Positions 1 to 64,000 of a stretch of 64,000 bases of DNA are shown here, piece after piece; within the stretch, counting starts at the first letter, position 1, and each line of letters starts with the position of its first letter. The translations under genes were made by a program, and so were the position numbers. A model generated the notes under the pieces. It did not search any database, was not told where the DNA came from, and worked only from the letters and a program-made list of their open reading frames with translations. The stretch spans positions 16,620 through 80,619 of the forward strand of contig CAZULJ010000004.1 in NCBI GenBank assembly GCA_964621195.1, in the 5' to 3' direction. Origin of the DNA: an uncultured Candidatus Saccharibacteria bacterium. GTDB taxonomy: Bacteria > Patescibacteriota > Dojkabacteria > SC72.

Positions 1-583
1 AGCTCTTACTCTGTTTGTACTTTAACCTATTAGACTCAACAGTTTCGGTGGCCTCTTCTCTTGTGGCAAGGATCTGCTGTTGCATAACTTCCATAGTAGG
101 ATACTGCTCCTCCTTTGAAGCTCTTGCAGCAACCTGAGTACCACAATATGGACAGAATTTAACACTTTTACCAATCAGTACCTCGCAGTTTGGACATTTC
201 TTTTTTATTTCATTACCACAGTTTGTACAAAAAACATACCCTGGTAATAGCTGATTACCACACTTTGTACAATCTCCTAACTCAGATGTTTCGTATTTAA
301 GATATCTTCGCTCAAGATCTGCCCAATATATCTGCTCTATTGTCTCACTCGGTCTAATTATCAAATATATTATCAATCCTGGGATATTTAATAGTGTAAC
401 TAGGAGAAGATATACAACCCTGATAGTCATATTTGAAGTTCTCTCTCCAGAGTCCACCCAAACCCAACCTATTAGCACTAACCAAAATATTAACAACAAG
501 ACGAATAGAAAGCTCCCAAACATATTGAAATCCATATTACCTACGAAATCAAAAAATCCTAGAACAAAGTTTTCGAGATTCAT
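1..583 (-). CDS. Zinc-ribbon domain membrane protein. Partial: the N-terminal part is in the window and the gene runs off the 5' edge.
   Basis: My minus-strand translation from ATG at 583 reads MNLENFVLGFF...LFVLLLIFWLVLIGW (TM helix), followed by two CxxC...CxxC pairs (CTKCGN...FCTNCGN; CPNCE...FCPYCGT). The ORF continues past position 1. It is absent from the ORF track because it is incomplete. Confidence 0.4.
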   Translation of the reverse strand, partial: MNLENFVLGFFDFVGNMDFNMFGSFLFVLLLIFWLVLIGWVWVDSGERTSNMTIRVVYLLLVTLLNIPGLIIYLIIRPSETIEQIYWADLERRYLKYETSELGDCTKCGNQLLPGYVFCTNCGNEIKKKCPNCEVLIGKSVKFCPYCGTQVAARASKEEQYPTMEVMQQQILATREEATETVESNRLKYKQSKS

Positions 584-666
584 ATTTTTAATATAGACAA
601 TTAATGATGGGGCGTACAACAAATTATCTCAGGCAAATGTTTTTTTTACAAGGGGGAAAAGAATAA

Positions 667-750
667 TGGTCGAGGAGGGAATCGAACCCTCATGCTATTA
701 CTAGCACGGGATTTTGAGTCCCGCGTGTCTGCCAGTTCCACCACTCGACC
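667..750 (-). tRNA. tRNA-Leu (anticodon CAA), long variable arm, CCA not encoded
   Basis: The reverse complement reads GGTCGAG-TG-GTG(D)...CGGGA CTCAAAA TCCCG (anticodon loop, CAA), variable hairpin TGCTAGTAATAGCA, T arm GAGGG TTCGATT CCCTC, acceptor CTCGACC and discriminator A. Confidence 0.8.
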
Positions 751-791
751 AGTGCATGTATTATATCCCAAATATCTTTAGCTTGTACACA

Positions 792-2108
792 CTATTTACG
801 ATCCCTATACAAATTCCTAAAGCTAGCGATTTCATTTACAAATGCAAGCTCTACCATACCTGTAGGACCATTTCTGTGCTTTGCAAGAAATATATCTGCA
901 GTACCCTTTCTTTCTGTATCAGGATTCCATGTTTCTTCCCTATCTACAAATATTACGACATCGGCATCCTGCTCAATAGATCCTGACTCTCTAAGATCGG
1001 ATAGCTGAGGTCTTCTTCCTTGTCTCTGTTCAATTGCACGAGATAGCTGTGAAAGGGCAACAACAGGTACATTTAATTCTTTTGCGAGATTTTTTAAACC
1101 TTGTGATATTTCTGATACTTCAAGAGTTCTGCTCTCTTTGCTGCTTCCGTGCATCAATTGCAAATAGTCTACAAAGATAATATCTACACCATGCTCTAAA
1201 GCTAATCTTCTAGATTTTGTTCTTACCTGATTAATATGTTGACCTGCCATATCGTCTATGAAGATATTAGCATCACCAAGCTCACCCATTGTATTGGCTA
1301 ACTTAATAATCTTCTCATCATTTAATTTGTTTGTCCTAATTTCCCAAAAAGGTATACCAGATTGCATGCCTAGTAGCCTATCCATAATCTGCATATTGGA
1401 CATTTCTAGGGAAAAGAATGCGACATTCTTCTTTTCAACCAAAGAGGCATGCCTCATCATATCCAAGGCTAATGAGGTTTTACCAACAGATGGCCTTGCA
1501 GCAAGTATAATTAAGTCGGACTTTTGGAAACCACCAAGCAGTACATCTAAGTCTCTAAATCCAGTAGAAATACCAGAGTAATCGTCAGTGCTTTTTGCAT
1601 GCGCTGCTCTCTCGTATGCATCTTTTAACAGTTCCTTAACATGAACAAAGTTACTCTTAACACCCTCTTGAGCAACATTAAAAAGAAGTGTCTCTGACTT
1701 ATCAACAACTTCAGATATATCCATAGTCTCATCAAAAGAGAGAGTAGTTATTTGTGACGCAGAGGAGATTAACCCCCTTCTTGTAGCATTCTCTTTTACA
1801 ATATTCGCATACTCCTCCACATGAGCAGAGGTGGGAACAAAGGATGCTAACTCAGTAAGATATGCACGACCACCAACCTTCACCAATATTTTCTTCTTCT
1901 TTAATCTATCAGATATTGTTACTAGATCTATTGGTAAACCATGTTCAAAAAGCTCTAAAATATTTTGATATATCAAAGCATGACGATCATCATAGAAATG
2001 GCCAGGCTGTAACCACCCAGAAACATTTATCAAAGCGTCTTTGTCCAAAAGCATAGAACCAAGGACAGATTTCTCAGCTTCAATATTTTGTGGTGGTATT
2101 TTCTCCAT
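792..2108 (-). CDS. dnaB: Replicative DNA helicase DnaB
   Basis: N-terminus PQNIEAEKSVLGSMLLD (DnaB N-domain). Walker A GKTSLALD, a RecA-like C-terminal domain, and FIDDMAG / DYLQLM motifs. Confidence 0.9.
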   Translation of the reverse strand: MEKIPPQNIEAEKSVLGSMLLDKDALINVSGWLQPGHFYDDRHALIYQNILELFEHGLPIDLVTISDRLKKKKILVKVGGRAYLTELASFVPTSAHVEEYANIVKENATRRGLISSASQITTLSFDETMDISEVVDKSETLLFNVAQEGVKSNFVHVKELLKDAYERAAHAKSTDDYSGISTGFRDLDVLLGGFQKSDLIILAARPSVGKTSLALDMMRHASLVEKKNVAFFSLEMSNMQIMDRLLGMQSGIPFWEIRTNKLNDEKIIKLANTMGELGDANIFIDDMAGQHINQVRTKSRRLALEHGVDIIFVDYLQLMHGSSKESRTLEVSEISQGLKNLAKELNVPVVALSQLSRAIEQRQGRRPQLSDLRESGSIEQDADVVIFVDREETWNPDTERKGTADIFLAKHRNGPTGMVELAFVNEIASFRNLYRDRK

Positions 2109-2115
2109 TTATTTT

Positions 2116-2763
2116 TTAATTAAGAAATATTACCTCCATATTCTTCTGCTCCTGCTCAGGAGAAGGAGATACGTTTATATATGACTCATCTCTAACATTT
2201 GTAAAACCAAAGTATTTAATAAAGTCTTCCCTACTCTTTATATCCTTACCAACTTTTAGCCCATCCTGTTTGTATGCACATGGGAGGAGTATTGTAGGAT
2301 CTACATTGTTAATAACTTTCTCAATTTTGTCATAATCGATAAAGAGAGATCCATTACCTATTGGTAGAATCAATACATCAACATCTCCAAGATCTTTAGT
2401 AGAAGATGTATCGAAGCTATTATCTAAAAGTCCCATGTATACAACACGCAAGATTGTTTCATCAATTAAATAGAAAGGAGCCTCAACATCTCTTCTTACC
2501 ATAACTCCACCAATCTCAAATTCTCCAGGGGATGATATTTCAATAATGGATTCTCTGTGCTCAGGCTCAACTTTCTTTAAGAGATCATTCTCCTTTAGGA
2601 TCTCTTCTTTACCTATTAATTTCTTATCTGTATACAAAACAACATCTGTCTTTACTTTAGTAAAACTCAATCCACTTTCTTTTAATGCAAGAGGATCCGT
2701 AATTAATGATATTTCGCCAACTGTTAATTGAAAGGTTGACCATCCGAGATTTTTTATCTTCAT
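2116..2763 (-). CDS. MBL-fold (beta-lactamase superfamily)-like protein, apparently degenerate because the His ligands are missing
   Basis: 215 aa. The pattern DVDVLILPIGNGSLFIDYDKIEKVI...TILLPCAY resembles the metal-dependent hydrolase (Lactamase_B_3-like) fold. The whole protein contains only one His. Confidence 0.4.
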   Translation of the reverse strand: MKIKNLGWSTFQLTVGEISLITDPLALKESGLSFTKVKTDVVLYTDKKLIGKEEILKENDLLKKVEPEHRESIIEISSPGEFEIGGVMVRRDVEAPFYLIDETILRVVYMGLLDNSFDTSSTKDLGDVDVLILPIGNGSLFIDYDKIEKVINNVDPTILLPCAYKQDGLKVGKDIKSREDFIKYFGFTNVRDESYINVSPSPEQEQKNMEVIFLN

Positions 2764-2817
2764 ATATACATCTAATTATATTATTGGGCAGTCATATTCT
2801 AGAGTATACCAGATTGT

Positions 2818-3039
2818 TTAATCTGATAATCCAAGGGATTTCTTTACATCTTCCACAAGGGTTTCTTTCATCTGATTTTTTACTAGCTCAAGCTTAAGAC
2901 TCTCCAGAGAAGAGATCACAGCCTGTAGCTGTGTCATAAGTTTCTCCTCCTCAGTGCCACCAACTATCATCCTCTTTATACCTCCTACCTGCCCCTCGAT
3001 TCTACTCACTCTGTTTTGAATCCTTTTAGAATACTTCAT
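2818..3039 (-). CDS. CsoR/RcnR/FrmR-family (DUF156) small transcriptional regulator-like protein
   Basis: 73 aa. RVSRIEGQVGGIKRMI...LMTQLQAVISSLESL matches the signature helix arrangement of the CsoR family. The protein has no Cys or His. Confidence 0.5.
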   Translation of the reverse strand: MKYSKRIQNRVSRIEGQVGGIKRMIVGGTEEEKLMTQLQAVISSLESLKLELVKNQMKETLVEDVKKSLGLSD

Positions 3040-3129
3040 ATCTGTGTTAAGTATATTTTTTTAGAAGTAGGAAATCAAGAATATTGTTGTATAGAAATTG
3101 ATATTGCAAAGTGATACGATATCAAAGAT

Positions 3130-3522
3130 GCAAAAGCTACAAATAAACCAGACACACACGATATACAGGAAAAGAGCAAGATCAATATTCATCTTCCTTT
3201 TACCAATTGCAGTATTTCGACTCTCAGACTCAATTCTTTTATATATATTTCCAACTCATGGCCGTTAAATGATGCTGTATACAGTGATTTGCAAAAGAGA
3301 CTTGAGGAACACCGGGTTCACTTAATGGGCATCTCTAATGCTGGATATTCGTTTGCATATATACTTGCTCCACTGCTAATGGGATACGTTTTCGATCTCT
3401 TTGGATTTTACAAATCATTTTCCCTGCTTGGCCTTGTGCTTGCAATCTCTTCGAACCATCTAATTTTCTTTACACCAAGAAAGCTTAGAATGCCACAAAA
3501 GTCTCTGGATCAAATTAAATAG
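3130..3522 (+). pseudogene. Remnant of an MFS-type transporter C-terminus, split across two frames
   Basis: A short ORF at 3130..3273 (IFIFLLPIAVFRL...) and the ORF at 3289..3522 (GISNAGYSFAYILAPLLMGYVFDLFGFYKSFSLLGLVLAIS) together look like the last TM helices of a major facilitator protein. There is no intact upstream portion. Confidence 0.3.
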
Positions 3523-3593
3523 TTCTTGACAGTTTTAGCACTCGTAGCTATACTTTGCTAACAATACATATTTAAATTTTTATTTAAATTACT

Positions 3594-4031
3594 ATGAAGA
3601 TTGTAAAGATAAATCAAAAACCTCAAGACAGTTACTATACCCCCATAAGGTCTTTAATGGACGAATTCTTCAGTTATCCATTACTTGACAGATGGGAAAG
3701 ACCATTCGAAGATTTCTCTGCCGATATATGGGAGGAAGATAACAAGATCTTTGTGAAGATGGCAATGCCAGGCATAAAGAAGGAGAACATCAAGATATCA
3801 GTAACTGGTGATATTCTAACAATAGAAGGAGAGAACAGTGAAACCAAAGAGGAGAAAGATGGAAAGAAATATTTCCTCAAGGGCTTTCAGAGTTGCTCCT
3901 ACTCTCAGAGGTTTAACCTTCCTTCTATAATCAATCCAGACGAAGTTAATGCAAAGTTTGAGGATGGTGTACTAACTGTCGAATTACCAAAGGCAAAAGA
4001 ATCTCAAACAAAACAGATAGAGATAAAGTAG
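3594..4031 (+). CDS. Hsp20/alpha-crystallin family small heat-shock protein
   Basis: 145 aa. The alpha-crystallin domain ends in FEDGVLTVELPK. Typical length. Confidence 0.85.
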   Translation: MKIVKINQKPQDSYYTPIRSLMDEFFSYPLLDRWERPFEDFSADIWEEDNKIFVKMAMPGIKKENIKISVTGDILTIEGENSETKEEKDGKKYFLKGFQSCSYSQRFNLPSIINPDEVNAKFEDGVLTVELPKAKESQTKQIEIK

Positions 4032-4046
4032 CTTAGAATAGAAAGA

Positions 4047-4076
4047 AACGGGGCGTATGCCCCGTTTTTCTTTTTG
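4047..4076 (+). terminator. Rho-independent terminator after the hsp20 gene
   Basis: AAACGGGGC-GTAT-GCCCCGTTT hairpin followed by TTCTTTTTG. Confidence 0.65.
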
Positions 4077-4096
4077 TGATGTAGTATAATCAATGA

Positions 4097-5218
4097 ATGC
4101 AAAAAGAGAACATACTGTTAATCATAAGTGTTATCCTTTCGATCGCAATACTAGGTTTTTCAATATATATATCCATACCTAAAAACACAACACAAAATGA
4201 AGATATTAACACTGAAGAAGACAGTACACCGGAGCCAGAGGAATTAGTAAACGAAGTGGTAACTGAAGAAGAGCAGGAGATACCCGAAACAACTTTCACC
4301 CAATCGGCATGGATACCCTCCTGGGATTTTAAAAAAGGATTTGAGAGTCTAAAGTTAAGAAAAGAAACAATAACTAGGGTACATCCAGTACTCTACTCTT
4401 TAAACAATAATGGTACACTAATGGATAGAAAACCCTCGGAGAGTACTCTTGCAGAGTTTCTTGCATATACAAAGACAGAAAATATTCTAGTAATACCAAC
4501 GGTAGGTTCATATGACTTTAAGATAATGGAAAGTGTACTAAACTCTGAGGTATATATAGAAAAGAGTGTAAATGAGATTGTTGAGCAGGTAGAGAAGTAT
4601 AACTATGATGGTATCGATATTGATTATGAAAAAATAAAGACTGCAAACAGAGTACAATATCTCTCATTTCTTTCAAAACTATCTACAAAATTAAAAGAGA
4701 AAGGCAAACTCCTTTCTGTTACAGTTTCGGCTAAAACTAGAGACAGTTCAGTAGATACTCTTTATGCACAAGATTGGATAGAGATAAACAAGGTTGCAGA
4801 CAGTGTGAATATAATGACATACGACTATACACTACAAAGCTCAACCATACCTGGACCCATAGGTCCATTAGATTGGATATCCGATGTCATAGAATACTCT
4901 AAAGGGAAAATAAACCCTCAGAAAATATTCCTAGGCATACACCTTTACTCATATCTCTGGAAGGAACAGAAGGCTACTGCACTCACCTACTCTTCGACTA
5001 CAAGTATACTTTCAAATAGTAAAATAGAGAGAAAATATCTCGAAGATTTTGCAGAAGGCTATGCATCGTATACATGTGCAGATGGATCCAAATGTATTCT
5101 CTTCTACCCCACTAAAGAAGGAGTAAAGGAGAGAATTGAAATATCAAGAGAGAATAAGCTTGCTGGTGTAGTATACTGGAGACTAGGAGATGATGGAAAC
5201 ATTTTAGATACAGAATAG
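4097..5218 (+). CDS. Glycoside hydrolase family 18 (chitinase-like) protein with N-terminal membrane anchor
   Basis: N-terminal TM helix. The GH18 catalytic motif is DGIDIDYE (DxxDxDxE). Overall TIM-barrel-like length. Confidence 0.7.
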   Translation: MQKENILLIISVILSIAILGFSIYISIPKNTTQNEDINTEEDSTPEPEELVNEVVTEEEQEIPETTFTQSAWIPSWDFKKGFESLKLRKETITRVHPVLYSLNNNGTLMDRKPSESTLAEFLAYTKTENILVIPTVGSYDFKIMESVLNSEVYIEKSVNEIVEQVEKYNYDGIDIDYEKIKTANRVQYLSFLSKLSTKLKEKGKLLSVTVSAKTRDSSVDTLYAQDWIEINKVADSVNIMTYDYTLQSSTIPGPIGPLDWISDVIEYSKGKINPQKIFLGIHLYSYLWKEQKATALTYSSTTSILSNSKIERKYLEDFAEGYASYTCADGSKCILFYPTKEGVKERIEISRENKLAGVVYWRLGDDGNILDTE

Positions 5219-5380
5219 ACTAAACCTATTAAGATCCCTCAAGAGATCTTTCTTCACGGCAAGGGTAACAGAAATGTTGCAGATCTTACTGTAAAGCTCT
5301 ATGAAACAGTTTTTAAGATATAAATTCATAGATCTTTGTTCTAGACACTACCATATTCATCTGCTATAATTCTACCCGTT

Positions 5381-5716
5381 ATGAAAAGAGATATTCATCC
5401 AAAATACAACAAGAGTTTGAAAGTAGTATGTTCATGTGGTAACACATTTGTTACAGGTTCTACACTAGAAAGTGATACTTTAAACGTAGAACTTTGTTCA
5501 AAATGTCACCCATTCTTCACTGGAGAACAAAAAATTGTAGACACTGACAATGTTGTTAAGAAGTTTGAAGAAAGAGCTCAGAAAGCTGCAAAGATGTCTT
5601 TCAGAAGTAAGAGAGAGAAGATGGAAGCAAGAAAGCAGAAGAAAGATACAACAGTAAAGAGTTCTTCAACTCTTACACTCAAAGATATGCTTGCAAACGC
5701 GAACATTTCTAAGTAA
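5381..5716 (+). CDS. rpmE: 50S ribosomal protein L31, with a Lys-rich C-terminal tail
   Basis: MKRDIHPKY...CSCGNTF...[10 protein letters not shown] is the zinc-ribbon L31 signature. Confidence 0.85.
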
Positions 5717-5740
5717 CACACTCCCTATACATCAATATTA

Positions 5741-6850
5741 ATGATATCATCCATAGATATGGACATAAATGCTGTAAAAGAAAAATATTCAAAGAACAAA
5801 GCAAGGGAAGAGAAAGAAGCATTGGAGCAGAGAATGATCAATGCTCATAATACAGGGGATAATATATCTCAGATTAGTATAGATCTCACCTACTACTCCC
5901 AACTATCCTCGTACATAGAACAGATACTCTCCCTAACCAAGGCATATGAAGAAGCCGAAGAAATTGTAAAGGAGAATTCGGACCCCGATCTTACAGAGAT
6001 GGCCAAAACTGAGATGGAAGAAATCGAAGAAAAAATCCCCCTATTAGAGAAAGAAATTGCAATATTGCAGATAGATAGAACATTCCATGATGAGGATGAC
6101 AATAGGTCTGCAATACTTGAAATTAGAGCTGGTGCAGGTGGTGATGAAGCGAGCCTGTTTGCCGCAGATCTATTCAGAATGTACAAGAATTTCGCATTAA
6201 AAAATGGTTGGGATATGCAAGTAATAGAGAGTAATATATCTGAAGGTGGTGGTTACAAGGAAGTAATTGCACAAATTAATGGTAAGAATGTATATAAAAA
6301 ACTTAAGTACGAGAGTGGTGTACACAGAGTACAAAGAGTACCTGTTACAGAATCCTCAGGAAGAATACACACCTCTACAGCCTCTGTCGCGATATTACCA
6401 GAAGCAAAAAGTATTGATATTGAGATAAAACCAGAAGATATAAGAATAGATGTTATGAGAGCTTCAGGCGCTGGTGGTCAATGTGTTAATAGAACAGACT
6501 CCGCAGTAAGAATAACCCACTTCCCAAGTGGAATAGTTGTAAGTTGCCAAGAAACAAAACATCAGAGCCAAAATAAAGAGAAAGCTATGGCTTTGTTAAG
6601 ATCTAGACTGTATGAAAAGAAAAGACAAGAAGAGGCAGAGAAAAGATCCAATCTGAGATCCTCACAAATCGGTAGTGCTATGAGAGCAGAGAAGATTAGG
6701 ACATATAACTTTCCACAGAATAGAATTACAGATCATAGAATAAAAAAATCATGGCATAACATAGAAACAGTATTGGCTGGAGAAATAGATGACATGGTTG
6801 ATGATATAAGAGAGGGAATACAGTTAGAACTTCTTAAGGATGTACAGTAA
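5741..6850 (+). CDS. prfA: Peptide chain release factor 1
   Basis: GGQ motif (SGAGGQCVNRTDSAVRITH). The PVT tripeptide (RF1-type PxT) is present in VPVTESSGRIHTS. Confidence 0.9.
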   Translation: MISSIDMDINAVKEKYSKNKAREEKEALEQRMINAHNTGDNISQISIDLTYYSQLSSYIEQILSLTKAYEEAEEIVKENSDPDLTEMAKTEMEEIEEKIPLLEKEIAILQIDRTFHDEDDNRSAILEIRAGAGGDEASLFAADLFRMYKNFALKNGWDMQVIESNISEGGGYKEVIAQINGKNVYKKLKYESGVHRVQRVPVTESSGRIHTSTASVAILPEAKSIDIEIKPEDIRIDVMRASGAGGQCVNRTDSAVRITHFPSGIVVSCQETKHQSQNKEKAMALLRSRLYEKKRQEEAEKRSNLRSSQIGSAMRAEKIRTYNFPQNRITDHRIKKSWHNIETVLAGEIDDMVDDIREGIQLELLKDVQ

Positions 6851-7661
6851 TCTACAGGATGCCTACCTTTTTCAACAACTACTTACTAGAATCGGATATC
6901 CCGATTACAAAAGAATCTCACTAGAGATTGCAGAATACATAGGATCGAATCCCGATATTAAAAGAGAAAATATTGAGAAGAGATTACTTAATGGGGAGCC
7001 CTGGGAATATATTCGTGGATATGCAGAGTTTTGTAATCTACAATTCCTAGTTACAAAGGACACCCTTATACCAAGAGTAGAAACAGAAAAGCTGGTACAC
7101 AGCGTTATTGAAATTATCAAAAAAGAAAATATCAAAAGACTAGTAGATGTAGGCACGGGAACTGGATGTATACCGATTTCAGTAAAGAAGTATTTGGGAG
7201 AAGATTACGTACTAAATATTCATGCTACTGATATATCACAAAGTGCACTCAAGATTGCAAAACGGAATGAAGAATTGATAACTCGGAGTATTGATATAGA
7301 TTGGCTAAATACAAATCTAATAAAAGATGTCGAGGATCTCTCAAACGAAAGTATCTTAACAGCTAATCTGCCATATATTCCCACTGAACAGTATTTAAAA
7401 CTAGACCACTCCGTTATTAATTACGAACCAAGAGAGGCATTAGATGGTGGTAAAGATGGCTTGAAACTCTATAGAGATCTTTTCAAAATGATGAATAAAA
7501 AGAATTACTACCCCAAATATCTCTTTATAGAAACAGAGGAATCTATATATGAGAAAACCTATACACTTATTAAAGAGTTCTTCAAAGTTTCTGAGATTAC
7601 AAAACAGAAAGACTGCTTCGAAAGAGATAGGTTTTTAATAGTAAAGACCCCTACTCTTTAG
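6840..7661 (+). CDS. prmC: Release factor glutamine N5-methyltransferase PrmC/HemK
   Basis: Overlaps the prfA stop. SAM motif VDVGTGTGCI. The NPPY-family motif is present as NLPY. The position after prfA is as expected. Confidence 0.75.
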   Translation: MYSNLQDAYLFQQLLTRIGYPDYKRISLEIAEYIGSNPDIKRENIEKRLLNGEPWEYIRGYAEFCNLQFLVTKDTLIPRVETEKLVHSVIEIIKKENIKRLVDVGTGTGCIPISVKKYLGEDYVLNIHATDISQSALKIAKRNEELITRSIDIDWLNTNLIKDVEDLSNESILTANLPYIPTEQYLKLDHSVINYEPREALDGGKDGLKLYRDLFKMMNKKNYYPKYLFIETEESIYEKTYTLIKEFFKVSEITKQKDCFERDRFLIVKTPTL

Positions 7662-8829
7662 CTTCCTCTAATACAACTTTCACAGTTCTTGTAGCTCCAG
7701 CATTCCAAAGCTCCAAGGATATCTCCTCTCCGACATCAAATGACTGAACAAGGGAGGCAAAAGAGTTTGCAATCTTCTTTCCATTTATCGTAGTAATAAT
7801 ATCTCCCCTTTCTATGCCAGCCTTTGCTGCAGGTCCAACAGGGTCAGTATTTACAACCAATGCTCCAGCTACAACATCTGTATAGTACAAGGCTTCATAT
7901 TCTGAGATCATTTGATACGAGATACCGATATATGGCTTTATAAATTTCCCATATGTTCTGTACTCCTCAAGTCTCTCCTTTACAACATTTATCGGCAAAG
8001 CAAAAGATATATTATCTGCACCCGCACTAGTCGCAAAGTTAACACCCACTACTTTACCCTCCGTACTAATCAATGGTCCACCTGAGTTTCCAGGATTTAC
8101 TGCGGCATCAGTTTGGATAACATCTTCATATACTTTTGTTGTAGATCCAAACCAACCAGACGAGGTTGTTACAGATCTACTTAAGCCGCTAATAACTCCG
8201 GTTGTAACACTCCCTGCATACTCGCCCAATGGCGTTCCTATTGCTATAACTGTTTGTCCAACAAGTAAGTTTGAGGAGTCACCTAATTCAATAGCTTTTA
8301 GATCCTTTGCGTCTACTTTTAGTATTGCAATATCATTGCTATCGTCCCTTAATATCTCAACAACGGAGTGCTCCTTTCCATCACTTGTTATTACAACATA
8401 TGCTGCAGTAGAATCTGAAACCACGTGCTGATTTGTTATTATAATTCCATTACTATCAACTACAAAGCCAGTTCCTATCTTACTAACACTATCAACCAAC
8501 CCCTCACCCCGTTGAAGTGAGAGTTGGGATACTGCTACACTAACAACAGATTCTGTAGAGTTCTTAACAACATTTATTACAACGTTCTCCTCTTGAGTTA
8601 CGGTTATACTTACATCTTTCTCCTGGTTATTCTCAACCTTCTGATCATTACCAAAGAGTAGTATGTCCTGTAAAGCTGGTGAAATTCTTAATATTAGAAG
8701 TACTGATACTGAGAAGAAAAGCAGCATGGTAATAATCACCAAGGATAAACCAAAAACTCTTAGATGTTTGTAATTATCAAAGGAGAGTGTATATTTTCCC
8801 TTCTTCTCTTTAATTTCAGTCTTTTCCAT
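7651..8829 (-). CDS. HtrA/DegP-family trypsin-like serine protease with PDZ domain
   Basis: N-terminal TM. TNQHV (His), D, and GNSGGPL (Ser) catalytic triad motifs. C-terminal PDZ. Confidence 0.85.
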   Translation of the reverse strand: MEKTEIKEKKGKYTLSFDNYKHLRVFGLSLVIITMLLFFSVSVLLILRISPALQDILLFGNDQKVENNQEKDVSITVTQEENVVINVVKNSTESVVSVAVSQLSLQRGEGLVDSVSKIGTGFVVDSNGIIITNQHVVSDSTAAYVVITSDGKEHSVVEILRDDSNDIAILKVDAKDLKAIELGDSSNLLVGQTVIAIGTPLGEYAGSVTTGVISGLSRSVTTSSGWFGSTTKVYEDVIQTDAAVNPGNSGGPLISTEGKVVGVNFATSAGADNISFALPINVVKERLEEYRTYGKFIKPYIGISYQMISEYEALYYTDVVAGALVVNTDPVGPAAKAGIERGDIITTINGKKIANSFASLVQSFDVGEEISLELWNAGATRTVKVVLEEAKE

Positions 8830-8847
8830 ATTTACATTAATAAAAAT

Positions 8848-10065
8848 TTATTTATTAAGTAACTTAATAGCTTCATCTAATTGTCTATCAAATCCAGCAA
8901 CAAAATCTTCTGTCGTATTCTCCACTTCAACATCAGGAACTACTGGGTTATCCCTGCTTATCCAAGTACCGTCTGGTAGTAACCATTTTAATATTGTGAT
9001 ATGCAAACTAGATCCTCCATTTAGGTCTAGCACACTCTGTGCAGTACCCTTACCATATGTTTTCACTCCTACTATTTGTGCCACATTGTTTTGTTTCAAT
9101 GCCCCAGAAAAGATCTCTGATGCAGAAGCACTACCCTCATCTACAAGAACAACAACAGAGGTATTCAAAAGTTTTGCACCCGCTCTCGCTACAAAATCTT
9201 CCCTATTTCCATCTCCATCTTCTTGCATTGAGATTAATGTCCCCTTTTCAAGGAATTCAGAAGCAGAGTAAACTGCAGCATCGAAGTATCCTCCAGGATT
9301 ACCTCTAAGATCAACAATAATTTTCTTTGTACCCTTCTTTGCGATTTCATCAACCACAGAATCCCATTTCTCAACCCAATCTTGATATGAGGAGTCTGTA
9401 AATCTTGCAATATCTATTAATGCAATATCCTTTTTTGCACCTATAAAAGATAACGTCATACTTGGGACTGTAATCTGTCCTCTTGTTATCTCAATGGTAA
9501 CTGGCTCTAAATCTCCCTTATGTAGAATCTTTAAAACAACCTTTGTACCTGACTCTCCCCTTATCTTTTGTACAATATCATATATGTTATCCTTGCTCTT
9601 AACCTCGTAATCATCCACAGCTAATATATAGTCGCCAGGCCTAATACCCGCATCTTTTGCTGGTGAACCATCTAATGGAGATACAATTATAATTGATCCA
9701 TCATCATATCCTAACTCTGCACCAATTCCTTCAAAATATTTACCCTCATTTGCTTGATTAAATTCCTCCGTTTCTTCAGGAGTTAAAAATAGTGTTGCAG
9801 GATCTCCATACGAATCAACCATACCCTTAATTGCACCAAACATCATATCCTGATCCTCAACCTTGTCCTTTTCTACATACCTACTCTTCATAACATTCCA
9901 CACTTCCCAGAAGAGATCTTGATTTGCAGAAGGTGTGTTATCAAATACCTCTAAAGTTGGTACATTAACACTTCTACCAAAGATAATACCAAAGGCAAAG
10001 GATACAACAAGAAGTACTAATATCCAAAGATTCTTTATACTATTTCCGTTATTTTCCACAAGCAA
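8848..10065 (-). CDS. C-terminal processing peptidase (S41, CtpA-like)
   Basis: N-terminal TM. PDZ (GIRPGDYILAVDD). S41 motifs IIVDLRGNPGGY and a catalytic Ser/Lys region. Confidence 0.85.
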   Translation of the reverse strand: MLVENNGNSIKNLWILVLLVVSFAFGIIFGRSVNVPTLEVFDNTPSANQDLFWEVWNVMKSRYVEKDKVEDQDMMFGAIKGMVDSYGDPATLFLTPEETEEFNQANEGKYFEGIGAELGYDDGSIIIVSPLDGSPAKDAGIRPGDYILAVDDYEVKSKDNIYDIVQKIRGESGTKVVLKILHKGDLEPVTIEITRGQITVPSMTLSFIGAKKDIALIDIARFTDSSYQDWVEKWDSVVDEIAKKGTKKIIVDLRGNPGGYFDAAVYSASEFLEKGTLISMQEDGDGNREDFVARAGAKLLNTSVVVLVDEGSASASEIFSGALKQNNVAQIVGVKTYGKGTAQSVLDLNGGSSLHITILKWLLPDGTWISRDNPVVPDVEVENTTEDFVAGFDRQLDEAIKLLNK

Positions 10066-10115
10066 GAGAAACTAAACTAAAGTATTCCTGAAATTATATT
10101 ACCCAGAGGGTTGTA

Positions 10116-11174
10116 TTACAAATCTACAAAGTCCAGATAACCGATATGAAGCAGGGACTTACCTTTCTTACCGAAATTGACAAATACATACTCTGAGTCT
10201 CCCTGTATATCCTCAATCCTACCAATATATCCATAAGTGGAGGGAGCTCTTGATATTACATACTCGTTTATATATTTATCTACAAACCAATCTCTGTTCA
10301 CATCCTCGCTATTTGAAATAACGAAGAGTTGATTTTCGGTTCCATCTAATACTACCAAATGATCTTTCAAAGATATGAGCTTCTCGACAAAGAGTTGATC
10401 GCAATGGACGGAACCAAAGCCCCCTAGTACCGCAACTGGCAATCCAATACTTCGAAACTCCTTGTAAGAAATTGCATATGTTAGAATTGCCACAGCACCT
10501 CTTTCAAACAGCTCATAGGCTACCTGATCGTAAAGATATGGACCAACCCATACGATTTTGCCTGAATAGTCATTCTCCAAGATCTGTTCGGTAACAATAC
10601 TGTACCCGTCGGAGAGGATCTCTAGCTTACCAAAAAATTTACTCTCTGTTTTTGTAGTAGCGACAACATCAACACAGATAGAGTCTGCAGTGATAATTAT
10701 TCCATCATTTGGATTTACGGTATTTACGTAACCCTTGAAGTCACTCTCGAATACAACCCTACTCTCCTCTCCAAGCACATCCAAGTATCCCTTCTCCAAT
10801 CTAGACAGGTCTAAAATACCAGAGACAGGAGCAATAGCGTCTGTAATTGTTAAACCTCCAGTAGATATCCTTTGTGCTAAGGTTTCACCCTCCTCTACAT
10901 ACTCACCATCTATTCTTGTTATATATTTATATGAATCTTCCGCCTTACAACCAATAGCTTTCGGTAAATATACCGATTTCTTTATGCCACTAACCATACT
11001 CTCGAAGATCTTGTCCCCCTCCTTTATATAGCTTCCCTGTTTTACAGAGACTCTCTCCTTACCCGTAAGAGGTATACTAAATTTGTAATCCTTGTATTTT
11101 TCAAACAATCTACTCCTTATTTCCATTGTTCCATGTCTGCAATTTATCTTTGTTGTCTCTAGGTCTTGGTCCAT
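10116..11174 (-). CDS. Hypothetical protein. The start is possibly at 11126.
   Basis: 352 aa with no motif I recognise. It overlaps the upstream gene, so the two are co-transcribed. Confidence 0.35.
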   Translation of the reverse strand: MDQDLETTKINCRHGTMEIRSRLFEKYKDYKFSIPLTGKERVSVKQGSYIKEGDKIFESMVSGIKKSVYLPKAIGCKAEDSYKYITRIDGEYVEEGETLAQRISTGGLTITDAIAPVSGILDLSRLEKGYLDVLGEESRVVFESDFKGYVNTVNPNDGIIITADSICVDVVATTKTESKFFGKLEILSDGYSIVTEQILENDYSGKIVWVGPYLYDQVAYELFERGAVAILTYAISYKEFRSIGLPVAVLGGFGSVHCDQLFVEKLISLKDHLVVLDGTENQLFVISNSEDVNRDWFVDKYINEYVISRAPSTYGYIGRIEDIQGDSEYVFVNFGKKGKSLLHIGYLDFVDL

Positions 11175-12486
11175 ATACTACTGGACGGATTCTACAATCT
11201 ACAACGAGGGAATCATACCTTAACCCTCCGTGTGTAGAGATAAATGAAATCTCTGTTGATGGGAAATGTGTAAATACTGCACCATTTTTCAATTCACCCT
11301 CGATAATTACCTTGTTTAATACTTTAGGGATAGAAAATATCTCAAAGTTAGGATTTAAAGCATAGATCTCCCTTTGCTCAAAATCTTGAGATACAATCTT
11401 TCCGGAAAACAGAATCTTGTTTCTACCTTTGGATTGATTAATCTCTGGTATTAGTAATTTGCTAGCACAGGGTAGAACATCTCCCTTAATAACCATTATT
11501 TCATCTGAATCGGATGCTAAAACAAGATTCCTACCATAACTAACTATTCTATGTTCGGGATCTACAAAAATATCAAATATACCTTCAAGCTCAAAACCAT
11601 CTATTATAGAGAGCAATAGCTCTCTCCTTTTAATAAGTTTTGGTAATTTACCAGTTATTACAATCGCAGAGTTTTTCCTTCCCATAGACTCAAACTTCTC
11701 TCTGTTGTTCTCCTTTATAGAAAGATTTTGTATTGTAAGGAAAGATCTCAATATATCTTCAATAATTGGGTCAGATATATAATCTGGTGTATTTACCACA
11801 AAGTTTGCCCATTTGTTTAATACTTCATCAGAACTAGATTCTATAGAAAGAAAGGCTTCAAGTTTTGAGTTCTTTACTGAATCTATTAAGGCAATCTCAC
11901 TACTCCAGTTCGTCTTACTGACTAAGAACTCACTACCCAATACCTTTTCCTTACTAAATATACCGGAAGAAGAAGTCTTCTCTTTCGCACGATATACTGT
12001 GAAGTGAGAGAGATCTAAATCTGTCCATATTAAATCCGTGTAGCCTAACCTAGTCCTTAACCCCTCTAGAAGATTTCTCATAAAAAGATCATCTACCACT
12101 CTTAGAGCAATATCCTTGGAGAAATCTTTTAAAGAAAGATATATCCTATTAAAGAATGGTTGATTATCATCTATTAAGACTTTTACACCATTTACACCTA
12201 CACCTTCATCATCGAAATCTTTTACCTTAAAAACTCCCTGCCAATTACGATCAACAAAGTTCCATTCGAAATTCTTCTCTAAGGAATCGAAGTACTCAGA
12301 CCAAAAAGCCTTGTTGAAGACAATATCATCCATTCTAAATTTTAAAGGTGAAAGATCTACAGTGTCCGAAAGCATATATGTCTTTTGTGCAGAGAAATCA
12401 GTATATGCTAGATTCGCAAAGATATGGTTATCTTTTATTAAAAGTGTTAAATATGCATTTTTTTTGAGAATGGGCAGAGTACTCAT
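11110..12486 (-). CDS. Hypothetical protein
   Basis: 458 aa with no recognised catalytic motif. Translationally coupled to the downstream 352-aa ORF. Confidence 0.35.
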   Translation of the reverse strand: MSTLPILKKNAYLTLLIKDNHIFANLAYTDFSAQKTYMLSDTVDLSPLKFRMDDIVFNKAFWSEYFDSLEKNFEWNFVDRNWQGVFKVKDFDDEGVGVNGVKVLIDDNQPFFNRIYLSLKDFSKDIALRVVDDLFMRNLLEGLRTRLGYTDLIWTDLDLSHFTVYRAKEKTSSSGIFSKEKVLGSEFLVSKTNWSSEIALIDSVKNSKLEAFLSIESSSDEVLNKWANFVVNTPDYISDPIIEDILRSFLTIQNLSIKENNREKFESMGRKNSAIVITGKLPKLIKRRELLLSIIDGFELEGIFDIFVDPEHRIVSYGRNLVLASDSDEIMVIKGDVLPCASKLLIPEINQSKGRNKILFSGKIVSQDFEQREIYALNPNFEIFSIPKVLNKVIIEGELKNGAVFTHFPSTEISFISTHGGLRYDSLVVDCRIRPVVYGPRPRDNKDKLQTWNNGNKE

Positions 12487-12529
12487 TACGTAATCAGTTT
12501 ACCAGTTAAATGTATTTTTGGGAATTGAA

Positions 12530-12558
12530 CAAAGAAAAAGGGAGCTTTCGCTCCCTTT
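12530..12558 (-). terminator. Rho-independent terminator closing the rpsF-ssb-rpsR operon
   Basis: On the minus strand: GGGAGC-GAAA-GCTCCC followed by TTTTTCTTTG, directly after the rpsR stop. Confidence 0.55.
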
Positions 12559-12579
12559 ACAAATTCATATCAAAAAGAG

Positions 12580-12924
12580 TTATGCCTCTCTTGCAACATA
12601 TGGTAACAATGCCATATATCGAGCCCTTTTAATTGCTCCCCTTAACTGTTTCTGATGCTTATGACAAGCTCCAGACTTTTCAGTAGCAATTATCTTTCCT
12701 CTTACAGATGTAAATTTCTTTAATTGATATACATCCTTGTATGAAACACTCTTAACGCCAGAATCACACAAAGGACATGAAAGATTTTGAATTATCTTTC
12801 TTCTTCTCCTTATCTTCTTCTTTCCACCATAGTTATCATCTGTTTCCTCCTCAGTTACACTCTTTTCATCAAAAACATCCTCTAGGGTGGGTGTACTTAT
12901 TTTTTTCTCTTCTATCTCACTCAT
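12580..12924 (-). CDS. rpsR: 30S ribosomal protein S18, with N-terminal extension
   Basis: CPLC...YKDV..LKKF..RGKI...HQKQL..AIKRARYMALLPY. Confidence 0.85.
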   Translation of the reverse strand: MSEIEEKKISTPTLEDVFDEKSVTEEETDDNYGGKKKIRRRRKIIQNLSCPLCDSGVKSVSYKDVYQLKKFTSVRGKIIATEKSGACHKHQKQLRGAIKRARYMALLPYVAREA

Positions 12925-12943
12925 TACTTACTTATCTCCAAAA

Positions 12944-13399
12944 TTAAAATGGTAAATCTGCATCTTCAAGAGGATCTTCATCTGAAGAACTCTCTTCAAC
13001 AGGCAATTCTTCTACTTGCTCTTCAGGACGTGGTGCTTCTGAAACTCCATTACCTTGCTTTCCCTTGTTGTCCAAAAGAATCATATCGTTAACTCTTACT
13101 TCTGTTTTGTATCTTGTAGATCCATCTTCAGCTTCCCATGACCTTGTTGTTAGTGAACCCTCGATATATACCTTCATTCCTTTAGCAAGTAATTGCTGAC
13201 AAATTTCTGCCATCTTGTTCCAAGCTACAATATTATGGAACTCTGCAACCTCTTTCATATTACCATCTTGGTCCTTCCAAGATTTGTTTGTTGCTAAACC
13301 AAAAGTTACAACAGGTGTACCACCAGTTGTATATCTAAGCTCAGGCTCTCTTGTTAAATTACCAATCAACTGAACTTTGTTTAAAGACCTCGCTGACAT
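12944..13399 (-). CDS. ssb: Single-stranded DNA-binding protein
   Basis: OB-fold N-terminus NKVQLIGNLTREPELRYT. Acidic tail ending DADLPF. Confidence 0.9.
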   Translation of the reverse strand: MSARSLNKVQLIGNLTREPELRYTTGGTPVVTFGLATNKSWKDQDGNMKEVAEFHNIVAWNKMAEICQQLLAKGMKVYIEGSLTTRSWEAEDGSTRYKTEVRVNDMILLDNKGKQGNGVSEAPRPEEQVEELPVEESSSDEDPLEDADLPF

Positions 13400-13461
13400 T
13401 TTTGTATATTTATAAATTTAACTTACCTAATATTACCAGCCAAAAATAAAAGATTTCTGAA

Positions 13462-13821
13462 TTAAATCTCAATCTCCTTCTTCTTAATCCTTTTACCAAT
13501 CTCCTCTGGATGATCTGCCTCTACAATCATAAATCTTAAGATCTCTTGCCTTAATTGCAAAAGTCTTTTCATCTCGTTGATTATTGAAGGTGAAGATTTA
13601 AAGTTGTAAACAATATAGTAACCCTCGTTATGACCATTTATCTTGTAGGAAAGATATCTCTTACCCCAAACATCTACATCCAAAACCTCTCCATTTTCTT
13701 TCTCCATCATATCCATAAAATCCTTATGAATACTCTTCCTTAAATCGTCAGGAAGTAATGGCTTCAAAGCAACCATCATCTCATAGTTTCTCATCTTTTT
13801 TACTCTATCTGTTGACATCAA
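13462..13821 (-). CDS. rpsF: 30S ribosomal protein S6
   Basis: YEMMVALKP...GKRYLSYKINGHNEGYYIVYNF. Sits in the classic rpsF-ssb-rpsR order. Confidence 0.85.
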   Translation of the reverse strand: MMSTDRVKKMRNYEMMVALKPLLPDDLRKSIHKDFMDMMEKENGEVLDVDVWGKRYLSYKINGHNEGYYIVYNFKSSPSIINEMKRLLQLRQEILRFMIVEADHPEEIGKRIKKKEIEI

Positions 13822-13890
13822 AAAACAATCTATTAAATTAATATCAATGCGAATGGATTTTATCAGAAAAAATCCTAGATTACAATTATA

Positions 13891-15015
13891 TTAGCCATTT
13901 GCAAGGATGACAATATAGTCTCCATCCTGGACAATATATTCCTTACCATGATTTTTAACTAAACCCTTCTCCTTAGCACTATTCCACCCTCCCGAATCGA
14001 TCATAGCATCAACATTTACAACATCTGCAGTGATAAAATTTTTGCCTAAATCTGTATGAATAACTGATGCCGCACTTTTTACATTTGCACCACTCTCTAT
14101 GGTCCAAGCATTACACTCTTTTTTTGAACCAGTATAGAAGGTTAAGAGATTTAATCTTTTGTATGCATACTGTATTACATCTTCAACTGTAACTGGCTTA
14201 GAGCCTAATAACTCAACATACTCTTCAAGTTCACTTTCATCCATATTAGCAAGATCCGAAAGCAATTTTACATCTACTCTTATTACAAATTCCCTCTTTT
14301 CATCCTTAGATATCTCAGCTAGTTTATTCTCCCAAATTGAAATGCTTTCCTCATCTAACCCCTCCTTACAGTTCAGAAGAAAGAGTCGCTGCTTCGAGGT
14401 TAAGAGATACAAATCTCTAACAAAGTTAGATTCCTCCTCAGAAAATATTAAATCTATAACCGGAATCCCCTTATTAAGATTTTCAATAATTTTCTTTAAC
14501 ACATCTATTTGCATCTGTGTATCCCTCGTAATTCCTGATCTTGAGTTTCTAATAACAGAGTCTAACTTCTTCTCCACAACATCCAAATCCTTTAGTATAA
14601 GTTCTGATTGAACAATTTCAAAGTCCTCTACTGGATCTACACGATTGTATACATGCACTATTTCATTACTTGTGAATGCTCTTAGAACATAAATAATTAC
14701 ATCAACCTCTCTTATATGTGCGAGGAATTGATTACCAAGTCCCTCCCCTTTTGAGGCCCCCTTAACTAACCCTGCAATGTCAACGAAGGTCATCACAGAG
14801 GGAACTCTCTTCTCAGCCTTAAAAAAATCTACCATCTTATCCAATCTTGTATCAGGAATCTCTACAACACCAACATTTTTATCTATAGTACAAAATGGAA
14901 AGTTCTCTGCAGGTACGGACTTTTTAGTTAATGCATTAAATAGGGAAGATTTCCCAGCATTAGGTAGCCCCACTATTCCAAGTGACAAAGTATGTGATCT
15001 TACAACTTCTCCCAT
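13891..15015 (-). CDS. ychF: Ribosome-binding ATPase YchF (Obg-family)
   Basis: G1 motif GIVGLPNAGKSSLFNALT and a TGS C-terminal domain. Confidence 0.9.
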   Translation of the reverse strand: MGEVVRSHTLSLGIVGLPNAGKSSLFNALTKKSVPAENFPFCTIDKNVGVVEIPDTRLDKMVDFFKAEKRVPSVMTFVDIAGLVKGASKGEGLGNQFLAHIREVDVIIYVLRAFTSNEIVHVYNRVDPVEDFEIVQSELILKDLDVVEKKLDSVIRNSRSGITRDTQMQIDVLKKIIENLNKGIPVIDLIFSEEESNFVRDLYLLTSKQRLFLLNCKEGLDEESISIWENKLAEISKDEKREFVIRVDVKLLSDLANMDESELEEYVELLGSKPVTVEDVIQYAYKRLNLLTFYTGSKKECNAWTIESGANVKSAASVIHTDLGKNFITADVVNVDAMIDSGGWNSAKEKGLVKNHGKEYIVQDGDYIVILANG

Positions 15016-15097
15016 AAAATAAAGAAAAATATTAAACCCCCAATTATATCACCAAAAAGCTCTTTAAAAGATACTCTTTCTAAAGTAAGATATTCCC

Positions 15098-16936
15098 ATG
15101 AACAGGATAATACTAAAGTTGCTTCTCACATTAACGATTCTCTTTACCTGCGTTTATACTTTAAATGCAAGTGATTACGATTTCTCAATACAAAACAACA
15201 CCACAATTCAATACACAACAGGTGATGAATATGTCAGTGTTAAGACTGAGTATATACGTGAAGTAAAAAATAGTGACTTCTACTATTCCACACAGGGAGA
15301 GAAAATCTTTCACATACCAGATCTACCAAAGAGTAAGCAGTATGAGCTTGAATTAGAAAGACAATTTAAGAAAGACTCCTTAAAGGTAGTTGATAACAAT
15401 GGGAAAGCCATTCCCTTTACAGTAGAAGATCTTGAATATGGAAGCGGTATATATGTAAAAGTTCCAAACTATAGACAAACAACGTATGGAAACCCATACA
15501 AGATCTATGTTGAGTATAGGACTCACGATTTAGTAAAAAGAGTTTACGATCACGTAATACTTTTAGCACCAGCATTACATGAGGATACGGAATTCGAACA
15601 GATAGATAGTAATACAGGGACAAAGACCTCTTTTAGCTATGATTTGCATATAGTTACAGACAGTGATATTGCTCCTCTTTCAAATATTTATCCTAAAAGT
15701 TTTCAGGAAGAGACCAAAGATAGTAAAACCACATATACATTCGCATCAAAGGATAGGGTTGGGAACTCTCCTTCCTTAGAATTTGGGACGGACCAGATTT
15801 ACAGATTCGAGCTTAAGTACAACACACCTAAGACAGATAGCTTAATACCAGAGAAATATTCATCAGTATTTAATGCTCTTTCTACAAATATATATGAGAT
15901 ATCACTACCTAGAGAGTTTGCAGAGACAAATCAGAAGGTGAAAATAGAGGAGATATTACCTACTCCTTCTAAGATTTCCCAGGACCTTGAGGGCAATATA
16001 ATTGCAAGGTTTGAGGTCCCCGCAAACAAAAGTAGTGCAATCTTAATTACTGGATATATCTTTGTCCAACAAAGTGAGTATGATCAAAGGCCTTTAATTC
16101 CAAACCTAAGCATAGAGGAGTATGCCGAAATGGTAGAGAAGGATTCTAACCTAAACAAATATCTTACCTCCTCCAAATTCTGGGAATCTGACGATCCATA
16201 TATACAAGATGAGGCAAAAAAACTTGTAGAGAGTAGTAGCTCCTTTTTAAACTTAGTTGAAAATGATTACAGATATATAAATGATAGACTTGAGTACGAT
16301 GAGAGTAAGGCAAACAGTGACAATGAGAGAATAGGAGCAAGGGCAGCACTACAAGGTGGTGGTTCTGTTTGCATGGAGTATGCAGACTCAATGATTGCAA
16401 TACTTAGAGCGCAAGGGATTCCTGCCCGCGCTGCACTTGGATACTCTAATTTAAATGTATTAAGTAAGACAAACGAGGAAGGTAGTACTAGGCATCAATG
16501 GGTACAAGTATGGATACCCGATTACGGGTGGTTAAGCATTGATCCTACATATGAGAGCGAGAACATGCTTATTGGCCAAAATATTGAGAAAGTTCTTTGG
16601 GAGACATTCTACAATGAAGATCTTACAAATATTAAAATTTACTCTGCAGATAGTACTACCAATGAAGATTTTTCAGACTATTCTGTAAAAATATATGCCG
16701 TTTCTGAATCTCCTAATCTCGATACATTACTCGATTACTCGGATGTAAGGTCTGTGGAAGATACAAAAAATACACCAGAAGATACACTTAATACTTTTGT
16801 TAAAACAACAACAATTGGTAAATCGGTAGTTATCTTACTCCCAATATTAACAATACTAGGAATATTAATAGCCCTACTGTCATTAACTACATACATCTTC
16901 AGACAGATTAAAGCTCGTAAAGCTCATCAAGGTTAA
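15098..16936 (+). CDS. Secreted transglutaminase-like cysteine protease domain protein, with signal peptide and C-terminal TM
   Basis: The transglutaminase core is GGGSVCMEYADSMIAILRAQGIPARAALGY...HQWVQVWIPDYGWLSIDPT (Cys-His-Asp). N-terminal signal and C-terminal hydrophobic anchor. Confidence 0.6.
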   Translation: MNRIILKLLLTLTILFTCVYTLNASDYDFSIQNNTTIQYTTGDEYVSVKTEYIREVKNSDFYYSTQGEKIFHIPDLPKSKQYELELERQFKKDSLKVVDNNGKAIPFTVEDLEYGSGIYVKVPNYRQTTYGNPYKIYVEYRTHDLVKRVYDHVILLAPALHEDTEFEQIDSNTGTKTSFSYDLHIVTDSDIAPLSNIYPKSFQEETKDSKTTYTFASKDRVGNSPSLEFGTDQIYRFELKYNTPKTDSLIPEKYSSVFNALSTNIYEISLPREFAETNQKVKIEEILPTPSKISQDLEGNIIARFEVPANKSSAILITGYIFVQQSEYDQRPLIPNLSIEEYAEMVEKDSNLNKYLTSSKFWESDDPYIQDEAKKLVESSSSFLNLVENDYRYINDRLEYDESKANSDNERIGARAALQGGGSVCMEYADSMIAILRAQGIPARAALGYSNLNVLSKTNEEGSTRHQWVQVWIPDYGWLSIDPTYESENMLIGQNIEKVLWETFYNEDLTNIKIYSADSTTNEDFSDYSVKIYAVSESPNLDTLLDYSDVRSVEDTKNTPEDTLNTFVKTTTIGKSVVILLPILTILGILIALLSLTTYIFRQIKARKAHQG

Positions 16937-18416
16937 CAGCCTTTTTACCCTCTTCCATTCTATCTTCAGTAGTAGCATACAAGGTCATAAGGATATCACC
17001 CTTCTTTATCTTCTCTCCAGGCATCTTGTATATATATATTCCTGCATTCTTTATCTTTGGAGTTCCAAGTGCTCTTGCAATCTCTACGATTTCCCTTGTC
17101 CACATATACTTTATTGTTCCCTCCCTATCTGATACAACATCATATGTTAACTCTCCAGCTTTTAAATCTTCAGCTTTTACAACCTGCTTGGCCCCTTGAG
17201 CCTTCGCTATATCCCAGAATTTCTTCAATGCTTTGCCAGTATCAAGTATCTCAAGAGCAATTTTTTTACCCTCACCCTTCTTTGCCTTACCATTGTGTTC
17301 AAATATTTCAGCAGCCATATCTAATACCGTCTCTTCCATACCAAGGGGGCGTTTCTCACTTCGCTCCAATATTCTAAGACAGTCCCTCATCTCAAGTACA
17401 GGTCCAACACCATTACCATCAGGACCTTTCACTACTCTCCTAAAGGTTACACACTTAATACCAAACTTATCAAAGAGTTTCTCAAATTCTCTCTCAAGAA
17501 ATTCTAGGTCATCTGGTCTCTCCAACTTTGTTCCCTTACCATATGGGAGATCTATAAGGACAGAGGTTACTCCCATTGCAATCTTTTTTGCAACGATACT
17601 CACCAAGACCTTTTGGAACTCCTGTATCTTTAAAGATCTTTCAACATTAATAATCTCATCATCTGCTGGAGCTAGATACAAAGATCCTCCCCATATCATA
17701 CAAGCACCCTCTTTCTCTACTACTTCGTACACTCTCTTTTTTGTTAGAGCTACTGGCATTACTGTCTCTAATATATCTGTCGTTCCAGCCGGAGAGGTTA
17801 TTGCTCTTGTGGAACTGTTGGGTATTACCAAACCGCTTGCTGCAAGTATAGGAACAAGTACAGGGGTAATACCTTTTCCAGCCGTACCACCGATAGAGTG
17901 CTTATCTACGACTAGATCCTTGTTCTTTTTTATATATTTGAAATCCAATATCTCTCCAGATTCGGCCATACCTTTGGTCATCCATTTGATTTCGTCGTCG
18001 CTAAAACCTGGATTAAAAAATGTTGAAACAAAAAATGCAACTTCTGTCTCCTTTAACTTTCTTGATCCAATATCTTCCATAATTGCAAGCAATTCCTCCT
18101 GGTTGAGCCTCTGTCCAGAGATCTTCTTCTTTATTGCCTCTAAGGACTTCCCAGGCTCTTGTATATCTACAAGGACCTTTGCACCGTTTGGTATATGATA
18201 TTCTTCAGGAATCTCCTCATACAGACCCACTTCCCCTATAGATACCTCGCTATCAGAAATTATAACTTTTACGTAAAGCTCAATGTCCTTGTAACCCAGT
18301 AAAACTATATCTCCTTCATGTATACCTAGGTCATCAGCATCACTTTGGTGAACAACAATGAAGAGATCTTTACCGGCTCCGAGATCAACTTTCTTACTCT
18401 TAAGATATAGCGCCAT
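16908..18416 (-). CDS. AMP phosphorylase (archaeal-type, thymidine phosphorylase family, DeoA-like)
   Basis: About 500 aa with the extra N-terminal domain. DKHSIGGTAGKGITPVLVPILAASGLVIPNSSTRAITSPAGTTD closely matches the AMPpase/TP active-site block. Confidence 0.75.
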   Translation of the reverse strand: MALYLKSKKVDLGAGKDLFIVVHQSDADDLGIHEGDIVLLGYKDIELYVKVIISDSEVSIGEVGLYEEIPEEYHIPNGAKVLVDIQEPGKSLEAIKKKISGQRLNQEELLAIMEDIGSRKLKETEVAFFVSTFFNPGFSDDEIKWMTKGMAESGEILDFKYIKKNKDLVVDKHSIGGTAGKGITPVLVPILAASGLVIPNSSTRAITSPAGTTDILETVMPVALTKKRVYEVVEKEGACMIWGGSLYLAPADDEIINVERSLKIQEFQKVLVSIVAKKIAMGVTSVLIDLPYGKGTKLERPDDLEFLEREFEKLFDKFGIKCVTFRRVVKGPDGNGVGPVLEMRDCLRILERSEKRPLGMEETVLDMAAEIFEHNGKAKKGEGKKIALEILDTGKALKKFWDIAKAQGAKQVVKAEDLKAGELTYDVVSDREGTIKYMWTREIVEIARALGTPKIKNAGIYIYKMPGEKIKKGDILMTLYATTEDRMEEGKKAVNLDELYEL

Positions 18417-18440
18417 TATAGTTAGTTATTTTAGTTTATT

Positions 18441-19379
18441 TCAAAAAAGCCAAGGGTACTTTGCTTTCACAACCTCAGCAATTTCTTTAGGTTTCAGTAT
18501 ACCAAATTCGGTCAAGATTCCAGTAATCAAAGAGTTATCTACTATCTCGAATGCAGGATTAAAAATCTTAAGCTCTTTAGGAGCGTCTTCCCATAACTCC
18601 CTACTCTCACGAACCTCAATCTTGAGTTCATCTCCCCCTATCTGAGGGTCTACCTTTAAAAGTGGTGAAACAACATACAATGGCTTACTTGCATGGTAAG
18701 CAGACATAGCAATACCCCAACTTCCAATCTTGTTAACACAGTAGCCCTTTGTAGTCAGTTGGTCACAGCCAATAAAGACTGCACCTATCGAAACAGAGCC
18801 TCTACCGATAACAAAAGACTCTGCAGCACTATCTGCAATCAAAGTAGTAGAAATACCTGCCTCCAAAAGACTTTTCGCAGTCTTATGCCCTTGAAAAAGA
18901 GGTCTTGTTTCAGTACAAACCGCATCAAATGAGTCTTTTCCTTGCGCAATCCCTTTTATTACAGAAACTGCCGTAGAAGAATGACAATGAGTTAATATAT
19001 TTTCTAAAAATCTTACCTGAGGTACACAGTAATCAATAATGGCTCTCTTTGTGTCAGCAATAAGGTATAGATAGTTGTCACAGTATTCCTCTAAACGCTG
19101 TTTCATACTATCCAAGGATGGTAAATCAGCATTCTTCGATTCATAAGTATGTTCTACAAAACGGACACCATTTTTAGCTAAAGGCTCATTTGATCTAGCA
19201 TTGGCCAACCTATTACCTACCTCAAGAAACTCTTTGTAAAACAGGCTAGAATCTCTGGTTTCGGACTCCTGTATATATGTCTTCATTCCTTCTAAGGTAG
19301 CAATAGCAACATTGGTTGCACCCTGAATGTTCAACTCTTTTATATCTTTTTCGATATCAAGTATCTTTTTGATCTCCAT
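18441..19379 (-). CDS. Ribose-1,5-bisphosphate isomerase (eIF-2B alpha/beta/delta-like, e2b2/MtnA family)
   Basis: 312 aa. GATNVAIATLEG and a Rossmann-like C-terminal half typical of the eIF2B-related isomerases. Adjacent to AMP phosphorylase. Confidence 0.6.
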   Translation of the reverse strand: MEIKKILDIEKDIKELNIQGATNVAIATLEGMKTYIQESETRDSSLFYKEFLEVGNRLANARSNEPLAKNGVRFVEHTYESKNADLPSLDSMKQRLEEYCDNYLYLIADTKRAIIDYCVPQVRFLENILTHCHSSTAVSVIKGIAQGKDSFDAVCTETRPLFQGHKTAKSLLEAGISTTLIADSAAESFVIGRGSVSIGAVFIGCDQLTTKGYCVNKIGSWGIAMSAYHASKPLYVVSPLLKVDPQIGGDELKIEVRESRELWEDAPKELKIFNPAFEIVDNSLITGILTEFGILKPKEIAEVVKAKYPWLF

Positions 19380-19380
19380 A

Positions 19381-20808
19381 TTACTTTAGTTCGAACTCTT
19401 CATTTAACTTAGGTACATCAGTATCAATATTTAACTCTGTTTGTATATTACCCGCAAAACCAATAGCTATTTCCTCATCACCATGGGTTATAAAGATCTT
19501 CTTAGGTGTATGACCAAAACTTCTTAACCAATATCTTAAATCTCTTTGATCTGCATGGGCAGAGAAGCCTCCTAAAGTATGAATTTGAGCATTTACCTCT
19601 ATCTGTTGCCCCATTACAGTTATTTCTTTTTCCCCATTAACAAGCCTTCTTCCTAAGGTCCCTTCAACTTGATAACCAACAAATATCATATGCGTATTGG
19701 GCTTATGTATATGATTTTTAATGTGATGAACTATTCTTCCACCAGTACACATACCACTACCTGCGATAATAACTACGCCAGATTTTGATATCAGTCTCTT
19801 CGATTCTTCGGCAGAATCTATAGTGAAAAGTCCTGGGAAATTAAAAGGATCGTCACCTTTATCCAAAAGCCTTCTGGCGTCCTCATCGTAAAAAGTAGGA
19901 TACTGCTTAAATACTGCAGTAGCTTTTGAAGCCATAGGGCTATCTAGATATATTGGAACTTGGTTAAGTAATTTGTTTTCGACAAACAAATTTATCTCAT
20001 ACAAAAGCTCTTGTGTTCTTTCGATTGCAAATGATGGTATTAGTACATTACCACCCTCCTCCTGGGCCTGTTTAAGAATAGAGAGTAGCTCTAATACTGT
20101 CTCATCTTTGTTTTTATGCAATCTATTCCCATATGTAGCCTCACATATTACATAATCAGCCTCTCTGACTAGGTCGGGATCTCTAACAATTCTTGATCCT
20201 GGTTGACCCAAATCTCCTGAAAATACAATCTTCCTTTCTCTACCAGCTTCCGTATTTACCCAGAATTCAATCAATGCAGAACCAAGAATATGACCAGAGT
20301 CTCTAAATCTAAATTCAATACCATTATGCAAGTTAACTGATGCTCCATAAGGATATACTTCAAACAGCCTAATCATCTCCTCAACATCTTGTTCAGAGAA
20401 TAGTGGCTTTCTCTTCTCATACAAAGATCCTTCAGCAGCAGAACCTCTAAAGGATTCCTCTCTCCTACTTTTAGATTCCCATCTCTCATAAGATTCAAGC
20501 TGTAGCTTTGCTGCGTCTAAAAGTACAATCTTTGCCAAATCCCTTGTTGGCTGTGTAGCAAAGATTCTACCCTTGAAACCCTGCTTAACAAGTACAGGAA
20601 TTCTCCCACAGTGATCAAAATGAGCATGTGTAAGAAATATTGCATCTAGTTCAGTAGGATTAAATGGGAAAGATTCATAGTTTAATGCTTCTAAATCATC
20701 TTTTCCCTGAAAAGCACCACAATCAACTAAGAATTTAAACTCACCAGTATCAACGTAATAACAAGATCCAGTAACTGTTCTTGTAGCTCCACAAAATTTT
20801 ATCTTCAT
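19381..20808 (-). CDS. MBL-fold beta-CASP family ribonuclease (RNA-metabolising metallo-beta-lactamase)
   Basis: HAHFDHCG (HxHxDH), followed by beta-CASP and a C-terminal RNA-specificity region. 475 aa. Confidence 0.7.
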   Translation of the reverse strand: MKIKFCGATRTVTGSCYYVDTGEFKFLVDCGAFQGKDDLEALNYESFPFNPTELDAIFLTHAHFDHCGRIPVLVKQGFKGRIFATQPTRDLAKIVLLDAAKLQLESYERWESKSRREESFRGSAAEGSLYEKRKPLFSEQDVEEMIRLFEVYPYGASVNLHNGIEFRFRDSGHILGSALIEFWVNTEAGRERKIVFSGDLGQPGSRIVRDPDLVREADYVICEATYGNRLHKNKDETVLELLSILKQAQEEGGNVLIPSFAIERTQELLYEINLFVENKLLNQVPIYLDSPMASKATAVFKQYPTFYDEDARRLLDKGDDPFNFPGLFTIDSAEESKRLISKSGVVIIAGSGMCTGGRIVHHIKNHIHKPNTHMIFVGYQVEGTLGRRLVNGEKEITVMGQQIEVNAQIHTLGGFSAHADQRDLRYWLRSFGHTPKKIFITHGDEEIAIGFAGNIQTELNIDTDVPKLNEEFELK

Positions 20809-20843
20809 CTCGGGCAGTCTAGAAATTAATTAACATCTAAATA

Positions 20844-22262
20844 TTACAACATACGTCTGGCTTCCTCCAGCAATTTTTCTTTTGTATTCAAAAGAGGATC
20901 CTCAATTACCATATCTAGAAGGTTTTTCAATATCTCCCCCATCTTAGGACCAGGCTCCACCCCTATACCCCTCAAATCCTCCCCACTTATATCTAAATCT
21001 GTAATCTTAAGGGCCATATCCTCCTGTCGAACTCTTGAAATGTGCTTTTGTAACTCTTCTAACTCTGTTGGCTTAAATGCAGAACTAGGATTTGAACTAG
21101 CATCCGCAATTCTTAGTTTAAAAAGATCTTCAACATTCTCATCACCAACCCTTTTTAAAAATCTTCGAACAGCAGCATCACTCCATTGAGTTAACAGTAT
21201 TTTCTCCATATCCTCATGACTTACCTCCCCTTCAATATGAGGGTAGTAGAACATATGATTCTGAACCAAATTCTTTACTCTATTAATTTCTGAGTTAGGA
21301 AATTTCATTCTCTTAAGAATACTTTCCACCATATCAGCACCCATTTTGTCATGACCATAGAAGTGACCATTACCCATATCTGTACGTGGCTTTGCAATAT
21401 CATGCAACAATGCAGCAAGCTTAACGCTATCCTCTGCAGCATCACAAGTTTTTAAACTATGCCAATATACATCATGGGCATGATACAATTTCTGTTCAAC
21501 ACCATAGCCCTCCAAAAGCTCTGGCAAAAATATATTTAACAGGCCAGTTACTCTTAAAAGCTCTATACCCTTAGAAGGCTTGGAAGAGTTTAACAAAAGC
21601 TTCATAAACTCATCCCTTATTCTTTCCATAGAGACCTGCTTGGCAACAGGTAGTGCCTCTTTAATAGCAAGAAGTGTCTCCTCCTCTATTTCAAAATCAA
21701 GTTGAGAAGCAAGTCGACAAGCCTTAAAAGCACGCAAACCATCCTCCTTAAATCTTTCAAGAGGAGTACCTACAGCTCTTATCAATTTCAGATTAATATC
21801 GGTAATACCACCAAAAGGATCATAGATATTCCACTCCTGATCCTGCACATTCCCCTCGATAGTAGCATTAGATAAATCCATAGCCATTGCATTGATAGTA
21901 AAATCCCTTCTTCCAAGATCCAAATCAAGATCATTTACAAACTGGACTTTAGTTGGCCATCTTCCATCAACATAATCAGATTCACTTCTAAAAGTAGTTA
22001 CCTCAACCTGTTTTGTTTCTCCAGACTCATCTGGAACAAGCGCAAGAACAGTACCAAATTTCGCACCAGTAGATACAGACTTAGGAAAAATCTCTAACAT
22101 CTCATCTGGCTGAGCATTTGTAGCTAAATCGTAATCATGAGGTATCTTACCCATTAAAATATCTCTTAGAGCACCACCTACTAGGTAAACATCATAGCCC
22201 TCTTTACTAAGCGTTCTCGCTACTTTTTGTACATATGATGGTATTGTATATCGTATTTTCAT
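20844..22262 (-). CDS. cca: CCA-adding tRNA nucleotidyltransferase with HD domain. The start is probably Met at 22262.
   Basis: Pol-beta-type NTase head GGALRD...DYDLAT. HD motif HDIAKP. Confidence 0.8.
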   Translation of the reverse strand: MKIRYTIPSYVQKVARTLSKEGYDVYLVGGALRDILMGKIPHDYDLATNAQPDEMLEIFPKSVSTGAKFGTVLALVPDESGETKQVEVTTFRSESDYVDGRWPTKVQFVNDLDLDLGRRDFTINAMAMDLSNATIEGNVQDQEWNIYDPFGGITDINLKLIRAVGTPLERFKEDGLRAFKACRLASQLDFEIEEETLLAIKEALPVAKQVSMERIRDEFMKLLLNSSKPSKGIELLRVTGLLNIFLPELLEGYGVEQKLYHAHDVYWHSLKTCDAAEDSVKLAALLHDIAKPRTDMGNGHFYGHDKMGADMVESILKRMKFPNSEINRVKNLVQNHMFYYPHIEGEVSHEDMEKILLTQWSDAAVRRFLKRVGDENVEDLFKLRIADASSNPSSAFKPTELEELQKHISRVRQEDMALKITDLDISGEDLRGIGVEPGPKMGEILKNLLDMVIEDPLLNTKEKLLEEARRML

Positions 22263-23443
22263 TTTCTTCTTTTCCTTAGGAAATAGTACCAAAGTATTGA
22301 TACAACAACAAGGAAGGAAAATCCGATAACTAGATATTTTGGGAAATAGAATATACCAGTTTTTGGGAGAACAGCTAAACCCAAAACTTGCTCGAAATCA
22401 TCTTTTACCTCAGGGTTTTCTACCTCCCCCTCATTATTTACAACATCCATCTTTATAACGTCGGAATATATTTCATATGGTATCCTTTCTATACAAAAAG
22501 ATTCCACAAAAGGCTTAACTCTAGAAGATACATAGTTTAGCGATTGCCCATTTAAGGATCTCACACCATACATAATTGCGGACTCACCAACTATATTTGA
22601 TTCCTGATTCTCACCAACAACTGCACACTCTCTAACAGTATTTGGATTTGATATTTTTGCATAACCGAAATCTGTTTCATCAGAGATATCGAGAACATAT
22701 TCATACATACACTCCTCATATGGCAGGAAATCCCTTGTCAAAGAGTATTCACCATGCTCAAAAAGTATATCTTCTTCATAGCTTTCAGTTATATTTCTAA
22801 CATACACACGCAAAAGCACTCTTCCATTCAATACTTCTGCCTCCCATCTCTCAAAAATTATTGGAGAGATAACCTGCAAAGAATCAAGCCTGAAAAAGCC
22901 CGAAGAGGCCTCATTCACAATACCAAGTCCCTCATATCTATGGACAAAACCACCCCTGGGATAGTTCCAAGATATAACCCGAAATGGAACTTCCTCAAAA
23001 TCTCCCTCCACATTTACAACCCTTCTAAGATCACCTCTTGATCTATCATATCTTGAAAGAAAAAGATTCAAGGATTCAATATATACCTCTCCATCTGACA
23101 TATTTTGATAGAAATAGACTACATCGACAGTAGCGCCAGGAGGTAAAGAAACTGAATCATATACGCCTGGACGTCTAACTAAGCCGTATAAAGTATCGAA
23201 ATATACAAACTCATCAAAGAATGAAGCTCCATACAAAAGAGATGAACTACTTCCAGAAATGCTATTGGAATTAAAATTTATACAGTTAGGACAGACTCCT
23301 GGGTCAGGAACACTCCCAATACCAAAAGCTACAGTATCATAGAATCTGTTTTCTATTAGGTCACCACTTGGAAAGAAATTATCTGCATATAAATAGGAGG
23401 AAAAACAAAGAAGCAATACAAAGGAGAAAAATACAGATCTCAT
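22259..23443 (-). CDS. LPXTG-type cell-wall-anchored surface protein
   Basis: N-terminal signal peptide. The C-terminus reads LPKTG + hydrophobic stretch + RKRRK-stop, a canonical sortase sorting signal. Confidence 0.6.
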   Translation of the reverse strand: MRSVFFSFVLLLCFSSYLYADNFFPSGDLIENRFYDTVAFGIGSVPDPGVCPNCINFNSNSISGSSSSLLYGASFFDEFVYFDTLYGLVRRPGVYDSVSLPPGATVDVVYFYQNMSDGEVYIESLNLFLSRYDRSRGDLRRVVNVEGDFEEVPFRVISWNYPRGGFVHRYEGLGIVNEASSGFFRLDSLQVISPIIFERWEAEVLNGRVLLRVYVRNITESYEEDILFEHGEYSLTRDFLPYEECMYEYVLDISDETDFGYAKISNPNTVRECAVVGENQESNIVGESAIMYGVRSLNGQSLNYVSSRVKPFVESFCIERIPYEIYSDVIKMDVVNNEGEVENPEVKDDFEQVLGLAVLPKTGIFYFPKYLVIGFSFLVVVSILWYYFLRKRRK

Positions 23444-23514
23444 ACTCTATTGGAAACAAGTTATATACCCAAAGATGGTACATACCAAATATGAAGAAAT
23501 CTTGAAAAATATAA

Positions 23515-23603
23515 TGGCGGAGAGAGTGGGATTCGAACCCACGGTACGGAAACCCGTACAACGGTTTTCAAGACCGTCACATTCGACCACTCTGTCATCT
23601 CTC
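23515..23603 (-). tRNA. tRNA-Ser (anticodon TGA), long variable arm, CCA encoded
   Basis: GGAGAGA-TG-...ACGGT CTTGAAA ACCGT (anticodon TGA). Long variable hairpin. T arm GTGGG TTCGAAT CCCAC. TCTCTCC-G-CCA. Confidence 0.8.
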
Positions 23604-23688
23604 CAAGTAGCTCGGAAATTATATCATGCCTTCTTACTTTTTTCCCATATTTGACTACTTACGAATGATTACAATATCATTTTGATAT

Positions 23689-25587
23689 ATGAACATACAA
23701 AGATACCTTAAGATAATTGCAATATTGATCCCATCAATACTACTCTCCATTCCTGCAATATCCTTTGCTGCAGAGCTCGATTCAACAAACTTTAAAATCG
23801 TGGGAGCAACTACTCAAGGGGGGGGAATTGTAGAATCAACATCCGGCAATTACAGTGCCCTACTAAATGTTGGCTCAATCTCTAGTGACCCAAGAATATA
23901 TTCCACCTTGTATAAAGTAGGATCAAGCCCTGAGACACCATTCTTACCATCCGCCCCTATAATTTCATGTTTTGATGCCACCAGCACAAGCCATAGTGAG
24001 TGTTCAATCGGATCCTCTGGGATATCTTCTGCTGGTATGACTAGCCTTTGCGGAGATGGCGGTTGTTATGACAAAGCTAGATTCGAACTATCAGATTACC
24101 CCTATCACTATCAAACAAATGACTCAAGATTGGTTTCTTACTGGCCCATGGATGAACTTGCGAATGATACCTGCGCTGGAGGACAAGATGTCTGTGACCT
24201 AAAAAGTAGCAATCATGGTACTGATTACGGTGCAGGGATTACGACTGGAAGATTCGCAAGGGGCAGAGAGTTCACAGGAGGTACAGACTATTTAGATATG
24301 GGTAATAACTCTTCGCTAGATCTAACCTCACAAGGAACAATATCTGTTTGGGTAAAATCAGATAGGACATACCCTAGCGATGATGCAACAACTAAATTCA
24401 GGTGGATTCTCTACAAAACAAATGGTGGTGGAGTTGGGGAACAAAGTTATTGGTTTGACTGGTATGGAACAAATACTTCAAGAACCTTTAGAGCAAGAAT
24501 CTCTAATGCTGCAGGCGCATCAAATGGTTTTTCAATCTCTAACTATGACATGGGAACAGAGTGGAAACACTTTGTATTAACTTTCGATGGCTCTCTAGTT
24601 AAGTTATTTATAAATGGCACCCTATACGGGAGTGTAACACAAACAATTAGTGCTCAAGTAATAACAGCTCCGGTAAAAATTGGTGGTGCGTATGGATGGG
24701 ACGGATTAATTGACGAGGTAATGATATACAATCAAGCGTTAAGTGACAGTGAAGTAGAAGCTCTCTATCAAGAAACCGCATTAGCTGTAAATCCTGCAGA
24801 CACACTCTACTCTGTTATGATATCTACAGATAACTTTGTATCTGATATTCGATATATCGACTCTTCCACATTTATGCCCGAAAGTATTTCAACCCACAAT
24901 CTTTCCGACTTTATGCCAGAGGATAACTGGGAAGCAGAATTGTTAAACCTAAAGGGATTAGAACCAAATACCACCTACTACCTAAGAGCTGTTGCCCTCC
25001 AAGGATCTTTTACGCAAACAGAACCTGGTCCTGTTCGATCTACTACTACGGGTATCCCAGAAGTATTCTTCGATATAGATATTGCAGATGAATCTGGGTA
25101 TACAGCAGAAAGCTCTCCCCCACACTCTATACAATTTACTGGAGCATATGAACTGATCGGAGGGTCTGCCGCAATTACTGCACAAAATAGAATTTGGTTA
25201 GACGGAAATACCAACTCAAGTGGAGGATACGCCATCATTATGAATGGAACAAATGGTGGTCTATATAGCCCCACCACATTACAGACTATAACCTCGGCGA
25301 CAGCAGATCTTAATGGTGTAAGTTCTGGATTTGGATTACAAAGTGAATATATAGATTACAGTACCGATGGACCAACCCTTGGGTTTATATCCTCAACTAC
25401 AGACTATAGCGGAACAGGTAACGAGGTCGGAATTATTTCTACAACAGCCAACAAAATATATGACGCAGATGGCCCAATTATTGATGGTAGAATGGCATTA
25501 AAAGTGATTGCAAAACCAGGTACCTCATATACTGCTGCCACTGACTATTCAGAGACAATATTCCTAATCTTCGTTCCTAGATATTAA
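23689..25587 (+). CDS. Secreted protein with LamG/concanavalin-A-like lectin domain
   Basis: Signal peptide. YWPMDE...ISVWVK...WKHFVLTFDGSLVKLFINGTLYG...IDEVMIYNQALSDSEVEALY matches the Laminin_G_3 pattern. Confidence 0.6.
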   Translation: MNIQRYLKIIAILIPSILLSIPAISFAAELDSTNFKIVGATTQGGGIVESTSGNYSALLNVGSISSDPRIYSTLYKVGSSPETPFLPSAPIISCFDATSTSHSECSIGSSGISSAGMTSLCGDGGCYDKARFELSDYPYHYQTNDSRLVSYWPMDELANDTCAGGQDVCDLKSSNHGTDYGAGITTGRFARGREFTGGTDYLDMGNNSSLDLTSQGTISVWVKSDRTYPSDDATTKFRWILYKTNGGGVGEQSYWFDWYGTNTSRTFRARISNAAGASNGFSISNYDMGTEWKHFVLTFDGSLVKLFINGTLYGSVTQTISAQVITAPVKIGGAYGWDGLIDEVMIYNQALSDSEVEALYQETALAVNPADTLYSVMISTDNFVSDIRYIDSSTFMPESISTHNLSDFMPEDNWEAELLNLKGLEPNTTYYLRAVALQGSFTQTEPGPVRSTTTGIPEVFFDIDIADESGYTAESSPPHSIQFTGAYELIGGSAAITAQNRIWLDGNTNSSGGYAIIMNGTNGGLYSPTTLQTITSATADLNGVSSGFGLQSEYIDYSTDGPTLGFISSTTDYSGTGNEVGIISTTANKIYDADGPIIDGRMALKVIAKPGTSYTAATDYSETIFLIFVPRY

Positions 25588-25682
25588 GTCAAAATATCTA
25601 TTGACATGGTTGATTGGTATATGTAATCTGTAATCATAATACTAGTTTGTTTTTTTTACTCTAATTTTTAACTCTGCCCAAT

Positions 25683-26804
25683 GTGAGAAGTCTAGGAACT
25701 CTCTTAAGGATAGCGATACCAACATTTTTGATAGTTGGGTTTACCTCATTTTTCATATTCTTTTCTGCACAAGCAGCCTCCCTTACTGCCGTATATATGT
25801 ACTACAGTAGAATTCAAGCTGGACTTAACGGTACTGGTGGGCAAGCAGTACAATTTGTACTAGCAGTTGCACCAGCACAAAATATGGGATCTGGTGGTAC
25901 AATCACAATTGAGTATCCAGATGCAGCCGATGGAACTTGGTGTAGAGGTGCTGGAGCATTAGGAATTTCTGCAGTTGCATCCTCAGAGGCAGACTTGGCA
26001 ATAACATACTGGGATATTGACTCTGCTCTTCCAAACAGTGGTACTGCACTTGCAGCTGCATGTACACAAGGTTCTGGAACAAGCTCGGTAGATACAATAA
26101 CTATTACAAATGTCGGAGCATTAACAGCAGGTACAACATACGGTGTTCAGATTTCTAGCAGCACTGGAGTATTGGGAACCAATGGTACTGCTGGTCAGCA
26201 TGAAATAACTGTAACTGTTGAGAGTGGTGCAACTATTGACTCAAAGACCTTCAAGATTTCATTAGTATCTAATGACTCTGTAGTCGTTAGTGCTACAGTA
26301 TCTGACGCCCCAAGTGTAAACTGTTCAATAAGTACGAATACTGTAAACTTAGGAACCCTTTACCCTGGTGGTGCATATGCAATAGGAACTCATACTATCT
26401 CTACCTCTGCAACTTCTGGATATTACTGGGCTGCATACGGCACGGGAGATGGTTCAACAGATGCTGGTCTTTACAAATCGACCGCCACTACATACTTAAT
26501 AGCATCGGGGACAACTGCAACCTTAGATCTTACAGTCGCTGGTAGTGAAGGTTTCGGAATGACCGTATCAGATCCAGATAGTACTGGTGGCGCCGTAGTA
26601 TCTACAAACTTTGTTGATACAACAGCTGGAACCTTTGGTACACTCGATAGGTTGTATAGTGGAGCAAAGATGATTCTTTCACAAAATGGTGCACAGGGTA
26701 CATCTGAAAATGCTACAATTACATACGGTGCAAGAGCAAGCGCATCAGCACCTGCTGGTTCATACCAAGAAACTGTAACCTTCATTTGTGGTGGTTACTA
26801 CTAG
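25683..26804 (+). CDS. Secreted Gly/Thr/Ser/Ala-rich protein of unknown function
   Basis: N-terminal hydrophobic signal/anchor. Low-complexity T/G/S-rich composition. Part of a same-strand cluster of exported proteins. Confidence 0.4.
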   Translation: MRSLGTLLRIAIPTFLIVGFTSFFIFFSAQAASLTAVYMYYSRIQAGLNGTGGQAVQFVLAVAPAQNMGSGGTITIEYPDAADGTWCRGAGALGISAVASSEADLAITYWDIDSALPNSGTALAAACTQGSGTSSVDTITITNVGALTAGTTYGVQISSSTGVLGTNGTAGQHEITVTVESGATIDSKTFKISLVSNDSVVVSATVSDAPSVNCSISTNTVNLGTLYPGGAYAIGTHTISTSATSGYYWAAYGTGDGSTDAGLYKSTATTYLIASGTTATLDLTVAGSEGFGMTVSDPDSTGGAVVSTNFVDTTAGTFGTLDRLYSGAKMILSQNGAQGTSENATITYGARASASAPAGSYQETVTFICGGYY

Positions 26805-26814
26805 TACTTAGATA

Positions 26815-27777
26815 ATGATATTGAAAATACTTAAGGAATATAACAGAATATTTTTACTGCCCACAATTTTACTCTGTTTAAGTGTGATACCAACATTCGC
26901 ACAGAGTAGTCTTTCAATTGGCGTCTCCCCTACTTCCAAAGTATTAAAAGTTCAACCAGGAGATACATATACTGATGAGGTTGTCTTCTGGAATCTTTCA
27001 CAAGATGCAGACACCTATCAAATCTATGTAAGAGGCTTTAGACAGATAGAGAATCAACCAGGAACAGCAATAATTCTAACCGATGAAGAGGAAGCAAAAT
27101 CTTTGTACTCCGCATCAAAGTGGGTAACACTTGAGAAAGATACTTTAACTCTTGAGCCTAACAAGAATACAAAGCTTAGATATACAATTAATGTTCCTTT
27201 AGATGTTACAGAGGGTGAATACAACGCTCAAATATTTCTAATATCTGAATCTGCAGGAGGAACACAAGGTTCCGTTACATTTGCAAACTTAGCAGCTGGC
27301 ATGCCCCTACTACTTCAGATAGGTGACGAATTTGTAGAGAATGCTGAGCTTCTAAGGTTCACAAGTGACAAGAAGACTTACGAGAAGATAAATATAGATT
27401 TTCTAACACAAATAAAGAATTTAGGAGATACACATATAACACCCACAGGTGAGATTGTAGTAGAAAATATATTTAAACAAGAAGTGGCGAGAATACCATT
27501 CAACAGAAATAGACAAAGCTTACTAAGAGATAATCTAGGCAACTATATAGACAACTGGAGCCAACCAGGATATCTCTCCCCTAACAATGCCCTCGCAATT
27601 GGACCAATGAAGGCTACACTTCTAGTGACATATAGAAGTATACAGCCAGGATTTGCTACTCTCTCTTCTGAGATCTCTTTCTGGATAATTCCTTGGAAGA
27701 TTCTTTTGGCTATTCTCTTACCTATCCTTACTGCTATAATTGTAGTAATAAGTAAGAAAAGACTAAAAAGAAGATAA
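26815..27777 (+). CDS. Cell-surface protein with signal peptide and C-terminal TM anchor plus basic tail. Possibly DUF916-like.
   Basis: Signal peptide. SIGVSPTSKVLKVQPGDTYTDEVVFWNLSQD resembles the N-terminal pattern of WxL-locus DUF916 proteins. The C-terminus is ILLPILTAIIVVISKKRLKRR. Confidence 0.4.
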   Translation: MILKILKEYNRIFLLPTILLCLSVIPTFAQSSLSIGVSPTSKVLKVQPGDTYTDEVVFWNLSQDADTYQIYVRGFRQIENQPGTAIILTDEEEAKSLYSASKWVTLEKDTLTLEPNKNTKLRYTINVPLDVTEGEYNAQIFLISESAGGTQGSVTFANLAAGMPLLLQIGDEFVENAELLRFTSDKKTYEKINIDFLTQIKNLGDTHITPTGEIVVENIFKQEVARIPFNRNRQSLLRDNLGNYIDNWSQPGYLSPNNALAIGPMKATLLVTYRSIQPGFATLSSEISFWIIPWKILLAILLPILTAIIVVISKKRLKRR

Positions 27778-28658
27778 TGAAATTCCTTAAAATATTCTTT
27801 ATATCAATATATCTTTTGATATCCTTCGGTAAAAATACCCTTTATGCAAACACCCTATCGCCTTCTATCAATGAGATAACAGTATCTCAAGGACAAAGAA
27901 CATACTCCACTGTAACTTTTCAAAATGATGGGGAAAAAGACACAGAAGTATTAATAAAGATATATTCATACAATCCTCAAACAGATGAAATATCAGAAAA
28001 TAGTGAGGATCTATTTCTTAAGGCTGACACAGATACATTTTTGATAGAGGCAGGACAGAAGAAAAGCATACAGTACGAAATAGCTCCGATATCAAATATG
28101 GAGTTAGGAACATACTTTAACCTACTCACACTCTTGCCCGAAGCAGACCCAGGAAACGTTTCAATAGCACAGGGGATCTCTCAACTAGTTGTATTAAATC
28201 TAGTATCTGCAGAAGACGAAGTATTGGGTATTACAACGAATGACTTCTCACCCAAAATCGAACTTGTAAGTAAAGGAATACCATATATACTTCCTTTAAA
28301 GATTAGATATATATATGTTAACCAATCAAATTTTGTTTTAACACCCTCTGGTAGGATAGAGGTATTTAACAAGAGGGGTGATTACATGCCAAAATATATA
28401 TATGTAAATCAAGAAGGCGAGAAATTATACCCAGGTGAGCAACTAGAAAAAACCGTTGAGATACATAACTGGCACCTATCAGATCTATTCTCAGACAGAT
28501 ATGTACTGGGAAACTTTACAAATGGTTTGGATAGTAATCCGAAACTTACAGAAATATCCGTACCTTCATATACAATTGAAATATTTGCAGCGCTTGTTGT
28601 ACTAATAGTAGGATATCTCTTTATCAAATCTCTTAGAGAAGACAAAAAGGGATCCTAG
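27777..28658 (+). CDS. Cell-surface protein with signal peptide and C-terminal TM anchor. Paralog-like of the upstream gene.
   Basis: SINEITVSQGQRTYSTVTFQNDGEKDTEVLIKIY has the same pattern as the upstream protein. C-terminal anchor IFAALVVLIVGYLFIKSLREDKK. Its start overlaps the upstream stop. Confidence 0.4.
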   Translation: MKFLKIFFISIYLLISFGKNTLYANTLSPSINEITVSQGQRTYSTVTFQNDGEKDTEVLIKIYSYNPQTDEISENSEDLFLKADTDTFLIEAGQKKSIQYEIAPISNMELGTYFNLLTLLPEADPGNVSIAQGISQLVVLNLVSAEDEVLGITTNDFSPKIELVSKGIPYILPLKIRYIYVNQSNFVLTPSGRIEVFNKRGDYMPKYIYVNQEGEKLYPGEQLEKTVEIHNWHLSDLFSDRYVLGNFTNGLDSNPKLTEISVPSYTIEIFAALVVLIVGYLFIKSLREDKKGS

Positions 28659-29554
28659 AACATCCCCAAAACCTCCTGTGTAGTCCTAAAGCCTATCTTC
28701 GCAACCTTATTTAATTCTTCAGGCCCATGAAGTTTTACAAACTCTTTTGCAGACTCTACAACATTAGAAGCACCCTTGGGGAAATTAAAGTAATACTCCT
28801 TGTTCATTCTGTCCCACTCTTCTAAAAATACCCCTCTCGCAATTATAGATGCTGCAGCGACAGCAATATCTGATTCCCCTTTATGGAATTGAATAAGGTT
28901 TACAACCTTACCTAATTCGCCAAGCTCACTTGTAACCCTGTTTTTAGAAGATGAGAATTGGTCTATAACAACGGTATTGCATTCAATATCCTTGGACCTA
29001 AGATCAGAAAGCCCCTTCTCTATTACAAGACTATGCTGTTTTGCTAAAAGAACAGAAGCATTGTTATACTTTTTAGAAAGATCATTGTATTCTTGAGGTG
29101 ATACAACAGACACATAGTAGTGTGGATACCCTTTTATCGATTCAAACATTTTCCTAATTTTACAGTCTGTAAATTTTTTAGAATCTCCAAATCCTAAAAG
29201 AGAAACCTTCTTTGCAAATTCTTCATCTACAAAACATGAGGCTACAACCAAAGGACCAAAGTAATCACCCTTACCTACTTCATCTACTCCAAGATGAGGT
29301 ACAAAATTTTCTAATGATATGCCGTTTTCTTCTTCCTGTATATTTGCAATTATACTAGTAAAATCCTCACCTCCTTGAAAAACAAGCTTCCCACTTAGAT
29401 ACAGTATAGCCAAAGAACCCCTCGGACTCCTAAATCTAAATTCAACATACTGATTACTATCAAACTCCAATACCCAATCATTAGCTAAAAGGACATCTTT
29501 AACTCTCCCATGATCATTCTTTTTAACAGATATTGTGAAGGTATTGTTTGCCAT
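28655..29554 (-). CDS. rnhC: Ribonuclease HIII
   Basis: N-terminal roughly 80-aa domain, then the RNase HII/HIII motif GVDEVGKGDYFGPLVVA. 299 aa. Confidence 0.75.
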   Translation of the reverse strand: MANNTFTISVKKNDHGRVKDVLLANDWVLEFDSNQYVEFRFRSPRGSLAILYLSGKLVFQGGEDFTSIIANIQEEENGISLENFVPHLGVDEVGKGDYFGPLVVASCFVDEEFAKKVSLLGFGDSKKFTDCKIRKMFESIKGYPHYYVSVVSPQEYNDLSKKYNNASVLLAKQHSLVIEKGLSDLRSKDIECNTVVIDQFSSSKNRVTSELGELGKVVNLIQFHKGESDIAVAAASIIARGVFLEEWDRMNKEYYFNFPKGASNVVESAKEFVKLHGPEELNKVAKIGFRTTQEVLGMF

Positions 29555-29560
29555 ATATCT

Positions 29561-31003
29561 TTATATCTTCTCTATTACCTGACCAGTAGCAGTATCTAAA
29601 ACTTTGTATCCTTTTTCAGAAAGAAGATCTCTTAATCGATCAGACTCACTAAAATCTTTTCTCTCACGAGCAATCTTTCTTTCCTCTAAAAGATTTAATA
29701 TATCTTCAGATATTTCGTCCTTTTCAGTTAAAGACTCTTTTAGATTGAGACCTAGAACTTTATCAAAGTCATATACCGTAGCAAGAATATCTTCTGGTGA
29801 ATTATCAGATTTAAGTAGTTCATTTAATATTGCAAAAGATTCGGACATGTTTAAATTTTCTTCCAATGAGTGTCTGAATCTATCTACATACTCAGCAAGA
29901 ATACTTCCACTACCATCTGCAACTTTCTTTAAGGATTCGACCCTATTTACAATCTTCAACCTTGCATTTCTTGCCCCTTGCAAAGCCTCATTTGAAAATC
30001 TTAGCTTTACTCTGTAATTAACAGATACAAACAGAAATCTTAAATCAAGAGGATCAAATCCCAACTCAACAATATCTGGAAGGGTTAAAGCATCACCCTT
30101 ACTCTTGGAAAGTTTTCCCTCATCTGCATCAACGATAAATTCATTATGGACCCAATATTTAACAACAGGATGACCACATGAACCAATATTTTGTGCCCTC
30201 TCATTAGGATGATGAACAGATATATGATCAATACCTCCAGTGTGGATATCAAATCTCTCTCCTAAGTGAGATATACCCATTGCAGAACACTCAATATGCC
30301 AACCAGGGAATCCATCTCCCCAAGGGGAACTCCAATGCATCAAATGATTAGAATACTTACCTACCCTTTTCATCCAAAGTACAAAGTCTGCAGGATTTCT
30401 CTTACCAATATCTTGCTCCACCTCATCTCTAACGCCTATCTCCTTCTCATCTAGTTTTTGCCCAGTAAAGATTGTGTAATCCTCAATCTTTGTAATATCA
30501 AAATATACTGCCTGATCAGTCTCGTATGTATACCCATTCTTCTCCATCTCTTTTATCTTCTCTATCATCTCATCAACATATGAAGTAGCTCTCAACCAAC
30601 CATACGCAACAAGATCTTTCAAATCTAAATCAGGCTTTACTTCATCTCCACTTGGAGAGAGAATATTTAATTTACTAAAATCTTCTAACACCGTCTTTAT
30701 ATATTGATTCGAGATATCCAAAGGATCCTTACCACTTTGAGAAGCAGCTTTTTCAATCTTGTCCTCACCAAAATCCTCATCTTTAGTCATATGTCCAACA
30801 TCTGTGAAGTTCATAACTCTCTTTACTTCAAAACCAAGATACAAAAGAGCCCTGTGAAGTACATCCCAACTTACATATGCACGAATATTTCCAACATGCA
30901 TTCTACTGTAGACTGTTGGTCCACAGTTATACATCGATATCTTCCCCTCCTCTATTGGCACAATATCAACCACTTTTCTATCTAATGTCGAGTACAACCT
31001 CAT
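29561..31003 (-). CDS. cysS: Cysteinyl-tRNA synthetase
   Basis: MYNCGPTVY...HVGN (HIGH) and KLSKS (KMSKS). The Zn-binding Cys is in context. Confidence 0.9.
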   Translation of the reverse strand: MRLYSTLDRKVVDIVPIEEGKISMYNCGPTVYSRMHVGNIRAYVSWDVLHRALLYLGFEVKRVMNFTDVGHMTKDEDFGEDKIEKAASQSGKDPLDISNQYIKTVLEDFSKLNILSPSGDEVKPDLDLKDLVAYGWLRATSYVDEMIEKIKEMEKNGYTYETDQAVYFDITKIEDYTIFTGQKLDEKEIGVRDEVEQDIGKRNPADFVLWMKRVGKYSNHLMHWSSPWGDGFPGWHIECSAMGISHLGERFDIHTGGIDHISVHHPNERAQNIGSCGHPVVKYWVHNEFIVDADEGKLSKSKGDALTLPDIVELGFDPLDLRFLFVSVNYRVKLRFSNEALQGARNARLKIVNRVESLKKVADGSGSILAEYVDRFRHSLEENLNMSESFAILNELLKSDNSPEDILATVYDFDKVLGLNLKESLTEKDEISEDILNLLEERKIARERKDFSESDRLRDLLSEKGYKVLDTATGQVIEKI

Positions 31004-31021
31004 TTAAAAAGAAACAAAATA

Positions 31022-31648
31022 TTAAATATCTCTACGGCCCTCAAGAGCCCTCTTTAGCGTAAGTCTATCTGCATACTCTAAGTCTGCACCTGTAGGCAAA
31101 CCCATTGCTAATCTAGTAACCTTCAACTTACCATCCTTAATACTATCACTAAAAAGATCAAGGATATAGCTTGCGGTTGCTTCCCCTTCTAAGCTCGGGT
31201 TTGTAGCAACAATTAGCTCCACAATGTTTTCGGTATCTTTAATTGTGCTTAAAACCCTCCTTCTAAGATCGTCAAACCTAAGTTCGTCAGCACCAATACC
31301 CTCTGCAGGAGAAATTACACCACCAAGTACAAAATACAAACCCTCATATATTGCAGAATTCTCAAAGGCAACAACATCGAGTGGTTCCTCCACTACACAA
31401 ATCTTTGTCCTATCTCTCTTCTCATTACCACATATATCACAAATATCCTTATCTGACACATTGTAACAACTCTTACAAAACCGTGTGCTTTCATCCATAT
31501 CCAGTAATGCCTGACCAAGCTTACTCGCCTCTTTGTTGGGAGATCTAAGATAGTGGTAGGTCATTCTAGCGGCAGACTTTGGTCCAATACCTGGTAACTT
31601 GCTTAACTCATTGATAACTTTTTCTACAGAAAGTGGAAGTACAGACAT
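31022..31648 (-). CDS. recR: Recombination protein RecR
   Basis: HhH LPGIGPKSAARM. C4 zinc finger CKSC...CDIC. Toprim domain. Confidence 0.9.
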   Translation of the reverse strand: MSVLPLSVEKVINELSKLPGIGPKSAARMTYHYLRSPNKEASKLGQALLDMDESTRFCKSCYNVSDKDICDICGNEKRDRTKICVVEEPLDVVAFENSAIYEGLYFVLGGVISPAEGIGADELRFDDLRRRVLSTIKDTENIVELIVATNPSLEGEATASYILDLFSDSIKDGKLKVTRLAMGLPTGADLEYADRLTLKRALEGRRDI

Positions 31649-31649
31649 A

Positions 31650-31940
31650 TTAACCTAATATACTCTTCAGTTGATCAAGATCCATATCTTTTGCCATCTC
31701 TTTCTGTAAATTCTTTTGATAGTCTTTAAAAGCCTCTTTCATATCTTTCTTAAACCTATCTAACATATCAGGATCCATAAGGGTATCATCTACCCAAATA
31801 TCTTCAAACTCTTGAGCACCATTCATAAAAATCTTAAGCATTCCATCCTTAGATTCCCCAACAATTTTCTTCTCTCGCATCTTGTTCTGCATCTTCTTCG
31901 CCTCTTGTTGCATCTTTATTAGTTCAACGGGATTTAACAT
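31650..31940 (-). CDS. ybaB: Nucleoid-associated protein YbaB/EbfC
   Basis: 96 aa. MQQEAKKMQNKM... is the typical YbaB start. Sits between dnaX and recR. Confidence 0.75.
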   Translation of the reverse strand: MLNPVELIKMQQEAKKMQNKMREKKIVGESKDGMLKIFMNGAQEFEDIWVDDTLMDPDMLDRFKKDMKEAFKDYQKNLQKEMAKDMDLDQLKSILG

Positions 31941-31994
31941 ATGATTACTAAATCAAATTATTCTATACCGGATTATACATCAAAAAAGTATGTA

Positions 31995-33611
31995 TTACAT
32001 ACCTGCAAATATGGCATCTACATCTACAGATATCTTCTTTTTCTTAAACTCAGATTTTACCTTTTCCTCTTTTTTCTCTTCTTCTTTTTTCTTCTCAAAA
32101 ACAGGCATATTCTTCAATACAACATCTGCACAGGATTGTATTTTGGGTTTTACAGTATCATTTACTGTACAACTCACCCTACACAAGGCCCCTACTACTT
32201 CACTAATTGATGAAGATATTAGTTGCTTGCTTTGGTAGTCATCTATTTGATCCTTGTAGAATTTGAATGGAACTTCAATATTTACAAGATCTCCATCTAC
32301 ACTTGAAACCCTAGATACGCTCAGGAATGCTGAAAGAGTATTGTTAACAGGCTTTACTTTTGCAACAATATCCTTCCAACTACTCTGTATTTCCTTCTCA
32401 CTTATTACTCCAGCATCAGAGTTAACAACCTCCACTTTCTCACTTGCTTTCTCCACTATCGTAGAATCATTCTTCCTAACTACCTCTTTAACAACCTCCT
32501 TTTCAATCTTCTTCTCTTGAATAGGTTTGCTCTGAACAGCTCCATCTAAGACACAAAACTCTGGGATAAGCATTTGCATAAGGAGGGTTTGATTAGTCGT
32601 ACCCTTCAAATCTCTTTCTACCCTTAAGAAAGAAGATATTAGAGACATTAGACTTTTCTGATCAATATTCTTTGAAAAAGAGTAATTAGAAAGATCTTGA
32701 CCAGTTATCTTTGCAACAAGAACCTCTCTTAGAATCTCTAATGTATATGATACAAATTGTGGTAAGTTTGTTCCCTTACTCTCAAGTTCATCAATACATT
32801 TGAGAGCCTCTGCACTATCACCCTCAATCAAATATCTAAGGAAGGAATCTACCATATTAAATTCTGGAATACCCAACACCTGCCTTGTTTCTGATTCTGT
32901 AATTGATCGAGTATCAGAGTCTTTTGGTTGCCCATTTAGAACAACATCTAACAATGAGAGAGCATCCCTATAGCTTCCTCTAGCATTGCGAACTAGGATA
33001 TTCATTGCCTCTTTCTCAATCTTTAACTTCTCTTTTTTAACTATTTCTTCCAATGTCCTCCTTATCTCTTCATCACTTCCAAGTCTAAAATCATATCTCT
33101 GACATCTTGAAAGTATTGTTGCTGGTAACTTATGAACATCTGTAGTAGCAAGTATGAACATAATGTGTGCAGGAGGCTCCTCTAGAGTCTTTAGGAGGGC
33201 GTTGAATGCCTCATTGGTCAACATATGTACCTCATCGATAATGTAGACTTTAAAACGCCCCTCTGAGGGTGAGAACTCTATACGCTCCTTTAACTCCCTG
33301 ATCTGATCTATACCTCTGTTTGAGGCCGCATCGATCTCAATTAGATCCATGAAGGTACCTTCAGATATAGACTTGCATATATCACAATCATTGCAGGGGT
33401 TACCATCTTTAAGCGGTGTCTTACAATTCACTGCCTTTGCTAATATTCTAGCAGTACTAGTTTTACCAGTACCTCTAGAACCTACAAAAAGATATGCGTG
33501 AGCTAGTTGGTCACTTTTTACAGCATTCTTTAAAATCTTCGTGATATGATCTTGCCCAACAAGCTCGTCAAAACTCTGGGATCGATATTTTCGGTACAGG
33601 ACTGTAGACAT
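31995..33611 (-). CDS. dnaX: DNA polymerase III subunit gamma/tau
   Basis: YRKYRSQSFDELVGQ...AYLFVGSRGTGKTSTARILAKAVNC. Zn module CNDCDIC. SRC motif. Confidence 0.85.
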   Translation of the reverse strand: MSTVLYRKYRSQSFDELVGQDHITKILKNAVKSDQLAHAYLFVGSRGTGKTSTARILAKAVNCKTPLKDGNPCNDCDICKSISEGTFMDLIEIDAASNRGIDQIRELKERIEFSPSEGRFKVYIIDEVHMLTNEAFNALLKTLEEPPAHIMFILATTDVHKLPATILSRCQRYDFRLGSDEEIRRTLEEIVKKEKLKIEKEAMNILVRNARGSYRDALSLLDVVLNGQPKDSDTRSITESETRQVLGIPEFNMVDSFLRYLIEGDSAEALKCIDELESKGTNLPQFVSYTLEILREVLVAKITGQDLSNYSFSKNIDQKSLMSLISSFLRVERDLKGTTNQTLLMQMLIPEFCVLDGAVQSKPIQEKKIEKEVVKEVVRKNDSTIVEKASEKVEVVNSDAGVISEKEIQSSWKDIVAKVKPVNNTLSAFLSVSRVSSVDGDLVNIEVPFKFYKDQIDDYQSKQLISSSISEVVGALCRVSCTVNDTVKPKIQSCADVVLKNMPVFEKKKEEEKKEEKVKSEFKKKKISVDVDAIFAGM

Positions 33612-33683
33612 AGTGGTTACATATTAAACTACAGTTAACATCCCCACAAGTAAAAAATATTTACACGGACAGAAACTCCATCT

Positions 33684-36083
33684 CTATGAACCTTTTATAG
33701 CTAGCACTGCCTCCTTAAGAAGCTGTGTATACAAACCGTAACCAATAGAGTTAATAGTACCACTCTGTTTCTTACCAAGAATATCCCCCGCCCCTCTAAT
33801 CTCTAAGTCTCTACTTGAAAGAAGAAAACCAGAACCAAGGGACTGAGACTCCTTGATTGCTTCCAAGCGCAAAGAGGAATCTCCTTTTAGAGACTCATAA
33901 AAGAAGCAAGCATACGCCCTCTTCTGCCCCCTTCCTACTCTACCTCTGATTTGGTACATCTGAGAAAGACCAAGTCTGTTAACATCATCTACTATCAAAG
34001 TATTAGCGTTAGAGATATCCAAACCATTCTCGATAATGGTTGTACAAAGAAGCACATCAATTTCACCATTGAGGAAAGAGTCCATCACATTTATTAGACG
34101 ATCCCCAGAAAGCCTCCCATGTGCCACCTGTATCTTAATATCTGGAATCATCTCTTTTATCTTCTCTTCAACAAAATATATGCTCTCAATACTGTTGTGA
34201 AGGTAGTAAACCTGTCCACCTCTTTGAATCTCTCTTAATATACACTCCTTTACCTTCTCATAACTGAAAGATGCAAATTCATTTGAAATCTCAATTCTAC
34301 CTGAGGGAGGAATGGCTAAAACAGAGATATCTCTAACGCCAAGTAGAGACATATTCAATGTCCTAGGGATTGGAGTGGCAGTCATAGAGAGGACATGGGT
34401 GTCTACTCTTCTACTCTTAAGCTTCTCCTTTTGCTTTACACCAAACTTCTGTTCTTCGTCGATAACAAAGAGACCTAAATTTTTAAATTTAACAGTATCT
34501 GCAATCAAGGCATGAGTTCCAATCAAAATATCAACCTTCCCATTTTTTAATTCCTCTAAAACCCTTTCTCTCTCTTTGTTACTCTGCAATCTTGAAAGCA
34601 CCTCTATCCTAAATGGATATTTCTTAAATCTCTTCCTAAAAACTCTTAGATGTTGATTTGCCAAAACTGTTGTAGGAGCAAGTACTGCAACCTGCATACC
34701 ATGGTTAGCTACCGCAAAGGTTGCTCTCATACCAATCTCCGTCTTTCCAAATCCAACATCTCCTACTAGTAACCTATCCATTGGACGGCCGCTACTTAGA
34801 TCTTCTGATATTTTTTTTGTAGCAAGGTATTGATCCTCGGTATCTGTAAATTTAAATTCATTTGAAAATTTCCAATACTCATCCATAGAGATGTCATCTC
34901 CCAAGATATTTATACCCTGAGAGATCTCTCTCATGGCATAGATCTGAAGAAGCTCCTTAGCAACATCTTCCACATCCTCTTTTGCTTTTGTAGATATTCT
35001 CTTCCACAGACCACTACTTAGACCCGTTAATCTAGGTTGATATTTACCACTCGCGATGTATTTCATAATCTTTGAGGATGCAGAGAATGGTATAAACAAG
35101 CGATCGTTACCGGCATAGGCAATCTCAATATATGTCCCACCCTCTCTTTCAGATACTCCAACAAATTTACCAATACCATGATCTTCATGTACAACAAAAT
35201 CCCCCGGTACTATCTTCTTTAAAATCTCAACGGATGATTGATCAATATCTTTAGACATCTTACTACTACTTAGTTCTAACTCACCTAACACCTCCCTATC
35301 TGTAAGGACTAGAAGTTTAGCTTTCTCATATACAAAGCCCTTTTTAAGAGAACTTTCTGTAACATCACTAACCTCATACACCCTATCAAACAGCTTCCTA
35401 TCACTATCAAGGATATTAACCTTAAGAATATCTTTGGATATATACCAAATCTCATAACCCCTCTTTTTGTAAATACTCAGGAACTCAGAAAAAGCTCTCT
35501 CTCGATACCCAACAGAGGGCATATTAACAAGCCTAGAGATACCAAAATCAATAGATTCTTTTAAAAGGAAAGGATCATTTACAAACCTAATCTGTAATAT
35601 ATCTACACCATTTTCATTTGATACAAAGCTACCTTCATTCTTTCTGAATATTCTAACGCTATCAACATCCTCAACCTTTTTCCTACTATCTGGCTCCACA
35701 ATTGCAATCTCCTCTATTTCTTCTCCAAAGAGGGTTAGCCTTAGAACATACTTGGAGCTAAACGGCCAGACAATATATGTATCACCCAAGACAGAAAATT
35801 CACCAGTAGACCAGACCCTTTCTACTTTTTCATACCCCAAATTCAACAGAAGTGAAGAGTCCAATCTATCTCCAACTTTTACTACAGAGCAACTTAGCTG
35901 CGTATTACTATCATATGGCAGTAAATATACAGCTTTCTTACTTACCTTACCTATTAACTCTGTAACAAACTCCTCAAAGCCAGAAGGTATATACAGGACA
36001 GTATCTGGGTCAAAACCCTTTATATCTGCTTTCTTTCCAAAATCATCAAGAAATGTTTTAATCATAACAGGTAATTCTATCAA
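33684..36083 (-). CDS. mfd: Transcription-repair coupling factor Mfd. Short form lacking most of the UvrB-homology N-terminus.
   Basis: CarD/RNAP-interaction domain GDFVVHEDHGIGKFVGV. SF2 helicase motifs GDVGFGKTE, DEEQ, and translocase/TRG-like region. 799 aa versus about 1150 typical. Confidence 0.75.
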   Translation of the reverse strand: MIELPVMIKTFLDDFGKKADIKGFDPDTVLYIPSGFEEFVTELIGKVSKKAVYLLPYDSNTQLSCSVVKVGDRLDSSLLLNLGYEKVERVWSTGEFSVLGDTYIVWPFSSKYVLRLTLFGEEIEEIAIVEPDSRKKVEDVDSVRIFRKNEGSFVSNENGVDILQIRFVNDPFLLKESIDFGISRLVNMPSVGYRERAFSEFLSIYKKRGYEIWYISKDILKVNILDSDRKLFDRVYEVSDVTESSLKKGFVYEKAKLLVLTDREVLGELELSSSKMSKDIDQSSVEILKKIVPGDFVVHEDHGIGKFVGVSEREGGTYIEIAYAGNDRLFIPFSASSKIMKYIASGKYQPRLTGLSSGLWKRISTKAKEDVEDVAKELLQIYAMREISQGINILGDDISMDEYWKFSNEFKFTDTEDQYLATKKISEDLSSGRPMDRLLVGDVGFGKTEIGMRATFAVANHGMQVAVLAPTTVLANQHLRVFRKRFKKYPFRIEVLSRLQSNKERERVLEELKNGKVDILIGTHALIADTVKFKNLGLFVIDEEQKFGVKQKEKLKSRRVDTHVLSMTATPIPRTLNMSLLGVRDISVLAIPPSGRIEISNEFASFSYEKVKECILREIQRGGQVYYLHNSIESIYFVEEKIKEMIPDIKIQVAHGRLSGDRLINVMDSFLNGEIDVLLCTTIIENGLDISNANTLIVDDVNRLGLSQMYQIRGRVGRGQKRAYACFFYESLKGDSSLRLEAIKESQSLGSGFLLSSRDLEIRGAGDILGKKQSGTINSIGYGLYTQLLKEAVLAIKGS

Positions 36084-36097
36084 TTAAGGGTATAATT

Positions 36098-37333
36098 ATG
36101 AAGTTAAATTGTTTTATCTACACTATGTTTATTGCACACGGACCAATATCATACATTGCAAATGAAATAGTACAAAAGGAAGAGATATTGAAATTAAGCA
36201 AAGAAGAAAAGATTGGGATAGCCCTTTTTAGTATATTTTTTGGGATACTTCCTGACTTCGACCTCTTTGCATTAAGTATGACCAATATTCCTCCTTTCCA
36301 GCATCATCAGTATTTTAGTCATAGTATTCTCTTCTTCATACTGTTGTGGCTACTTCTTAGAATCTCCATATACATTGGATACCGTCTACTTAAAAGCTCC
36401 TACAAAGCAAAGGTTAGTAAAGAGTTCTTGGACATATTGCAGAAGTCCTTTTTAATAGGGGTAATGTCACACCTTCTTGCAGATATTCTCTTTTCACACT
36501 CACAGATCTTTCTACCATTAAAGTATGAGGTCACAATTTTAGGGGATCTATTCGCAAAAAACTACTTTGGGTCATATCTGTTTTCAGTATCTACGACTGT
36601 AGAAATATTCCTAGTATTAATATTTGTATATCTTTTTTACAAAAAATTTCTTAAAGAAAGCTCTCTCTTTCTCTACGGAATATACACACTACTTGGGATA
36701 TCCTTTGTAATGATTCTTTTCAATATGTATATGAACAGGAATCTCTACAACAAATCAACACTAAGAGAGAATGGATTAATTGTATATGATGCAGATTACG
36801 ACTCACTAATAGATTACAAGGACAAGGATACAGATAACGATGGTATCGGTAACATTGAAGAGGCAGATAGGTATAGACTCAAAGAGGATGCAAGAAAGAT
36901 CCTAGAAGGAGAGTACATGACAGTTGGTAGTAATGGATATTGGAGTAGTGTAAAAGAGATGTATGGGGCTTTTAATTCATACAGATTAATATCTCAGGTT
37001 TTTTTTAATCAAAATACCCCCATAGAGCCTGTATTACAAGATTATGCAAGAACTGAATACAATATTAATGATTACACTGTTTCCCAAAAGTATGCAGATT
37101 TACTGTATATGTATATGAACAACCATACAAGGTTAAAAGATTTCGATGTAAATGTAGAGCAAGGGAAATTGTTCTTTGTTCTTGATGAGAGTGAAAACCT
37201 TGTAAATATGGGTATCGTACTTAGCAATGATGAGGTCGGAATAATACTACCTGATGATACAAGAACATCTATTCACAAGACAGAAGACATACTATCAAGA
37301 TACAATGGGTTTACTTTGAAGGTAGAAAGGTAA
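36098..37333 (+). CDS. Polytopic membrane protein with YdjM/DUF457-like (membrane-bound metal-dependent hydrolase) N-terminal half, plus a soluble C-terminal domain
   Basis: Multiple TM helices with His-containing motifs (HGPISY, LPDFDL, HHQYFSHS, HLLAD) followed by a roughly 200-aa hydrophilic domain. Confidence 0.35.
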   Translation: MKLNCFIYTMFIAHGPISYIANEIVQKEEILKLSKEEKIGIALFSIFFGILPDFDLFALSMTNIPPFQHHQYFSHSILFFILLWLLLRISIYIGYRLLKSSYKAKVSKEFLDILQKSFLIGVMSHLLADILFSHSQIFLPLKYEVTILGDLFAKNYFGSYLFSVSTTVEIFLVLIFVYLFYKKFLKESSLFLYGIYTLLGISFVMILFNMYMNRNLYNKSTLRENGLIVYDADYDSLIDYKDKDTDNDGIGNIEEADRYRLKEDARKILEGEYMTVGSNGYWSSVKEMYGAFNSYRLISQVFFNQNTPIEPVLQDYARTEYNINDYTVSQKYADLLYMYMNNHTRLKDFDVNVEQGKLFFVLDESENLVNMGIVLSNDEVGIILPDDTRTSIHKTEDILSRYNGFTLKVER

Positions 37334-37868
37334 CGATCTCCTCTATTGAGGATGATATCGCTTCTCTGAGAGAGTCAGTCTCATCCTGGGTATATTTCAT
37401 AAGGACGTAATCCTTCCCAGGGATCTTCCTATCTCCCCTATCCTCTATACCTATTCTTACTCTTGTAAAATCTTCACGGCCAAGGGTACCCTCCACACTT
37501 ATAACCCCGTTATGCCCATTTGGTGACTTTCCTTCCTGTATTTTGTATTTACCCAATTCAATGTCTAGGTCATCATGAGCTAGTATGAACCTCTCGAACT
37601 TAAACTTTTCAGAGATTGATCTAACTGCTAGACCAGATCTGTTCATGTATGTAAGTGGTTTTTGTAATATACATACTAATTCTCCATCCTTTTTTATCTT
37701 ACAAATTTCTGAAAAAAAGAGTTTACCTTCATCTTCCCAATCTGAGACCTGCAATCTTCCCTCCCCTTTCATTCTTTCTCTCAACATCTCCACAAAAAGA
37801 AAACCGGCATTATGCGGTGTATTCTCATACTCTTTACCTGTATTTCCCAACCCAGTTATTAACAACAT
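37311..37868 (-). CDS. pth: Peptidyl-tRNA hydrolase
   Basis: LITGLGNTGKEYENTPHNAGF. 185 aa. Confidence 0.85.
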   Translation of the reverse strand: MLLITGLGNTGKEYENTPHNAGFLFVEMLRERMKGEGRLQVSDWEDEGKLFFSEICKIKKDGELVCILQKPLTYMNRSGLAVRSISEKFKFERFILAHDDLDIELGKYKIQEGKSPNGHNGVISVEGTLGREDFTRVRIGIEDRGDRKIPGKDYVLMKYTQDETDSLREAISSSIEEIVTFLPSK

Positions 37869-38305
37869 ATCTTCTTGTACTTTAAAAGTAATTCTTCCTG
37901 CAAGAGAAACATTTCCTCATTTGGAGAGTCATTCATACTCTCTGTGTGATCATATCCTAATATATGCAATGTACCATGAACTATCAACCTTAAAATTTCT
38001 TCCTCAAAACTTTCTCCTTGGAAACTTCTATATACATACTCCGGTGAAATATATATTTCACCATTCTTCCCCTCCTCATCTATATTGAAAGAGAGTACAT
38101 CTGTAGGTGCATCTATATCTCTGTATTGAAGATTTAAGTCTTGAATATATTCATCCTTTACAAAAATGATATTTACATCCTCCACAGGATATTCTGAAAA
38201 AAGTTTCAGAAAGCCCTTTGAGATTTCATCTAAAGAGATATTAAAGGTTGGTTCTACCTCTGTAAGTAAATCTGTATTGAATATTTCAACTGATATATTT
38301 CCCAT
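37859..38305 (-). CDS. ybeY: rRNA maturation endoribonuclease YbeY
   Basis: HGTLHILGYDH (H3xH5xH zinc motif). 148 aa. Confidence 0.85.
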   Translation of the reverse strand: MGNISVEIFNTDLLTEVEPTFNISLDEISKGFLKLFSEYPVEDVNIIFVKDEYIQDLNLQYRDIDAPTDVLSFNIDEEGKNGEIYISPEYVYRSFQGESFEEEILRLIVHGTLHILGYDHTESMNDSPNEEMFLLQEELLLKYKKICC

Positions 38306-38748
38306 TAAGAGAGTAATTTTTGAACGATTTCCCTAACTACATTTCCATCTGCCTTACCATTTAGCTCTTTCATCACCATACCCATCACTTTTCCCATTTC
38401 TCTTTGATCTTTTGCCCCACTCTCTGTGATAACTTTCTTTACAACAGTCTCTACCTGAGTAGCATCCATCAGTGCAGGTAAATATCTTTTTAAAACTTCT
38501 AGCTGATTCTTTTCTTTTTCTAGGAGATCCTCTCTTCCCATTTTTGTAAACTCTGTGATTGAGTCTTCAACCTTTTTACTTTCTCTTCTTAGTACCTTAA
38601 CAACCTCCTCATCTGTTAATTTCTCACCCTTTGAAATTTCCTCATTCTTAACAGTTGCCAAAACCATCTTGAGAATATCAGATTCTGAAGAATTCCCAAT
38701 CTTACTAGCATTAAACATATCTTTACGGATATCTTCTACAAGAGACAT
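38305..38748 (-). CDS. GatB/YqeY domain protein
   Basis: 147 aa. Overall YqeY-like pattern (DIRKDMFNASKIG...ESDILKMVLATVKN). Context with ybeY/rpsU. Confidence 0.65.
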   Translation of the reverse strand: MSLVEDIRKDMFNASKIGNSSESDILKMVLATVKNEEISKGEKLTDEEVVKVLRRESKKVEDSITEFTKMGREDLLEKEKNQLEVLKRYLPALMDATQVETVVKKVITESGAKDQREMGKVMGMVMKELNGKADGNVVREIVQKLLS

Positions 38749-38765
38749 ATGAAAAAAGTAAAAAT

Positions 38766-38966
38766 TTACTTAGCTCTTCTTCTAGCAGATCTTCTTCTTC
38801 TCTTCATCTTAGCCCACTCCCTTCTCTTTTGAATATCAAGATCAGCTTCCTTTACTCTATATACTTTCTCTCTGTATGTTTCAAGGATCTTCTCTCTCAT
38901 AACTTCTCTGTGAAGCCTTTTGAGTGCACTATCTATATTTTCATTGGCATGAACTATAACTGCCAT
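38766..38966 (-). CDS. rpsU: 30S ribosomal protein S21
   Basis: 66 aa. Basic C-terminal tail KRRRRSARRRAK. RLHREVMREK... Confidence 0.85.
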   Translation of the reverse strand: MAVIVHANENIDSALKRLHREVMREKILETYREKVYRVKEADLDIQKRREWAKMKRRRRSARRRAK

Positions 38967-39014
38967 GAGGTTTACCTCCTTTAAATTAAAGCGACTGGAT
39001 TATATCACACAATT

Positions 39015-40565
39015 TTACCTGTTTGCTACTTTCCTTTCAAATTTCTCTCTGTATTTGAAGTCTTCCTTTCGTACAAAGGTACTGTTTGGAAGATTGTAGA
39101 CAACTACACCAAATACTACTAATACAAACCCAGCAAGTATTCTAGAAGCGGTAGTATCAAAGAGACCTGTCTGTGGTACCTCAGGTTCTGCGATTTCACA
39201 ATCCGCTGTAATATTTGCTGTTGCTGTTATGGCATCAGAATCAACGGGTGTTAATGTTACTGTATTTGCATAAGTGTCAAAGTTATCCTTATCTATCACG
39301 AGCTTATAGTTTAGCACTTTCGATGCTCCTGCGTTTATTGTAAGAGGAGAAGATGAATAATCCCACAAGATTTTACCATCTGCGTATGAGCCTGGAGATG
39401 TAATCGTCGATAACTGTACAAATGAGCTTATAACTTTACTATCAAGAGTATCTTCTACCTTCGTTATTTGCCCTGCACCATCACCCGTGTTCCTGATAGT
39501 TATTGTATATAAAAGTTCTGATTTAGGATCTTCTGTATTCTCATCAATACACTGTTCTACTACAGCCTTACTTATATCCCAATCTGGGTTAGTTTCCTCT
39601 TCCAAAAGAGTGAAGCTAGTACTTACAGCACAAGCAGTACTGGTAGCACCCTTTTTATCTTCCCAACTCAAAGTGAGTGTATGAGAACCTGTAGATAGTT
39701 TACTTCCAGTTTTACTTAGATCTCCCGTAATCAATGATTCCGTAGCCTGTTCAGTAACTTTGAAACATTTTGTAGCACTTGGCGAAGTACACTCTGGAAT
39801 GGCAACACCATCAAGCTTTACAACTATTTTTGACTTATTAATTCCATCTTTATCTTTTGCCTTTACACCAAAAGATATATTGGTTTCATAGGCAATACTA
39901 CCAGTAGGTTTGGTAACCCATTCTCCACCATCGCAAACATTTGCAGGAGTACAGTCATCCTCTGCATAGGGGTTCTTACATTCATCTTTTTTACCGTAGC
40001 ATGGATGACCAGGTTTGTATTCTTCGATAGTGACCGATCCATTGTTGACATTACACATAGCAATATACGCTTTACACGTACCGGAAGCTTTTGCATCGAC
40101 TTGCCCCTGTGTACCACTGGGGAATGTACAGTTTACGCCACAACCATTGCTCCAAGAGTCACAAACACACTTAACAACAGGAGTATCGTCACAAGCTTTT
40201 GTGCCAAATTCTCCTTTACGACCTGCATCTTCACAAGCATCTGCACAGGAGCCTGAATTTGTTGTCACCCAATTTCCATCACAACATTTACATCTCTTTG
40301 CATCACCACAAGCGACAGTACCACACAGCTCTCCATTCTCGTAACAATCCATAAATCCGCTATTGTTTTTACACCATTCGCTATCGTAACAAGCCGCAGT
40401 AGCTGCTGCAGAACATCCAGTACCACCACCACCCGCATCACTATCTGTAGGGTCTAATTGACTCTCTTGATTAACTCTCCATATCAAGAAACCAAGAAGT
40501 GCAGAAAGCAAAACTATTGAAATTGCAAATATGATCTTACTAGTATTTGTTAATCTAACAGCCAT
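39015..40565 (-). CDS. Cys-rich surface protein with DUF11-like repeat domain and C-terminal VPQTG plus hydrophobic anchor
   Basis: N-terminal TM/signal. About 35 Cys in residues 50-260. LLYTITIRNTGDGAGQITKVEDTLDSKV is DUF11-like. The C-terminus is EPEVPQTG followed by a hydrophobic segment and a charged tail. Confidence 0.45.
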   Translation of the reverse strand: MAVRLTNTSKIIFAISIVLLSALLGFLIWRVNQESQLDPTDSDAGGGGTGCSAAATAACYDSEWCKNNSGFMDCYENGELCGTVACGDAKRCKCCDGNWVTTNSGSCADACEDAGRKGEFGTKACDDTPVVKCVCDSWSNGCGVNCTFPSGTQGQVDAKASGTCKAYIAMCNVNNGSVTIEEYKPGHPCYGKKDECKNPYAEDDCTPANVCDGGEWVTKPTGSIAYETNISFGVKAKDKDGINKSKIVVKLDGVAIPECTSPSATKCFKVTEQATESLITGDLSKTGSKLSTGSHTLTLSWEDKKGATSTACAVSTSFTLLEEETNPDWDISKAVVEQCIDENTEDPKSELLYTITIRNTGDGAGQITKVEDTLDSKVISSFVQLSTITSPGSYADGKILWDYSSSPLTINAGASKVLNYKLVIDKDNFDTYANTVTLTPVDSDAITATANITADCEIAEPEVPQTGLFDTTASRILAGFVLVVFGVVVYNLPNSTFVRKEDFKYREKFERKVANR

Positions 40566-40602
40566 TAGAGCAGTAAATAAATTTTTCTATCTTAAAGATA
40601 TA

Positions 40603-41745
40603 CTATCTAAACAGAGTCTGCAACTGGTCAATATTAAATATATCTTTAAGCATTATTCCAATAATTAAAAGTATTAGAAAACCAAAGCTAACATTGATAA
40701 TTATTGCCTCTACCTTCGGATCTAAATCTTTCCTTAGAACACCCTCTATCAAAAGTATAAATGCCCTACCACCATCTAATGCTGGAATAGGTAAAAGATT
40801 CATAATTGCAAGGGAGATAGAAAGATCTGCAACTATACCTAAGAATACAAAGATACCCAAAGTCTTGAAGTAATCTATTACAAAATATATACCCACAGGA
40901 CCACTTACAGTGTTTGATAGAGAGGAATAGTCACCACTCTCCTGTGCTTCGGAGAATAGATTCCCTAATACATAACCGGTTAGTTTTACAACATTGAAGG
41001 AGTGTGCGACGCCAGAGAATATTCTGTTTTCGTTGTAATCAAGATAAACAGCATAGTTATCACCAATATACATCCCTACTTTACCCTCTTCATTTACAGG
41101 TACTAAGAATGTATTACAGACCTCATTCTCAAGCTCACATGCTTCAATCTGTGTATTTGTATTTGCCTTCTCAGCAAGAATCTCTTTTAAATCAGAATAG
41201 TCATCTATACTCTCACCACCAATACTTTTGATGTAACCTTCTTGGTACATACCAGAATCTAAAGCCCCACTATCCTCAGTTAATTGATATGGAAGATCAG
41301 ACACCCTTTCAGAGGTTATCTTTGCCCCTATGGGATTAAACTCTGAATATTCTCTACCGATATTTAATCTCCAGCCACTAGAAGAAAGGAATATTGTATA
41401 GAGAATTATTGCAAGAAGTACATTCATTGTTACACCAGCAAGCATAACAAAGATTTGAGCAAGTTTACTCTTGTTTTTAAGATTGCCCTTATCAGTTCTT
41501 ATCTCCTCTTCTGAGGTAGGATCACCATCTCCTAAAATCTTTACATAGCCACCAAAGGGAAGGATACGAATATTGTAGGTAGTTTCTCCAACCGTTTTCG
41601 AAATGATCTTCGGACCAAAACCTACCGAAAAATCAAAAACTTTTGCACCAACTAGCTTTGCTGCTAAAAAATGCCCTAATTCGTGAACAAAGGTTAGTAA
41701 GCTAATTACCAGTATTAAAAGAAGGATATTGATAATAACGGACAT
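40603..41745 (-). CDS. rseP: RIP metalloprotease RseP (site-2 protease, M50 with PDZ)
   Basis: HELGHFLAAK (HExxH), a central PDZ-like region, and C-terminal LDGG. Confidence 0.8.
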   Translation of the reverse strand: MSVIINILLLILVISLLTFVHELGHFLAAKLVGAKVFDFSVGFGPKIISKTVGETTYNIRILPFGGYVKILGDGDPTSEEEIRTDKGNLKNKSKLAQIFVMLAGVTMNVLLAIILYTIFLSSSGWRLNIGREYSEFNPIGAKITSERVSDLPYQLTEDSGALDSGMYQEGYIKSIGGESIDDYSDLKEILAEKANTNTQIEACELENEVCNTFLVPVNEEGKVGMYIGDNYAVYLDYNENRIFSGVAHSFNVVKLTGYVLGNLFSEAQESGDYSSLSNTVSGPVGIYFVIDYFKTLGIFVFLGIVADLSISLAIMNLLPIPALDGGRAFILLIEGVLRKDLDPKVEAIIINVSFGFLILLIIGIMLKDIFNIDQLQTLFR

Positions 41746-41767
41746 ATATATTTTGGGGCAAGATTAA

Positions 41768-42313
41768 TTAGAAAGTTAAAAGATCTTTCTCTTTTGTATC
41801 TTTTAGCTCTTCGATTTTTGTATTTGCATCCTTAACTACCTTTTCAGCTTCAGCCCTTAGTCTTTCTGCATCATCTTCAGAGAATCCAGATCCTAGGGAT
41901 TCATCAATATCTTTCATAAACTTCTGCCTTACCTGCCTTACCGCAATCCTTGCATCTTCTACCCTATCTTTCATAACTTTTACATAGTCTCTTCTTCTCT
42001 CTTCTGTTAATTCAGGAATTGTAACTCTGATATGATCACCCTCTGAAGACGCCCCAAAACCTAGATTTGCTCCAGAGATTGAACTCACAATGTTATCTAC
42101 TATTGATTTATCCCAAGGTATAACTAAGAGAGATCTTGTATCGGAGGCATTTACATTGGCATAGTTTTTAAGAGGAGCTTCTGTTCCATATGCTTTAACA
42201 GAAATATCCTGTACAAGCTCTGGAGTTGCTCTTCCCGTCCTTATTTGAGAAAGATCTTCTACAAGGTTATCTACACACTTTTGAATATCTACTTTAAATG
42301 TATCTAAATCCAT
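41768..42313 (-). CDS. frr: Ribosome recycling factor
   Basis: 181 aa. LSQIRTGRATPELV... Confidence 0.9.
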   Translation of the reverse strand: MDLDTFKVDIQKCVDNLVEDLSQIRTGRATPELVQDISVKAYGTEAPLKNYANVNASDTRSLLVIPWDKSIVDNIVSSISGANLGFGASSEGDHIRVTIPELTEERRRDYVKVMKDRVEDARIAVRQVRQKFMKDIDESLGSGFSEDDAERLRAEAEKVVKDANTKIEELKDTKEKDLLTF

Positions 42314-42372
42314 TTAGATAAGTGTAACAACTTATAACTATATGATATTTCAATTTCGCTTTAATCTCAAGA

Positions 42373-43089
42373 CTACTTACCAAATTCCCAGATCAGAATT
42401 CTCCTAATCTCTATTGGTTCACCAAGCTTTGAGATAGCTTCATCAAGTAGATTCTTAATAGTTTTGCTTTCATCTTTAAACCATTTCTGATCTAAAAGAC
42501 ATTTCTCTTCATAGAACTTCTTAAGTTTACCCTCTACTATTTTCTCTGCAATATTTGCAGGTTTACCCTCTGCTTCGGCTTCTTTTTGGAAAATGGTTTT
42601 CATTTCTGCCATCTTTTCCTCAGAGACACTTTCTCTTGAAATATATACTGGCTTCATAGCTGCAACTTGAAGTGCTACTTCGTGTACAAAGCTTCTAAAG
42701 TCTTCGTTCCTTGCTACAAAATCTGTCTTACAGGTAGCTTCTACTAATGCGACGAGCTTCTGTTCTTTTCCGTGTACATATGTTTCAATTATGCCCTCAC
42801 CAATAGGAGATGCACAGTCTGGTTCAATTGGTTCATCCCAACCTCTTTCTTTTATTAAAGCTACCGCCTTTTCAAAATCTTTTTCGGACTCTTCAAAAGC
42901 AAGCTTACAAAGACCTATCTTTGCGCCAGTAAGATTGTGTAATCTGTTGATAACATCGCTTCTGCTATTAATATACTCAATAGCCTTTTCCATATCACCA
43001 TCACTTTTAGCCAAAGCTTCTTTACATAAAACCATTCCTGCTGAAGTTTTTGCTCTAAGCAACTTTATATCCTCGATAGATGCTCCCAT
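42373..43089 (-). CDS. tsf: Elongation factor Ts
   Basis: N-terminal UBA-like domain (LRAKTSAGMVLCKEAL) and CKTDFVARNEDF core. Position after rpsB. Confidence 0.75.
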   Translation of the reverse strand: MGASIEDIKLLRAKTSAGMVLCKEALAKSDGDMEKAIEYINSRSDVINRLHNLTGAKIGLCKLAFEESEKDFEKAVALIKERGWDEPIEPDCASPIGEGIIETYVHGKEQKLVALVEATCKTDFVARNEDFRSFVHEVALQVAAMKPVYISRESVSEEKMAEMKTIFQKEAEAEGKPANIAEKIVEGKLKKFYEEKCLLDQKWFKDESKTIKNLLDEAISKLGEPIEIRRILIWEFGK

Positions 43090-43107
43090 TCTAGTAAAAA
43101 ACTCAAG

Positions 43108-44259
43108 TTATTTAATAGCTTTTAAGATATCCTCAACTGCTTTCTCACCTATTCCCTTGATCTCTTTCAAATCACCCTTATCCTTCCCAGTCAAATCTTC
43201 TACAGTATGAAGCCCTGCCTCATGTAAAGCTTTCTCTATTCTTGCGGAAAGTCCCAAATCCTCTATCTTTCTAGAATTTGACTCTGCCTTTACTGCCTCA
43301 GCTGCTGCAAAATCTTCTTCAATATTCTTTTCTCTCTTTACAACCCTTACAACACCTGATGTCTGAACATCAGTTTTTCCCTCTCTCATTGCTTTCATTC
43401 TTAATCTATCTTCCTCTTCCATTTTCTCTTGTCTTTCCCTCTCTTCGAGGAATCTAGCCTTCATATTCTTAAGGTTTGCGCCATGATTTGTTCTAAGCGC
43501 TCTCAAAGATTCAGACTTTTTACCACCCTTTATTACCTCTTCAAAAAGAGATATGAAGAGTGAGATACTCTTAATTGAATCATCGTTAGCAGGTATTGCA
43601 TAATCAACTAGATCAGGATCACAGTTGGTATCTATTAATGCTAAAACTGGAATACCTGCAATGATCGCCTCCTTTATTGCGTTCTTCTCCACCTTACTAT
43701 CAATTACCACAAGCATCTTAGGTAATTCATCCATAAACTTGATACCTTCATATACTTTGTTCATTCTTTCTACTTCTCTTTCCATTAAAAGGACCTCTTT
43801 TTTAACGAGATCTCCGCCACCTGAAGCCAAGGTTTCTTCCATCTTTACAAGAGTTTGAATACTCTTCTTAATATGATCAAAGTTTGTAAAAAGACCACCT
43901 GGCCACCTCTTAGTAACATAGAACGCTCCAGAGGATTTCGCACTGCTCTCTACTAGTCCAGCTGCCTGTCCCTTTGTACCAACAATCAATACGTTCCCCG
44001 TATCTACAACAGAATTAAGCTCAGTAAGAGCCTTCTCTAAAAGTTTTCTTGTCTTTACAAGATCAATTATATGAACTCCATTCCTCGTCTCATAGATGAA
44101 TTTTTTCATCTTAGGATTCCATGCGCTAGCCTTGTGTCCAAAGTGTGCACCTGCCTTGAGGAATGTAATTAATTCTGGAATTTCAACTTTAAGGCTTTTC
44201 TTTTCTGTCTCTGCCTTTGGTTTTGCAACCTTCTGTAAGACATTTTTTGTTTCTTCCAT
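43108..44259 (-). CDS. rpsB: 30S ribosomal protein S2, with about 130-aa C-terminal extension containing an HhH motif
   Basis: The S2 core is LKAGAHFGHKASAWNPKMKKFIY...VIDSKVEKNAIKEA. The extension ends in LGLSARIEKALHEAGLHTVEDLTGKDKGDLKEIKGIGEKAVEDILKAIK. Confidence 0.9.
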   Translation of the reverse strand: MEETKNVLQKVAKPKAETEKKSLKVEIPELITFLKAGAHFGHKASAWNPKMKKFIYETRNGVHIIDLVKTRKLLEKALTELNSVVDTGNVLIVGTKGQAAGLVESSAKSSGAFYVTKRWPGGLFTNFDHIKKSIQTLVKMEETLASGGGDLVKKEVLLMEREVERMNKVYEGIKFMDELPKMLVVIDSKVEKNAIKEAIIAGIPVLALIDTNCDPDLVDYAIPANDDSIKSISLFISLFEEVIKGGKKSESLRALRTNHGANLKNMKARFLEERERQEKMEEEDRLRMKAMREGKTDVQTSGVVRVVKREKNIEEDFAAAEAVKAESNSRKIEDLGLSARIEKALHEAGLHTVEDLTGKDKGDLKEIKGIGEKAVEDILKAIK

Positions 44260-44349
44260 AATTTTTTCCTTTTACACCTATCTCTGTGGGTAGATACTCT
44301 CTATCCAGGAAATACCAGAGATATGTGAGATAAATAAAATACGAACCTG

Positions 44350-44378
44350 ATTATATACATAAAAGAGTCAGATTTCAA
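44350..44378 (-). promoter_or_regulatory. Candidate sigma70-type promoter for rpsB-tsf
   Basis: On the minus strand, TTGAAA-N17-TATAAT lies about 90 nt upstream of the rpsB start. Confidence 0.35.
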
Positions 44379-45003
44379 CCGTACTCCATCCTTTACTACC
44401 TACTACAATGTGATCAAGCAAGGGTATACCAACCAATTCCATTGCAAAGGATATCTTCTTCGTTAATTCTACATCTTCAATACTAGGCGTACAATCACCT
44501 GAAGGGTGGTTATGAGCCATTAATACGAAAGCTGCGTTACAAGAAATTGCTGGATACAAAACATCTCTAGGTTGTACAGATGCACAATTCAAAGATCCAA
44601 TAGCAATTACTTCTCTCAGGATATATTCAAACCTAGAATTGAGACAAAGGATATCAACCCTCTCCTTTTTCAATTTATACATATCCTTAAATATTTCATA
44701 AGCTTCACTTGAAGTCACAACCCTAATTGAGTCCTTTTCAAAGTTACCATATACCCTCCGACCCAGTTCAATACCCGCAATTATCTTCATCGCTAAGATA
44801 TCCCCTACACCCTTAATAGAGGAGAATGTTCTAAGAGATATCTTTTCACCAACCCTATTACTCTCTTGAATCTGCTTAAGTAATAGGTATGAAATCTTTT
44901 TGTAGCTATACCCCTTGATACCACTACCTACAAGAATCTGTAAAAGTTCAATGTCTGAGAGGGAATCTATACCTTTTAGAAGAAATTTTTCTCTAGGTAA
45001 CAT
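44368..45003 (-). CDS. radC: DNA repair protein RadC (JAB/MPN domain)
   Basis: HNHPSG...PS.ED motif. N-terminal HhH region. Confidence 0.85.
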   Translation of the reverse strand: MLPREKFLLKGIDSLSDIELLQILVGSGIKGYSYKKISYLLLKQIQESNRVGEKISLRTFSSIKGVGDILAMKIIAGIELGRRVYGNFEKDSIRVVTSSEAYEIFKDMYKLKKERVDILCLNSRFEYILREVIAIGSLNCASVQPRDVLYPAISCNAAFVLMAHNHPSGDCTPSIEDVELTKKISFAMELVGIPLLDHIVVGSKGWSTVEI

Positions 45004-45039
45004 ATACCTAAAGAATACACGGAGGATGTGAAAGCTAGG

Positions 45040-47187
45040 TTAACTCTTTGTCTTTTTCTTACGAGCAACCTTTTTGATATATTTACAATCGGGATACCCA
45101 CTACAACCTGTGAAAGATCTACCCCATTTACTCCTTCTTTCTACTAAATTCTTACCACACTCTGGACAGACCTCATTTAAAAGTAGAGGGACTGTCCCCT
45201 TACACTCTGGATACTTCTCACATGCCCAGAACTTTCCATACTTACTGTTCTTTAAAAGAAGTTTTGCCCCACAAACAGGACAACTTTCCGGTTTAAAATA
45301 TTTCTTAAAGTCGAGAGATTCTTCACCACCACTAATATCCTTCATACCCTTACACTCAGGGAATCTACTACAGCTTAAGAACTTACCATACCTACCAAGT
45401 CTTACAATCATCTCAGAGTTACACTCTGAACATTTCTCTTCAGATTTGGAGAGTATAACTACATCGTCTTTTTGGACATTCTCGTCTGCTTTCTTAATAT
45501 CAGAAATTAGAGGTTTAAATTCCTTATCTATGAATGGTACATATCGGATTTTCCCCTGAGCGATAAGGTCAAGACCCTCTTCAACTCCAGCGGTATACTT
45601 GTAATCAACTAAGTTTTGGAAGTTACCCTTAAGAAAATGTGTAACCACCCTTCCTATATCTTTTGGTAATAGATATTTGCCCTCCTTTGTAACATAGTCC
45701 CTAGCCTGGATTGTGCCAATGATTGTTGCATATGTAGAAGGCCTACCAATGCCTAAAGATTCCAACTTCTTTACAAGCGAAGCCTCAGTATATCTAGGTT
45801 TTGGTTGAGTAAATTTCTGTTCGTAGAAAAAATTCAATTTATCAAATATATCCCCTTTCTTTACGTTACTAATCTCCTGAATTAACTCCTCACTCTCATT
45901 TCCCCCTCCATAGAGGATTCGGTATCCATCGAAAAGAGTTTTCTGTGCACCTACAGAAAAAACATACTTATGCTTCATTTGCTCAACAGGCTCAAAGTAA
46001 AGAGTCATATTCTCAACCCCCTTCTCCTTCATCTGAGAAGATACCGCTCTTTTCCATATCAGATCGTACAATCTAGCCTCTGCCTCTCCAAATTTCTGCG
46101 AGATAAATTCTTTGGAGATTGAAAAATCGGTTGGTCTAATAGCTTCGTGAGCCTCTTGGGCATTCTTACTTCTGTTTTTGTAATACCTAGGAGATGCGGG
46201 TAAATAGTCATTTCCGAATTTCTTTAATATTGTATCCCTAATCTCTCTTACCGCCTTATCGGCTAGGTAAACAGAGTCTGTTCTCATATATGTAATATAT
46301 CCCGATTGATACAGAGACTGTGCAAGAGCCATAGTTCTTTTTGCAGAGAATCCCAATACATTGTTAGCAGCCTGCTGAAGTGTGGAGGTAGTGTATGGTG
46401 GATATGGATTTTTTTTTACTTCTTTTTTTACAACATCCGTTACTAAGTACTTTGAATTACCAAGGTCACTCTCTAAAACGGTAATCTCCTCCTTTTTTGT
46501 TGGAATATATTTTTTAGAATCTCTTCTTAGTAATTTAATACGTAATTTCTCACCATCTTTTTGGACATCAACAAAAAAATCCCAATATTCATCTGGGATA
46601 AAGGACTCACGCTCCTCTTCTCTTTCTACGACCAGTCTTAAGGCTACAGACTGTACACGTCCAGCAGAAAGGCCATACCAGATCTTTTTCCAAAGTAATT
46701 CCGAAAGTTTGTAACCAAACAATCTATCTAATACACGCCTAGCCTTTTGAGCTTCGACAAGATTTTCATTTACAACGGATGCGTTCCCAATTGCTTCTGT
46801 TATAGCTTCCTTTGTAATTTCGTGGAATGTGACCCTCTTTGCATCTTTCAGAGACAAAGATTCTTTAACATGCCAAGCAATAGCTTCTCCCTCACGATCA
46901 GGGTCCATTGCCAAATATACATTCCCGTCCTTAGGAACAGCCTTTTTCAAATCTTTTATTATCTTACCTTTACCATATATCGTTTCAAAAAGAGGTTGGT
47001 AGTCATTTTCGACATCTACCCCAAGTTTACTCTTAGGTAAATCGATAACATGGCCGACAGTGGCCATAACTTTGTACTCATCCCCCAAATACTTATTTAT
47101 CGTCTTCGCTTTCGCTGGGGACTCTACAATTAATAGATTTTTGTAATTTTGTTCTTTTTTAGCCATAAACGCAGTAAAAATACACAA
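45040..47187 (-). CDS. topA: DNA topoisomerase I with C-terminal Zn-ribbon repeats
   Basis: Toprim N-terminus LLIVESPAKAKTI. Catalytic Tyr region. Three CxxC...CxxC ribbons at the C-terminus. Confidence 0.9.
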   Translation of the reverse strand: MCIFTAFMAKKEQNYKNLLIVESPAKAKTINKYLGDEYKVMATVGHVIDLPKSKLGVDVENDYQPLFETIYGKGKIIKDLKKAVPKDGNVYLAMDPDREGEAIAWHVKESLSLKDAKRVTFHEITKEAITEAIGNASVVNENLVEAQKARRVLDRLFGYKLSELLWKKIWYGLSAGRVQSVALRLVVEREEERESFIPDEYWDFFVDVQKDGEKLRIKLLRRDSKKYIPTKKEEITVLESDLGNSKYLVTDVVKKEVKKNPYPPYTTSTLQQAANNVLGFSAKRTMALAQSLYQSGYITYMRTDSVYLADKAVREIRDTILKKFGNDYLPASPRYYKNRSKNAQEAHEAIRPTDFSISKEFISQKFGEAEARLYDLIWKRAVSSQMKEKGVENMTLYFEPVEQMKHKYVFSVGAQKTLFDGYRILYGGGNESEELIQEISNVKKGDIFDKLNFFYEQKFTQPKPRYTEASLVKKLESLGIGRPSTYATIIGTIQARDYVTKEGKYLLPKDIGRVVTHFLKGNFQNLVDYKYTAGVEEGLDLIAQGKIRYVPFIDKEFKPLISDIKKADENVQKDDVVILSKSEEKCSECNSEMIVRLGRYGKFLSCSRFPECKGMKDISGGEESLDFKKYFKPESCPVCGAKLLLKNSKYGKFWACEKYPECKGTVPLLLNEVCPECGKNLVERRSKWGRSFTGCSGYPDCKYIKKVARKKKTKS

Positions 47188-47248
47188 TGTTTAAATATAT
47201 GTCAAACAAAGACCTCATTCATATTACACTAATTCTATGAAAAATCCC

Positions 47249-49267
47249 TTACTCGACTAAACCTGTCTGTACCATCCATAGAATCATTTCCCTCATTACC
47301 GCAGAAGCATTTGAACTCATACCACCATCTTCTAAAAATATTGAAAAGGAATATTTAGGATTCTCATATGGAAAGAAACCACCAACCCAAGCATGAGTAT
47401 CCTCATATATACCTTTCTCGTTTACCTTACCAAACTCTGCGGTACCTGTTTTTGCTGCGACTGTGACACCAGTTCCAGACAATGAACCAACTATACCTCT
47501 AGAACCGTTTACAGTCTCCCACATACCCTTTCTAACAATCTCCAATGCAGATTTTGATACAATGTTTTCTTCCAATATTTCAAACTCCAATGGATATTCC
47601 AAACCATTCCCATCGACAAGTTTCTTAGCAACATGAGGCGTATACAAGGTACCACCATTGGCAATCGCAGCCATCCAGTTTGACATCTGTATTGGAGTAA
47701 CAAGGGTTATACCCTGGCCAATAACAGAGTTACAGGAATCACCCTCTGGATACCATACGGGCTCCAACCAAGGGCTAGTAGTATTCGCCAACTTTATCTT
47801 GTTCTCTGGGGAGGGTAAACGTCCTTTTGCTTCCCCTGGGATATCAATATTGGTATATTCACCAATACCAAATCTTTCTAAATATGGGACTAATTCATCC
47901 ATATCCCAATCTCGGATCATTTCACAAAAGAAAATATTTGATGACACAGCAAGTGCATCTACGACTGTTAGTGATCCATATACATGCTTTCTAAACTCCT
48001 GGAAGGGAGCCCCATTCGAAAAGGTATATCCCGCCCTACTTACATATACTGTATTTTTAGTAATAGCCTTAGAGTCTAGACCTGCAGCCGCTACGATAGT
48101 TTTAAAGGTTGAGCCTGGTGGCATTTGCGCTGCAAGGGCACGGTTTAGGAGAGGATTCTGTTTGTTTTCCAAAATCTTAGAATACTCCTCCTGGGATATC
48201 CCACCAATAAATAGGTTACCGTCGTAGCTTGGGTAGCTTACAATCGCCAGTATCTCCCCACTATTAACATCCTGAATAACTCCCGCTGCCCCTGCCGCAT
48301 TGTTTTTGGTAACAGCATCTGCAAGTAGTTCATATAATTTAACCTGGGCTTCTTTGTTGATAGTTAAATACAAATTGTTACCTGGTACAGGAGCAGACAC
48401 AAGATATGGCTCCTTTGTTACAGATTTACCAAATGCATCTACTTCCTCGGCCAATTGACCATCTTTACCCCTGAATTCTAAATCGTAATACTTCTCAAGC
48501 CCTGATTTACCAACAATATCTCCGGAAGTAAGAACCTCAGAATTCTCAATATCTTCAGCAGATACCTCACCTGTATATCCAAGTATATGAGTAAAATATT
48601 CACCATATAGATAGTGCCTTTTATTTCCGTTATCAATAAGAACACCAGGCATATCAGCCAACCTTGCTTTTATCTTGATAACAGTATCATTGTCTAAGTC
48701 AGTACTTATTAAGATCTTACTAAAATATGGACTCGAGGCATGTATAGAATAAATACGCTCAGAGATAGACTCGTACACGACCCCCTCTTGTGTGTCCTCT
48801 TTCTTCCAATTCTCACCGACAATACCCCCCAGGGTATCAAGACTCTCCTCTAGCATTTTGTTGTCTAAGCCCCCATCCTCAGTAATATATGGCTCCAAGG
48901 AGAGATACAGGTTCATAGAGGCGACGTTCTCTACCAGCTTGTTCCCGTTTATATCAAAAACTATGCCCCTATCAGCTGAAACTTTTGTAAGCCTAATCTT
49001 GTTCCTAGCAGACCTTTCTGCCATCTCCCCTCCCTGTACAATCTGGAGCTTTGTAATAGAAGATATTAACAAACCGAATGTCACAAAAAATATCAAAAAT
49101 GCATACAAGAAGTTCCAAGGAGATACATCCAACACCTTGCTACCATTTAATAGGCCGTTTGAGACATACTCTTTCAAATTAGGGGACTTCCCACTCTTCC
49201 AATTCGAAGTGGCCTTATTCAGCTTCTTACCATTCAATTTTTTATCAAAATTCAAAGAAGTACCCAT
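47249..49267 (-). CDS. mrdA: Penicillin-binding protein 2 (elongation transpeptidase)
   Basis: STFK, SSN, KTGTA motifs. N-terminal TM. Position after mreBCD. Confidence 0.85.
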   Translation of the reverse strand: MGTSLNFDKKLNGKKLNKATSNWKSGKSPNLKEYVSNGLLNGSKVLDVSPWNFLYAFLIFFVTFGLLISSITKLQIVQGGEMAERSARNKIRLTKVSADRGIVFDINGNKLVENVASMNLYLSLEPYITEDGGLDNKMLEESLDTLGGIVGENWKKEDTQEGVVYESISERIYSIHASSPYFSKILISTDLDNDTVIKIKARLADMPGVLIDNGNKRHYLYGEYFTHILGYTGEVSAEDIENSEVLTSGDIVGKSGLEKYYDLEFRGKDGQLAEEVDAFGKSVTKEPYLVSAPVPGNNLYLTINKEAQVKLYELLADAVTKNNAAGAAGVIQDVNSGEILAIVSYPSYDGNLFIGGISQEEYSKILENKQNPLLNRALAAQMPPGSTFKTIVAAAGLDSKAITKNTVYVSRAGYTFSNGAPFQEFRKHVYGSLTVVDALAVSSNIFFCEMIRDWDMDELVPYLERFGIGEYTNIDIPGEAKGRLPSPENKIKLANTTSPWLEPVWYPEGDSCNSVIGQGITLVTPIQMSNWMAAIANGGTLYTPHVAKKLVDGNGLEYPLEFEILEENIVSKSALEIVRKGMWETVNGSRGIVGSLSGTGVTVAAKTGTAEFGKVNEKGIYEDTHAWVGGFFPYENPKYSFSIFLEDGGMSSNASAVMREMILWMVQTGLVE

Positions 49268-49272
49268 ACTTA

Positions 49273-49788
49273 TTATCTCAATCTTATTTTCTCAAAGCTC
49301 CTACTATCTCCTATAGATGAAGATGCTATATCCGCTACAAAGGTTATTAACACAGAAACCACGCTATTTATCACAAACGATAGTACAACAGACGAGGTAA
49401 AAGAAGGCAAAACTTTATCACCTAAAAAGGAATCAAGGGAATATCTCAGGACATATGCCAAAAGAAACACAAAAAAGATAACCAAATACCTTGAGACCCT
49501 ACCCTCGACCGGAACGACATTAGCAACCAAACCAAATGCAGAGAGCCCTAGCCCTGCAACTAATATGCTTATACCGAAATTCGAATGGGCAACAACATCC
49601 AATGCAAGCCCCGCGATTATCAATACCGCAATTACAACCTCAGAACGAATTTTGCCAAAGAAATTCAGCGCAAACAAAAAGTAAAAGGAAAAACTCCCAA
49701 ACGCAACAAAAAGCGAATCAAGAAAGACTAGTATTACGGTAAAGATTGTAATTAAAAAAACTGATAGCATGCTATTTAATCCTAACAA
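49273..49788 (-). CDS. mreD: Rod shape-determining protein MreD (probable)
   Basis: 171-aa polytopic membrane protein between mreC and mrdA. Confidence 0.5.
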   Translation of the reverse strand: MLGLNSMLSVFLITIFTVILVFLDSLFVAFGSFSFYFLFALNFFGKIRSEVVIAVLIIAGLALDVVAHSNFGISILVAGLGLSAFGLVANVVPVEGRVSRYLVIFFVFLLAYVLRYSLDSFLGDKVLPSFTSSVVLSFVINSVVSVLITFVADIASSSIGDSRSFEKIRLR

Positions 49789-50587
49789 ATACAGTAATTA
49801 AATTAGAGTAATCAAAAATTGGAGATACAAAGCCTGACTTAGATGTTGAAGCAAGATTTTTGGATAAACTGACCAATCGGCCCAATGTAAGTAGCTCCCC
49901 AATCCTTTCATCTCTTAATACAACTAGGTCACCATCCGAGACCTCTGCATTTATACCAATATTTTCTATCTTAATACCCTCAAGTGTCCCAGCGACAACC
50001 CCCTTAGACTTAATATATGAATCCAATGGGGACTCTACAGTGTACTCTTGCGAGAGAACTACTACCTCGTAACTACTCGCCCTATTTGTAGGCAAACGAA
50101 CAGCAGATCCATTTAAATCGACTTCTGAACAAACACCAACAAAGACACCTCCAACATATACGATATCACCCTCCGAGACACCATCAATAGATCCGACATT
50201 TATATATACAACCCCATCCTCCGACTCCCCTAAAACCTTCGCCATGAGAGATTTAGAATCACTGTTCAACAAAGAGCTGCTAGACTTAAGTGCTGAGTAC
50301 TCTTCTTGATCAATGGGGCTAAATGTTGAAGCTTTAAGCTGTATTAGCTCATCCCGGAGCATTTCGTGCTCCTCTATATATGAGGATGCATCTAGGAGTG
50401 CACTTCCCCAACCAGATATTGAATTCCCAATATTGTACCCACTTGAAGAAACAGGTTCAAACACATATGCAAAAAACGATCTAAAAGGAGAAACAATATT
50501 AAAGTAAGAAAGAAGGACGAAAACAACCCCTACCGGAATTAACAAAAGATATTGATATGATTTTATCTTCGAAATTGGGTTTGTCAT
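49772..50587 (-). CDS. mreC: Rod shape-determining protein MreC (probable)
   Basis: N-terminal TM, a coiled-coil region and a beta-rich C-terminus, immediately downstream of mreB. Confidence 0.6.
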   Translation of the reverse strand: MTNPISKIKSYQYLLLIPVGVVFVLLSYFNIVSPFRSFFAYVFEPVSSSGYNIGNSISGWGSALLDASSYIEEHEMLRDELIQLKASTFSPIDQEEYSALKSSSSLLNSDSKSLMAKVLGESEDGVVYINVGSIDGVSEGDIVYVGGVFVGVCSEVDLNGSAVRLPTNRASSYEVVVLSQEYTVESPLDSYIKSKGVVAGTLEGIKIENIGINAEVSDGDLVVLRDERIGELLTLGRLVSLSKNLASTSKSGFVSPIFDYSNLITVFVRIK

Positions 50588-50598
50588 TTAAAAAGGTC

Positions 50599-51654
50599 TT
50601 AAATAAGCTCTTCCCAGGATTTTTGGACTTTTTGTAACAGGTCTATATGATCAAGCATAGAGGCTGTTCCCCTTGCAACAGCTGAAAGTGGATCCTCAAC
50701 AATCTTAACTGGGATATTCAACTCCTCCATCCAGAATTTATCCAACCCCTTAATCAATGCCCCCCCACCTGCAACATGTATACCGTCATTGTATATATCT
50801 TTTAAAAGCTCCGGAGGAGTATCTTCAATAGCATCTTTAACAGCTTCAGTTATTTGAGTCAAAGAAACCATAATTGCTTCACGAACCTCTATACTACTGA
50901 AGTTAACAGACTTTGGTAGGCCTGTTAACAGATCTCTACCTTGAATTACAACCTCTTTCTCTTCCTTCATTGGAGATGCTGACCCTATTTCTATCTTTAC
51001 ATCTTCAGCAGTTCTTTCACCAATTAAAATATTGTATTTATCACGGACATAATTAACTACATCTATATTCATCTCATCTCCCGCAATTCTAATAGTATTG
51101 TCTACAACAATATCACCCAAGGAAAGTACAGCAATTCCAGTAGTACCACCACCGATATCAACAATCATGCTTCCAGAGGCCTCTTCAATTGGCAATCCAA
51201 CACCAATAGCTGCTGCCATAGACTCTTCAACTATAAAAACTTCACGAGCGCCAGCAGTCTTTGCAGCATCAATTACCGCCTGCCTTTCGACTTCAGTAAC
51301 GGAAGAAGGGACTCCAACAACAACCCTTGGTCTTGGTATTTTAAAACCCTTAACATAGTTGCTGTGAGCACTGTTAATAAAGTGGTGAATCATTGCCTGT
51401 GTGGTATCGAAGTCTGAGATAACACCATCTCTTAAAGGTCTTACAGCCACAATATTCGCAGGCGTTCTACCAATCATCTCCCTAGCCTTTTGCCCAACAG
51501 CCAGCACCTGTTTGCTCCTCTTATCGATTGCTACAACAGATGGTTCTGAAACGACAATGTCTTCGCCACGCAAATATACCATTGTATTTGCAGTACCAAG
51601 GTCTATACCAAGATCGTATGTAAATATTTCCCAAAGGGAATCAAATACTGACAT
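50599..51654 (-). CDS. mreB: Rod shape-determining protein MreB
   Basis: Actin-fold motifs LGIDLGTANT, VVGVP, DIGGGTT. Confidence 0.9.
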   Translation of the reverse strand: MSVFDSLWEIFTYDLGIDLGTANTMVYLRGEDIVVSEPSVVAIDKRSKQVLAVGQKAREMIGRTPANIVAVRPLRDGVISDFDTTQAMIHHFINSAHSNYVKGFKIPRPRVVVGVPSSVTEVERQAVIDAAKTAGAREVFIVEESMAAAIGVGLPIEEASGSMIVDIGGGTTGIAVLSLGDIVVDNTIRIAGDEMNIDVVNYVRDKYNILIGERTAEDVKIEIGSASPMKEEKEVVIQGRDLLTGLPKSVNFSSIEVREAIMVSLTQITEAVKDAIEDTPPELLKDIYNDGIHVAGGGALIKGLDKFWMEELNIPVKIVEDPLSAVARGTASMLDHIDLLQKVQKSWEELI

Positions 51655-51735
51655 CCAGCAAAAAGTAATGAGCTTAATTGAATGATTTTATCACTAAAAT
51701 TTACTCAAGACGAGGAAATAATATGTACCAGGGGA

Positions 51736-51945
51736 TTAAGCCTCTTTCTGAAGCCTTTTATAACATTTCATACAGGTACTGATACTCTGTACATCACCCT
51801 CTACCTCAACCTTTATCTTTCTTAGATTGGGCTTGAATGAACGAGTACTCTTTGGAGCTTTATACTTCCAACCTATTGAATGATGATGCTGAATTCTTCT
51901 TCCAGCAACTGCAGATTTTCCACACAATTCACAAACTTTTGCCAT
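51736..51945 (-). CDS. rpmB: 50S ribosomal protein L28
   Basis: MAKVCELCGK...GRRIQHHHS... 69 aa. Confidence 0.85.
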   Translation of the reverse strand: MAKVCELCGKSAVAGRRIQHHHSIGWKYKAPKSTRSFKPNLRKIKVEVEGDVQSISTCMKCYKRLQKEA

Positions 51946-51975
51946 TTCTTTATTAATTGAACATTTATAAGCTAG

Positions 51976-52638
51976 ATGATATTATCAAAAAGATTTCTAT
52001 TTATCAAGTTTAAGATGCTAGATTATTCAATATCGCAAGAATTTATCTTTTGGATTCTGGTAGCAATACCCTCTATTCTTGTTGCATCTACAGTACATGA
52101 ATACGCACATGCATACAGTGCATTCAAGCTTGGAGATGCAACAGCCAAGGCAGAAGGCAGACTTACTCTTAATCCATTAAAACATATAGACCCAATAGGT
52201 GCAATCTTTATGATCCTATTTAGATTCGGATGGAGCAAACCAGTACCAATAAATGAGTACAACTTCGAAAAAAGAGAATTGCATACGGCATTTGTAGCCT
52301 TCGCGGGCCCACTCTCCAATCTCATCCTTGCAACAGCAACCGCATTACTATACCAGCTGGTTCCAACGGGAGGACTTGTAGCATATTTACTATATAACTT
52401 TGCAACTATAAATGTTGCTTTAGCGGTATTTAATCTAATACCGATCCCCCCACTAGATGGGCATAAGATAGTTAGAGCATTGCTGCCAAAGAATCTTCGA
52501 TACTACTGGGAGCTTCTAGAAAAGTATTCAATCATATTAATACTACTAATTATCCTACCCTTCTCCCCTCTTTCTAAGCTACTCTTTAATTTTATAGAGT
52601 CAGCACTAAGAACAATCCTTTCCACACTTGGGTTTTAA
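51976..52638 (+). CDS. M50 family (site-2 protease-like) membrane metalloprotease
   Basis: HEYAHAYSAF (HExxH in a TM helix), LDGG-like motif PLDGHK. Polytopic. Confidence 0.65.
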   Translation: MILSKRFLFIKFKMLDYSISQEFIFWILVAIPSILVASTVHEYAHAYSAFKLGDATAKAEGRLTLNPLKHIDPIGAIFMILFRFGWSKPVPINEYNFEKRELHTAFVAFAGPLSNLILATATALLYQLVPTGGLVAYLLYNFATINVALAVFNLIPIPPLDGHKIVRALLPKNLRYYWELLEKYSIILILLIILPFSPLSKLLFNFIESALRTILSTLGF

Positions 52639-52678
52639 GAGCCTTTGATACTACCCTCAAATTGTTATAAAATATACT

Positions 52679-52817
52679 GTCCCGGTTGGGAAAAGAGGTT
52701 CATAGCTCTACAAGCAAGAGCTCGGATCCCCAAAATCGCTCAAGCCCTTGGGTTTGAGTTGAGGGAATCCACTTATCTGGTAAGGGCTCTATGATCCCTC
52801 TCCGACCGGGCGTTTTT
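52679..52817 (+). ncRNA. Unassigned structured RNA candidate of about 140 nt
   Basis: GC-rich relative to its surroundings. The 5' CCCGGUUGG pairs with the 3' CCGACCGGG. An internal long-range helix pairs AGAGGUUCAUAG with CUAUGAUCCCUCU. Local hairpin AGCUCU-ACAAGCA-AGAGCU. A U-run follows. No ORF on either strand. Confidence 0.3.
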
Positions 52818-52860
52818 GTTGACTATCTCCAACGTATATATTAAACTTGCGATTGTACTT

Positions 52861-52937
52861 GCCGAAGTAGCTCAGTTGGTCAGAGCAATTGTTTTGTAAA
52901 CAATAGGTCGAGAGTTCGAATCTCTCCTTCGGCTCCA
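52861..52937 (+). tRNA. tRNA-Thr (anticodon TGT)
   Basis: GCCGAAG-TA-GCTC AGTTGGTCA GAGC-A-ATTGT TTTGTAA ACAAT-AGGTC-GAGAG TTCGAAT CTCTC-CTTCGGC-T-CCA. Confidence 0.85.
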
Positions 52938-52941
52938 TTAA

Positions 52942-53024
52942 GCAGAGGTGGCGGAGTGGTCAAACGCATCGGACTGTAAATCCGACTCCTTCGGGATTCA
53001 CTGGTTCAAATCCAGTCCTCTGCA
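52942..53024 (+). tRNA. tRNA-Tyr (anticodon GTA), long variable arm
   Basis: GCAGAGG...GGACTGTAAATCC (anticodon GTA). Variable hairpin. T arm CTGG TTCAAAT CCAG. CCTCTGC-A. Confidence 0.85.
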
Positions 53025-53090
53025 TTCCCCCTATTGTCTTTTTTAATCCTTGATATATACTTTGTATATATAACTTTTGTATATCCTTCC

Positions 53091-53825
53091 ATGAGCGAAA
53101 TGATAGGAATAATAGTATTTGCAATTGGAGCAATAATTCCAATAGCCGCAGTAGGTTTAGTTGTATATTTCATCGTTCAGGCAGCAAAAAGCAAAGATGG
53201 AAAGGATATCAAACTCAAAGTATCAGCAAAAACACTTTTCCCAGTATATCTTTATATAATCTCATTCTTAACACTTGGAATTGCATTGATCGGAGCCTCT
53301 ACAGCGATAAGAGCTGGTCTCTCTTTCCAGTTTGGAGTTCCATTTGCATATACTCTCTACCAAGGAAACAACTTTGAAGAGGCAAAGATGTATGACCCAG
53401 GTCTTCAAAGAGATGATTACGAAGTTTGCTATGAAGGGGAACCAATAACGATAGGAGAGAACGAATACTGTGTAAACAACCAGCAGCAGACAACGGATCT
53501 TGTTAATGGAATAACTATTTTCATTTCAATGGTAATACTTTTTGCAGTACATCAGTTTGCACTAAGCAGAATACAAATGAAGGACAGATTAGAATGGTTA
53601 AACAAATTCTATACATTTGCTTCCTTAATCCTGTATAGCCTAATTGGGTTAATATCTATCCCAACCTCTATTTACCAACTAACCAACTATCTAATAACCA
53701 ACCCAGAAAGCTACGCATACTCTACACCAGAGGCTCCGGCAATGGCTATTGCAATAGCAATAACAAGCTTGCCTCTATGGATATACTTCCTTAATAGAAC
53801 ATCCAACTTAAGAGAAGAAGATTAG
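53091..53825 (+). CDS. Polytopic membrane protein of unknown function. The start is moved to the Met after tRNA-Tyr.
   Basis: About 6 TM helices and a conserved-looking Cys pair (YEVCYEGEP...EYCVNN) in a loop. The ORF as given in the track overlaps tRNA-Tyr, so an internal start at MSEMIG is used. Confidence 0.45.
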   Translation: MSEMIGIIVFAIGAIIPIAAVGLVVYFIVQAAKSKDGKDIKLKVSAKTLFPVYLYIISFLTLGIALIGASTAIRAGLSFQFGVPFAYTLYQGNNFEEAKMYDPGLQRDDYEVCYEGEPITIGENEYCVNNQQQTTDLVNGITIFISMVILFAVHQFALSRIQMKDRLEWLNKFYTFASLILYSLIGLISIPTSIYQLTNYLITNPESYAYSTPEAPAMAIAIAITSLPLWIYFLNRTSNLREED

Positions 53826-53866
53826 GTCTGTAAAAATTCGATAACTTTGTATATAATCAAGTCCAA

Positions 53867-53943
53867 GCTGGATTAGCTCAGTTGGTTAGAGCACATTCAT
53901 GGTAAGAATGAGGTCCTGAGTTCGACTCTCAGATCCAGCTCCA
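53867..53943 (+). tRNA. tRNA-Thr (anticodon GGT)
   Basis: GCTGGAT-TA-GCTC...CATTC ATGGTAA GAATG...CTGAG TTCGACT CTCAG-ATCCAGC-T-CCA. Confidence 0.85.
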
Positions 53944-53945
53944 TC

Positions 53946-53978
53946 TATATACTCTCTTTTCGAAGAGAGAAATATATA
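53946..53978 (+). other. Extended palindromic hairpin immediately after tRNA-Thr(GGT)
   Basis: TATATA-CTCTCTT-TTCG-AAGAGAG-aAATATATA. There is no clear U-run. It could be a processing or termination element. Confidence 0.3.
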
Positions 53979-54102
53979 AAAGCCTACGGTAATATAGGGA
54001 ATACAATTAGATTTTGACTTTAGGTTTTCGTTAATCGTATGGCATATTACTACTAACCAAAGTTATCCTCTAAATAGTAACACAAATTGAGAGTAAAAAC
54101 AT

Positions 54103-54131
54103 TTGACCTAACCTTAATATTTCAATATAAT
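54103..54131 (+). promoter_or_regulatory. Candidate sigma70 promoter for rpmG / tRNA-Trp / secE-nusG
   Basis: TTGACC-N17-TATAAT, about 50 nt upstream of the rpmG ATG. Confidence 0.45.
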
Positions 54132-54182
54132 ACTTTGTATTTCCCATAATATCCTAGTTATTAATTTTGACGCGTAAAAAAG

Positions 54183-54347
54183 ATGGCAAAAGTTAAGAGA
54201 GATATAATTGCTTTGAAGTGTACAGTATGTGATAGTAAGAACTACACCTCTTACAAAACAAAGAACATAAAAGAGAAGATTGAGAAGAACAAATATTGTC
54301 CAGTATGCCAAAAACATACTGTTCATAAGGAGACAAAAGTTAAGTAA
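54183..54347 (+). CDS. rpmG: 50S ribosomal protein L33 (zinc-ribbon type)
   Basis: The ORF track did not list it because it is under 60 aa. My translation is MAKVKRDIIALKCTVCDSKNYTSYKTKNIKEKIEKNKYCPVCQKHTVHKETKVK. Conserved position before tRNA-Trp and secE. Confidence 0.8.
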   Translation: MAKVKRDIIALKCTVCDSKNYTSYKTKNIKEKIEKNKYCPVCQKHTVHKETKVK

Positions 54348-54367
54348 TTAAGCTGTTTTACAGACAA

Positions 54368-54439
54368 GGGCCCATAGTTTCAATGGTAAAACAGTGGTCT
54401 CCAAAACCATAGTTCTCCGTTCGAGTCGGAGTGGGCCTG
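54368..54439 (+). tRNA. tRNA-Trp (anticodon CCA), CCA end not encoded
   Basis: GGGCCCA-TA-GTTT CAATGGTAA AACA...GTGGT CTCCAAA ACCAT-AGTT-CTCCG TTCGAGT CGGAG-TGGGCCT-G. Confidence 0.8.
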
Positions 54440-54450
54440 CTTGAAAGAAT

Positions 54451-54660
54451 ATGAATACATTAAAAAATATAATAATAGAATTAAAGAAAACTGAATGGCC
54501 AAGTATGGGCCAATTAGTGAAATTAACAGTATATACCCTACTCCTTTGTGGTATAATCGCTTTGCTAATACTGGGAGTAGATTTAGTACTATTCTGGCTC
54601 AGAGATCTTTGGATTGGAGAACAGGATGGAACCATTAGTAATTTAATATTAAATATATAA
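54451..54660 (+). CDS. secE: Preprotein translocase subunit SecE
   Basis: 69 aa. ELKKTEWPS...single TM helix. Position directly before nusG. Confidence 0.75.
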   Translation: MNTLKNIIIELKKTEWPSMGQLVKLTVYTLLLCGIIALLILGVDLVLFWLRDLWIGEQDGTISNLILNI

Positions 54661-54668
54661 ACTTAGGA

Positions 54669-55220
54669 ATGGCAGACGCAGTAAAAAAGGCAAATCCAAA
54701 AGCTAAGTGGTATGTTCTAAACATTAGGACTGGATATGAGAATAGTATAAAGAAAGAACTTCAACAAAGAATTGAAGCAACAGGCTTACAAGACAAGATT
54801 GAAGAGATTTTTATCCCTGTACAGAAGAAGATTTTCGTAAAGAAAGGTAAGCAGGATGTAAAAGAAGATAAGCTATTCCCTGGATATGTATTAATAAAGA
54901 TGGAATTAGATGAGAACACATGGGATATAGTAAAGAATACTGAAGGTGTTAGAGGTTTTGTAAAAACAGATAAATATCCAAAACCATTACCAGAAGCTGA
55001 GGTAAAAGCAATTATGAAATTTATGGAAGCCGAACAGCCATCATACCAAAGCTCATTTAGCGTAGGAGAAGCCGTAAAGATCTCAGATGGAGCATTTGCA
55101 GGCTTTATAGGTAGTGTCCAATCCATTGACAATACAAAAGGTAAGATAAAAGTCCTCATATCTTTCCTTGGTAGAGAAGCGCCTGTTGAACTTGATTTCT
55201 CACAAGTCAACAAGCTTTAA
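54669..55220 (+). CDS. nusG: Transcription termination/antitermination factor NusG
   Basis: NGN domain KWYVLNIRTGYENSIKKEL. C-terminal KOW (GEAVKISDGAFAGFIGSV). Confidence 0.9.
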   Translation: MADAVKKANPKAKWYVLNIRTGYENSIKKELQQRIEATGLQDKIEEIFIPVQKKIFVKKGKQDVKEDKLFPGYVLIKMELDENTWDIVKNTEGVRGFVKTDKYPKPLPEAEVKAIMKFMEAEQPSYQSSFSVGEAVKISDGAFAGFIGSVQSIDNTKGKIKVLISFLGREAPVELDFSQVNKL

Positions 55221-55245
55221 AATATATATTTGATTAGTAAAGAAA

Positions 55246-55671
55246 ATGGCAAAGGAAATAAAAAAGATAATAAAAATTACAATCCCAGCAGGACAAGCAA
55301 CCCCTGCACCTCCAATTGGTCCAACATTGGCACCATATGGAATATCAACACAGGAATTCTGTATGCAATTCAATGAAAGAACTAGAGAAGGAAATGGTAT
55401 TCTTACACCAGTAATAATTACAATTTACGAAGATAGATCTTTTGAATTTATTACAAAGACTCCTCCTACATCAGAATTGATAAGGAGAGAGATAAAGATG
55501 AAAAAAGGCTCTGCAAGACCTAACTTAGAAAAAGTTGGAAAACTTTCAAAAGACCAAATCAAAAAGATTGTAGAGGTTAAGATGCCAGATTTAAACACTT
55601 CTGATCCAGATCAAGCAGCAAAAATAGTTGCTGGAACTGCAAGACAGATGGGTGTTGAGACTGAAATATAA
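55246..55671 (+). CDS. rplK: 50S ribosomal protein L11
   Basis: IKITIPAGQATPAPPIGPTLAPYGI... Confidence 0.9.
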   Translation: MAKEIKKIIKITIPAGQATPAPPIGPTLAPYGISTQEFCMQFNERTREGNGILTPVIITIYEDRSFEFITKTPPTSELIRREIKMKKGSARPNLEKVGKLSKDQIKKIVEVKMPDLNTSDPDQAAKIVAGTARQMGVETEI

Positions 55672-55690
55672 CGTATAAAAAACATATAGA

Positions 55691-56380
55691 ATGAAAAGAG
55701 GAAAGAAATATATAAAAGCAGTTAAGAATCTAGACAGGAATATAGCATATACTGTTGAATCTGCAGTAAAAGAAGCAAAGAAGACTTCTTACAGTAGCTT
55801 TGTAGGTACATTGGAAGTACATTTTGATATAAAGATTCCAAAAGATAGAGATCCAAAGTCAATCAAAGGTGCTCTTGCCCTACCACACTCTAGTGGAAGT
55901 AAGAACGTTAAGGTTGCAGTCTTTGCATCTCCAGATATGGATAAAGTTGCAAAGGAAGCTGGTGCAGAGTTTGTAGGTTTAGATAACCTAATAAAGGATG
56001 TAAAAGCTGGAAAGATAGAATTTGATGTAGCAATTGCGACACCATCTGCTATGCCTGAGATTGCAATCTTAGGAAAGGAATTAGGTCCTAAAGGCCTTAT
56101 GCCTAATCCAAAGAACGGAACAGTAACAGATGATATTGCACAAGCAGTATCTGAATACAAAAAAGGGAAACAGACTTTCTCATGCGATACCTCTGGAGTA
56201 ATACATATGACAGCGGGTAAATTAGATATGGATGATGAGAAATTAGTAGAGAACGTACATGCATGTGTAATAGCATTAGAAGAAGTATTAGGAAAGGTAT
56301 ATACACAATCAATGGATAGGATGCATTTAGCACCTACAATGGGACCAAGTTTCAAAATTGAGTACAGTAAGCCAGAGTAA
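55691..56380 (+). CDS. rplA: 50S ribosomal protein L1
   Basis: MKRGKKYIKAVKNLDRNIAYTVESAVKEAKK... Confidence 0.9.
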   Translation: MKRGKKYIKAVKNLDRNIAYTVESAVKEAKKTSYSSFVGTLEVHFDIKIPKDRDPKSIKGALALPHSSGSKNVKVAVFASPDMDKVAKEAGAEFVGLDNLIKDVKAGKIEFDVAIATPSAMPEIAILGKELGPKGLMPNPKNGTVTDDIAQAVSEYKKGKQTFSCDTSGVIHMTAGKLDMDDEKLVENVHACVIALEEVLGKVYTQSMDRMHLAPTMGPSFKIEYSKPE

Positions 56381-56403
56381 TTATTAAATTCTTCGATTAC
56401 TAT

Positions 56404-56433
56404 AGACCTCCTATACAGGAGGTCTTTTTCTTT
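56404..56433 (+). terminator. Hairpin plus U-run after rplA (terminator/attenuator)
   Basis: AGACCTCC-TATACA-GGAGGTCT followed by TTTTTCTTT. Confidence 0.5.
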
Positions 56434-56573
56434 ACCAAATGATTTGAGACTCTAAATATCATTTACCAGAGCGGGTTTTTAATATATAATTCTCACCAGC
56501 AAACCAACTATGGGCAAATAGCCCACGTCGCTCTGTAACAATTGTTCTTGACTCAAGACAAGGAGATTTTAGA

Positions 56574-56858
56574 ATGGCAACCAAAACCGACAACAAATGC
56601 AAAGGCTGCGATCGCTCAGGTGAAGAGTGCTTGGGGTGTACATCCGATTTAGATGCATCCGAGCTTCTCGAAATATTCCTCGGGGAAAAAAGTGAGGAAG
56701 AGCAGATTCAATTTTTCGTAGAAATACTTAAAGTTGGACCTCAAGATGCAGCAGATTTGCTGACATCCTTCCTCGGAAAAAGAACCGAAAGTGAGCAAGT
56801 TGAATTCTTCGAGCGATTGCTAGAGAAGGAGGGGTTAGGACCAATCGATATCGAATAG
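56574..56858 (+). CDS. Small acidic Cys-motif protein with an internal tandem repeat, inserted between rplA and rplJ
   Basis: AAGGAG SD 8 nt before the ATG. 94 aa. CKGC-x7-CLGC. Two roughly 29-aa repeats, ELLEIFLGEKSEEEQIQFFVEILK and DLLTSFLGKRTESEQVEFFERLLEK, with conservative substitutions. Local GC is above the window average. Confidence 0.4.
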   Translation: MATKTDNKCKGCDRSGEECLGCTSDLDASELLEIFLGEKSEEEQIQFFVEILKVGPQDAADLLTSFLGKRTESEQVEFFERLLEKEGLGPIDIE

Positions 56859-56898
56859 CTTTACTGGTACACGTCGACTGGTTGGTTCTGCTAAAAGC

Positions 56899-56952
56899 AA
56901 GAGAGGACGGTAGATTGCAATCTACAACTAGCATCATATGCCGTCCTCTCTT
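56899..56952 (+). promoter_or_regulatory. 12-bp perfect-stem hairpin with a roughly 30-nt loop in the rplJ upstream region
   Basis: The arms AAGAGAGGACGG and CCGTCCTCTCTT flank a loop containing the 16-nt palindrome GTAGATTGCAATCTAC. Confidence 0.4.
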
Positions 56953-56980
56953 GACTGAACCATTGCCAATCATATATAAT
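56951..56980 (+). promoter_or_regulatory. Candidate sigma70 promoter for rplJ-rplL
   Basis: TTGACT-N18-TATAAT. The -35 overlaps the 3' arm of the hairpin. About 95 nt upstream of the rplJ ATG. Confidence 0.4.
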
Positions 56981-57073
56981 CCCCTTAGTAATTATCCTAA
57001 GAAACATGGTACAAAAATAAATCCATGCGAGGAAACTGATAATTCAAAAATATTAATTAATTAAGTACATACG

Positions 57074-57595
57074 ATGTCTAAAAGTCGTACTCAAAAGGAA
57101 GAGCTACTTAAAAAGTATAAAGATTTGATTGAATCAAAAGCTGGATACCTTTTAGTTAACTCAGATAAGATTGACACTGCAACAGTAACAGGTCTTAAAA
57201 TCCAATTAAAGGATGTAGATGCAAACTTTACAGTTGTCAAAAACAGTATCTTTAAGGTTGCACTTCAAGATACAGATCAACCATTACAAGTACAGGAATT
57301 TGAAGGTCCAACAGCTATTATTGCATTTGAACAAGATCCGACAGCACCAGCAAAATTAGTAAAAAAGATGCAAAAAGAAACTGAACTATTGGAACCAAGA
57401 AGTGGTGTATACGAGGGAGAGTTCTTAAGCGCAGAGAGAGTAATGCAGTTAGCAGATATCCCATCAAAGGAAGTCTTGCTATCAAGATTAGTAGGAACTA
57501 TGAATGCTCCTTTAACTGGCTTTATGAATGCAGTTACTGGCAATGTAAGAGGTTTAACAGTAGTACTTAAAGGTATTGCTGAGAGTAAATCTTAA
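57074..57595 (+). CDS. rplJ: 50S ribosomal protein L10
   Basis: 173 aa. LVNSDKIDTATVTGLKIQLKD... Confidence 0.9.
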   Translation: MSKSRTQKEELLKKYKDLIESKAGYLLVNSDKIDTATVTGLKIQLKDVDANFTVVKNSIFKVALQDTDQPLQVQEFEGPTAIIAFEQDPTAPAKLVKKMQKETELLEPRSGVYEGEFLSAERVMQLADIPSKEVLLSRLVGTMNAPLTGFMNAVTGNVRGLTVVLKGIAESKS

Positions 57596-57631
57596 TATAT
57601 AGTTATATTTTAATTTATTTTATTTACCTAA

Positions 57632-58036
57632 ATGTCAGACGAAGCAAAAACTCTTCCAACATTAACAGAGAATGCACAGAAAGTAATCGAAATGGTTGAG
57701 AAAATGACCGTTTTAGAACTTGCAGACCTTGTTAAGGTTATGGAAGACAAATTCGGAGTAAGTGCTGCAGCTCCAGTAGCAGTAGCAGCAGCTCCAGCAG
57801 AGGCTGCACCTGCAGAAGAAGAGAAATCTTCATTCAATATTGTTCTTAAAGAAGCAGGAGCAAACAAGATCGGAGTAATCAAAGTAGTAAGAGAGATTAC
57901 AGAGCTTGGATTAAAAGAAGCAAAGGATCTTGTAGAGGCTGCACCACAGACAGTAAAAGAGTCTGTAAAGAAAGAGGATGCAGAAGCTATCAAAGCAAAG
58001 TTCGAAGAGGCTGGTGCAACTGTAGAGTTAGCATAA
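57632..58036 (+). CDS. rplL: 50S ribosomal protein L7/L12
   Basis: Ala/Glu-rich hinge. C-terminal domain [24 protein letters not shown]...[14 protein letters not shown]. Confidence 0.9.
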
Positions 58037-58058
58037 TAGCTTACCTAGATATAGAATT

Positions 58059-58088
58059 AAGAGGTCTTGAAAAAGACCTCTTTTTTTT
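58059..58088 (+). terminator. Strong rho-independent terminator after rplL
   Basis: AAGAGGTCTT-GAAA-AAGACCTCTT followed by TTTTTTTT. Confidence 0.75.
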
Positions 58089-58167
58089 CCCACGGCTATA
58101 TTCGACAATGAATACCAAGACAAAGTATAATGTGGCGGATATATTCTAATTTTTCAGAATATTAAAA

Positions 58168-58833
58168 ATGTTTGATACAACAAGCTTAACACAGTGGGTT
58201 TTAGATCATGGAGTCCCCCCTACTGCATTAGAGCTACTAATGGCAATTTCTGTATTAGCGACTGTGGTAAGTATCGCAAGATATGTCATAGGTTCAAAAA
58301 CATATGGCATATATGCACCAATACTTCTCGCAATCGCATATTCATATACAGGGTTAAAATACGGACTTTCAGTAACACTACTAGTCATTCTTACCTCTTT
58401 AATCTCCTACAGCATACTTAAAAAGATTAGAATGCACTACTTAACTAGAATCGCTACCAACTACACGATACTCTCAATGTTACTAATCCTCTTCTTTGTA
58501 TTAATAGATCGATTTGGACTAGGATTGGACAATATGCATAATATTCCCCCTCTCGCATTCATATCAATAGCTGCACTCTCTGACTTCTTTATCAAACAGT
58601 ATGTAAAGAAATCACTTGAAGGATCTTTACTCACACTCTTTGGAACAATAACTGTTGCAATAGTTGGTTGGTTTGTAATATCTAGAGAAATAATCTCGGA
58701 ATATTTGATCCTAAATCTATGGATACTACCCGTACTAACAATCGTAAATATCCTACTAGGACAATTTACAGGGTTAAGAATCAGAGACTATTTCAGATTT
58801 AGACTAAGCAACAAAGATGACTCTAGCAATTAA
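58168..58833 (+). CDS. Seven-TM integral membrane protein, first gene of the ATP-grasp operon
   Basis: 221 aa. I count seven hydrophobic helices of about 20 aa each. Cytoplasmic basic tail RIRDYFRFRLSNK. The stop overlaps the next gene. Confidence 0.55.
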   Translation: MFDTTSLTQWVLDHGVPPTALELLMAISVLATVVSIARYVIGSKTYGIYAPILLAIAYSYTGLKYGLSVTLLVILTSLISYSILKKIRMHYLTRIATNYTILSMLLILFFVLIDRFGLGLDNMHNIPPLAFISIAALSDFFIKQYVKKSLEGSLLTLFGTITVAIVGWFVISREIISEYLILNLWILPVLTIVNILLGQFTGLRIRDYFRFRLSNKDDSSN

Positions 58834-60295
58834 CAATAGGTATAGCCAAATATTAGGCTTAAACCGAAGGAATCAAGAGTATGTGAGACCATACAATCCT
58901 CCTTCTGCCAAAGCTATTGCTGACAATAAAATACTAACAAAGAGAGTCCTAAAGAAAGAGTTAATACAAACACCGGAGGTCTACAAACTTGTAAGAACCA
59001 AAAAGCAATTACAATTTTTAGATTGGGATAGCTTACCAAAAAGCTTTGTTATAAAGCCCAACAAAGGAACAGGTGGAAATGGAATAATCGTATTCTACGG
59101 AAAGAAAAAAGGACAAGATGCATGGATAAGACCAAATGGATCAGTTATGACAAAGAGAGATATAATTCTTCATATAGAAAATATACTAGAGGGTAGATTC
59201 TCGATGGGTTCTCGTAACGACATTGCTATCATAGAGGAAAGAATTAAGACAGATTCCCTACTAAAGCAGTACTCATACAAAGGCGTTCCAGATATTAGAA
59301 TAATCTGCTTCAACGAGGTTCCCGTAATGGCTATGCTAAGATTACCAACTAAAAGATCTAATGGTACTGCAAATCTGCACTCGGGCGCAATATGTACAGG
59401 TATAGACTTAGAATCAGGTATTACGACCTACTCTATGCATATGAAGGCCTCTGCCTTTAGAACAGATTCCTACAAGCTTGTAGACTCAACCTTAGATCTT
59501 CAAGAGAATAAACCTCTAAGTGGTATTCAAATACCGTACTGGAACGAGATGTTAGAAATCGCACTTAAATGCCAGAAAGCAAGTAAACTCGGATACCTTG
59601 GTGTAGACATCGCAATAGATGCAGAAAAGGGCCCTGTTGTATTTGAAATAAATGCTAGACCAGGCCTCGGAATACAAGTAGCGAACCAAGCTGGTCTTAG
59701 ATGGAGGTTAGAGAAAGTAAAGGACCTGAATATAAAGAGTATAAAACATGGGATTAGAGTCGCAAAGAATCTCTTCGGAGGAGAAATTGAGGAAAATATT
59801 GAAGCTATCAGTGGTAGAAAGGTACTCAACATAGTTGAAAAAGTTACCCTCTTTAACAAAGGGACCGAGATAAGCAAGATTAAGAAGGCAAAGAAAATGC
59901 AAAAGGAAATAGTAAAGGCCTTCATGGACACCGGGATACTGACATCCAGAATCTCTTCCATACTTGCAAACAGGATAGGTTTTCTAAAAGCTGGGAAAGA
60001 TTTTGAGTCTTTAGATGTACCAAAAAGATTTGGAAGTTTCAAAGAAGCACAGGACTACATGGATAAGTATGAAAAGGATATCTGTACACGATACCCTGAT
60101 ATAAAAAGACTTGCTAAGATCTTAGAAGATGGAGAAATAAAAATAAGACCAGTATTTGAGATACCCATTAAAATATCTGACTCTATAAAAATAACAGAGT
60201 TTGTATCTACAGATTCCAAAGAAAATCTCTACCCAGTTGTCATAGGTAGGGCTGAACTATCCGGTTTCCTTATCGATACAAGTAATACATTCTAA
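58817..60295 (+). CDS. ATP-grasp amidoligase, RimK-related / sugar-transfer-associated ATP-grasp-like, with about 170-aa C-terminal extension
   Basis: FVIKPNKGTGGNGIIVF (ATP-grasp B-loop region)...LGYLGVDIAIDAEKGPVVFEINARPGL (C-terminal Mg/ATP motif). 492 aa. Confidence 0.6.
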   Translation: MTLAINNRYSQILGLNRRNQEYVRPYNPPSAKAIADNKILTKRVLKKELIQTPEVYKLVRTKKQLQFLDWDSLPKSFVIKPNKGTGGNGIIVFYGKKKGQDAWIRPNGSVMTKRDIILHIENILEGRFSMGSRNDIAIIEERIKTDSLLKQYSYKGVPDIRIICFNEVPVMAMLRLPTKRSNGTANLHSGAICTGIDLESGITTYSMHMKASAFRTDSYKLVDSTLDLQENKPLSGIQIPYWNEMLEIALKCQKASKLGYLGVDIAIDAEKGPVVFEINARPGLGIQVANQAGLRWRLEKVKDLNIKSIKHGIRVAKNLFGGEIEENIEAISGRKVLNIVEKVTLFNKGTEISKIKKAKKMQKEIVKAFMDTGILTSRISSILANRIGFLKAGKDFESLDVPKRFGSFKEAQDYMDKYEKDICTRYPDIKRLAKILEDGEIKIRPVFEIPIKISDSIKITEFVSTDSKENLYPVVIGRAELSGFLIDTSNTF

Positions 60296-60314
60296 AATAT
60301 TTCTCAAAGAAACT

Positions 60315-61292
60315 ATGAAAACATACGAAGAATATTTACAAGAAGCAGGTAATGTACATCTAGCCTACTACGTTGAAGCTGCAGATACGCTGGGCATAAA
60401 GTATGAGATCGTAAAAAGATCCCTTCTAGCAAAATTTTCAAACGATACGAAACATTGGTTCATAATTAATACTGCTACACCTCTTACCAATACAACAAGT
60501 ACTACAATTGCTAAGAGAAAAAACCTAACAAACGAGATCCTGTACAAGGCTGGGATACCAGTACCAAGGCAAGTTGTTTTAAGAAATAAAAATGAAGCTA
60601 TAAAGTTTTTTGAAGAGTACAAAACCATAGTCATCAAACCCTCTCAACAATTGGGAGGGAATGGTGTGACCTTACTACCAAAAGATAAAGGACAGGTAAT
60701 AAAGGCATTTAAAAGTGCAGATAAGTCTTCAAAGGCAAAAGATGAGAACAGAGTAATTGGAGAAGAATTCATAGAAGGAGAAAACTACAGATTCCTAGTA
60801 GTAGGAGATTCTGTTGTAGGCATTGTGAGAAGAAAGGCAGCTTTTGTGGTTGGAGATGGAAATAACAGTATTAAAAAATTAATAGAGGAGAAAAACAGAG
60901 AGAGAAAGAGTAACCTACTTAAGCCAATCCCTATAGATACTGAAGTTAAATTAAGATTAGAGAATCTTAAAATAAATCTCAATACCGTGCCAAGTGAAGG
61001 CGAAGAAGTTATACTTAGATACAACTGTAACCTAAGTACTGGTGGTACAACACAGGAGTGTTCATCCCAAGTACATGAATACTACAAAGAGATTGCCGTC
61101 AGTGCTGTGAAAGCAATTGGAACAGTATTTGGGGGAGTCGATATAATTACTCCAGATATTACACAACCTGCAAAATGCGGAGTAAATGAAATAAACTACA
61201 ATCCAGGTCTAAGACTACACTACAAAGTAGATGAAGGAGAGGCAGTAAAGGTTGCAATACCAATAATGGAATATATATCAAAAAATATTTAA
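60315..61292 (+). CDS. ATP-grasp ligase, cyanophycin-synthetase-like
   Basis: IVIKPSQQLGGNGV...ENYRFLVVGDSVVGIVRRKAAFVVGDGNNSIKKLIEEKN...NLSTGGT...GVDIITPDI...VNEINYNPGL parallels the CphA ATP-grasp domain. Confidence 0.6.
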   Translation: MKTYEEYLQEAGNVHLAYYVEAADTLGIKYEIVKRSLLAKFSNDTKHWFIINTATPLTNTTSTTIAKRKNLTNEILYKAGIPVPRQVVLRNKNEAIKFFEEYKTIVIKPSQQLGGNGVTLLPKDKGQVIKAFKSADKSSKAKDENRVIGEEFIEGENYRFLVVGDSVVGIVRRKAAFVVGDGNNSIKKLIEEKNRERKSNLLKPIPIDTEVKLRLENLKINLNTVPSEGEEVILRYNCNLSTGGTTQECSSQVHEYYKEIAVSAVKAIGTVFGGVDIITPDITQPAKCGVNEINYNPGLRLHYKVDEGEAVKVAIPIMEYISKNI

Positions 61293-61309
61293 TCTTTTTC
61301 TAAAACAAA

Positions 61310-63007
61310 ATGTTTAAAACATTACAAGGTTTAAATCTAGAGTCCCAGTATACAACTGTAAAAATATCATTAGAAGGATCAAATATTGGAGAGATAACAA
61401 AACTTCTTGATCAAATAAGTTCCTTCCACCCTATCTTTCTCTATGAATATATCCTCTCTCCGAAGGAACTTTCAATACGTTCAAAATTACCTGAAATATG
61501 GAGAGAAGCTGCTAATACACTCAACCAACTCTCAAAAGAGGAAATAAAATATGAAGATGCTCATGATATTCTGGTCAATACAATCATCTCAAAGAGGGTT
61601 AAATCAATGTCTACCATACCAATACTACACGCTGCTCACCAAAAGAATATCGAAACGAACTTAGCAGTATTGAGCAAATCAATAGTAGATGGATACGATT
61701 TAGGATACAACAGTACATTTAATAGATACTATGTACTTGGGTGTGGTAAGGGTTCCTCAGTTACCGTTTCAGTAGGATCATCAAAAGATTCAACCTACGG
61801 ATTTAAGATCCAAAGAGATAAATGGACAACAAACAGAATAATAGATAGATTGTGTCTGCCACTTCCTAAGTGGGAAGTAATAAATTCAGAAGAACATCTA
61901 GAGAAAGTTTGGGATAACTATGCAAAACCTTTAGTAATCAAGCCAACAGGTTTAACAGGAGGAAAAGGAGTAAGTGTAGGAATTAAAACACTTGAAGAAG
62001 CAAAGATGGCATTCAAAAGGGCAAAGAAAGATACAGATAGTAAGATAAGATCTCCCTGGCAAACAAAGATAATGATCCAAGAGCAAGTAAAAGGAGAAGA
62101 CTATCGACTACTCGTTGTAAATGGAAAGCTTGAGATTGCCACTAAAAGAATCCCTGCGTTTGTTGAAGGTGATGGAAAAAAGACTATCGAAAAATTAATA
62201 GAGGAAACAAACAAAGATCCAAGAAGGGATATAAAAAATCCGACCCATATACTAAAGCCAATAATCATAGATGAGCCACTTCTCGAACTACTAGAAAAGA
62301 ATGGCTTAACTCTTAAATCTATTCCAGAAAAAGGTTCAAGAGTATATGTAAGAAACATTGCAAGCATGAGCCAAGGAGGTATAACAGAGGACTTTACTGA
62401 TGAGGTAAGTAAAGAAATTAAACTTCTAGTTGAAAGTATTGCACAATCAATACATGCATTCACACTAGGTGTTGATGTGATTTGCCAAGATATTACTAAA
62501 CCATTAACCAAGGAGAATGGTGCTATCTTAGAAATTAACACAATGCCCGAAGCATACCTGAATTTCTTTCCAGTAATTGGTAAACAAAGAGGATACGTTG
62601 CAGATACTTTTGTAGAGGGCTTACTCTCTGAGAATAAGTGTAAAAAGATAGTTGTTGTAGGACAAAGCATTAGCGATATCCCTACGAACTTAAGAAGATG
62701 GTGGAAGATTAAGAACGAAGATACTGTAGGAGAAATTGTAGAAGATCGTTACTACATAAACGGTATGCAAATAAATGAAGATCTAGAAAGAATACAGGCA
62801 TTTGAAGCTATAAAATGTAATGCTTCACTAGATGTAATAATTCTCCATCATAGAGACTGGAATGATGTTGCCGAATTTGGACTAGGATTTGATCATATAG
62901 ATACCCTTCTCATAACCAAAGAAGAGGCAAAGGACAGAGAAAAAGTAAAATTGATGAAGAAGTATAGAGGTATGAAATTAATAAATAAAATAGAGATAAT
63001 CTCCTAA
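61310..63007 (+). CDS. ATP-grasp ligase, cyanophycin-synthetase N-terminal-like. The C-terminal region lacks a Mur-ligase P-loop.
   Basis: LVIKPTGLTGGKGVSVG...EDYRLLVVNGKLEIATKRIPAFVEGDGKKTIEKLIEETNKDPRRD...SMSQGGIT...GVDVICQDI...ILEINTMPEAY. 565 aa. Confidence 0.65.
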   Translation: MFKTLQGLNLESQYTTVKISLEGSNIGEITKLLDQISSFHPIFLYEYILSPKELSIRSKLPEIWREAANTLNQLSKEEIKYEDAHDILVNTIISKRVKSMSTIPILHAAHQKNIETNLAVLSKSIVDGYDLGYNSTFNRYYVLGCGKGSSVTVSVGSSKDSTYGFKIQRDKWTTNRIIDRLCLPLPKWEVINSEEHLEKVWDNYAKPLVIKPTGLTGGKGVSVGIKTLEEAKMAFKRAKKDTDSKIRSPWQTKIMIQEQVKGEDYRLLVVNGKLEIATKRIPAFVEGDGKKTIEKLIEETNKDPRRDIKNPTHILKPIIIDEPLLELLEKNGLTLKSIPEKGSRVYVRNIASMSQGGITEDFTDEVSKEIKLLVESIAQSIHAFTLGVDVICQDITKPLTKENGAILEINTMPEAYLNFFPVIGKQRGYVADTFVEGLLSENKCKKIVVVGQSISDIPTNLRRWWKIKNEDTVGEIVEDRYYINGMQINEDLERIQAFEAIKCNASLDVIILHHRDWNDVAEFGLGFDHIDTLLITKEEAKDREKVKLMKKYRGMKLINKIEIIS

Positions 63008-63008
63008 C

Positions 63009-63962
63009 ATGAAATATTTAATAATTGATAAAAGACAGAGGGTTGAAACCGGGAATGAGGATAAAATTGCAACTGCCAACTTAAGAATAATTGAAGAATT
63101 GGACAAGAAAGATATACCCTACTCTCTTGTATACAATGATGAAATAGAGTTTCAAATAATCGATAGTGAAACATCGATATTTGTAAAAGGCGAAGATATA
63201 CGAGAATATACTCATATACTGTTTAGAGGACATGCTTTACATAACGAAATTGAGTATCAATATAAAAGATATATCATCGATTACATAGATCAATATAACC
63301 TAAAAAATCCAAAAGAAAGGATATTAATACAAAATAGCGAAGCAATAAAAACCCTTCCATATTACAATAAAATAGCACTCGGTTTGTTCTGTTCTCAAAA
63401 TGACATCCCCTACTTCAATACCTATTACAGAACAGACGGCAACTATATTGCACACAGAACGACCCTAGAGACATACCCCGTCATAATGAAAGAGTATTCC
63501 GGGGCAAATAGAGTTGAAATTATTGATGGAAAAGAAAAAATTAAAAAGAATGTATTTAAGATAACTCACGAAGATGATTACAGGCAGGAAGGATTACAAG
63601 GCCAGGACCACTCTAGGTTCTTTATACAGGAGTTCTCGGATAGTGGTATGGATATCAGAATATTCGTAAAATTGGGCAAGGTAATTGCTGGATGGAAGAG
63701 GAAAGCGACCGAAGGTTTCATGACCGTAAAGGACGGAGAATACTCCATGTACAACAACCCAGAGAAGGCCGATAAAGAACTTGCAGAGAATGTTGCACAG
63801 AAACTCAATGCGGATTTTATTGCTGTAGATCTTATGTATCTCAACAACAAACCATTACTACAGGAAGTTAGTTATCATCCAGGATTTAAAGCTTACGAAA
63901 CAAAGATCGAAGGAGAACCAGTAAATATTGCAGAGGCAATTATAACTGCCTTTAAAGGATAG
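63009..63962 (+). CDS. ATP-grasp ligase, RimK/glutathione-synthetase-like
   Basis: FIQEF...GMDIRIFVKLGKVIAGWKRKATEGF...ADFIAVDLMYLNNKPLLQEVSYHPGFKAY parallels RimK (LVQEY...[25 protein letters not shown]...LDVAGVDIL...LVMEVNASPGL). Confidence 0.6.
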   Translation: MKYLIIDKRQRVETGNEDKIATANLRIIEELDKKDIPYSLVYNDEIEFQIIDSETSIFVKGEDIREYTHILFRGHALHNEIEYQYKRYIIDYIDQYNLKNPKERILIQNSEAIKTLPYYNKIALGLFCSQNDIPYFNTYYRTDGNYIAHRTTLETYPVIMKEYSGANRVEIIDGKEKIKKNVFKITHEDDYRQEGLQGQDHSRFFIQEFSDSGMDIRIFVKLGKVIAGWKRKATEGFMTVKDGEYSMYNNPEKADKELAENVAQKLNADFIAVDLMYLNNKPLLQEVSYHPGFKAYETKIEGEPVNIAEAIITAFKG

Positions 63963-64000
63963 CTAAATACCAACCTTCTTAAATACTGACTTCCAAAGTT

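Follow-up and report, generated by a model that had tools for sequence, protein, structure and literature searches.

A Dojkabacteria-specific gene cluster with a proposed role in peptide assembly and trimming

Analysis of the window (the whole 64,000-nt stretch of DNA under study) revealed a conserved unit of six genes, g1-g6, in a member of the Dojkabacteria (candidate division WS6, CPR). On balance, we favor the view that these genes form a Dojkabacteria/WS6-specific system, associated with the membrane on its cytoplasmic side, in which a peptide or peptide tail that is alpha-linked, non-ribosomal and probably acidic is built up and trimmed. Each part is a known kind of protein, and our literature search found no earlier description of the combination. 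An earlier note had proposed a five-gene operon, a seven-helix membrane protein followed by four ATP-grasp ligases, and had suggested a non-ribosomal peptide or tag system. That suggestion is still the best reading and the g1-g5 operon stands, but the convergent MATCAP-like gene g6 and a retropepsin-like domain in g2 had been overlooked. With these two peptidases, the picture shifts from synthesis alone to synthesis plus trimming.

Table 1. Features of the cluster and its 5' flank (positions in the window).
Feature	Position	Strand	Length	Description
Terminator-like hairpin	58059..58082	+		10 bp stem + T-run, closes rplJ-rplL unit; consensus scan match only
Promoter-like TCGACA-18-TATAAT	58102..58131	+		sigma-70-like, 11/12; 37 nt 5' of g1 ATG; consensus match only
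g1	58168..58833	+	221 aa	seven-helix membrane protein, 7TM_transglut family
g2, whole	58817-60295	+	492 aa	two-part protein (next two lines)
g2, N-terminal part	58817..59902	+	residues about 1-362	RloC-type ATP-grasp ligase (ATPgrasp_ST / 'alpha-L-glutamate ligase-like')
g2, C-terminal part	59903..60295	+	residues about 363-492	divergent retropepsin-like (PF05618, RimB/RloA-type) aspartic peptidase domain, helical insert
g3	60315..61292	+	325 aa	stand-alone ATP-grasp = G domain of cyanophycin synthetase 1 / GshF
g4	61310..63007	+	565 aa	CphA2-like: N domain, ATP-grasp G domain, truncated inactive M domain
g5	63009..63962	+	317 aa	divergent RimK-like ATP-grasp, non-canonical catalytic loops
g6, 3' end	63963..64000	-	388 aa (whole protein)	MATCAP/DUF1704 ('QEGLA') metallopeptidase; last 38 nt (11 codons + stop) inside window

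Gene order and linkage

The tight same-strand array noted after the rplL terminator was verified: the g1-g5 reading frames lie where Table 1 places them, with intergenic gaps of -17, +19, +17 and +1 nt. The start of g2 falls inside the end of g1, and this 17-nt overlap suggests translational coupling. The promoter-like site is at most suggestive because such sites occur in the region at the frequency expected from shuffling. The convergent g6 abuts g5 and runs beyond the window, with an extrapolated extent of 63963-65129 on the same contig (locus L001).

Gene order is conserved among relatives. The order g1>g2>g3>g4>g5> g6< was found in 11/11 genome loci, and none of 80 metagenome loci, 42 of them complete, deviates from it. 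Full-length orthologues in the same order in about 90 other loci place the cluster far beyond chance. Taken alone, conserved order is nevertheless weak evidence, since a single candidate lineage supplied all the loci and its synteny is generally high. The main independent support for linkage is a deeply divergent clade (29-47% identity, few loci) with the order g1 g2 g3 [x] g5 g6< [x] g4, in which the six genes have been reshuffled yet remain together. The link of g6 to g1-g5 holds in all loci, rearranged ones included, and g1 adjoins g2 in every locus that reaches g1. At one locus (L107), g3, g5, g6 and g4 are present and g1-g2 are absent within 1.2 kb upstream, which suggests that modules g1-g2 and g3-g6 may act independently.

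The flanking genes are less constant. Main-clade neighbors are mreB2 (21 nt upstream of g6, same strand) and genes for a PEGA-domain membrane protein and a multi-TM GT2 glycosyltransferase. The GT2 gene is already missing from many main-clade loci, and all three are absent from the divergent-clade neighborhood. The rplJ-rplL pair adjoins g1 in each of the two deep clades, with opposite orientations in the two, but rplL and g1 are not neighbors in at least L012, L015, L016, L036, L081 and L082.

A membrane protein and a ligase-peptidase fusion

The g1 product matches PF14402 (7TM_transglut; E 2e-17, 64 bits, cut-off 25), and its hydropathy profile has five strong and two weaker TM segments. Its alignment to the RloB model NF052267 is confined to positions 316-505 of 508, a profile search gave no PF14400 match for the inactive-transglutaminase ectodomain, and BLASTP paired it (E 1e-9) with the 7TM part of a Legionella 'inactive transglutaminase family protein'. 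As judged by these alignments, g1 is the counterpart of the 7TM half of RloB without the transglutaminase ectodomain. The suspicion that it is a genuine partner of the ligases was well founded: it is always co-located with them, and its family pairs with ATPgrasp_ST ligases in Proteobacteria (rloABC).

The ligase part of g2 matches PF14397 (ATPgrasp_ST; 3.9e-68, 230 bits) and TIGR02291 (279.6 bits, under the 314.2 cut-off), and is 41% identical to a Legionella rloC-type gene product (E 1e-62). Across 41 orthologues, residues K80, E140/E141, D159, R161, N186, H188, D264, E277, N279 and R281 do not vary, and a Foldseek search with the AF2 model of this part returned ArgX, RimK and Ddl as top matches. 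The C-terminal part aligns with NF052264 RloA3 (E 1.3e-6), RloA2 (E 4.8e-4), PDB entries 9g59/9g58/2pma (E 2e-3 to 8.5e-3) and a Legionella PF05618 protein (hhalign 89.9%, E 1.7e-6). PF05618 itself was matched in 12/15 g2 orthologues, at best with 6.5e-6, under the Pfam gathering score. In the D371-T372-G373 motif, D371 and T372 are invariant and D-T is also kept in the divergent clade; one orthologue has D-T-N in place of D-T-G. Hydropathy analysis gave no TM segment in this part of g2, and fusion to the ligase places the retropepsin-like domain in the cytoplasm. This location differs from that of secreted RloA, and the idea that a product is exported through the 7TM protein gained no specific support.

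Three further ATP-grasp proteins and a metallopeptidase

The top match of g3 (E 4e-67) and of g4 (E 3e-73) is to the ATP-grasp part of cyanophycin synthetase, and the two are paralogues (32% identity over 253 aa, E 5e-34). For g3, the match covers positions 165-470 of 862 in TIGR02068 (3.9e-67), and PDB matches are CphA1 (2e-34) and GshF (1.4e-33). Its K69, K108, R159, R173, N239 and S241 correspond to K220, K261, R309, R323, N394 and S396 of TeCphA1, its D276, E292 and N294 to the Mg ligands, and its G298 and R300 to G456 and R458; these motifs are also kept in the divergent clade. From this correspondence, g3 retains the CphA1 residues that hold the incoming aspartate.

The g4 product (PRK14016 2.6e-73, positions 186-577 of 871) gave an AF2 model with pLDDT 90, for which the best Foldseek PDB match is CphA2 (7ta5; E 1.4e-38, TM 0.71/0.69, 594 columns). 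It retains K171, K211, R266 and R280. Its P-loop reads VVGQSISDI where VTGTNGKTT is expected, and inspection of the N domain found no Cx19HxxEH motif. Four invariant substitutions, H267->G217, N394->S352, G456->E414 and R458->Y416, recur in the divergent clade, and by this criterion the incoming-substrate pocket is remodeled. The counterpart of Glu215, the residue that contacts the Arg side chain, is Thr in g3 and K166 in g4, where the alignment position is not conserved; His267 is Gly in both.

The RimK Pfam domain PF08443, also matched by g2, was found in g5 with 4.5e-9 and 36.6 bits (cut-off 21), while TIGR00768 gave 46.5 bits (cut-off 143.4) and RimK PDB structures 1.6e-5. In g5, KEYSGANR occupies the Gly-rich loop position, FMTVKDGEY stands where RimK has FRSNLHRGG, and E-V-S replaces E-x-N with loss of the Mg-binding Asn. 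These substitutions are conserved in 10 orthologues; in the divergent clade, g5 has E-x-N but again lacks the R-x-N...GG loop. Its sequence suggests that g5 may be an impaired or non-catalytic subunit. Expectations for the profile families were borne out (7TM_transglut, ATPgrasp_ST, two cyanophycin-synthetase-like proteins and, weakly, RimK-like g5), but hallmark blocks had been claimed for all four ligases, and this fails for g5 and in part for g4, where E-I-N-T-M-P-E replaces the ...PG ending. The four ligases may be three competent enzymes and one with a degraded active site.

Finally, g6 matches PF08014 (2e-30), TIGR02421 (7e-36, 124 bits, under the 339-bit cut-off) and human MATCAP (KIAA0895L; PDB 7z5g, E 1.5e-14), and its HEVGTH and EEGLATWNE motifs are invariant among main-clade orthologues. 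Like the HExxxH of g6, the catalytic residues of g2, g3 and g4 are invariant.

A model for the cluster and its alternatives

In the model we favor, module A (g1 + g2) is a compacted, fused form of the proteobacterial rloABC triad, and module B comprises the ATP-grasp proteins g3, g4 and g5 with the MATCAP-type metallocarboxypeptidase g6. Ligases with different specificities would extend a peptide C-terminus stepwise or iteratively, as we infer because the characterized relatives (RimK, GshF and the CphA1/2 G domain) all activate a C-terminal alpha-carboxylate by phosphorylation and join the next amino acid or dipeptide to it (for CphA1, CphA2 and GshF, see PMC9427784 and PMC10273328). Limiting, editing or recycling the product would fall to the two peptidases, the retropepsin-like endopeptidase and the MATCAP-like carboxypeptidase, and the 7TM protein would be a membrane anchor, acceptor or conduit. 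By analogy with RimK, RloA/RimB, the Asp pocket of CphA1 and MATCAP, the product is probably acidic.

The same enzymes could instead carry out reversible C-terminal tailing of a cellular protein, a possible but doubtful alternative in which the ligases write and the retropepsin-like domain and MATCAP-like carboxypeptidase erase. RimK-RimB (acting on S6) and TTL-MATCAP (acting on tubulin) are characterized precedents for exactly such enzyme pairs, and the ligase-peptidase fusion of g2 parallels the reported RimK-RimB interaction. Candidate targets in the neighborhood are the L10/L12 stalk proteins, whose genes adjoin g1 in the two deep clades, the MreB paralogue encoded in the same direction as g6, and the cytoplasmic tail of g1. 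However, MreB2 (…GFN, …SIT, …FRR), g1 (…DDSSN, …EDDK, …NVGK) and L12 (…VELA) do not end in acidic or conserved residues, mreB2 is unlinked in the divergent clade, rplL lies apart in at least the six loci listed above, and four different ligases exceed the needs of known tailing systems.

We consider it improbable that the cluster decorates an envelope precursor (a carboxyl-bearing glycopolymer, lipid-linked sugar or peptidoglycan precursor) with amino acids or peptides, with the 7TM protein coupling this to the membrane and cell shape and envelope strength being affected. The family name of PF14397 is 'sugar-transfer associated ATP-grasp', P. aeruginosa rlo mutants are altered in cell shape, hypo-osmotic tolerance and beta-lactam sensitivity, a Shewanella 7TM-transglutaminase mutant makes excess membrane vesicles, and mreB2, PEGA and GT2 genes adjoin the main-clade cluster. 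The inconstancy of these neighbors argues against the proposal, as does the fact that the nearest characterized relatives of g3, g4 and g5 extend peptide C-termini, not sugars; a peptide product also fits two peptidases better.

The earlier note had entertained a cyanophycin-like product; cyanophycin itself is disfavored, and we regard as very unlikely a multi-L-arginyl-poly-L-aspartate nitrogen store whose synthesis is split over several genes, the Asp backbone coming from g3/g4 and the Arg from a further ligase. The proposal draws on the top matches of g3 and g4, the whole CphA2 fold of g4 and the Asp-binding residues of g3. Yet NCBIfam scores were 227-247 bits against cut-offs of 850-877, the g4 M domain is truncated with its P-loop destroyed, neither the Arg-contacting Glu nor His267 nor the N-domain peptidase motif is preserved, and N394, G456 and R458 are replaced in g4. 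In addition, no S51 cyanophycinase or isoaspartyl dipeptidase was found in or beside the cluster, and CphA2 is described as a cyanobacterial enzyme re-polymerizing beta-Asp-Arg.

Chance adjacency of a transporter and unrelated housekeeping ATP-grasps (Ddl, GshB, PurK/PurT/PurD or carbamoyl-phosphate synthase pieces) is effectively refuted, as the earlier note had anticipated: there are weak cross-matches, as for any ATP-grasp protein, but NCBIfam models for Ddl (27-40 bits vs 243), GshB (34 vs 299), PurD (17-37 vs 288), PurK (13-20 vs 318-326), PurT and CPSase scored one to two orders of magnitude under their curated cut-offs, those for cyanophycin synthetase, RimK and LysX were likewise far from theirs, the best matches are consistently ATPgrasp_ST, CphA-G and RimK, g4 has the CphA2 fold, the 7TM family is the specific partner of ATPgrasp_ST ligases, and the six genes remain together despite rearrangement.

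Comparison with known systems

The closest relative of module A is rloABC of P. aeruginosa and its gammaproteobacterial homologues, in which genes for a 7TM_transglut protein, an ATPgrasp_ST/TIGR02291-type ligase and a PF05618-type peptidase are likewise adjacent and co-directional; g1-g2 also resemble a Legionella plasmid triad of PF05618, Transglut_i_TM+7TM_transglut and ATPgrasp_ST proteins. In P. aeruginosa, the effect of losing the RloA peptidases is suppressed when rloB or rloC is lost, and poly-Glu is cleaved by RloA and RimB; 96% of RloB matches were reported from Proteobacteria (Lormand et al., mBio 2025, PMC12239564). That Iyer and Aravind predicted systems of this kind in work on amidoligases, as the earlier note says, is plausible: in discussing ATP-grasp and 7TM-transglutaminase proteins, both Lormand et al. 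and a J Bacteriol paper of 2025 cite that work. In contrast to rloABC, g1 has no inactive-transglutaminase ectodomain, the peptidase is not secreted with a signal peptide as RloA is but fused to the ligase C-terminus, with a helical insert and a sub-threshold Pfam score, three extra ATP-grasp genes and a MATCAP-like peptidase are present, and the host is CPR.

The cluster shares with RimK-RimB the pairing of a PF05618 peptidase in the cytoplasm with an ATP-grasp alpha-amino-acid ligase. A membrane partner is absent from RimK-RimB, TIGR00768 and PRK10446 scores are far under cut-off here, and g5 lacks the R-x-N...GG loop and, in the main clade, the Mg-binding Asn. With CphA1/CphA2 the cluster shares a G domain (g3), the N-G-truncated-M arrangement of CphA2 (g4), and conserved ATP-binding lysines and acyl-phosphate-stabilizing arginines; identity is only 21-24%, the pocket and N-domain differences are those described above, there is no cyanophycinase, and the host is non-cyanobacterial.

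An ATP-grasp ligase opposed by a MATCAP-family HExxxH metallopeptidase recalls the tubulin tyrosination/glutamylation cycle (TTL/TTLL vs MATCAP/TMCP), although the ligases here are not of the TTL family (PF03133 E 0.029 only) and the bacterial host lacks tubulin. Proteobacterial 'QEGLA motif protein' (TIGR02421/DUF1704) clusters likewise place a MATCAP-family peptidase directly beside an ATP-grasp amidoligase, as on a Shinella plasmid and a Photobacterium replicon, where in the latter the ligase gene overlaps an FGase-MATCAP fusion gene. Their ligase is GshB-type (PF02951 + PF02955) and accompanied by an N-formylglutamate amidohydrolase (FGase) domain, sometimes fused; they have no 7TM protein, CphA-like or ATPgrasp_ST ligase, or retropepsin, and g6 scores well under the cut-off for their peptidase family.

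Outside the Dojkabacteria, the g4 G domain has its nearest relatives in giant multi-ATP-grasp proteins of 1,400-2,400 aa, one of whose loci also has an ABC exporter and an HlyD-like adaptor. These proteins are fused rather than split and carry AMP-binding, acylphosphatase, PGA_cap, LPG_synthase_C or TPR domains, none of which occurs in the cluster. Because they hold two to three CphA-G-like ATP-grasp modules in tandem in one polypeptide, they provide a precedent for several ligases working as one machine.

Conserved gene order at the end of the window

Five tightly packed genes on the plus strand (g1–g5) close the window and are met by a convergent gene (g6) that lies mostly beyond it. All five reading frames called in an earlier note, made from the sequence alone, proved to be present with exact coordinates and strand. 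The junctions g1/g2, g2/g3, g3/g4 and g4/g5 measure −17, +19, +17 and +1 nt, and g1 and g2 are probably translationally coupled. The upstream rplL gene ends at 58036. A hairpin and a sigma-70-like site lie between it and g1; both are consensus matches only, and the scan that returned the latter found promoter-like sites in the number expected from shuffled sequence. The base composition is even, at ∼35% GC, and an Rfam search of the window returned tRNAs only. Reading frames on the minus strand inside the cluster genes (e.g. 62101–62670) were rejected as shadows of the coding strand, since their apparent conservation tracks the genes. The g6 gene was read from the 86.5-kb contig of the window (Logan SRR33038822_1573) and directly abuts the g5 stop. 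Beyond it, an mreB paralogue on the same strand lies 21 nt upstream, followed by genes for a membrane protein with a PEGA domain and for a multi-TM GT2 glycosyltransferase.

Coordinates of the cluster genes and of other features discussed in the text (window positions unless another locus is named; L001 is the extended contig of the window)
Feature	Position	Strand	Remark
g1	58168-58833	+	221 aa
g2	58817-60295	+	492 aa
g3	60315-61292	+	325 aa
g4	61310-63007	+	565 aa
g5	63009-63962	+	317 aa
g6, 3' end	63963-64000	-	last 11 codons + stop
Hairpin after rplL	58059-58082		10 bp, T-run; consensus match only
Sigma-70-like site	58102-58131		TCGACA-18-TATAAT, 11/12; consensus match only
Acidic ORF between rplA and rplJ	56574-56858	+	94 aa
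Element before rplJ	~56900-57070	+	
MreB paralogue with mreC and PBP2	50599-51654	-	
MreB paralogue with MATCAP-like gene	L001 12143-13159	-	
Putative nucleoside-salvage pair	16908-19379	-	502 and 312 aa
ORFs of 352, 458 and 394 aa	10116-12486, 22259-23443	-	
Inserted genes, divergent clade	L101 6121-6915, 9216-9701	-	264 and 161 aa
Divergent locus with partial cluster	L107 754-3146		
Giant ATP-grasp protein P0253	L103 9781-15039		
Shinella plasmid genes	L109 5472-9214		
Photobacterium pGJ3-1 genes	L110 4038-7041		

Named homologues of g2 and g4 all belong to Candidatus Dojkabacteria/candidate division WS6. The order g1>g2>g3>g4>g5> g6< mreB2< PEGA> was found in 11 of 11 genome loci and in 80 metagenome loci with none deviating, so that the gene order, the conservation of which the earlier note had asked about, does hold; these counts include some duplicates across databases, and all six genes are seen in 42 of the metagenome loci, the others being cut by contig or flank ends. 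The g1–g6 products share 49% to 84% identity with their counterparts in the window. The rplJ-rplL pair precedes g1 in many loci, not all, and the genes upstream of g1 at loci lacking rplL have nothing in common. Dojkabacteria-like loci and ordinary CphA1 genes of Acidobacteria were all that the scans of genomes and metagenomes returned, so these scans give no cross-phylum context for the cluster as a whole. At five loci (L010, L016, L031, L033 and L070) a single gene (g2, g3, g4 or g5) is split into two reading frames, either by sequencing or assembly frameshifts or by occasional pseudogenisation.

The decisive evidence on linkage is a deeply divergent clade that was found through an exhaustive search with g4. 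Its loci (L101/L102, and L105 from GCA_016927995.1) encode proteins with 29–47% identity to those of the window in the order rplL< rplJ< g1> g2> g3> [unknown<] g5> g6< [unknown<] g4>, and mreB2 and the PEGA gene are missing from the neighbourhood. The six genes are therefore linked through rearrangement, while their cytoskeletal and envelope neighbours are not. In L101, the g3/g5 and g6/g4 intervals each hold an inserted gene; the encoded proteins, of 264 and 161 aa respectively, have no Pfam match and could be clade-specific components. A further locus, L107, carries g3, g5, g6 and g4 and has no g1-g2 in the 1.2 kb upstream, where a 149-aa reading frame dissimilar to both takes their place; in that genome the pair is either located elsewhere or lost. 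This gene content suggests that the cluster comprises two modules, g1 and g2 (module A) and g3 to g6 (module B). That the cluster is a real, conserved and functionally coherent system is well supported.

Module A joins a 7TM protein to a ligase with a putative peptidase domain

The g1 product matches 7TM_transglut (PF14402; 64 bits, cut-off 25) and a Legionella homologue (BLASTP 1e-9). Its match to the NCBIfam RloB model covers only the C-terminal 7TM part (positions 316–505 of 508; 32 bits versus a cut-off of 900), and the inactive transglutaminase ectodomain (PF14400) was not matched within its 221 residues. Hydropathy indicates five strong and two weaker helices, followed by a C-terminal tail rich in Arg.

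Residues 17–302 of g2 match ATPgrasp_ST (PF14397; 3.9e-68, 230 bits, cut-off 31.4), and residues 8–320 are 41% identical to a rloC-type ligase of Legionella. The score against TIGR02291 ("alpha-L-glutamate ligase-like") is 279.6 bits, just below the equivalog cut-off of 314.2, and g2 is therefore a member of the family and not an equivalog. The ATP-grasp residues K80, E140/E141, D159, R161, N186, H188, D264, E277, N279 and R281 show no variation across 41 orthologues. The C-terminal ∼130 residues are identified, by profile searches rather than by Foldseek, as a putative divergent retropepsin-like domain. They match the RloA3 and RloA2 models (1.3e-6 and 4.8e-4), PDB entries 9g59/9g58/2pma (2e-3 to 8.5e-3), a Legionella PF05618 protein (hhalign, 89.9% probability) and, weakly, further aspartic-protease families. 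PF05618 itself is matched by 12 of 15 g2 orthologues (best E 6.5e-6), the window protein scoring 18.9 bits against a cut-off of 27. Within the FMDTG motif (D371-T372-G373), D371 and T372 are invariant in the 41 orthologues; the peptidase motif reads D-T-G in the window protein and L105 and D-T-N in L101. A Foldseek search with the full g2 model returned ATP-grasp matches only and did not isolate the fold of this domain. The peptidase domain forms the C-terminus of a 492-aa protein in which no signal peptide or hydrophobic segment was found, and being fused to the ligase it would be cytoplasmic like RimB.

Module B contains two different CphA-like ligases

The g3 and g4 products are paralogues (32% identity over 253 aa, E 5e-34) that score 227–247 bits against TIGR02068/PRK14016, for which the cut-offs are 850–877. 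Only the G (ATP-grasp) domain of cyanophycin synthetase is represented in g3 (model positions 165–470 of 862, E 3.9e-67), which matches GshF nearly as well. For g4, the match to CphA1 extends from the G domain to the beginning of the M domain. Its AlphaFold model (pLDDT 90, pTM 0.87) has as best PDB match by Foldseek the CphA2 of Gloeothece citriformis (7ta5; E 1.4e-38, TM 0.71/0.69, 594 columns). CphA2 enzymes consist of N, G and a truncated, inactive M domain (PMC10273328), and the model predicts that g4 has this architecture whole. In the M-domain remnant, VVGQSISDI is found where the Mur-ligase P-loop VTGTNGKTT is expected. The primer-generating metallopeptidase motif Cx19HxxEH, present in the N domain of 83% of CphA1s (PMC9262961), is absent from g4, residues 1–140 of which contain neither HxxEH nor Cys.

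Both proteins were placed on CphA1 through HMMER alignments, a mapping of sequence and not of a ligand-bound structure, with residue roles in TeCphA1 taken from Miyakawa et al. 2022 (PMC9427784).

Counterparts in g3 and g4 of functional residues of TeCphA1
TeCphA1 residue	Role	g3	g4
K220, K261	ATP phosphates	K69, K108 (kept)	K171, K211 (kept)
R309	acyl-phosphate	R159 (kept)	R266 (kept)
R323	incoming Asp beta-carboxyl	R173 (kept)	R280 (kept)
H267	P-loop His	Gly	G217
E215	primer Arg side-chain contact	Thr	K166 (alignment position unconserved)
N394	incoming Asp beta-carboxyl	N239 (kept)	S352
S396	incoming-Asp pocket	S241 (kept)	S354 (kept)
G456	oxyanion	G298 (kept)	E414
R458	incoming Asp alpha-carboxyl	R300 (kept)	Y416

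A set of 41 orthologues shows the g4 substitutions S352, E414 and Y416 without exception, and the divergent clade retains both the g4 signature R..AS[MV]SQGG ... E[IV]NT.PE.YLN and the g3 motifs RYNCNLSTGG and EINYNPGLRLH. Since pocket and motif residues differ, g3 and g4 are distinct enzymes. In StCphA2, the large-loop residues D362, R389, N393 and S395 are needed for the use of beta-Asp-Arg (PMC10273328); the large loop of g4 reads R348...S352-M-S354-Q-G-G, with the Asn replaced by an invariant Ser. On these residues, g3 plausibly adds an Asp-like residue, g4 looks to take a different substrate, and neither looks suited to beta-Asp-Arg.

A representative search with g4 gave only ∼13 representatives with the full architecture, of which the named ones are all Dojkabacteria. 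The nearest relatives of its G domain outside this group are giant uncharacterised proteins (P0253 and P0254–P0258; 1,467–1,965 aa) with two or three tandem CphA-G-like modules, fused to PGA_cap, AMP-binding, acylphosphatase, LPG_synthase_C or TPR domains. One of them, P0253, is encoded directly after an ABC exporter and an HlyD/AprE-like adaptor and before an LPG_synthase_C protein, a locus that looks like an exported-polyamide assembly line. Because these relatives carry tandem ATP-grasp modules, there is precedent for several CphA-like ligases working as one machine.

The remaining ligase, g5, is a weak member of the RimK family (PF08443, 36.6 bits, cut-off 21) that falls below the cut-offs of TIGR00768 (46.5 bits versus 143.4) and PRK10446 (28 versus 331). 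It has KEYSGANR instead of the Gly-rich loop and FMTVKDGEY where RimK has FRSNLHRGG, so the R-x-N-x-H-x-G-G loop of RimK is absent. The E-x-N motif has become E-V-S in each of the ten main-clade orthologues; divergent-clade proteins have E-V-N, yet they too lack the R-x-N...GG loop. Judged from these motifs, g5 could either act as a ligase by unusual chemistry or serve as a subunit without catalytic activity.

The 388-aa product of g6 belongs to the MATCAP/DUF1704 family (PF08014, 2e-30, 106 bits, cut-off 27) and matches the human MATCAP structures 7z5g/7z6s at 1.5e-14. Against TIGR02421 ("QEGLA") it scores 7e-36 and 124 bits with a cut-off of 339, hence it is no equivalog. HEVGTH, which is the HExxxH zinc motif, and EEGLATWNE are invariant among main-clade orthologues; in the divergent clade HExxxH is retained and EEGLA is changed.

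Other features of the window and its flanks

The acidic 94-aa reading frame between rplA and rplJ has an N-terminal CxxC...CxxC and an internal repeat, lies in a stretch richer in GC (43% versus ∼35%) and matches nothing in Pfam or NCBIfam. A shorter Cys-rich homologue at the same position in L006 indicates that it is perhaps a genuine small protein of variable length. As a precursor peptide for the cluster it was rejected: rplJ-rplL intervenes, its C-terminus is variable, and it is unlinked where rplJL is not adjacent. Before rplJ itself, a hairpin is conserved (CAAGAGAGGACGG...CCGTCCTCTCTTG); TTGAC...TATAAT and a near-invariant leader come after it. This element, found in four Dojkabacteria loci, looks like the L10-leader type and matched no Rfam family at gathering score.

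Elsewhere in the window, an AMP-phosphorylase-like protein (502 aa; Glycos_transf_3 + PYNP_C) adjoins an IF-2B-family protein (312 aa) resembling ribose-1,5-bisphosphate isomerase. A nucleoside-salvage pair of this kind is typical of the RuBisCO pathways of CPR bacteria and archaea, and the window thus carries CPR-typical genes. Three other reading frames (352, 458 and 394 aa) have no Pfam match at E ≤ 1e-5. The region is flanked by two MreB paralogues that are 46% identical, one grouped with mreC and PBP2 upstream and the other co-directional with the MATCAP-like gene. The latter has a conserved C-terminal extension, (T/S)GERxF(S/T)FN(K/R), and then variable residues.

Proposed function and alternatives

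We lean slightly towards the general statement that the cluster serves the membrane-associated assembly and trimming of a non-ribosomal, probably acidic peptide. In RimK, GshF and the G domain of CphA, it is established that a C-terminal alpha-carboxylate is phosphorylated and an amino acid or dipeptide is then added (PMC9427784, PMC10273328). By analogy, a carboxyl terminus would be lengthened stepwise or iteratively by ligases using different building blocks, at least one of them presumably an acidic residue. Two peptidases, an endopeptidase of a poly-Glu-cutting family and a carboxypeptidase of an acidic-tail-trimming family, would limit, edit or recycle the product, and g1 would hold the process at the membrane, acting as its anchor, acceptor or conduit. 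The product would be either a free peptide or polyamide or a protein tail.

Tailing of a protein C-terminus as the purpose of the whole cluster is unlikely, if still worth serious attention. In eukaryotes, MATCAP/TMCP enzymes strip C-terminal residues that ATP-grasp TTL/TTLL enzymes put on tubulin. Related pairings occur in other bacteria: on a Shinella plasmid, a MATCAP-family protein, a GshB-type ATP-grasp and an N-formylglutamate amidohydrolase are encoded by three separate adjacent genes, and on pGJ3-1 of Photobacterium sp. GJ3 a GshB-type ATP-grasp gene overlaps that of a 665-aa FGase-MATCAP fusion. These genes are a conserved ligase-peptidase-amidohydrolase cluster. The pairing of ATP-grasp ligase and MATCAP-family peptidase in three bacterial lineages points to the logic of the tubulin-tyrosine cycle in bacteria. 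A specific form of tailing, in which several ATP-grasp ligases write a tail code on a structural protein and the MATCAP-type carboxypeptidase and retropepsin-like endopeptidase erase it, is doubtful; if true, the eukaryotic cycle of tubulin tyrosination and glutamylation would have a counterpart in prokaryotes, one possibly related to the ancestor of that cycle. Candidate targets are the ribosomal stalk proteins, whose genes are neighbours of the cluster, or the MreB paralogue that in the main clade runs in the same direction as the MATCAP-like gene. A comparably novel and equally doubtful alternative is that split CphA-like enzymes make a hetero-polyamide of a new type. As a tailing target MreB2 was rejected, its C-terminus being neither acidic nor conserved at the end and its linkage being gone in the divergent clade.

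Decoration of an envelope precursor, which the envelope-type neighbours in the main clade would fit and their loss from the divergent clade would not, seems to us improbable. Synthesis of true cyanophycin is more improbable still: the homology of g3 and g4 to cyanophycin synthetases is set against the altered pocket of g4, no cyanophycinase was seen in the neighbourhood of the cluster, and the host is a Dojkabacterium and not a cyanobacterium. That the genes are unrelated housekeeping genes can practically be dismissed, models of Ddl, GshB, PurD/K/T, CPSase and SucC giving 12–40 bits against NCBIfam cut-offs of 218–502. With all four ligases far under these curated cut-offs, the earlier interpretation was right to set them apart from housekeeping enzymes; it had overlooked the retropepsin-like domain of g2. 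Taken together, the earlier observation is confirmed and its interpretation supported in part. PADLOC models matched none of the six proteins and thus gave no indication of a defence system.

Novelty and comparison with rloABC

The component families are known and an association of 7TM, ATP-grasp and retropepsin proteins has already been described, so the system is not categorically new. Within a literature coverage that stopped short of the 2009 comparative-genomics paper, no description was found of the six-gene combination, of a ligase-retropepsin fusion, or of a CphA2-like enzyme with the g4 substrate pocket in CPR bacteria; literature searches on Dojkabacteria and cyanophycin and under the Pfam names also found nothing. 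Dojkabacteria, as members of the CPR, maintain six genes (∼7 kb) for one amide-ligation and trimming system despite very small genomes, and the fact that these genes stay linked even through rearrangement speaks for an important role, possibly one at the envelope. In g4, the CphA2 architecture extends beyond cyanobacterial cyanophycin metabolism with an altered substrate pocket, which hints at polyamides other than cyanophycin.

Module A resembles rloABC of Pseudomonas aeruginosa. A plasmid of Legionella adelaidensis has the same arrangement: the PF05618 protein encoded there has 152 residues, the Transglut_i_TM + 7TM_transglut protein 508 and the ATPgrasp_ST ligase 314. This triad is the counterpart of g1-g2. 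In P. aeruginosa, the secreted RloA retropepsins cut runs of at least 8 Glu in vitro, and cells that have lost every one of the three RloA paralogues show hypo-osmotic lethality and are impaired in shape, biofilm and antibiotic tolerance; deletion of rloB or rloC fully suppresses the lethality and partially the other defects (PMC12239564). The authors of that study could not name the product of RloC (PMC12239564). In that species, a module of this type bears on sensitivity to beta-lactams as well as on osmotic tolerance, cell shape and biofilm. Module A differs from it in three respects: it lacks the transglutaminase ectodomain that RloB and the Legionella 508-aa protein possess, its peptidase is fused to the ligase whereas RloA is secreted via a signal peptide, and it is linked to module B, which the rloABC version is not. 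A compact, fused and putatively all-cytoplasmic version of rlo with extra ligases offers another handle on the products of such systems.

Follow-up and report, generated by a model that had tools for sequence, protein, structure and literature searches.

Proteins of the 7TM_transglut family (Pfam PF14402) reportedly belong to a neighbourhood system, said to have been set out by Iyer, Abhiman, Burroughs and Aravind in 2009, in which a seven-transmembrane (7TM) protein is combined with an ATP-grasp ligase and a pepsin-like peptidase. A second arrangement of ligase and membrane protein is that of PgsB/C/A(E): a cytoplasm-facing amide ligase and small integral-membrane partners, which together produce an acidic polyamino acid and carry it out of the cell.

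Experimental knowledge of the Rlo system comes from one study, on the rloABC operon of Pseudomonas aeruginosa (Lormand et al., mBio 2025; PMC12239564). Deletion of either rloB or rloC rescues a triple rloA protease mutant; the two genes belong to one pathway, in which they precede RloA, the periplasmic, polyglutamate-cleaving protease (PMC12239564). RloA is secreted and RloC is cytoplasmic; RloB is linked to hypo-osmotic tolerance, cell shape and antibiotic resistance, and 96% of RloB matches are found in Proteobacteria (PMC12239564). The RimK–RimB pair consists of a cytoplasmic alpha-L-glutamate ligase and a cytoplasmic PF05618 protease that trims the poly-Glu product (PMC12239564).

The 7TM gene and its family

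The gene described here is carried by the genome of a member of Candidatus Dojkabacteria (CPR) and lies within a 64,000-nucleotide stretch of DNA (hereafter the window). The gene itself, the signals that flank it and the elements referred to below are as follows (positions in the window):

58059–58090, + strand: intrinsic-terminator-like hairpin and T-run (10-bp stem, 4-nt loop, then TTTTTTCCCA)
58102–58131, + strand: candidate sigma-70-like promoter, TCGACA–18-nt spacer–TATAAT, a consensus match only
58168–58833, + strand: 7TM gene, an ATG-initiated open reading frame of 221 aa; PF14402 member with no ectodomain
58582–58584, + strand: codon of D139 in TM5, an acidic position occupied by E or D in 146 of the 147 sequences aligned
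58771–58806, + strand: GLR motif, G202-L-R-x-x-D-Y-x-R-F-R212, where TM7 reaches the predicted cytoplasmic side and the C-terminal helix begins
58817–58833, + strand: overlap of the 7TM stop with the ATG of the next gene, AG1 (17 nt)

The list of open reading frames and the sequence agree with the initial annotation on the start, end, strand and length of the 7TM gene. It is no chance open reading frame, and it is under purifying selection, because it has 364 relatives in the database (E ≤ 1e-3), is present at 73 species-level genome loci and shows dN/dS values of 0.07–0.15 against eight relatives (dS being saturated). The 73 loci derive from a search that used a less divergent 7TM alignment as the query and returned only Dojkabacteria.

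On the 5′ side, the terminator-like hairpin closes the upstream rplJ–rplL unit and parts the ribosomal-protein genes from the 7TM operon. The promoter candidate is located ∼37 nt 5′ of the 7TM start and matches at 11 of 12 positions; it is the best site within 57500–64000, a region in which the total of promoter-like sites is not above that of shuffled sequences. A search for a riboswitch or leader 5′ of the operon returned no Rfam match of note.

The initial annotation had likened the product to the 7TM modules that occur fused to inactive transglutaminases beside ATP-grasp genes, and the Pfam search bears this out: residues 22–212 align with positions 57–245 of the 248 in the PF14402 profile (E = 2e-17; 64 bits, gathering score 25). 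The same family was recognised in all of the 120 close relatives among the matches listed. The NCBIfam model for RloB (NF052267) also aligns, at positions 316–505 of 508, that is, over its 7TM part; with 32.1 bits against a cutoff of 900 the protein does not qualify, under NCBIfam rules, as an orthologue of full-length RloB. The inactive transglutaminase domain is absent: 17 residues precede TM1, and no transglutaminase match was found in Pfam. This does not disqualify the protein from PF14402, for which the domain is a ‘usual’ feature, not a defining one.

Nor is a standalone 7TM protein unusual. Of the 150 best cluster representatives, 55 are short standalone forms of 200–262 aa. The ‘usually fused’ of the PF14402 description leaves room for unfused members, and NCBI has a name in use for them, ‘7TM domain-containing protein’. 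The known spread of standalone relatives takes in Dojkabacteria and low-GC metagenomic lineages. Relatives of ∼500 aa were considered as possible transglutaminase fusions; in nine relatives, seven of them long forms (371–605 aa), Pfam returned PKD and no transglutaminase. The ectodomain is thus the variable part of the family – there may be none, a signal peptide followed by a low-complexity linker, or PKD – and the 7TM core is constant; the essential function would therefore be carried by the core. Judged by sequence, the protein appears to be the bare 7TM module of PF14402, corresponding in Dojkabacteria to the membrane portion of RloB. The family is already known; the protein is a minimal form of it, paired with a ligase–protease fusion.

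Topology and conserved residues

Seven hydrophobic helices with almost no soluble domain had been read from the sequence in the initial annotation. The Kyte–Doolittle profile has seven peaks, and two AlphaFold2 models agree, one built on 15 sequences (pLDDT 64.8) and one on 147 (pLDDT 94.3, pTM 0.88). The AlphaFold2 helices comprise residues 18–41, 49–61, 63–84, 91–116, 128–147, 150–172 and 174–198, the last (TM7) being kinked at 183–185. The bundle is flanked in the model by a short N-terminal helix (4–13) and by a C-terminal amphipathic helix (205–220), and it leaves out just ∼17 residues at the N terminus and ∼22 at the C terminus. The predicted orientation is N-out/C-in, since the predicted cytoplasmic loops and tail contain 10 lysines and arginines against one in the outer loops. 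Relatives with an N-terminal signal peptide and an ectodomain would require the same N-out orientation.

Too few helices, or membership of a well-known transporter or permease family, would speak against a module of this kind. The number of helices is seven, and no transporter or permease homology was found in Pfam (E ≤ 0.1), among PDB sequences or in fold searches. Many transporters typically contain an internal inverted repeat; hhalign comparisons of TM1–3 with TM4–6 and with TM5–7, and of TM2–4 with TM5–7, detected no internal repeat (probability below 2%). Fold searches with the pLDDT 94 model found no convincing solved structural homologue, and the fold matches were not significant. A GPCR-like fold was proposed by Foldseek only for the low-confidence model (E ≥ 0.3, TM ∼0.2) and was gone with the confident one. 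Likeness to rhodopsin-like or 7TMR-DISM receptors was found neither in Pfam nor in the fold search with the confident model.

Conservation across the family is concentrated in a few places. The GLR motif is the most conserved of all: in 147 diverse members G202, L203, R204, D/E207, R210 and F211 are invariant or nearly so, and together with R38, G42 and Y91 these are the top-conserved positions on the predicted cytoplasmic side. We propose that the motif may act as a docking surface. D139, T160 and N194 make up a conserved polar set that, by position along the helices, would lie in the cytoplasmic half of the bundle. Glutamates at positions 159 and 185, kept in most relatives, are Gly and Trp in Dojkabacteria.

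The paired ligase and the wider locus

The 7TM gene is followed on the same strand by four genes for ATP-grasp ligases, AG1 to AG4:

58817–60295, + strand: AG1, 492-aa RloC-like ATP-grasp ligase with a C-terminal retropepsin-like domain (PF14397, E = 3.9e-68)
58838–59725, + strand: ATP-grasp ligase domain of AG1, aa 8–303 (profile match)
59903–60292, + strand: RimB/RloA-like retropepsin domain of AG1, aa 363–492 (NF052264, RloA3, E = 1.3e-6)
59927–59935, + strand: catalytic-type D371-T-G373 motif of the retropepsin domain, invariant in 65 orthologues
60315–61292, + strand: AG2, 325-aa ligase like the ATP-grasp (G) domain of cyanophycin synthetase (TIGR02068, 3.9e-67)
61310–63007, + strand: AG3, 565-aa cyanophycin-synthetase-like ATP-grasp ligase with N- and C-terminal extensions (NF010623, 2.6e-73; TIGR02068, 9.6e-72); syntenic
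63009–63962, + strand: AG4, 317-aa RimK-family ATP-grasp ligase (PF08443, 4.5e-9; TIGR00768 and MptN, ∼1e-12); syntenic

Of particular interest is the junction between the 7TM gene and AG1. The initial annotation had reported a 17-nt overlap with a 492-aa ATP-grasp gene, and this is what the sequence contains: the ATG of the next open reading frame is at 58817, within the 7TM gene. The start is credible, as the TIGR02291 profile aligns from residue 8 and the next in-frame Met does not occur before residue 111. Among 64 Dojkabacteria loci, 63 retain an overlap of 8, 11, 14, 17 or 20 nt, with one relative frame throughout, and an overlap is also present in two distant relatives (L075 and L084). 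Translational coupling of the two genes is likely.

The pairing is not confined to close relatives. In all seven informative distant relatives (L075, L077, L078, L080, L081, L083 and L084; 25–40% identity) an ATPgrasp_ST gene is located directly 3′ of the 7TM gene, and each of the six complete ligases next to distant 7TM relatives ends in a DTG retropepsin domain. Rates of the 7TM gene covary most with those of AG1 and AG2 (partial r of 0.62 and 0.63; AG4 0.34, MATCAP 0.25; mirror-tree on 23 loci, the pairs being non-independent), which is weak support for partnership. Taken together we consider it very probable that the 7TM protein is the dedicated membrane partner, of the PF14402 family, of this ligase.

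AG1 itself belongs to the ATPgrasp_ST/RloC branch, and not to RimK proper: the ATPgrasp_ST family (PF14397) is matched with 230 bits (threshold 31.4), and only part of the ligase domain matches PF08443. TIGR02291 is by far the best-scoring family (279.6 bits, under the trusted cutoff of 314.2). The ATP-grasp motifs KPxxGxGGxGI, NLHxGA, GVDIA and EINxRPG are kept in 65 AG1 orthologues, with a mean column identity of 0.84. The C-terminal domain matches PF05618 with E = 0.025, the orthologue in L070 scores above the cutoff of that family, and phmmer aligns the domain with PDB 2pma. Both domains, ligase and protease, look catalytically intact and conserved. The retropepsin domain is predicted to be cytoplasmic because no signal peptide is present; a separate RimB-like protein in the relative L081 is also without one.

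AG2 aligns with positions 165–470 of the TIGR02068 profile, far under the equivalog cutoff, and is syntenic in nearly all Dojkabacteria loci. AG4 is the last gene inside the window; in relatives the locus continues with a convergent gene for a MATCAP-type peptidase and with an MreB paralogue. The six-gene ligase/peptidase cluster is found at one locus in nearly all of the 73 species-level, very small genomes. Retention of such a cluster in CPR genomes of this size suggests an important peptide product, possibly one tied to the envelope.

Role of the 7TM protein and comparison with known systems

The explanation that best accounts for the locus as a whole, and that we hold to be probably correct, is that the 7TM protein is the membrane subunit of a compact, two-gene, Rlo-like machine, of which AG1 is the other part. 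The bundle, oriented N-out/C-in, would hold the ligase/protease at the membrane by its conserved cytoplasmic face, formed by RYxxG after TM1, RMHY between TM3 and TM4, and GLRxxDYxRFR after TM7. The AG1 ligase would make a short peptide or peptide tag that is alpha-linked and probably acidic (Glu-rich), and the fused protease would cap its length. The bundle, with D139, T160, N194 and the broken TM7, would then take the product to or across the membrane, to an acceptor in the envelope; in Dojkabacteria AG2, AG3 and AG4 and the MATCAP-type carboxypeptidase probably lengthen and trim the same product. A physical complex between the 7TM protein and AG1, the chemistry of the product and its export are things we infer.

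That the partner's job includes translocation or hand-over of the product is a tentative part of this proposal, and one we lean slightly against. Membrane passage via RloB is the simplest model for P. aeruginosa, because the protease mutant recovers on loss of rloB or rloC, and because the polyglutamate-cleaving RloA is secreted and RloC stays in the cytoplasm. Against transport is the nature of the conserved intramembrane residues, which are acidic or polar and thus unexpected in a pore carrying a polyanionic peptide. The replaced glutamates at 159 and 185, the missing internal repeat and the TIGR02291 score under the trusted cutoff also tell against the proposal as a whole. Moreover, the CPR protease is predicted to be cytoplasmic, fused as it is to the ligase and lacking a signal peptide; the export argument from Pseudomonas is therefore not directly transferable. 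A bolder version, distinctly unlikely in our judgement, would make the 7TM_transglut bundle a membrane translocase, or hand-over device, of a structural class of its own that serves peptides made without ribosomes. In Dojkabacteria it would be the exit point of a phylum-wide line (four ATP-grasp ligases, the fused retropepsin and the MATCAP-type carboxypeptidase) that builds a polymer of amino acids, or a decoration of peptides, for the CPR envelope.

It is possible to read the same protein as a sensor: a receptor-like 7TM switch through which a signal from the membrane or the envelope (such as osmotic or turgor stress, the state of the lipids or an envelope ligand) would turn the ligase/protease on or off, with no carriage of product. 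A variable ectodomain on a 7TM core is the typical architecture of bacterial 7TM receptors (cf. 7TMR-DISM), and the present family, with none, a linker, PKD or an inactive transglutaminase on a constant core, fits that description. The cytoplasmic face, from which a signal would be relayed, is the most strongly conserved; with a protease that stays in the cytoplasm, as predicted for CPR, export would not be needed; and the Rlo phenotypes of P. aeruginosa are stress-related, notably hypo-osmotic (PMC12239564). However, the Dojkabacteria form, with no ectodomain and short outer loops, is left with little but the bilayer to sense, receptor 7TM families are without a Pfam match, and the GPCR matches vanish once the model is good. 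Loss of rloB mimics loss of rloC in P. aeruginosa, as expected of an activator and equally of an indispensable co-factor, so that the genetics do not tell the two apart. A sensor is unlikely, although it carries some weight. A passive anchor, which merely tethers the ligase/protease close to a substrate at the membrane, for example a lipid-linked cell-wall precursor, and has no pore, sensing or catalysis, is improbable. The conserved C-terminal cytoplasmic helix and the loops would suit docking, in L083 the pair sits directly 5′ of three Mur-ligase genes, and rlo mutants of P. aeruginosa have cell-shape and beta-lactam phenotypes (PMC12239564). Yet seven helices, with an invariant acidic residue buried among them, a Thr and an Asn that are conserved and a break in TM7, far exceed what an anchor needs: one TM helix fused to the ligase would suffice, and no such fusion is found among the 150 best relatives.

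Two further readings attract very little of our confidence. RimK extends the C-terminal Glu of ribosomal protein S6, and the 7TM protein could likewise be the substrate of the ligases, with amino acids added to its C-terminal tail and the retropepsin and MATCAP cutting it back. In favour are the acidic character of the tail (…KDDSSN, …REDGNK, …KEDDK), its cytoplasmic position and the presence at one locus of ligases and two kinds of peptidase, a layout of writers and erasers; but the last residue is variable (mostly K, at 52 of 72 loci, with N, A, Q, R and others at the rest) and almost never Glu, and in more distant relatives the tails vary freely, so that a role as acceptor is highly improbable. 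Neighbouring proteins fare no better in this respect, as L7/L12, AG2–4, MATCAP and MreB2 have no conserved terminal Glu or acidic C-terminus. Equally hard to credit is a small secondary transporter that supplies an auxotrophic CPR cell with an amino acid, for example glutamate, for its four ligases: transporter-family homology, significant fold matches and an internal repeat are all wanting, it would be unusual for a nutrient importer to be tied so strictly, one to one and with overlapping genes, to a single ligase family in lineages far apart, and RloB is still needed in P. aeruginosa despite its many glutamate transporters.

If the membrane-subunit reading holds, the CPR version is the Rlo system cut to its core: a bare 7TM bundle and one ligase–protease polypeptide. 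Several leads follow. The conserved partner of the ligase would be the 7TM bundle, and not the transglutaminase-like ectodomain; the protease can be other than extracytoplasmic; and the residues invariant throughout the family (D/E139, T160, N194 and GLR…RFR) offer a mutagenesis list for Pseudomonas, where such work is tractable. The compact 7TM/AG1 pair is also convenient for co-expression and cryo-EM.

The locus compares with described systems as follows. With PgsB/C/A(E) the likeness is a functional analogy only: no sequence or fold relationship was found, and the PgsB enzyme is of the Mur-ligase type, outside the ATP-grasp group. RimK and RimB are two separate soluble proteins with a known target, S6, and no membrane partner, whereas AG1 joins both domains in one chain. 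As for the PF14402 neighbourhood system, the Dojkabacteria 7TM protein passes the HMM threshold and has the expected neighbours, but is an unfused minimal form, and the peptidase is fused to the ligase instead of being encoded by a separate gene. With the Rlo system it shares a homologous 7TM module, the same inferred orientation, a neighbouring RloC-type ligase (ATPgrasp_ST/TIGR02291) and a PF05618 retropepsin. In contrast to RloB (∼508 aa, with an inactive-transglutaminase ectodomain), the Dojkabacteria protein has 221 aa and lacks that domain; the protease, secreted as RloA in P. aeruginosa, is here fused to the ligase, without a signal peptide and predicted to be cytoplasmic; and the locus, in a CPR host, has three extra ligases and a MATCAP-type peptidase. 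There are also close metagenomic relatives that do carry an ectodomain, either as PKD–7TM proteins of ∼505–540 aa or as forms of ∼270–335 aa with a signal peptide and low-complexity linker: their 7TM core is 25–30% identical, has the same motifs and is followed by the same downstream ligase–retropepsin gene.

Organization of the 7TM–ligase locus

The gene for the 7TM protein lies downstream of secE, nusG, rplK, rplA, rplJ and rplL, in a window of 36.9% G+C, and is the first of five same-strand genes, followed by the ATP-grasp ligase genes AG1, AG2, AG3 and AG4.

Features of the 7TM–ligase run
58059-58082: terminator-like hairpin with a T-run, between rplL and the 7TM gene
58102-58131: good sigma-70-like promoter match, between the hairpin and the 7TM gene
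58168-58833, + strand: 7TM gene, ATG start, 221 aa
58817-60295, same strand: AG1, 492 aa; PF14397 ATPgrasp_ST (3.9e-68), TIGR02291 (279.6 bits)
After AG1, same strand: AG2, 325 aa; like the ATP-grasp domain of cyanophycin synthetase
61310-63007, + strand: AG3, 565 aa; like the ATP-grasp domain of cyanophycin synthetase
Ending at 63962, same strand: AG4, 317 aa; RimK family

Those relatives that carry names are Candidatus Dojkabacteria (candidate division WS6, a CPR lineage). Across 74 loci searched with tblastn, almost every sufficiently long one has the order rplJ-rplL, 7TM-AG1-AG2-AG3-AG4 and then, convergently and in relatives just past the point where the window ends, a PF08014 (MATCAP) metallopeptidase gene and a second mreB paralogue, mreB2. 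In a divergent locus (L070, 43% identity) the 7TM-AG1 pair is intact and the other ligases are displaced. The last two genes, found after the four-ligase run in nearly all Dojkabacteria loci, are exemplified by L001:15786-16952 (-) and L001:16970-17986 (-); the PF08014 protein belongs to the MATCAP, or tubulin tyrosine carboxypeptidase, family and has the HExxH motif. Within the cluster AG3 evolves fastest (mean distance 0.63): its N- and C-terminal extensions (residues ~1-140 and ~450-565) have no Pfam assignment, and its NF010623 alignment continues to CphA position 577.

Dojkabacteria and no fewer than three lineages further removed (L075, L078 and L084; 7TM identity 33-40%) have the 7TM-ligase pair right after rplJ-rplL; in other relatives it is found after ruvC (L077, L081) or in other places. 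The adjacency may have been inherited as synteny or may mark a functional tie to the operon of the ribosomal stalk; in the window, the spacer at 58037-58167 places a terminator between rplJ-rplL and the pair. Further upstream, the unusually long rplA-rplJ spacer (56381-57073) gave no match to the Rfam L10-leader and contains a 94-aa ORF (56574-56858, +) that is very acidic, with an N-terminal CxxC…CxxC motif and the ending …IDIE. With tblastn matches of variable length in only 4 of 74 loci, it could encode a small protein that evolves quickly, or be no gene at all. Four tRNA genes (Thr-TGT, Tyr-GTA, Thr-GGT and Trp-CCA, the last directly before secE) occupy 52861-54440, around the gene of a 263-aa membrane protein (53034-53825) that matches DUF5671 below threshold; as listed, from a TTG start, this ORF perhaps begins too far upstream, its L001 orthologue having 237 aa.

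The 7TM protein and its family

The 7TM gene is genuine and evolves under purifying selection, with dN/dS of 0.07-0.15 against eight relatives (dS is saturated). A clustered protein database holds 364 relatives at E≤1e-3, the best 120 of which are all 194-223 aa long and 64-100% identical. The seven hydrophobic helices of the initial annotation are borne out by seven peaks in a 19-residue Kyte-Doolittle scan and by AlphaFold2. From 15 close homologues the model was modest (pLDDT 64.8); from 147 diverse family members it was confident (pLDDT 94.3, pTM 0.88), with transmembrane helices at 18-41, 49-61, 63-84, 91-116, 128-147, 150-172 and 174-198 (with a break at 183-185 in the seventh), plus further helices at the N-terminus (short, 4-13) and the C-terminus (amphipathic, 205-220). 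Lysine and arginine number 10 in the predicted cytoplasmic loops and tail versus one in the outer loops, giving an N-out/C-in topology; the same topology is required by those relatives in which a signal peptide and ectodomain come ahead of the same 7TM core.

The suggested kinship to 7-TM modules fused to inactive transglutaminases also holds. The protein scores 64 bits against PF14402 (gathering score 25), described as ‘7 transmembrane helices usually fused to an inactive transglutaminase’, and the sole other Pfam match by hmmscan at E≤0.1 is noise. It aligns to positions 316-505 of the 508 in the NCBIfam RloB model, but at 32 bits versus a cutoff of 900, and is therefore a member of the PF14402 family rather than an RloB orthologue. 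HMMER, run exhaustively over 1.84 billion cluster representatives, returned 992 clusters at E≤1e-3.

Lengths of the best 150 representatives of the 992 clusters
<200 aa, fragments: 10
200-262 aa, standalone: 55
263-340 aa, most with a signal-peptide-like hydrophobic start followed by a low-complexity linker: 26
341-480 aa: 8
>480 aa: 51

Long close relatives contain PKD domains by Pfam, which detected no transglutaminase domain in any of the seven long forms examined; together with the length classes, this indicates a variable ectodomain on a constant 7TM core. In place of the transglutaminase-like domain behind the family name, the closest long relatives (L081:4112-5734 and L082:5001-6536; proteins P0141, P0145, P0152 and P0173) have an N-terminal PKD domain and ~200 unassigned residues.

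Among the 147 sequences G42, P51, G62, G66, T160, G198, G202, L203, R204, R210 and F211 are invariant or nearly so. Per-class counts show an essentially invariant acidic residue at 139 (TM5) and further conservation of N194 (TM7), D/E207, R38 and Y91. From where they fall along the helices, R38/G42, R88-Y91 and 202-212 lie on the cytoplasmic face, with D139, T160 and N194 in the cytoplasmic half of the bundle. Glutamate is common in relatives at positions 159 and 185, where Dojkabacteria have glycine and tryptophan respectively. A search of the 7TM core revealed no internal repeat, PDB sequences gave no match to the family profile, and fold matches of the model to known structures were taken as non-significant; the fold is one without a convincing solved representative.

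Conserved pairing with a ligase-retropepsin fusion

The 17-nt overlap reported between the 7TM stop and the start of the 492-aa ATP-grasp gene is exact (ATG at 58817, 7TM end at 58833). Where both genes are complete, the stop overlaps the AG1 ATG by 8-20 nt in 63 of 64 Dojkabacteria loci, always in one relative frame. The ATP-grasp motifs and D371-T-G373 of AG1 are invariant in 65 orthologues; its C-terminal domain matches the retropepsin RloA3 (1.3e-6) and, weakly, PF05618, and can be aligned to the PF05618 structure 2pma.

Eight distant relatives (25-40% identity) were sampled, seven of them on informative contigs. In all seven an ATPgrasp_ST ligase gene comes directly after the 7TM gene, and each of the six complete ligases ends in a retropepsin-like domain with DTG, so what recurs is the 7TM protein together with a ligase-retropepsin fusion. 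One distant locus (L081) additionally encodes a RimB-like protein on its own, which lacks a signal peptide. MATCAP and the three additional ligases extend the recurring pair in a lineage-specific manner, being present in Dojkabacteria and in L084 (33% identity). Rates of 7TM evolution covary most with AG1 and AG2 (partial r ~0.62-0.63), which is weak evidence.

The family, its ATP-grasp and pepsin-like neighbourhood and its unfused members are already in Pfam/NCBI annotation. In the literature searched we found no description of the ectodomain-less form, of the ligase-retropepsin fusion being the norm in these lineages, of its protease lying in the cytoplasm, of conservation in nearly every recovered Dojkabacteria locus, or of the extension to a six-gene ligase/peptidase cluster.

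Possible function and relation to known systems

The sole experimental work on the PF14402 family is that of Lormand et al. 2025 (PMC12239564). P. aeruginosa secretes its RloA-type retropepsins, which cut polyglutamate; a strain lacking all three dies under hypo-osmotic conditions, has defects of cell shape and is sensitive to antibiotics, and it is rescued by deleting either rloB, whose product joins the 7TM module to an inactive transglutaminase, or rloC, which encodes a cytoplasmic ATP-grasp protein (PMC12239564). The rescue implies that RloB and RloC generate something that a periplasmic protease must remove, so that membrane passage or hand-over by RloB is the simplest model; the authors leave this role open (PMC12239564).

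In a mechanism proposed from these genetics together with the sequence and locus data, the Dojkabacteria 7TM protein would be the minimal membrane subunit whose conserved cytoplasmic face docks the ligase/protease. The ligase would make a short, probably acidic peptide, the fused protease would trim it, and the 7TM bundle would hand the product to or across the membrane. Against this mechanism, the conserved residues inside the bundle are acidic, an unexpected feature if the cargo is anionic, and the bundle is without a structural analogue; moreover, since the protease of the Dojkabacteria variant is cytoplasmic, the case for export drawn from Pseudomonas does not apply to it. The 7TM protein might instead be a sensor or regulator, a passive anchor or an importer. 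That it is itself the acceptor of the modification is disfavored, because it has no conserved C-terminal residue.

ATP-grasp ligases and a MATCAP-type peptidase beside a cytoskeletal gene are reminiscent of the eukaryotic tubulin-tail ligase/peptidase pairing, against which stands an MreB2 C-terminus that is neither acidic nor conserved. In one distant relative (L083:5001-10678; P0138, 225 aa) the 7TM and ligase pair is immediately followed by three Mur-ligase genes, which may point to a connection with the synthesis of peptidoglycan peptide stems and agrees with the cell-shape and beta-lactam phenotypes seen in rlo mutants of Pseudomonas.

Follow-up and report, generated by a model that had tools for sequence, protein, structure and literature searches.

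Cyanophycin synthetase relatives are built from several domains, and a locus in a Dojkabacteria genome raises the question of what such an enzyme does when its Mur-ligase-like domain has been reduced to a short tail. The open reading frame in question, P4, is encoded on the plus strand at 61310-63007 of the 64,000-nucleotide stretch of DNA that was analysed (referred to as the window) and specifies a protein of 565 aa. The initial annotation had described P4 as a CphA-like ligase with an N domain and an ATP-grasp domain, had quoted ATP-grasp motifs, and had pointed out a tail of about 120 residues without a Walker motif as well as a second, stand-alone CphA-like ATP-grasp protein immediately upstream. 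The ligase assignment was borne out by profile searches, by alignment with CphA1 and by a fold match; the quoted motifs are present and align to CphA1; and the tail and the upstream protein were likewise found as described. Specifically, P4 matched NCBIfam PRK14016 (2.6e-73, query residues 142-541 on positions 186-577 of the 871 in the profile) and TIGR02068 (9.6e-72) in profile searches. Its top solved relative by sequence was CphA1 (7lg5; 1.9e-45, query residues 156-535 on chain residues 205-579), the P4 motif GDGKKTIEKLIEETNKDPRRD pairing with GDGSSTISELIEKTNQDPNRGDG of CphA1, and some CphA1 representatives matched the P4 sequence back to query residue 62-88. The AlphaFold model of P4 was confident (pLDDT 91.2). 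When this model was searched with Foldseek, the top fold match was CphA2 (7ta5; E 4.6e-39, 598 alignment columns, TMq 0.71, TMt 0.68), and the model aligned over its whole length with both CphA2 7ta5 and CphA1. P4 is a CphA relative in which an N domain precedes a complete ATP-grasp (G) domain and a tail of 120 aa, laid out as follows:

61310-61774, plus strand: P4 residues 1-155, CphA-type N domain (about residues 1-95) and pre-grasp segment, placed from the model and the fold match
61775-62641, plus strand: P4 residues 156-444, ATP-grasp G domain, placed from the CphA1 alignment and family conservation
62642-63007, plus strand: P4 residues 445-565 and the stop codon, Mur-ligase-like M core remnant, placed from the alignment and the model

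Nearly all of 77 orthologs, drawn from ~80 species-level genomes, measured 556-572 aa, and because its length is so constant, P4 is neither a chance reading frame nor a broken gene; no frameshifts were found in it. Its G domain is homologous throughout to that of CphA1 (7lg5, 7wac), and the N-domain fold is common to both proteins. In 83% of CphA1s the N domain carries an optional primer-generating site with the motif Cx19HxxEH (PMC9262961). In contrast to these, the N domain of P4 lacks this hydrolase motif, with no HxxEH in residues 1-155, and a hydrolase site was therefore rejected.

The tail aligns to the CphA1 M core, and the idea that it is an unrelated complete domain was for this reason rejected. 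HMM alignment ties it to the M core through residue 535-541, and the whole-chain fold matches too. The tail pairs with CphA1 M-core residues ~489-610, where the protein stops, and shares ancestry with the first third of the M domain (the first ~120 of ~385 residues), including the GLGF motif, which is kept at residues 524-527. Within this region 'KKIVVVGQSISDI' of P4 aligns on 'IPILAVTGTNGKTT' of CphA1, so that the Walker-A position is there, in a degenerate form that reads GQSISDI in P4. Among 78 members of the P4 family only G451 is fixed in the former P-loop, while the Lys position is taken by D, K, E, P or N, and a GxxGK[ST] motif was found in none of them. The Mg ligands are replaced as well (T522 by D/E/N and E558 by H, in CphA1 numbering), and the Mlid module is absent; compared with CphA1, P4 thus lacks the entire M active site. 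Nevertheless, the tail is predicted to form a compact alpha/beta domain (pLDDT 95-97), and it is conserved to a similar degree as the N domain (entropy 1.64 versus 1.79 bits), although the former P-loop is hypervariable. As the functional Mur motifs are absent, the tail is, judged by its sequence, a derived remnant of a Mur-ligase/CphA M domain and not a functional member. The shortened M domain of CphA2 has no activity and contributes to the dimer interface (PMC10273328). The 120-aa Mur-like stub of P4 would likewise not bind ATP, and may be a folded element with a role in structure or oligomerisation.

In the core of an ATP-grasp domain, lysines hold the ATP phosphates, two acidic residues and an Asn bind Mg, and the arginine at CphA1 position 309 stabilises the acylphosphate. 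This core could be compared between P4 and its upstream neighbour:

60315-61292, plus strand: P3, 325-aa stand-alone CphA G-domain-like ATP-grasp protein, directly upstream of P4

P3 matches positions 165-470 of the CphA profile (3.9e-67) and has neither an N nor an M domain. The equivalents of CphA1 K220, K261, R309, R323, D431, E450 and N452 were kept in 78/78 P4 and 74/74 P3 sequences; in P4 they are K171, K211, R266, R280, D389, E408 and N410. These findings bear on the reading of P4 as what is left of a full CphA1, decaying or pseudo-enzymatic and with no catalysis of its own. While P4 has indeed lost the M-domain catalytic motifs and Mlid, lacks His267 and has Gly456 replaced, its length is steady, its ATP, Mg and acylphosphate residues and its pocket signature are invariant, its model is of high confidence, and the gene has been retained in ~80 species with genomes of ~0.6-0.8 Mb. 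With every core residue invariant, a pseudoenzyme was rejected, and we regard this reading as exceedingly improbable.

The substrate pocket of P4, however, differs from that of CphA1. Recognition of aspartate by CphA1 involves N394, G456 and R458 (residue roles from PMC9427784). This N/G/R triad was present in every CphA1 and also in P3 (N239, G298, R300), whereas P4 has S352 (78/78), E414 (78/78) and Y416 (77/78) in its place. Q257 also belongs to this clade-specific pocket. The Gly of the N-x-x-P-G motif, which is near-universal among ATP-grasp enzymes, is replaced by Glu in P4. A further difference concerns His267 in P-loopG of CphA1, the position of which is occupied by Gly or Ala in P4 (G/A217) and by Gly in P3. 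His267 is needed for G-domain activity, and the H267A mutant of CphA1 is inactive (PMC9427784, PMC9262961). In view of this replacement, the chemistry of P4 and P3 may differ from that of CphA or be slower. Lastly, the acidic position that binds the Arg guanidinium in CphA (D212/E215) is not conserved in the P4 family, where K, E, N, T, M or D was found, and a cyanophycin-type primer is therefore unlikely for P4. Nothing in these sequences points to a cyanophycin-like product of the locus. As P3 keeps N/G/R and P4 has S/E/Y, it is plausible that the two enzymes use distinct substrates. P3 and P4 share 32% identity, each being equally distant from the other and from CphA1, and by this measure they are not recent paralogs; the deep branches of the corresponding tree lacked resolution.

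The initial annotation had proposed a two-enzyme split, in which each ATP-grasp protein adds a different residue, as a logic different from canonical CphA. The first part is in keeping with the invariantly different pockets of P3 and P4; it falls short in that the conserved unit comprises four ATP-grasp ligases, a 7TM protein and two peptidases. The second part overlooks CphA2, which has been characterised with the same layout of N, G and truncated inactive M domains (PMC10273328) and is the best fold match of P4. Since CphA2 is already built in this way, the layout of P4 is a known architecture and by itself no new logic. [quoted passage not shown]

This likeness, the aromatic residue that replaces R458 in both (Y/F in CphA2) and the annotation of P4 as a cyanophycin synthetase in some databases might suggest that P4 is a genuine CphA2. 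Yet CphA2 keeps N394, G456 and the P-loopG His, where P4 invariantly has S, E and G/A; P4 is also missing the conserved acid for the salt bridge with the Arg guanidinium, and its M stub is ~30 aa shorter. In a distance-based neighbour-joining tree of 163 G-domain columns, which is a limited test as CphA2 was represented by a partial sequence (the 163 aa of 7ta5 residues 288-450, rebuilt from PDB alignments), GcCphA2 came out as the sister of the P4 clade in only 4/100 bootstraps, the three lineages being equidistant at ~40-42% identity. Many P-loop-less CphA forms exist besides CphA2; three such representatives (P0260, P0206 and P0228) were considered as CphA2 and rejected, as they turned out to be something else. 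Moreover, CphA2 has been described as a cyanobacterial enzyme (PMC10206079); it polymerises beta-Asp-Arg and sits in cyanobacteria with cphA1 and cyanophycinase, whereas P4 occurs in Dojkabacteria together with three further ligases. Neither the larger ORFs of the 64-kb window nor the conserved gene neighbourhood yielded a cphA1, cyanophycinase or isoaspartyl dipeptidase gene. Altogether, we consider it quite improbable that P4 is a genuine CphA2. On the sequences compared, P4 is not a CphA2 ortholog and belongs to a separate, Dojkabacteria-restricted clade. In the literature, we found no paper that ties Dojkabacteria or CPR to cyanophycin or to the genes surrounding P4.

These surroundings include, besides P3 and P4, the following features:

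58059-58082, plus strand: terminator-like hairpin (10-bp stem, then a T run), directly 3' of rplL
58102-58131, plus strand: promoter-like site TCGACA-18-TATAAT (11/12 matches), 37 nt 5' of the first cluster gene and the top site in the region
58168-58833, plus strand: P1, 221-aa 7TM membrane protein, PF14402 (7TM_transglut), RloB-like membrane part
58817-60295, plus strand: P2, 492 aa, RloC-like ATP-grasp (ATPgrasp_ST/TIGR02291, residues 8-303) with a C-terminal retropepsin-like domain
63009-63962, plus strand: P5, 317-aa RimK-like ATP-grasp protein, PF08443

P1 matched PF14402 at 2e-17 and has no transglutaminase-like domain. The retropepsin-like domain of P2 (residues ~363-492, with DTG at 371-373) is RloA/RimB-like, and P2 scored 279.6 bits against TIGR02291, under the cut-off of 314.2. 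P5 resembles RimK; it scored 36.6 against Pfam RimK (cut-off 21) and 46.5 bits against TIGR00768, which does not reach the cut-off of 143.4, and by these scores it is RimK-like only. Downstream of P5 and outside the window lies a convergent gene for a MATCAP-like metallopeptidase of the PF08014 fold family, which has HExxxH and EGLA in common with MATCAP/TIGR02421 'QEGLA' proteins and scored 124 bits against an NCBIfam cut-off of 339. The cluster is compact, consisting of an operon of ~5.8 kb with gene junctions of -17 to +19 nt plus one peptidase gene. The promoter-like site is a consensus match only, the total of such sites in the region not exceeding that in shuffled sequence. Nevertheless, this site, the terminator and the insertion of other genes at this point in other genomes make it likely that P1-P5 are not co-transcribed with rplJL.

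The gene order was conserved in ~80 species: 7TM protein, RloC-like ATP-grasp with retropepsin, G-only ligase, P4, RimK-like protein and the convergent MATCAP-like gene. P4 was associated with P3 in 74/74 cases, with P2 in 65/66, with P1 in 61/62, with P5 in 69/71 and with the MATCAP-like gene in 56/57. The peptidase motifs were also kept (HExxxH 56/58, EGLA 57/58, DTG 61/67). The same gene set, rearranged, was found in a more distant sister lineage, and at one locus (L090) the 7TM/RloC pair was not adjacent. In both lineages the cluster adjoins rplJ-rplL, and in Dojkabacteria a second mreB paralog lies next to it; mreB was rejected as a part of the system, as it is absent from the rearranged clusters of the sister lineage. 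Natural fusions were also observed in which several CphA-G-like ATP-grasp modules are joined, one of them with a PGA_cap domain.

The closest parallel for the remaining genes is rloABC of Pseudomonas aeruginosa, in which RloB corresponds to P1 in its 7TM part, and RloC (ATP-grasp) and RloA (retropepsin) correspond to P2. In contrast to rloABC, with its 7TM-inactive transglutaminase protein, the 7TM protein here has no transglutaminase-like domain, the retropepsin is fused to a cytoplasmic ligase rather than secreted, and the cluster further includes two CphA-type ligases together with a MATCAP-like peptidase. The rlo genes have been reported mainly from Proteobacteria, and their proteases show a preference for acidic substrates (PMC12239564).

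Eukaryotic MATCAP undoes the work of the ATP-grasp ligase TTL. With an intact HExxxH in its MATCAP-family peptidase, and with a RimK-like ligase and a RimB/RloA-like retropepsin domain, the cluster could conceivably tail and trim protein C-termini in the manner of RimK/RimB on S6 or TTL/MATCAP on tubulin, P2-P5 adding residues that the peptidases remove. RimB is indeed known to trim poly-Glu tails (PMC12239564), and candidate targets lie beside the cluster, namely rplJ-rplL in both lineages and the second mreB paralog in Dojkabacteria. Nonetheless, the C-termini of MreB2, L10 and the cluster proteins showed no conserved tail, whether acidic or distinctive in some other way, and a 94-aa acidic ORF between rplA and rplJ (56574-56858) occurred at 3/80 loci and is not conserved. 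The mreB adjacency is gone in the sister lineage, and the terminator, the promoter-like site and frequent gene insertions part the cluster from rplJL. Furthermore, among CphA-type enzymes, those that have an N domain and have been characterised (CphA1 and CphA2) act on free polymer (PMC9427784), and a tailing model leaves the 7TM partner unexplained. We therefore judge a tailing and trimming system to be unlikely.

The reading that we favour, and to which we give roughly even chances, is that P4 would be an active, peptide-bond-forming ATP-grasp ligase of CphA2-type layout within a multi-ligase system for a peptide or poly-amino acid. Its single catalytic site would reside in the G domain and, as in CphA, phosphorylate the C-terminal or a side-chain carboxylate of the growing chain, to which the incoming amine would then be joined. 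The N domain would be non-hydrolytic and probably steadies the enzyme or holds the chain. P3, which keeps the aspartate triad, may add Asp or a residue like it. In P4 the Arg for the Asp alpha-carboxylate is gone, as it is in CphA2, and a pocket Glu has been gained; on these grounds P4 may add or polymerise another kind of unit, for instance a basic residue or a dipeptide, which would probably be bulkier or cationic. P4 would work with the ligases P3 (CphA-G-like), P5 (RimK-like) and P2 (RloC-like), the 7TM protein and two peptidases, these being the retropepsin domain fused to P2 and the MATCAP-like metallopeptidase. Going by gene linkage, P2, P5 and the 7TM protein are assumed to serve the same product, and the cluster would build and trim what may be a non-ribosomal peptide or poly-amino acid.

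A more far-reaching proposal, which we advance tentatively and with considerable doubt, is that Dojkabacteria and the sister lineage make a novel poly-amino acid or branched peptide by ATP-grasp ligases alone. The Mur-type side-chain ligase would in this case have been replaced by a re-specialised G-type enzyme, P4 with its S/E/Y pocket, beside the Asp-type P3, and the RimK-like, RloC-like and 7TM proteins and the two peptidases would provide decoration, export or turnover. At the level of the family, the CphA scaffold has apparently shed its Mur-type active site more than once, and a CphA2-like layout has come to carry a substrate pocket that is distinct and strictly conserved. The cluster links cyanophycin-type ligases with the rlo/Rim-type ligase-protease modules of Pseudomonas and Vibrio. 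Its six genes occupy ~1% of a ~0.7-Mb genome, and virtually all Dojkabacteria species examined have retained them; from this expenditure and the near-universal retention, the product is probably important to these uncultured organisms. If our proposal is true, the product could be a polymer for storage or for the envelope that is peculiar to these ultra-small symbionts, and it might reveal the product of the rlo-type operons in Proteobacteria, which are so far unexplained.

The CphA-like ligase P4 is the fourth of five genes (P1-P5) that lie downstream of rplL and were assigned by profile matches. The arrangement in the window is as follows.

Within 54.6-64 kb, + strand: nusG, rplK, rplA, rplJ and rplL, upstream of P1
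58059-58082, between rplL and P1: 10-bp terminator-like hairpin
58102-58131, between rplL and P1: promoter-like site, the best of the region
58168-58833, + strand: P1, 7TM protein (PF14402), 221 aa
58817-60295, + strand: P2, ATPgrasp_ST/TIGR02291 ligase with a C-terminal retropepsin-like domain, 492 aa
60315-61292, + strand: P3, stand-alone CphA G-domain-like ATP-grasp, 325 aa
61310-63007, + strand: P4, CphA-like ligase, 565 aa
63009-63962, + strand: P5, RimK-like ATP-grasp, 317 aa

From P1 to P5, neighbouring genes overlap by at most 17 nt or lie at most 19 nt apart; given this tight packing, the terminator-like hairpin and the promoter-like site, P1-P5 appear to form a separate operon. P3 is the stand-alone CphA-like ATP-grasp that the initial annotation had placed immediately upstream of P4. 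Possibly, the cluster is a protein C-terminal tailing system, a reading against which stand its insulation from rplJL and the failure to find a conserved tail-bearing substrate nearby. Between rplA and rplJ there is a 94-aa acidic ORF (56574-56858, +) that ends in ...IDIE and contains the internal repeat SEEEQIQFFVEILK / TESEQVEFFERLLEK; weak matches came from just 3 of 80 related loci, so that it does not count as a conserved partner, and it may not be a gene.

P4 matched profiles of cyanophycin synthetase (1e-72 to 1e-73), and the PRK14016 match (profile positions 186-577 of 871) ran beyond the ATP-grasp (G) domain into the start of the Mur-ligase-like (M) domain. The best solved-structure match was CphA1 7lg5 (1.9e-45, query 156-535 on chain 205-579), and the ATP-grasp reported initially was thus borne out. 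The segment KKIVVVGQSISDI of the tail aligned on CphA1 IPILAVTGTNGKTT. With sites numbered as in TeCphA1 and residue roles taken from PMC9427784, the P-loop G495-T501 is represented in P4 by G451 followed by variable residues, which agrees with the initial description of a P-loop-less tail. Furthermore, the position of the Mg ligand T522 is E/D/N and that of E558 is His in the P4 clade, while the GLGF motif (568-571) is retained. In a confident AlphaFold model (pLDDT 91.2, pTM 0.87) the tail folds into a compact alpha/beta unit, the best-confidence part of the protein. In Foldseek the whole chain of the model aligned to CphA2 7ta5 (E 4.6e-39, 598 columns, TMq 0.71, TMt 0.68) and also to CphA1 structures, confirming at the level of predicted fold the N-terminal (N) domain that had been proposed. 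The Cx19HxxEH hydrolase motif of the CphA1 N domain (PMC9262961) was not found in P4. Together these comparisons show P4 as a protein in which one ATP-grasp site is intact, the Mur-like stub dead and the N domain non-hydrolytic.

More than 400 P4-family homologs were detectable at 90% clustering, and the best 120 of these were all 54-74% identical and ∼562-572 aa long. In the 50% representative library, ∼11 clusters showed the full-length P4 architecture, beyond which scores fell abruptly to other CphA-like proteins. The 80 P4 loci in species-representative genomes nearly all carried Dojkabacteria/WS6 or generic Patescibacteria-type labels. The ATP-grasp catalytic core was invariant in 78/78 P4 and 74/74 P3 orthologs, and this conservation excluded P4 as a pseudoenzyme. 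Conservation of the P4 tail roughly equals that of the N domain (mean column entropy 1.64 and 1.79 bits, against 1.09 in the G domain), yet the former P-loop is hypervariable, a pattern that would be expected of a structural remnant and not of an ATP site.

In CphA1 the incoming aspartate is positioned by N394, R323 and R458, and G456 helps to stabilise the oxyanion (PMC9427784). The corresponding residues are listed below.

Substrate-pocket residues at TeCphA1 positions (CphA1 entries hold for all representatives)
N394: N in CphA1 representatives and P3; S352 in the P4 clade (78/78); N in CphA2 (8fxh/7ta5)
G456: G in CphA1 representatives and P3; E414 in the P4 clade (78/78); G in CphA2 (8fxh/7ta5)
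R458: R in CphA1 representatives and P3; Y416 in the P4 clade (77/78); Y/F in CphA2 (8fxh/7ta5)
E300: E in CphA1 representatives and P3; mostly Q257 in the P4 clade

P3 orthologs retained the aspartate triad (N 74/74, G 74/74, R 73/74). Like the dipeptide polymerase CphA2, P4 has lost the arginine by which the free Asp carboxylate is clamped, and two further pocket changes are its own. Caution is called for on two points: His267, which is required in CphA1 (PMC9262961) and retained in 8fxh, gives way to Gly/Ala in P4 and to Gly in P3, and neither protein conserves the acidic residue (E215 or D212) to which cyanophycin's Arg branch binds. From the S/E/Y and N/G/R pockets we read P3 and P4 as probably both active with different incoming units, so that the earlier proposal of a different residue for each paralog is plausible; the chain they extend would probably not be Arg-decorated cyanophycin.

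The P4 layout itself is already known, since CphA2 likewise combines N and G domains with a truncated, inactive M domain, which in CphA2 is part of the dimer interface (PMC10273328; PMC9427784). The initial view that the layout represents a logic different from canonical CphA was therefore overstated. P4 is nonetheless unlikely to be a plain CphA2, as pocket, tree and genomic context all argue against this. P4-CphA2 orthology was unsupported: by sequence P4 was nearer CphA1 (158.7 bits, M-core part included) than CphA2 (134 bits, G domain only), and only 4/100 replicates joined the P4 clade with CphA2 as its sister, CphA2 being entered in the tree as the 163 genuine residues recovered from PDB alignments; P4 clade, CphA1 and CphA2 were equidistant (40-42% identity) over these residues. 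In a neighbour-joining tree of G domains, the P4 clade and four near-outgroup representatives formed a group with 100% bootstrap, placed outside CphA1. Further CphA-like proteins that lack the P-loop, 600-800 aa in length, are numerous; many CphA1-like ones, among them P0169, P0195, P0202, P0233, P0240 and P0253, carry the N/G/R triad without the M-domain Walker-A. P0260, P0206 and P0228, tried as CphA2 candidates, were all nearer CphA1 than CphA2, and none of them is CphA2. Loss of the M active site thus seems recurrent, and M-domain inactivation or truncation appears widespread outside cyanobacterial CphA2.

In loci long enough to judge, the partners shared order and orientation around P4: P3 (74/74), P2 (65/66), P1 (61/62), P5 (69/71), a convergent PF08014/MATCAP-like peptidase (TIGR02421-like; 56/57) and a second mreB paralog (53/53). 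The proposed two-enzyme split thus understated the system, in which four ligases and two peptidases are conserved together. Catalytic motifs are kept in both peptidases (HExxxH 56/58 and EGLA 57/58 in the MATCAP-like enzyme, DTG 61/67 in the retropepsin). A more distant lineage, whose P4 homolog also has the S/E/Y signature, has the order 7TM, RloC-like, G-only, RimK-like, MATCAP-like (opposite strand) and P4 homolog, with rplJL divergent and mreB absent; one contig brings together just the G-only, RimK-like, MATCAP-like and P4-type genes. The linked core is therefore the ligases plus the MATCAP-like peptidase, with mreB outside it.

The MATCAP/DUF1704-family metallopeptidase of this locus lies just past the window end (L001:12654-13820, -, in the locus's own coordinates; HEVGTH and EEGLA motifs), directly 3′ of the second mreB paralog (L001:13842-14858) on one strand, as in 53/53 Dojkabacteria loci; this adjacency is absent from the sister lineage. 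Eukaryotic MATCAP trims a cytoskeletal protein tail added by an ATP-grasp ligase. As the window also holds canonical mreB (50599-51654), beside mreC (49772-50587) and a PBP2-type transpeptidase (47249-49267), all on the - strand, the genome has two MreB paralogs ∼15 kb apart at most. Elsewhere in the window, ribosomal protein S2 (43108-44259, -, 383 aa) bears an unusual C-terminal RNA polymerase alpha-CTD/helix-hairpin-helix fusion (PF03118, 4.6e-14), and several consecutive ORFs of 293-458 aa (25683-28658 and 10116-12486) had no Pfam match at 1e-5; their proximity to a 632-aa Laminin_G_3 (concanavalin-like) protein (23689-25587) suggests lineage-specific surface proteins.

P1 and P2 have their counterparts in the Pseudomonas rlo operon, as RloB, RloC and RloA; there the proteases favour acidic substrates, and deleting either ligase or 7TM protein rescues protease loss (PMC12239564). 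P1 lacks the transglutaminase-like domain of RloB, and for this reason a separate 612-aa Transglut_core protein (15098-16936, +) may be relevant to the cluster. Natural giant fusions of 1400-2400 aa from outside the window, with two or three CphA-G-like modules (P0133-P0143, P0159 and others), joined to AMP-binding, acylphosphatase, LPG_synthase_C, TPR or PGA_cap domains, show that ligases of this type do work in multi-ligase assemblies; in P0133, a G plus P-loop-less M-core module adjoins PGA_cap.

We propose that P3 would add an Asp-type residue and P4 would add or polymerise a different unit, possibly bulkier or cationic, and that its Mur-like stub would, as in CphA2, act in scaffolding or oligomerisation. 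P5 and P2 would add further residues, probably acidic; the retropepsin and MATCAP-like enzymes would trim or recycle the product, and the 7TM protein would tie the process to the membrane. Our literature search returned no paper linking Dojkabacteria or CPR to cyanophycin or to the P1-P5 cluster. What is new is that the CphA2-like architecture occurs in a lineage-restricted, independent clade whose pocket is distinctive and invariant, within a conserved four-ligase/two-peptidase system, and interest in the cluster would rise if its product is a new biopolymer.
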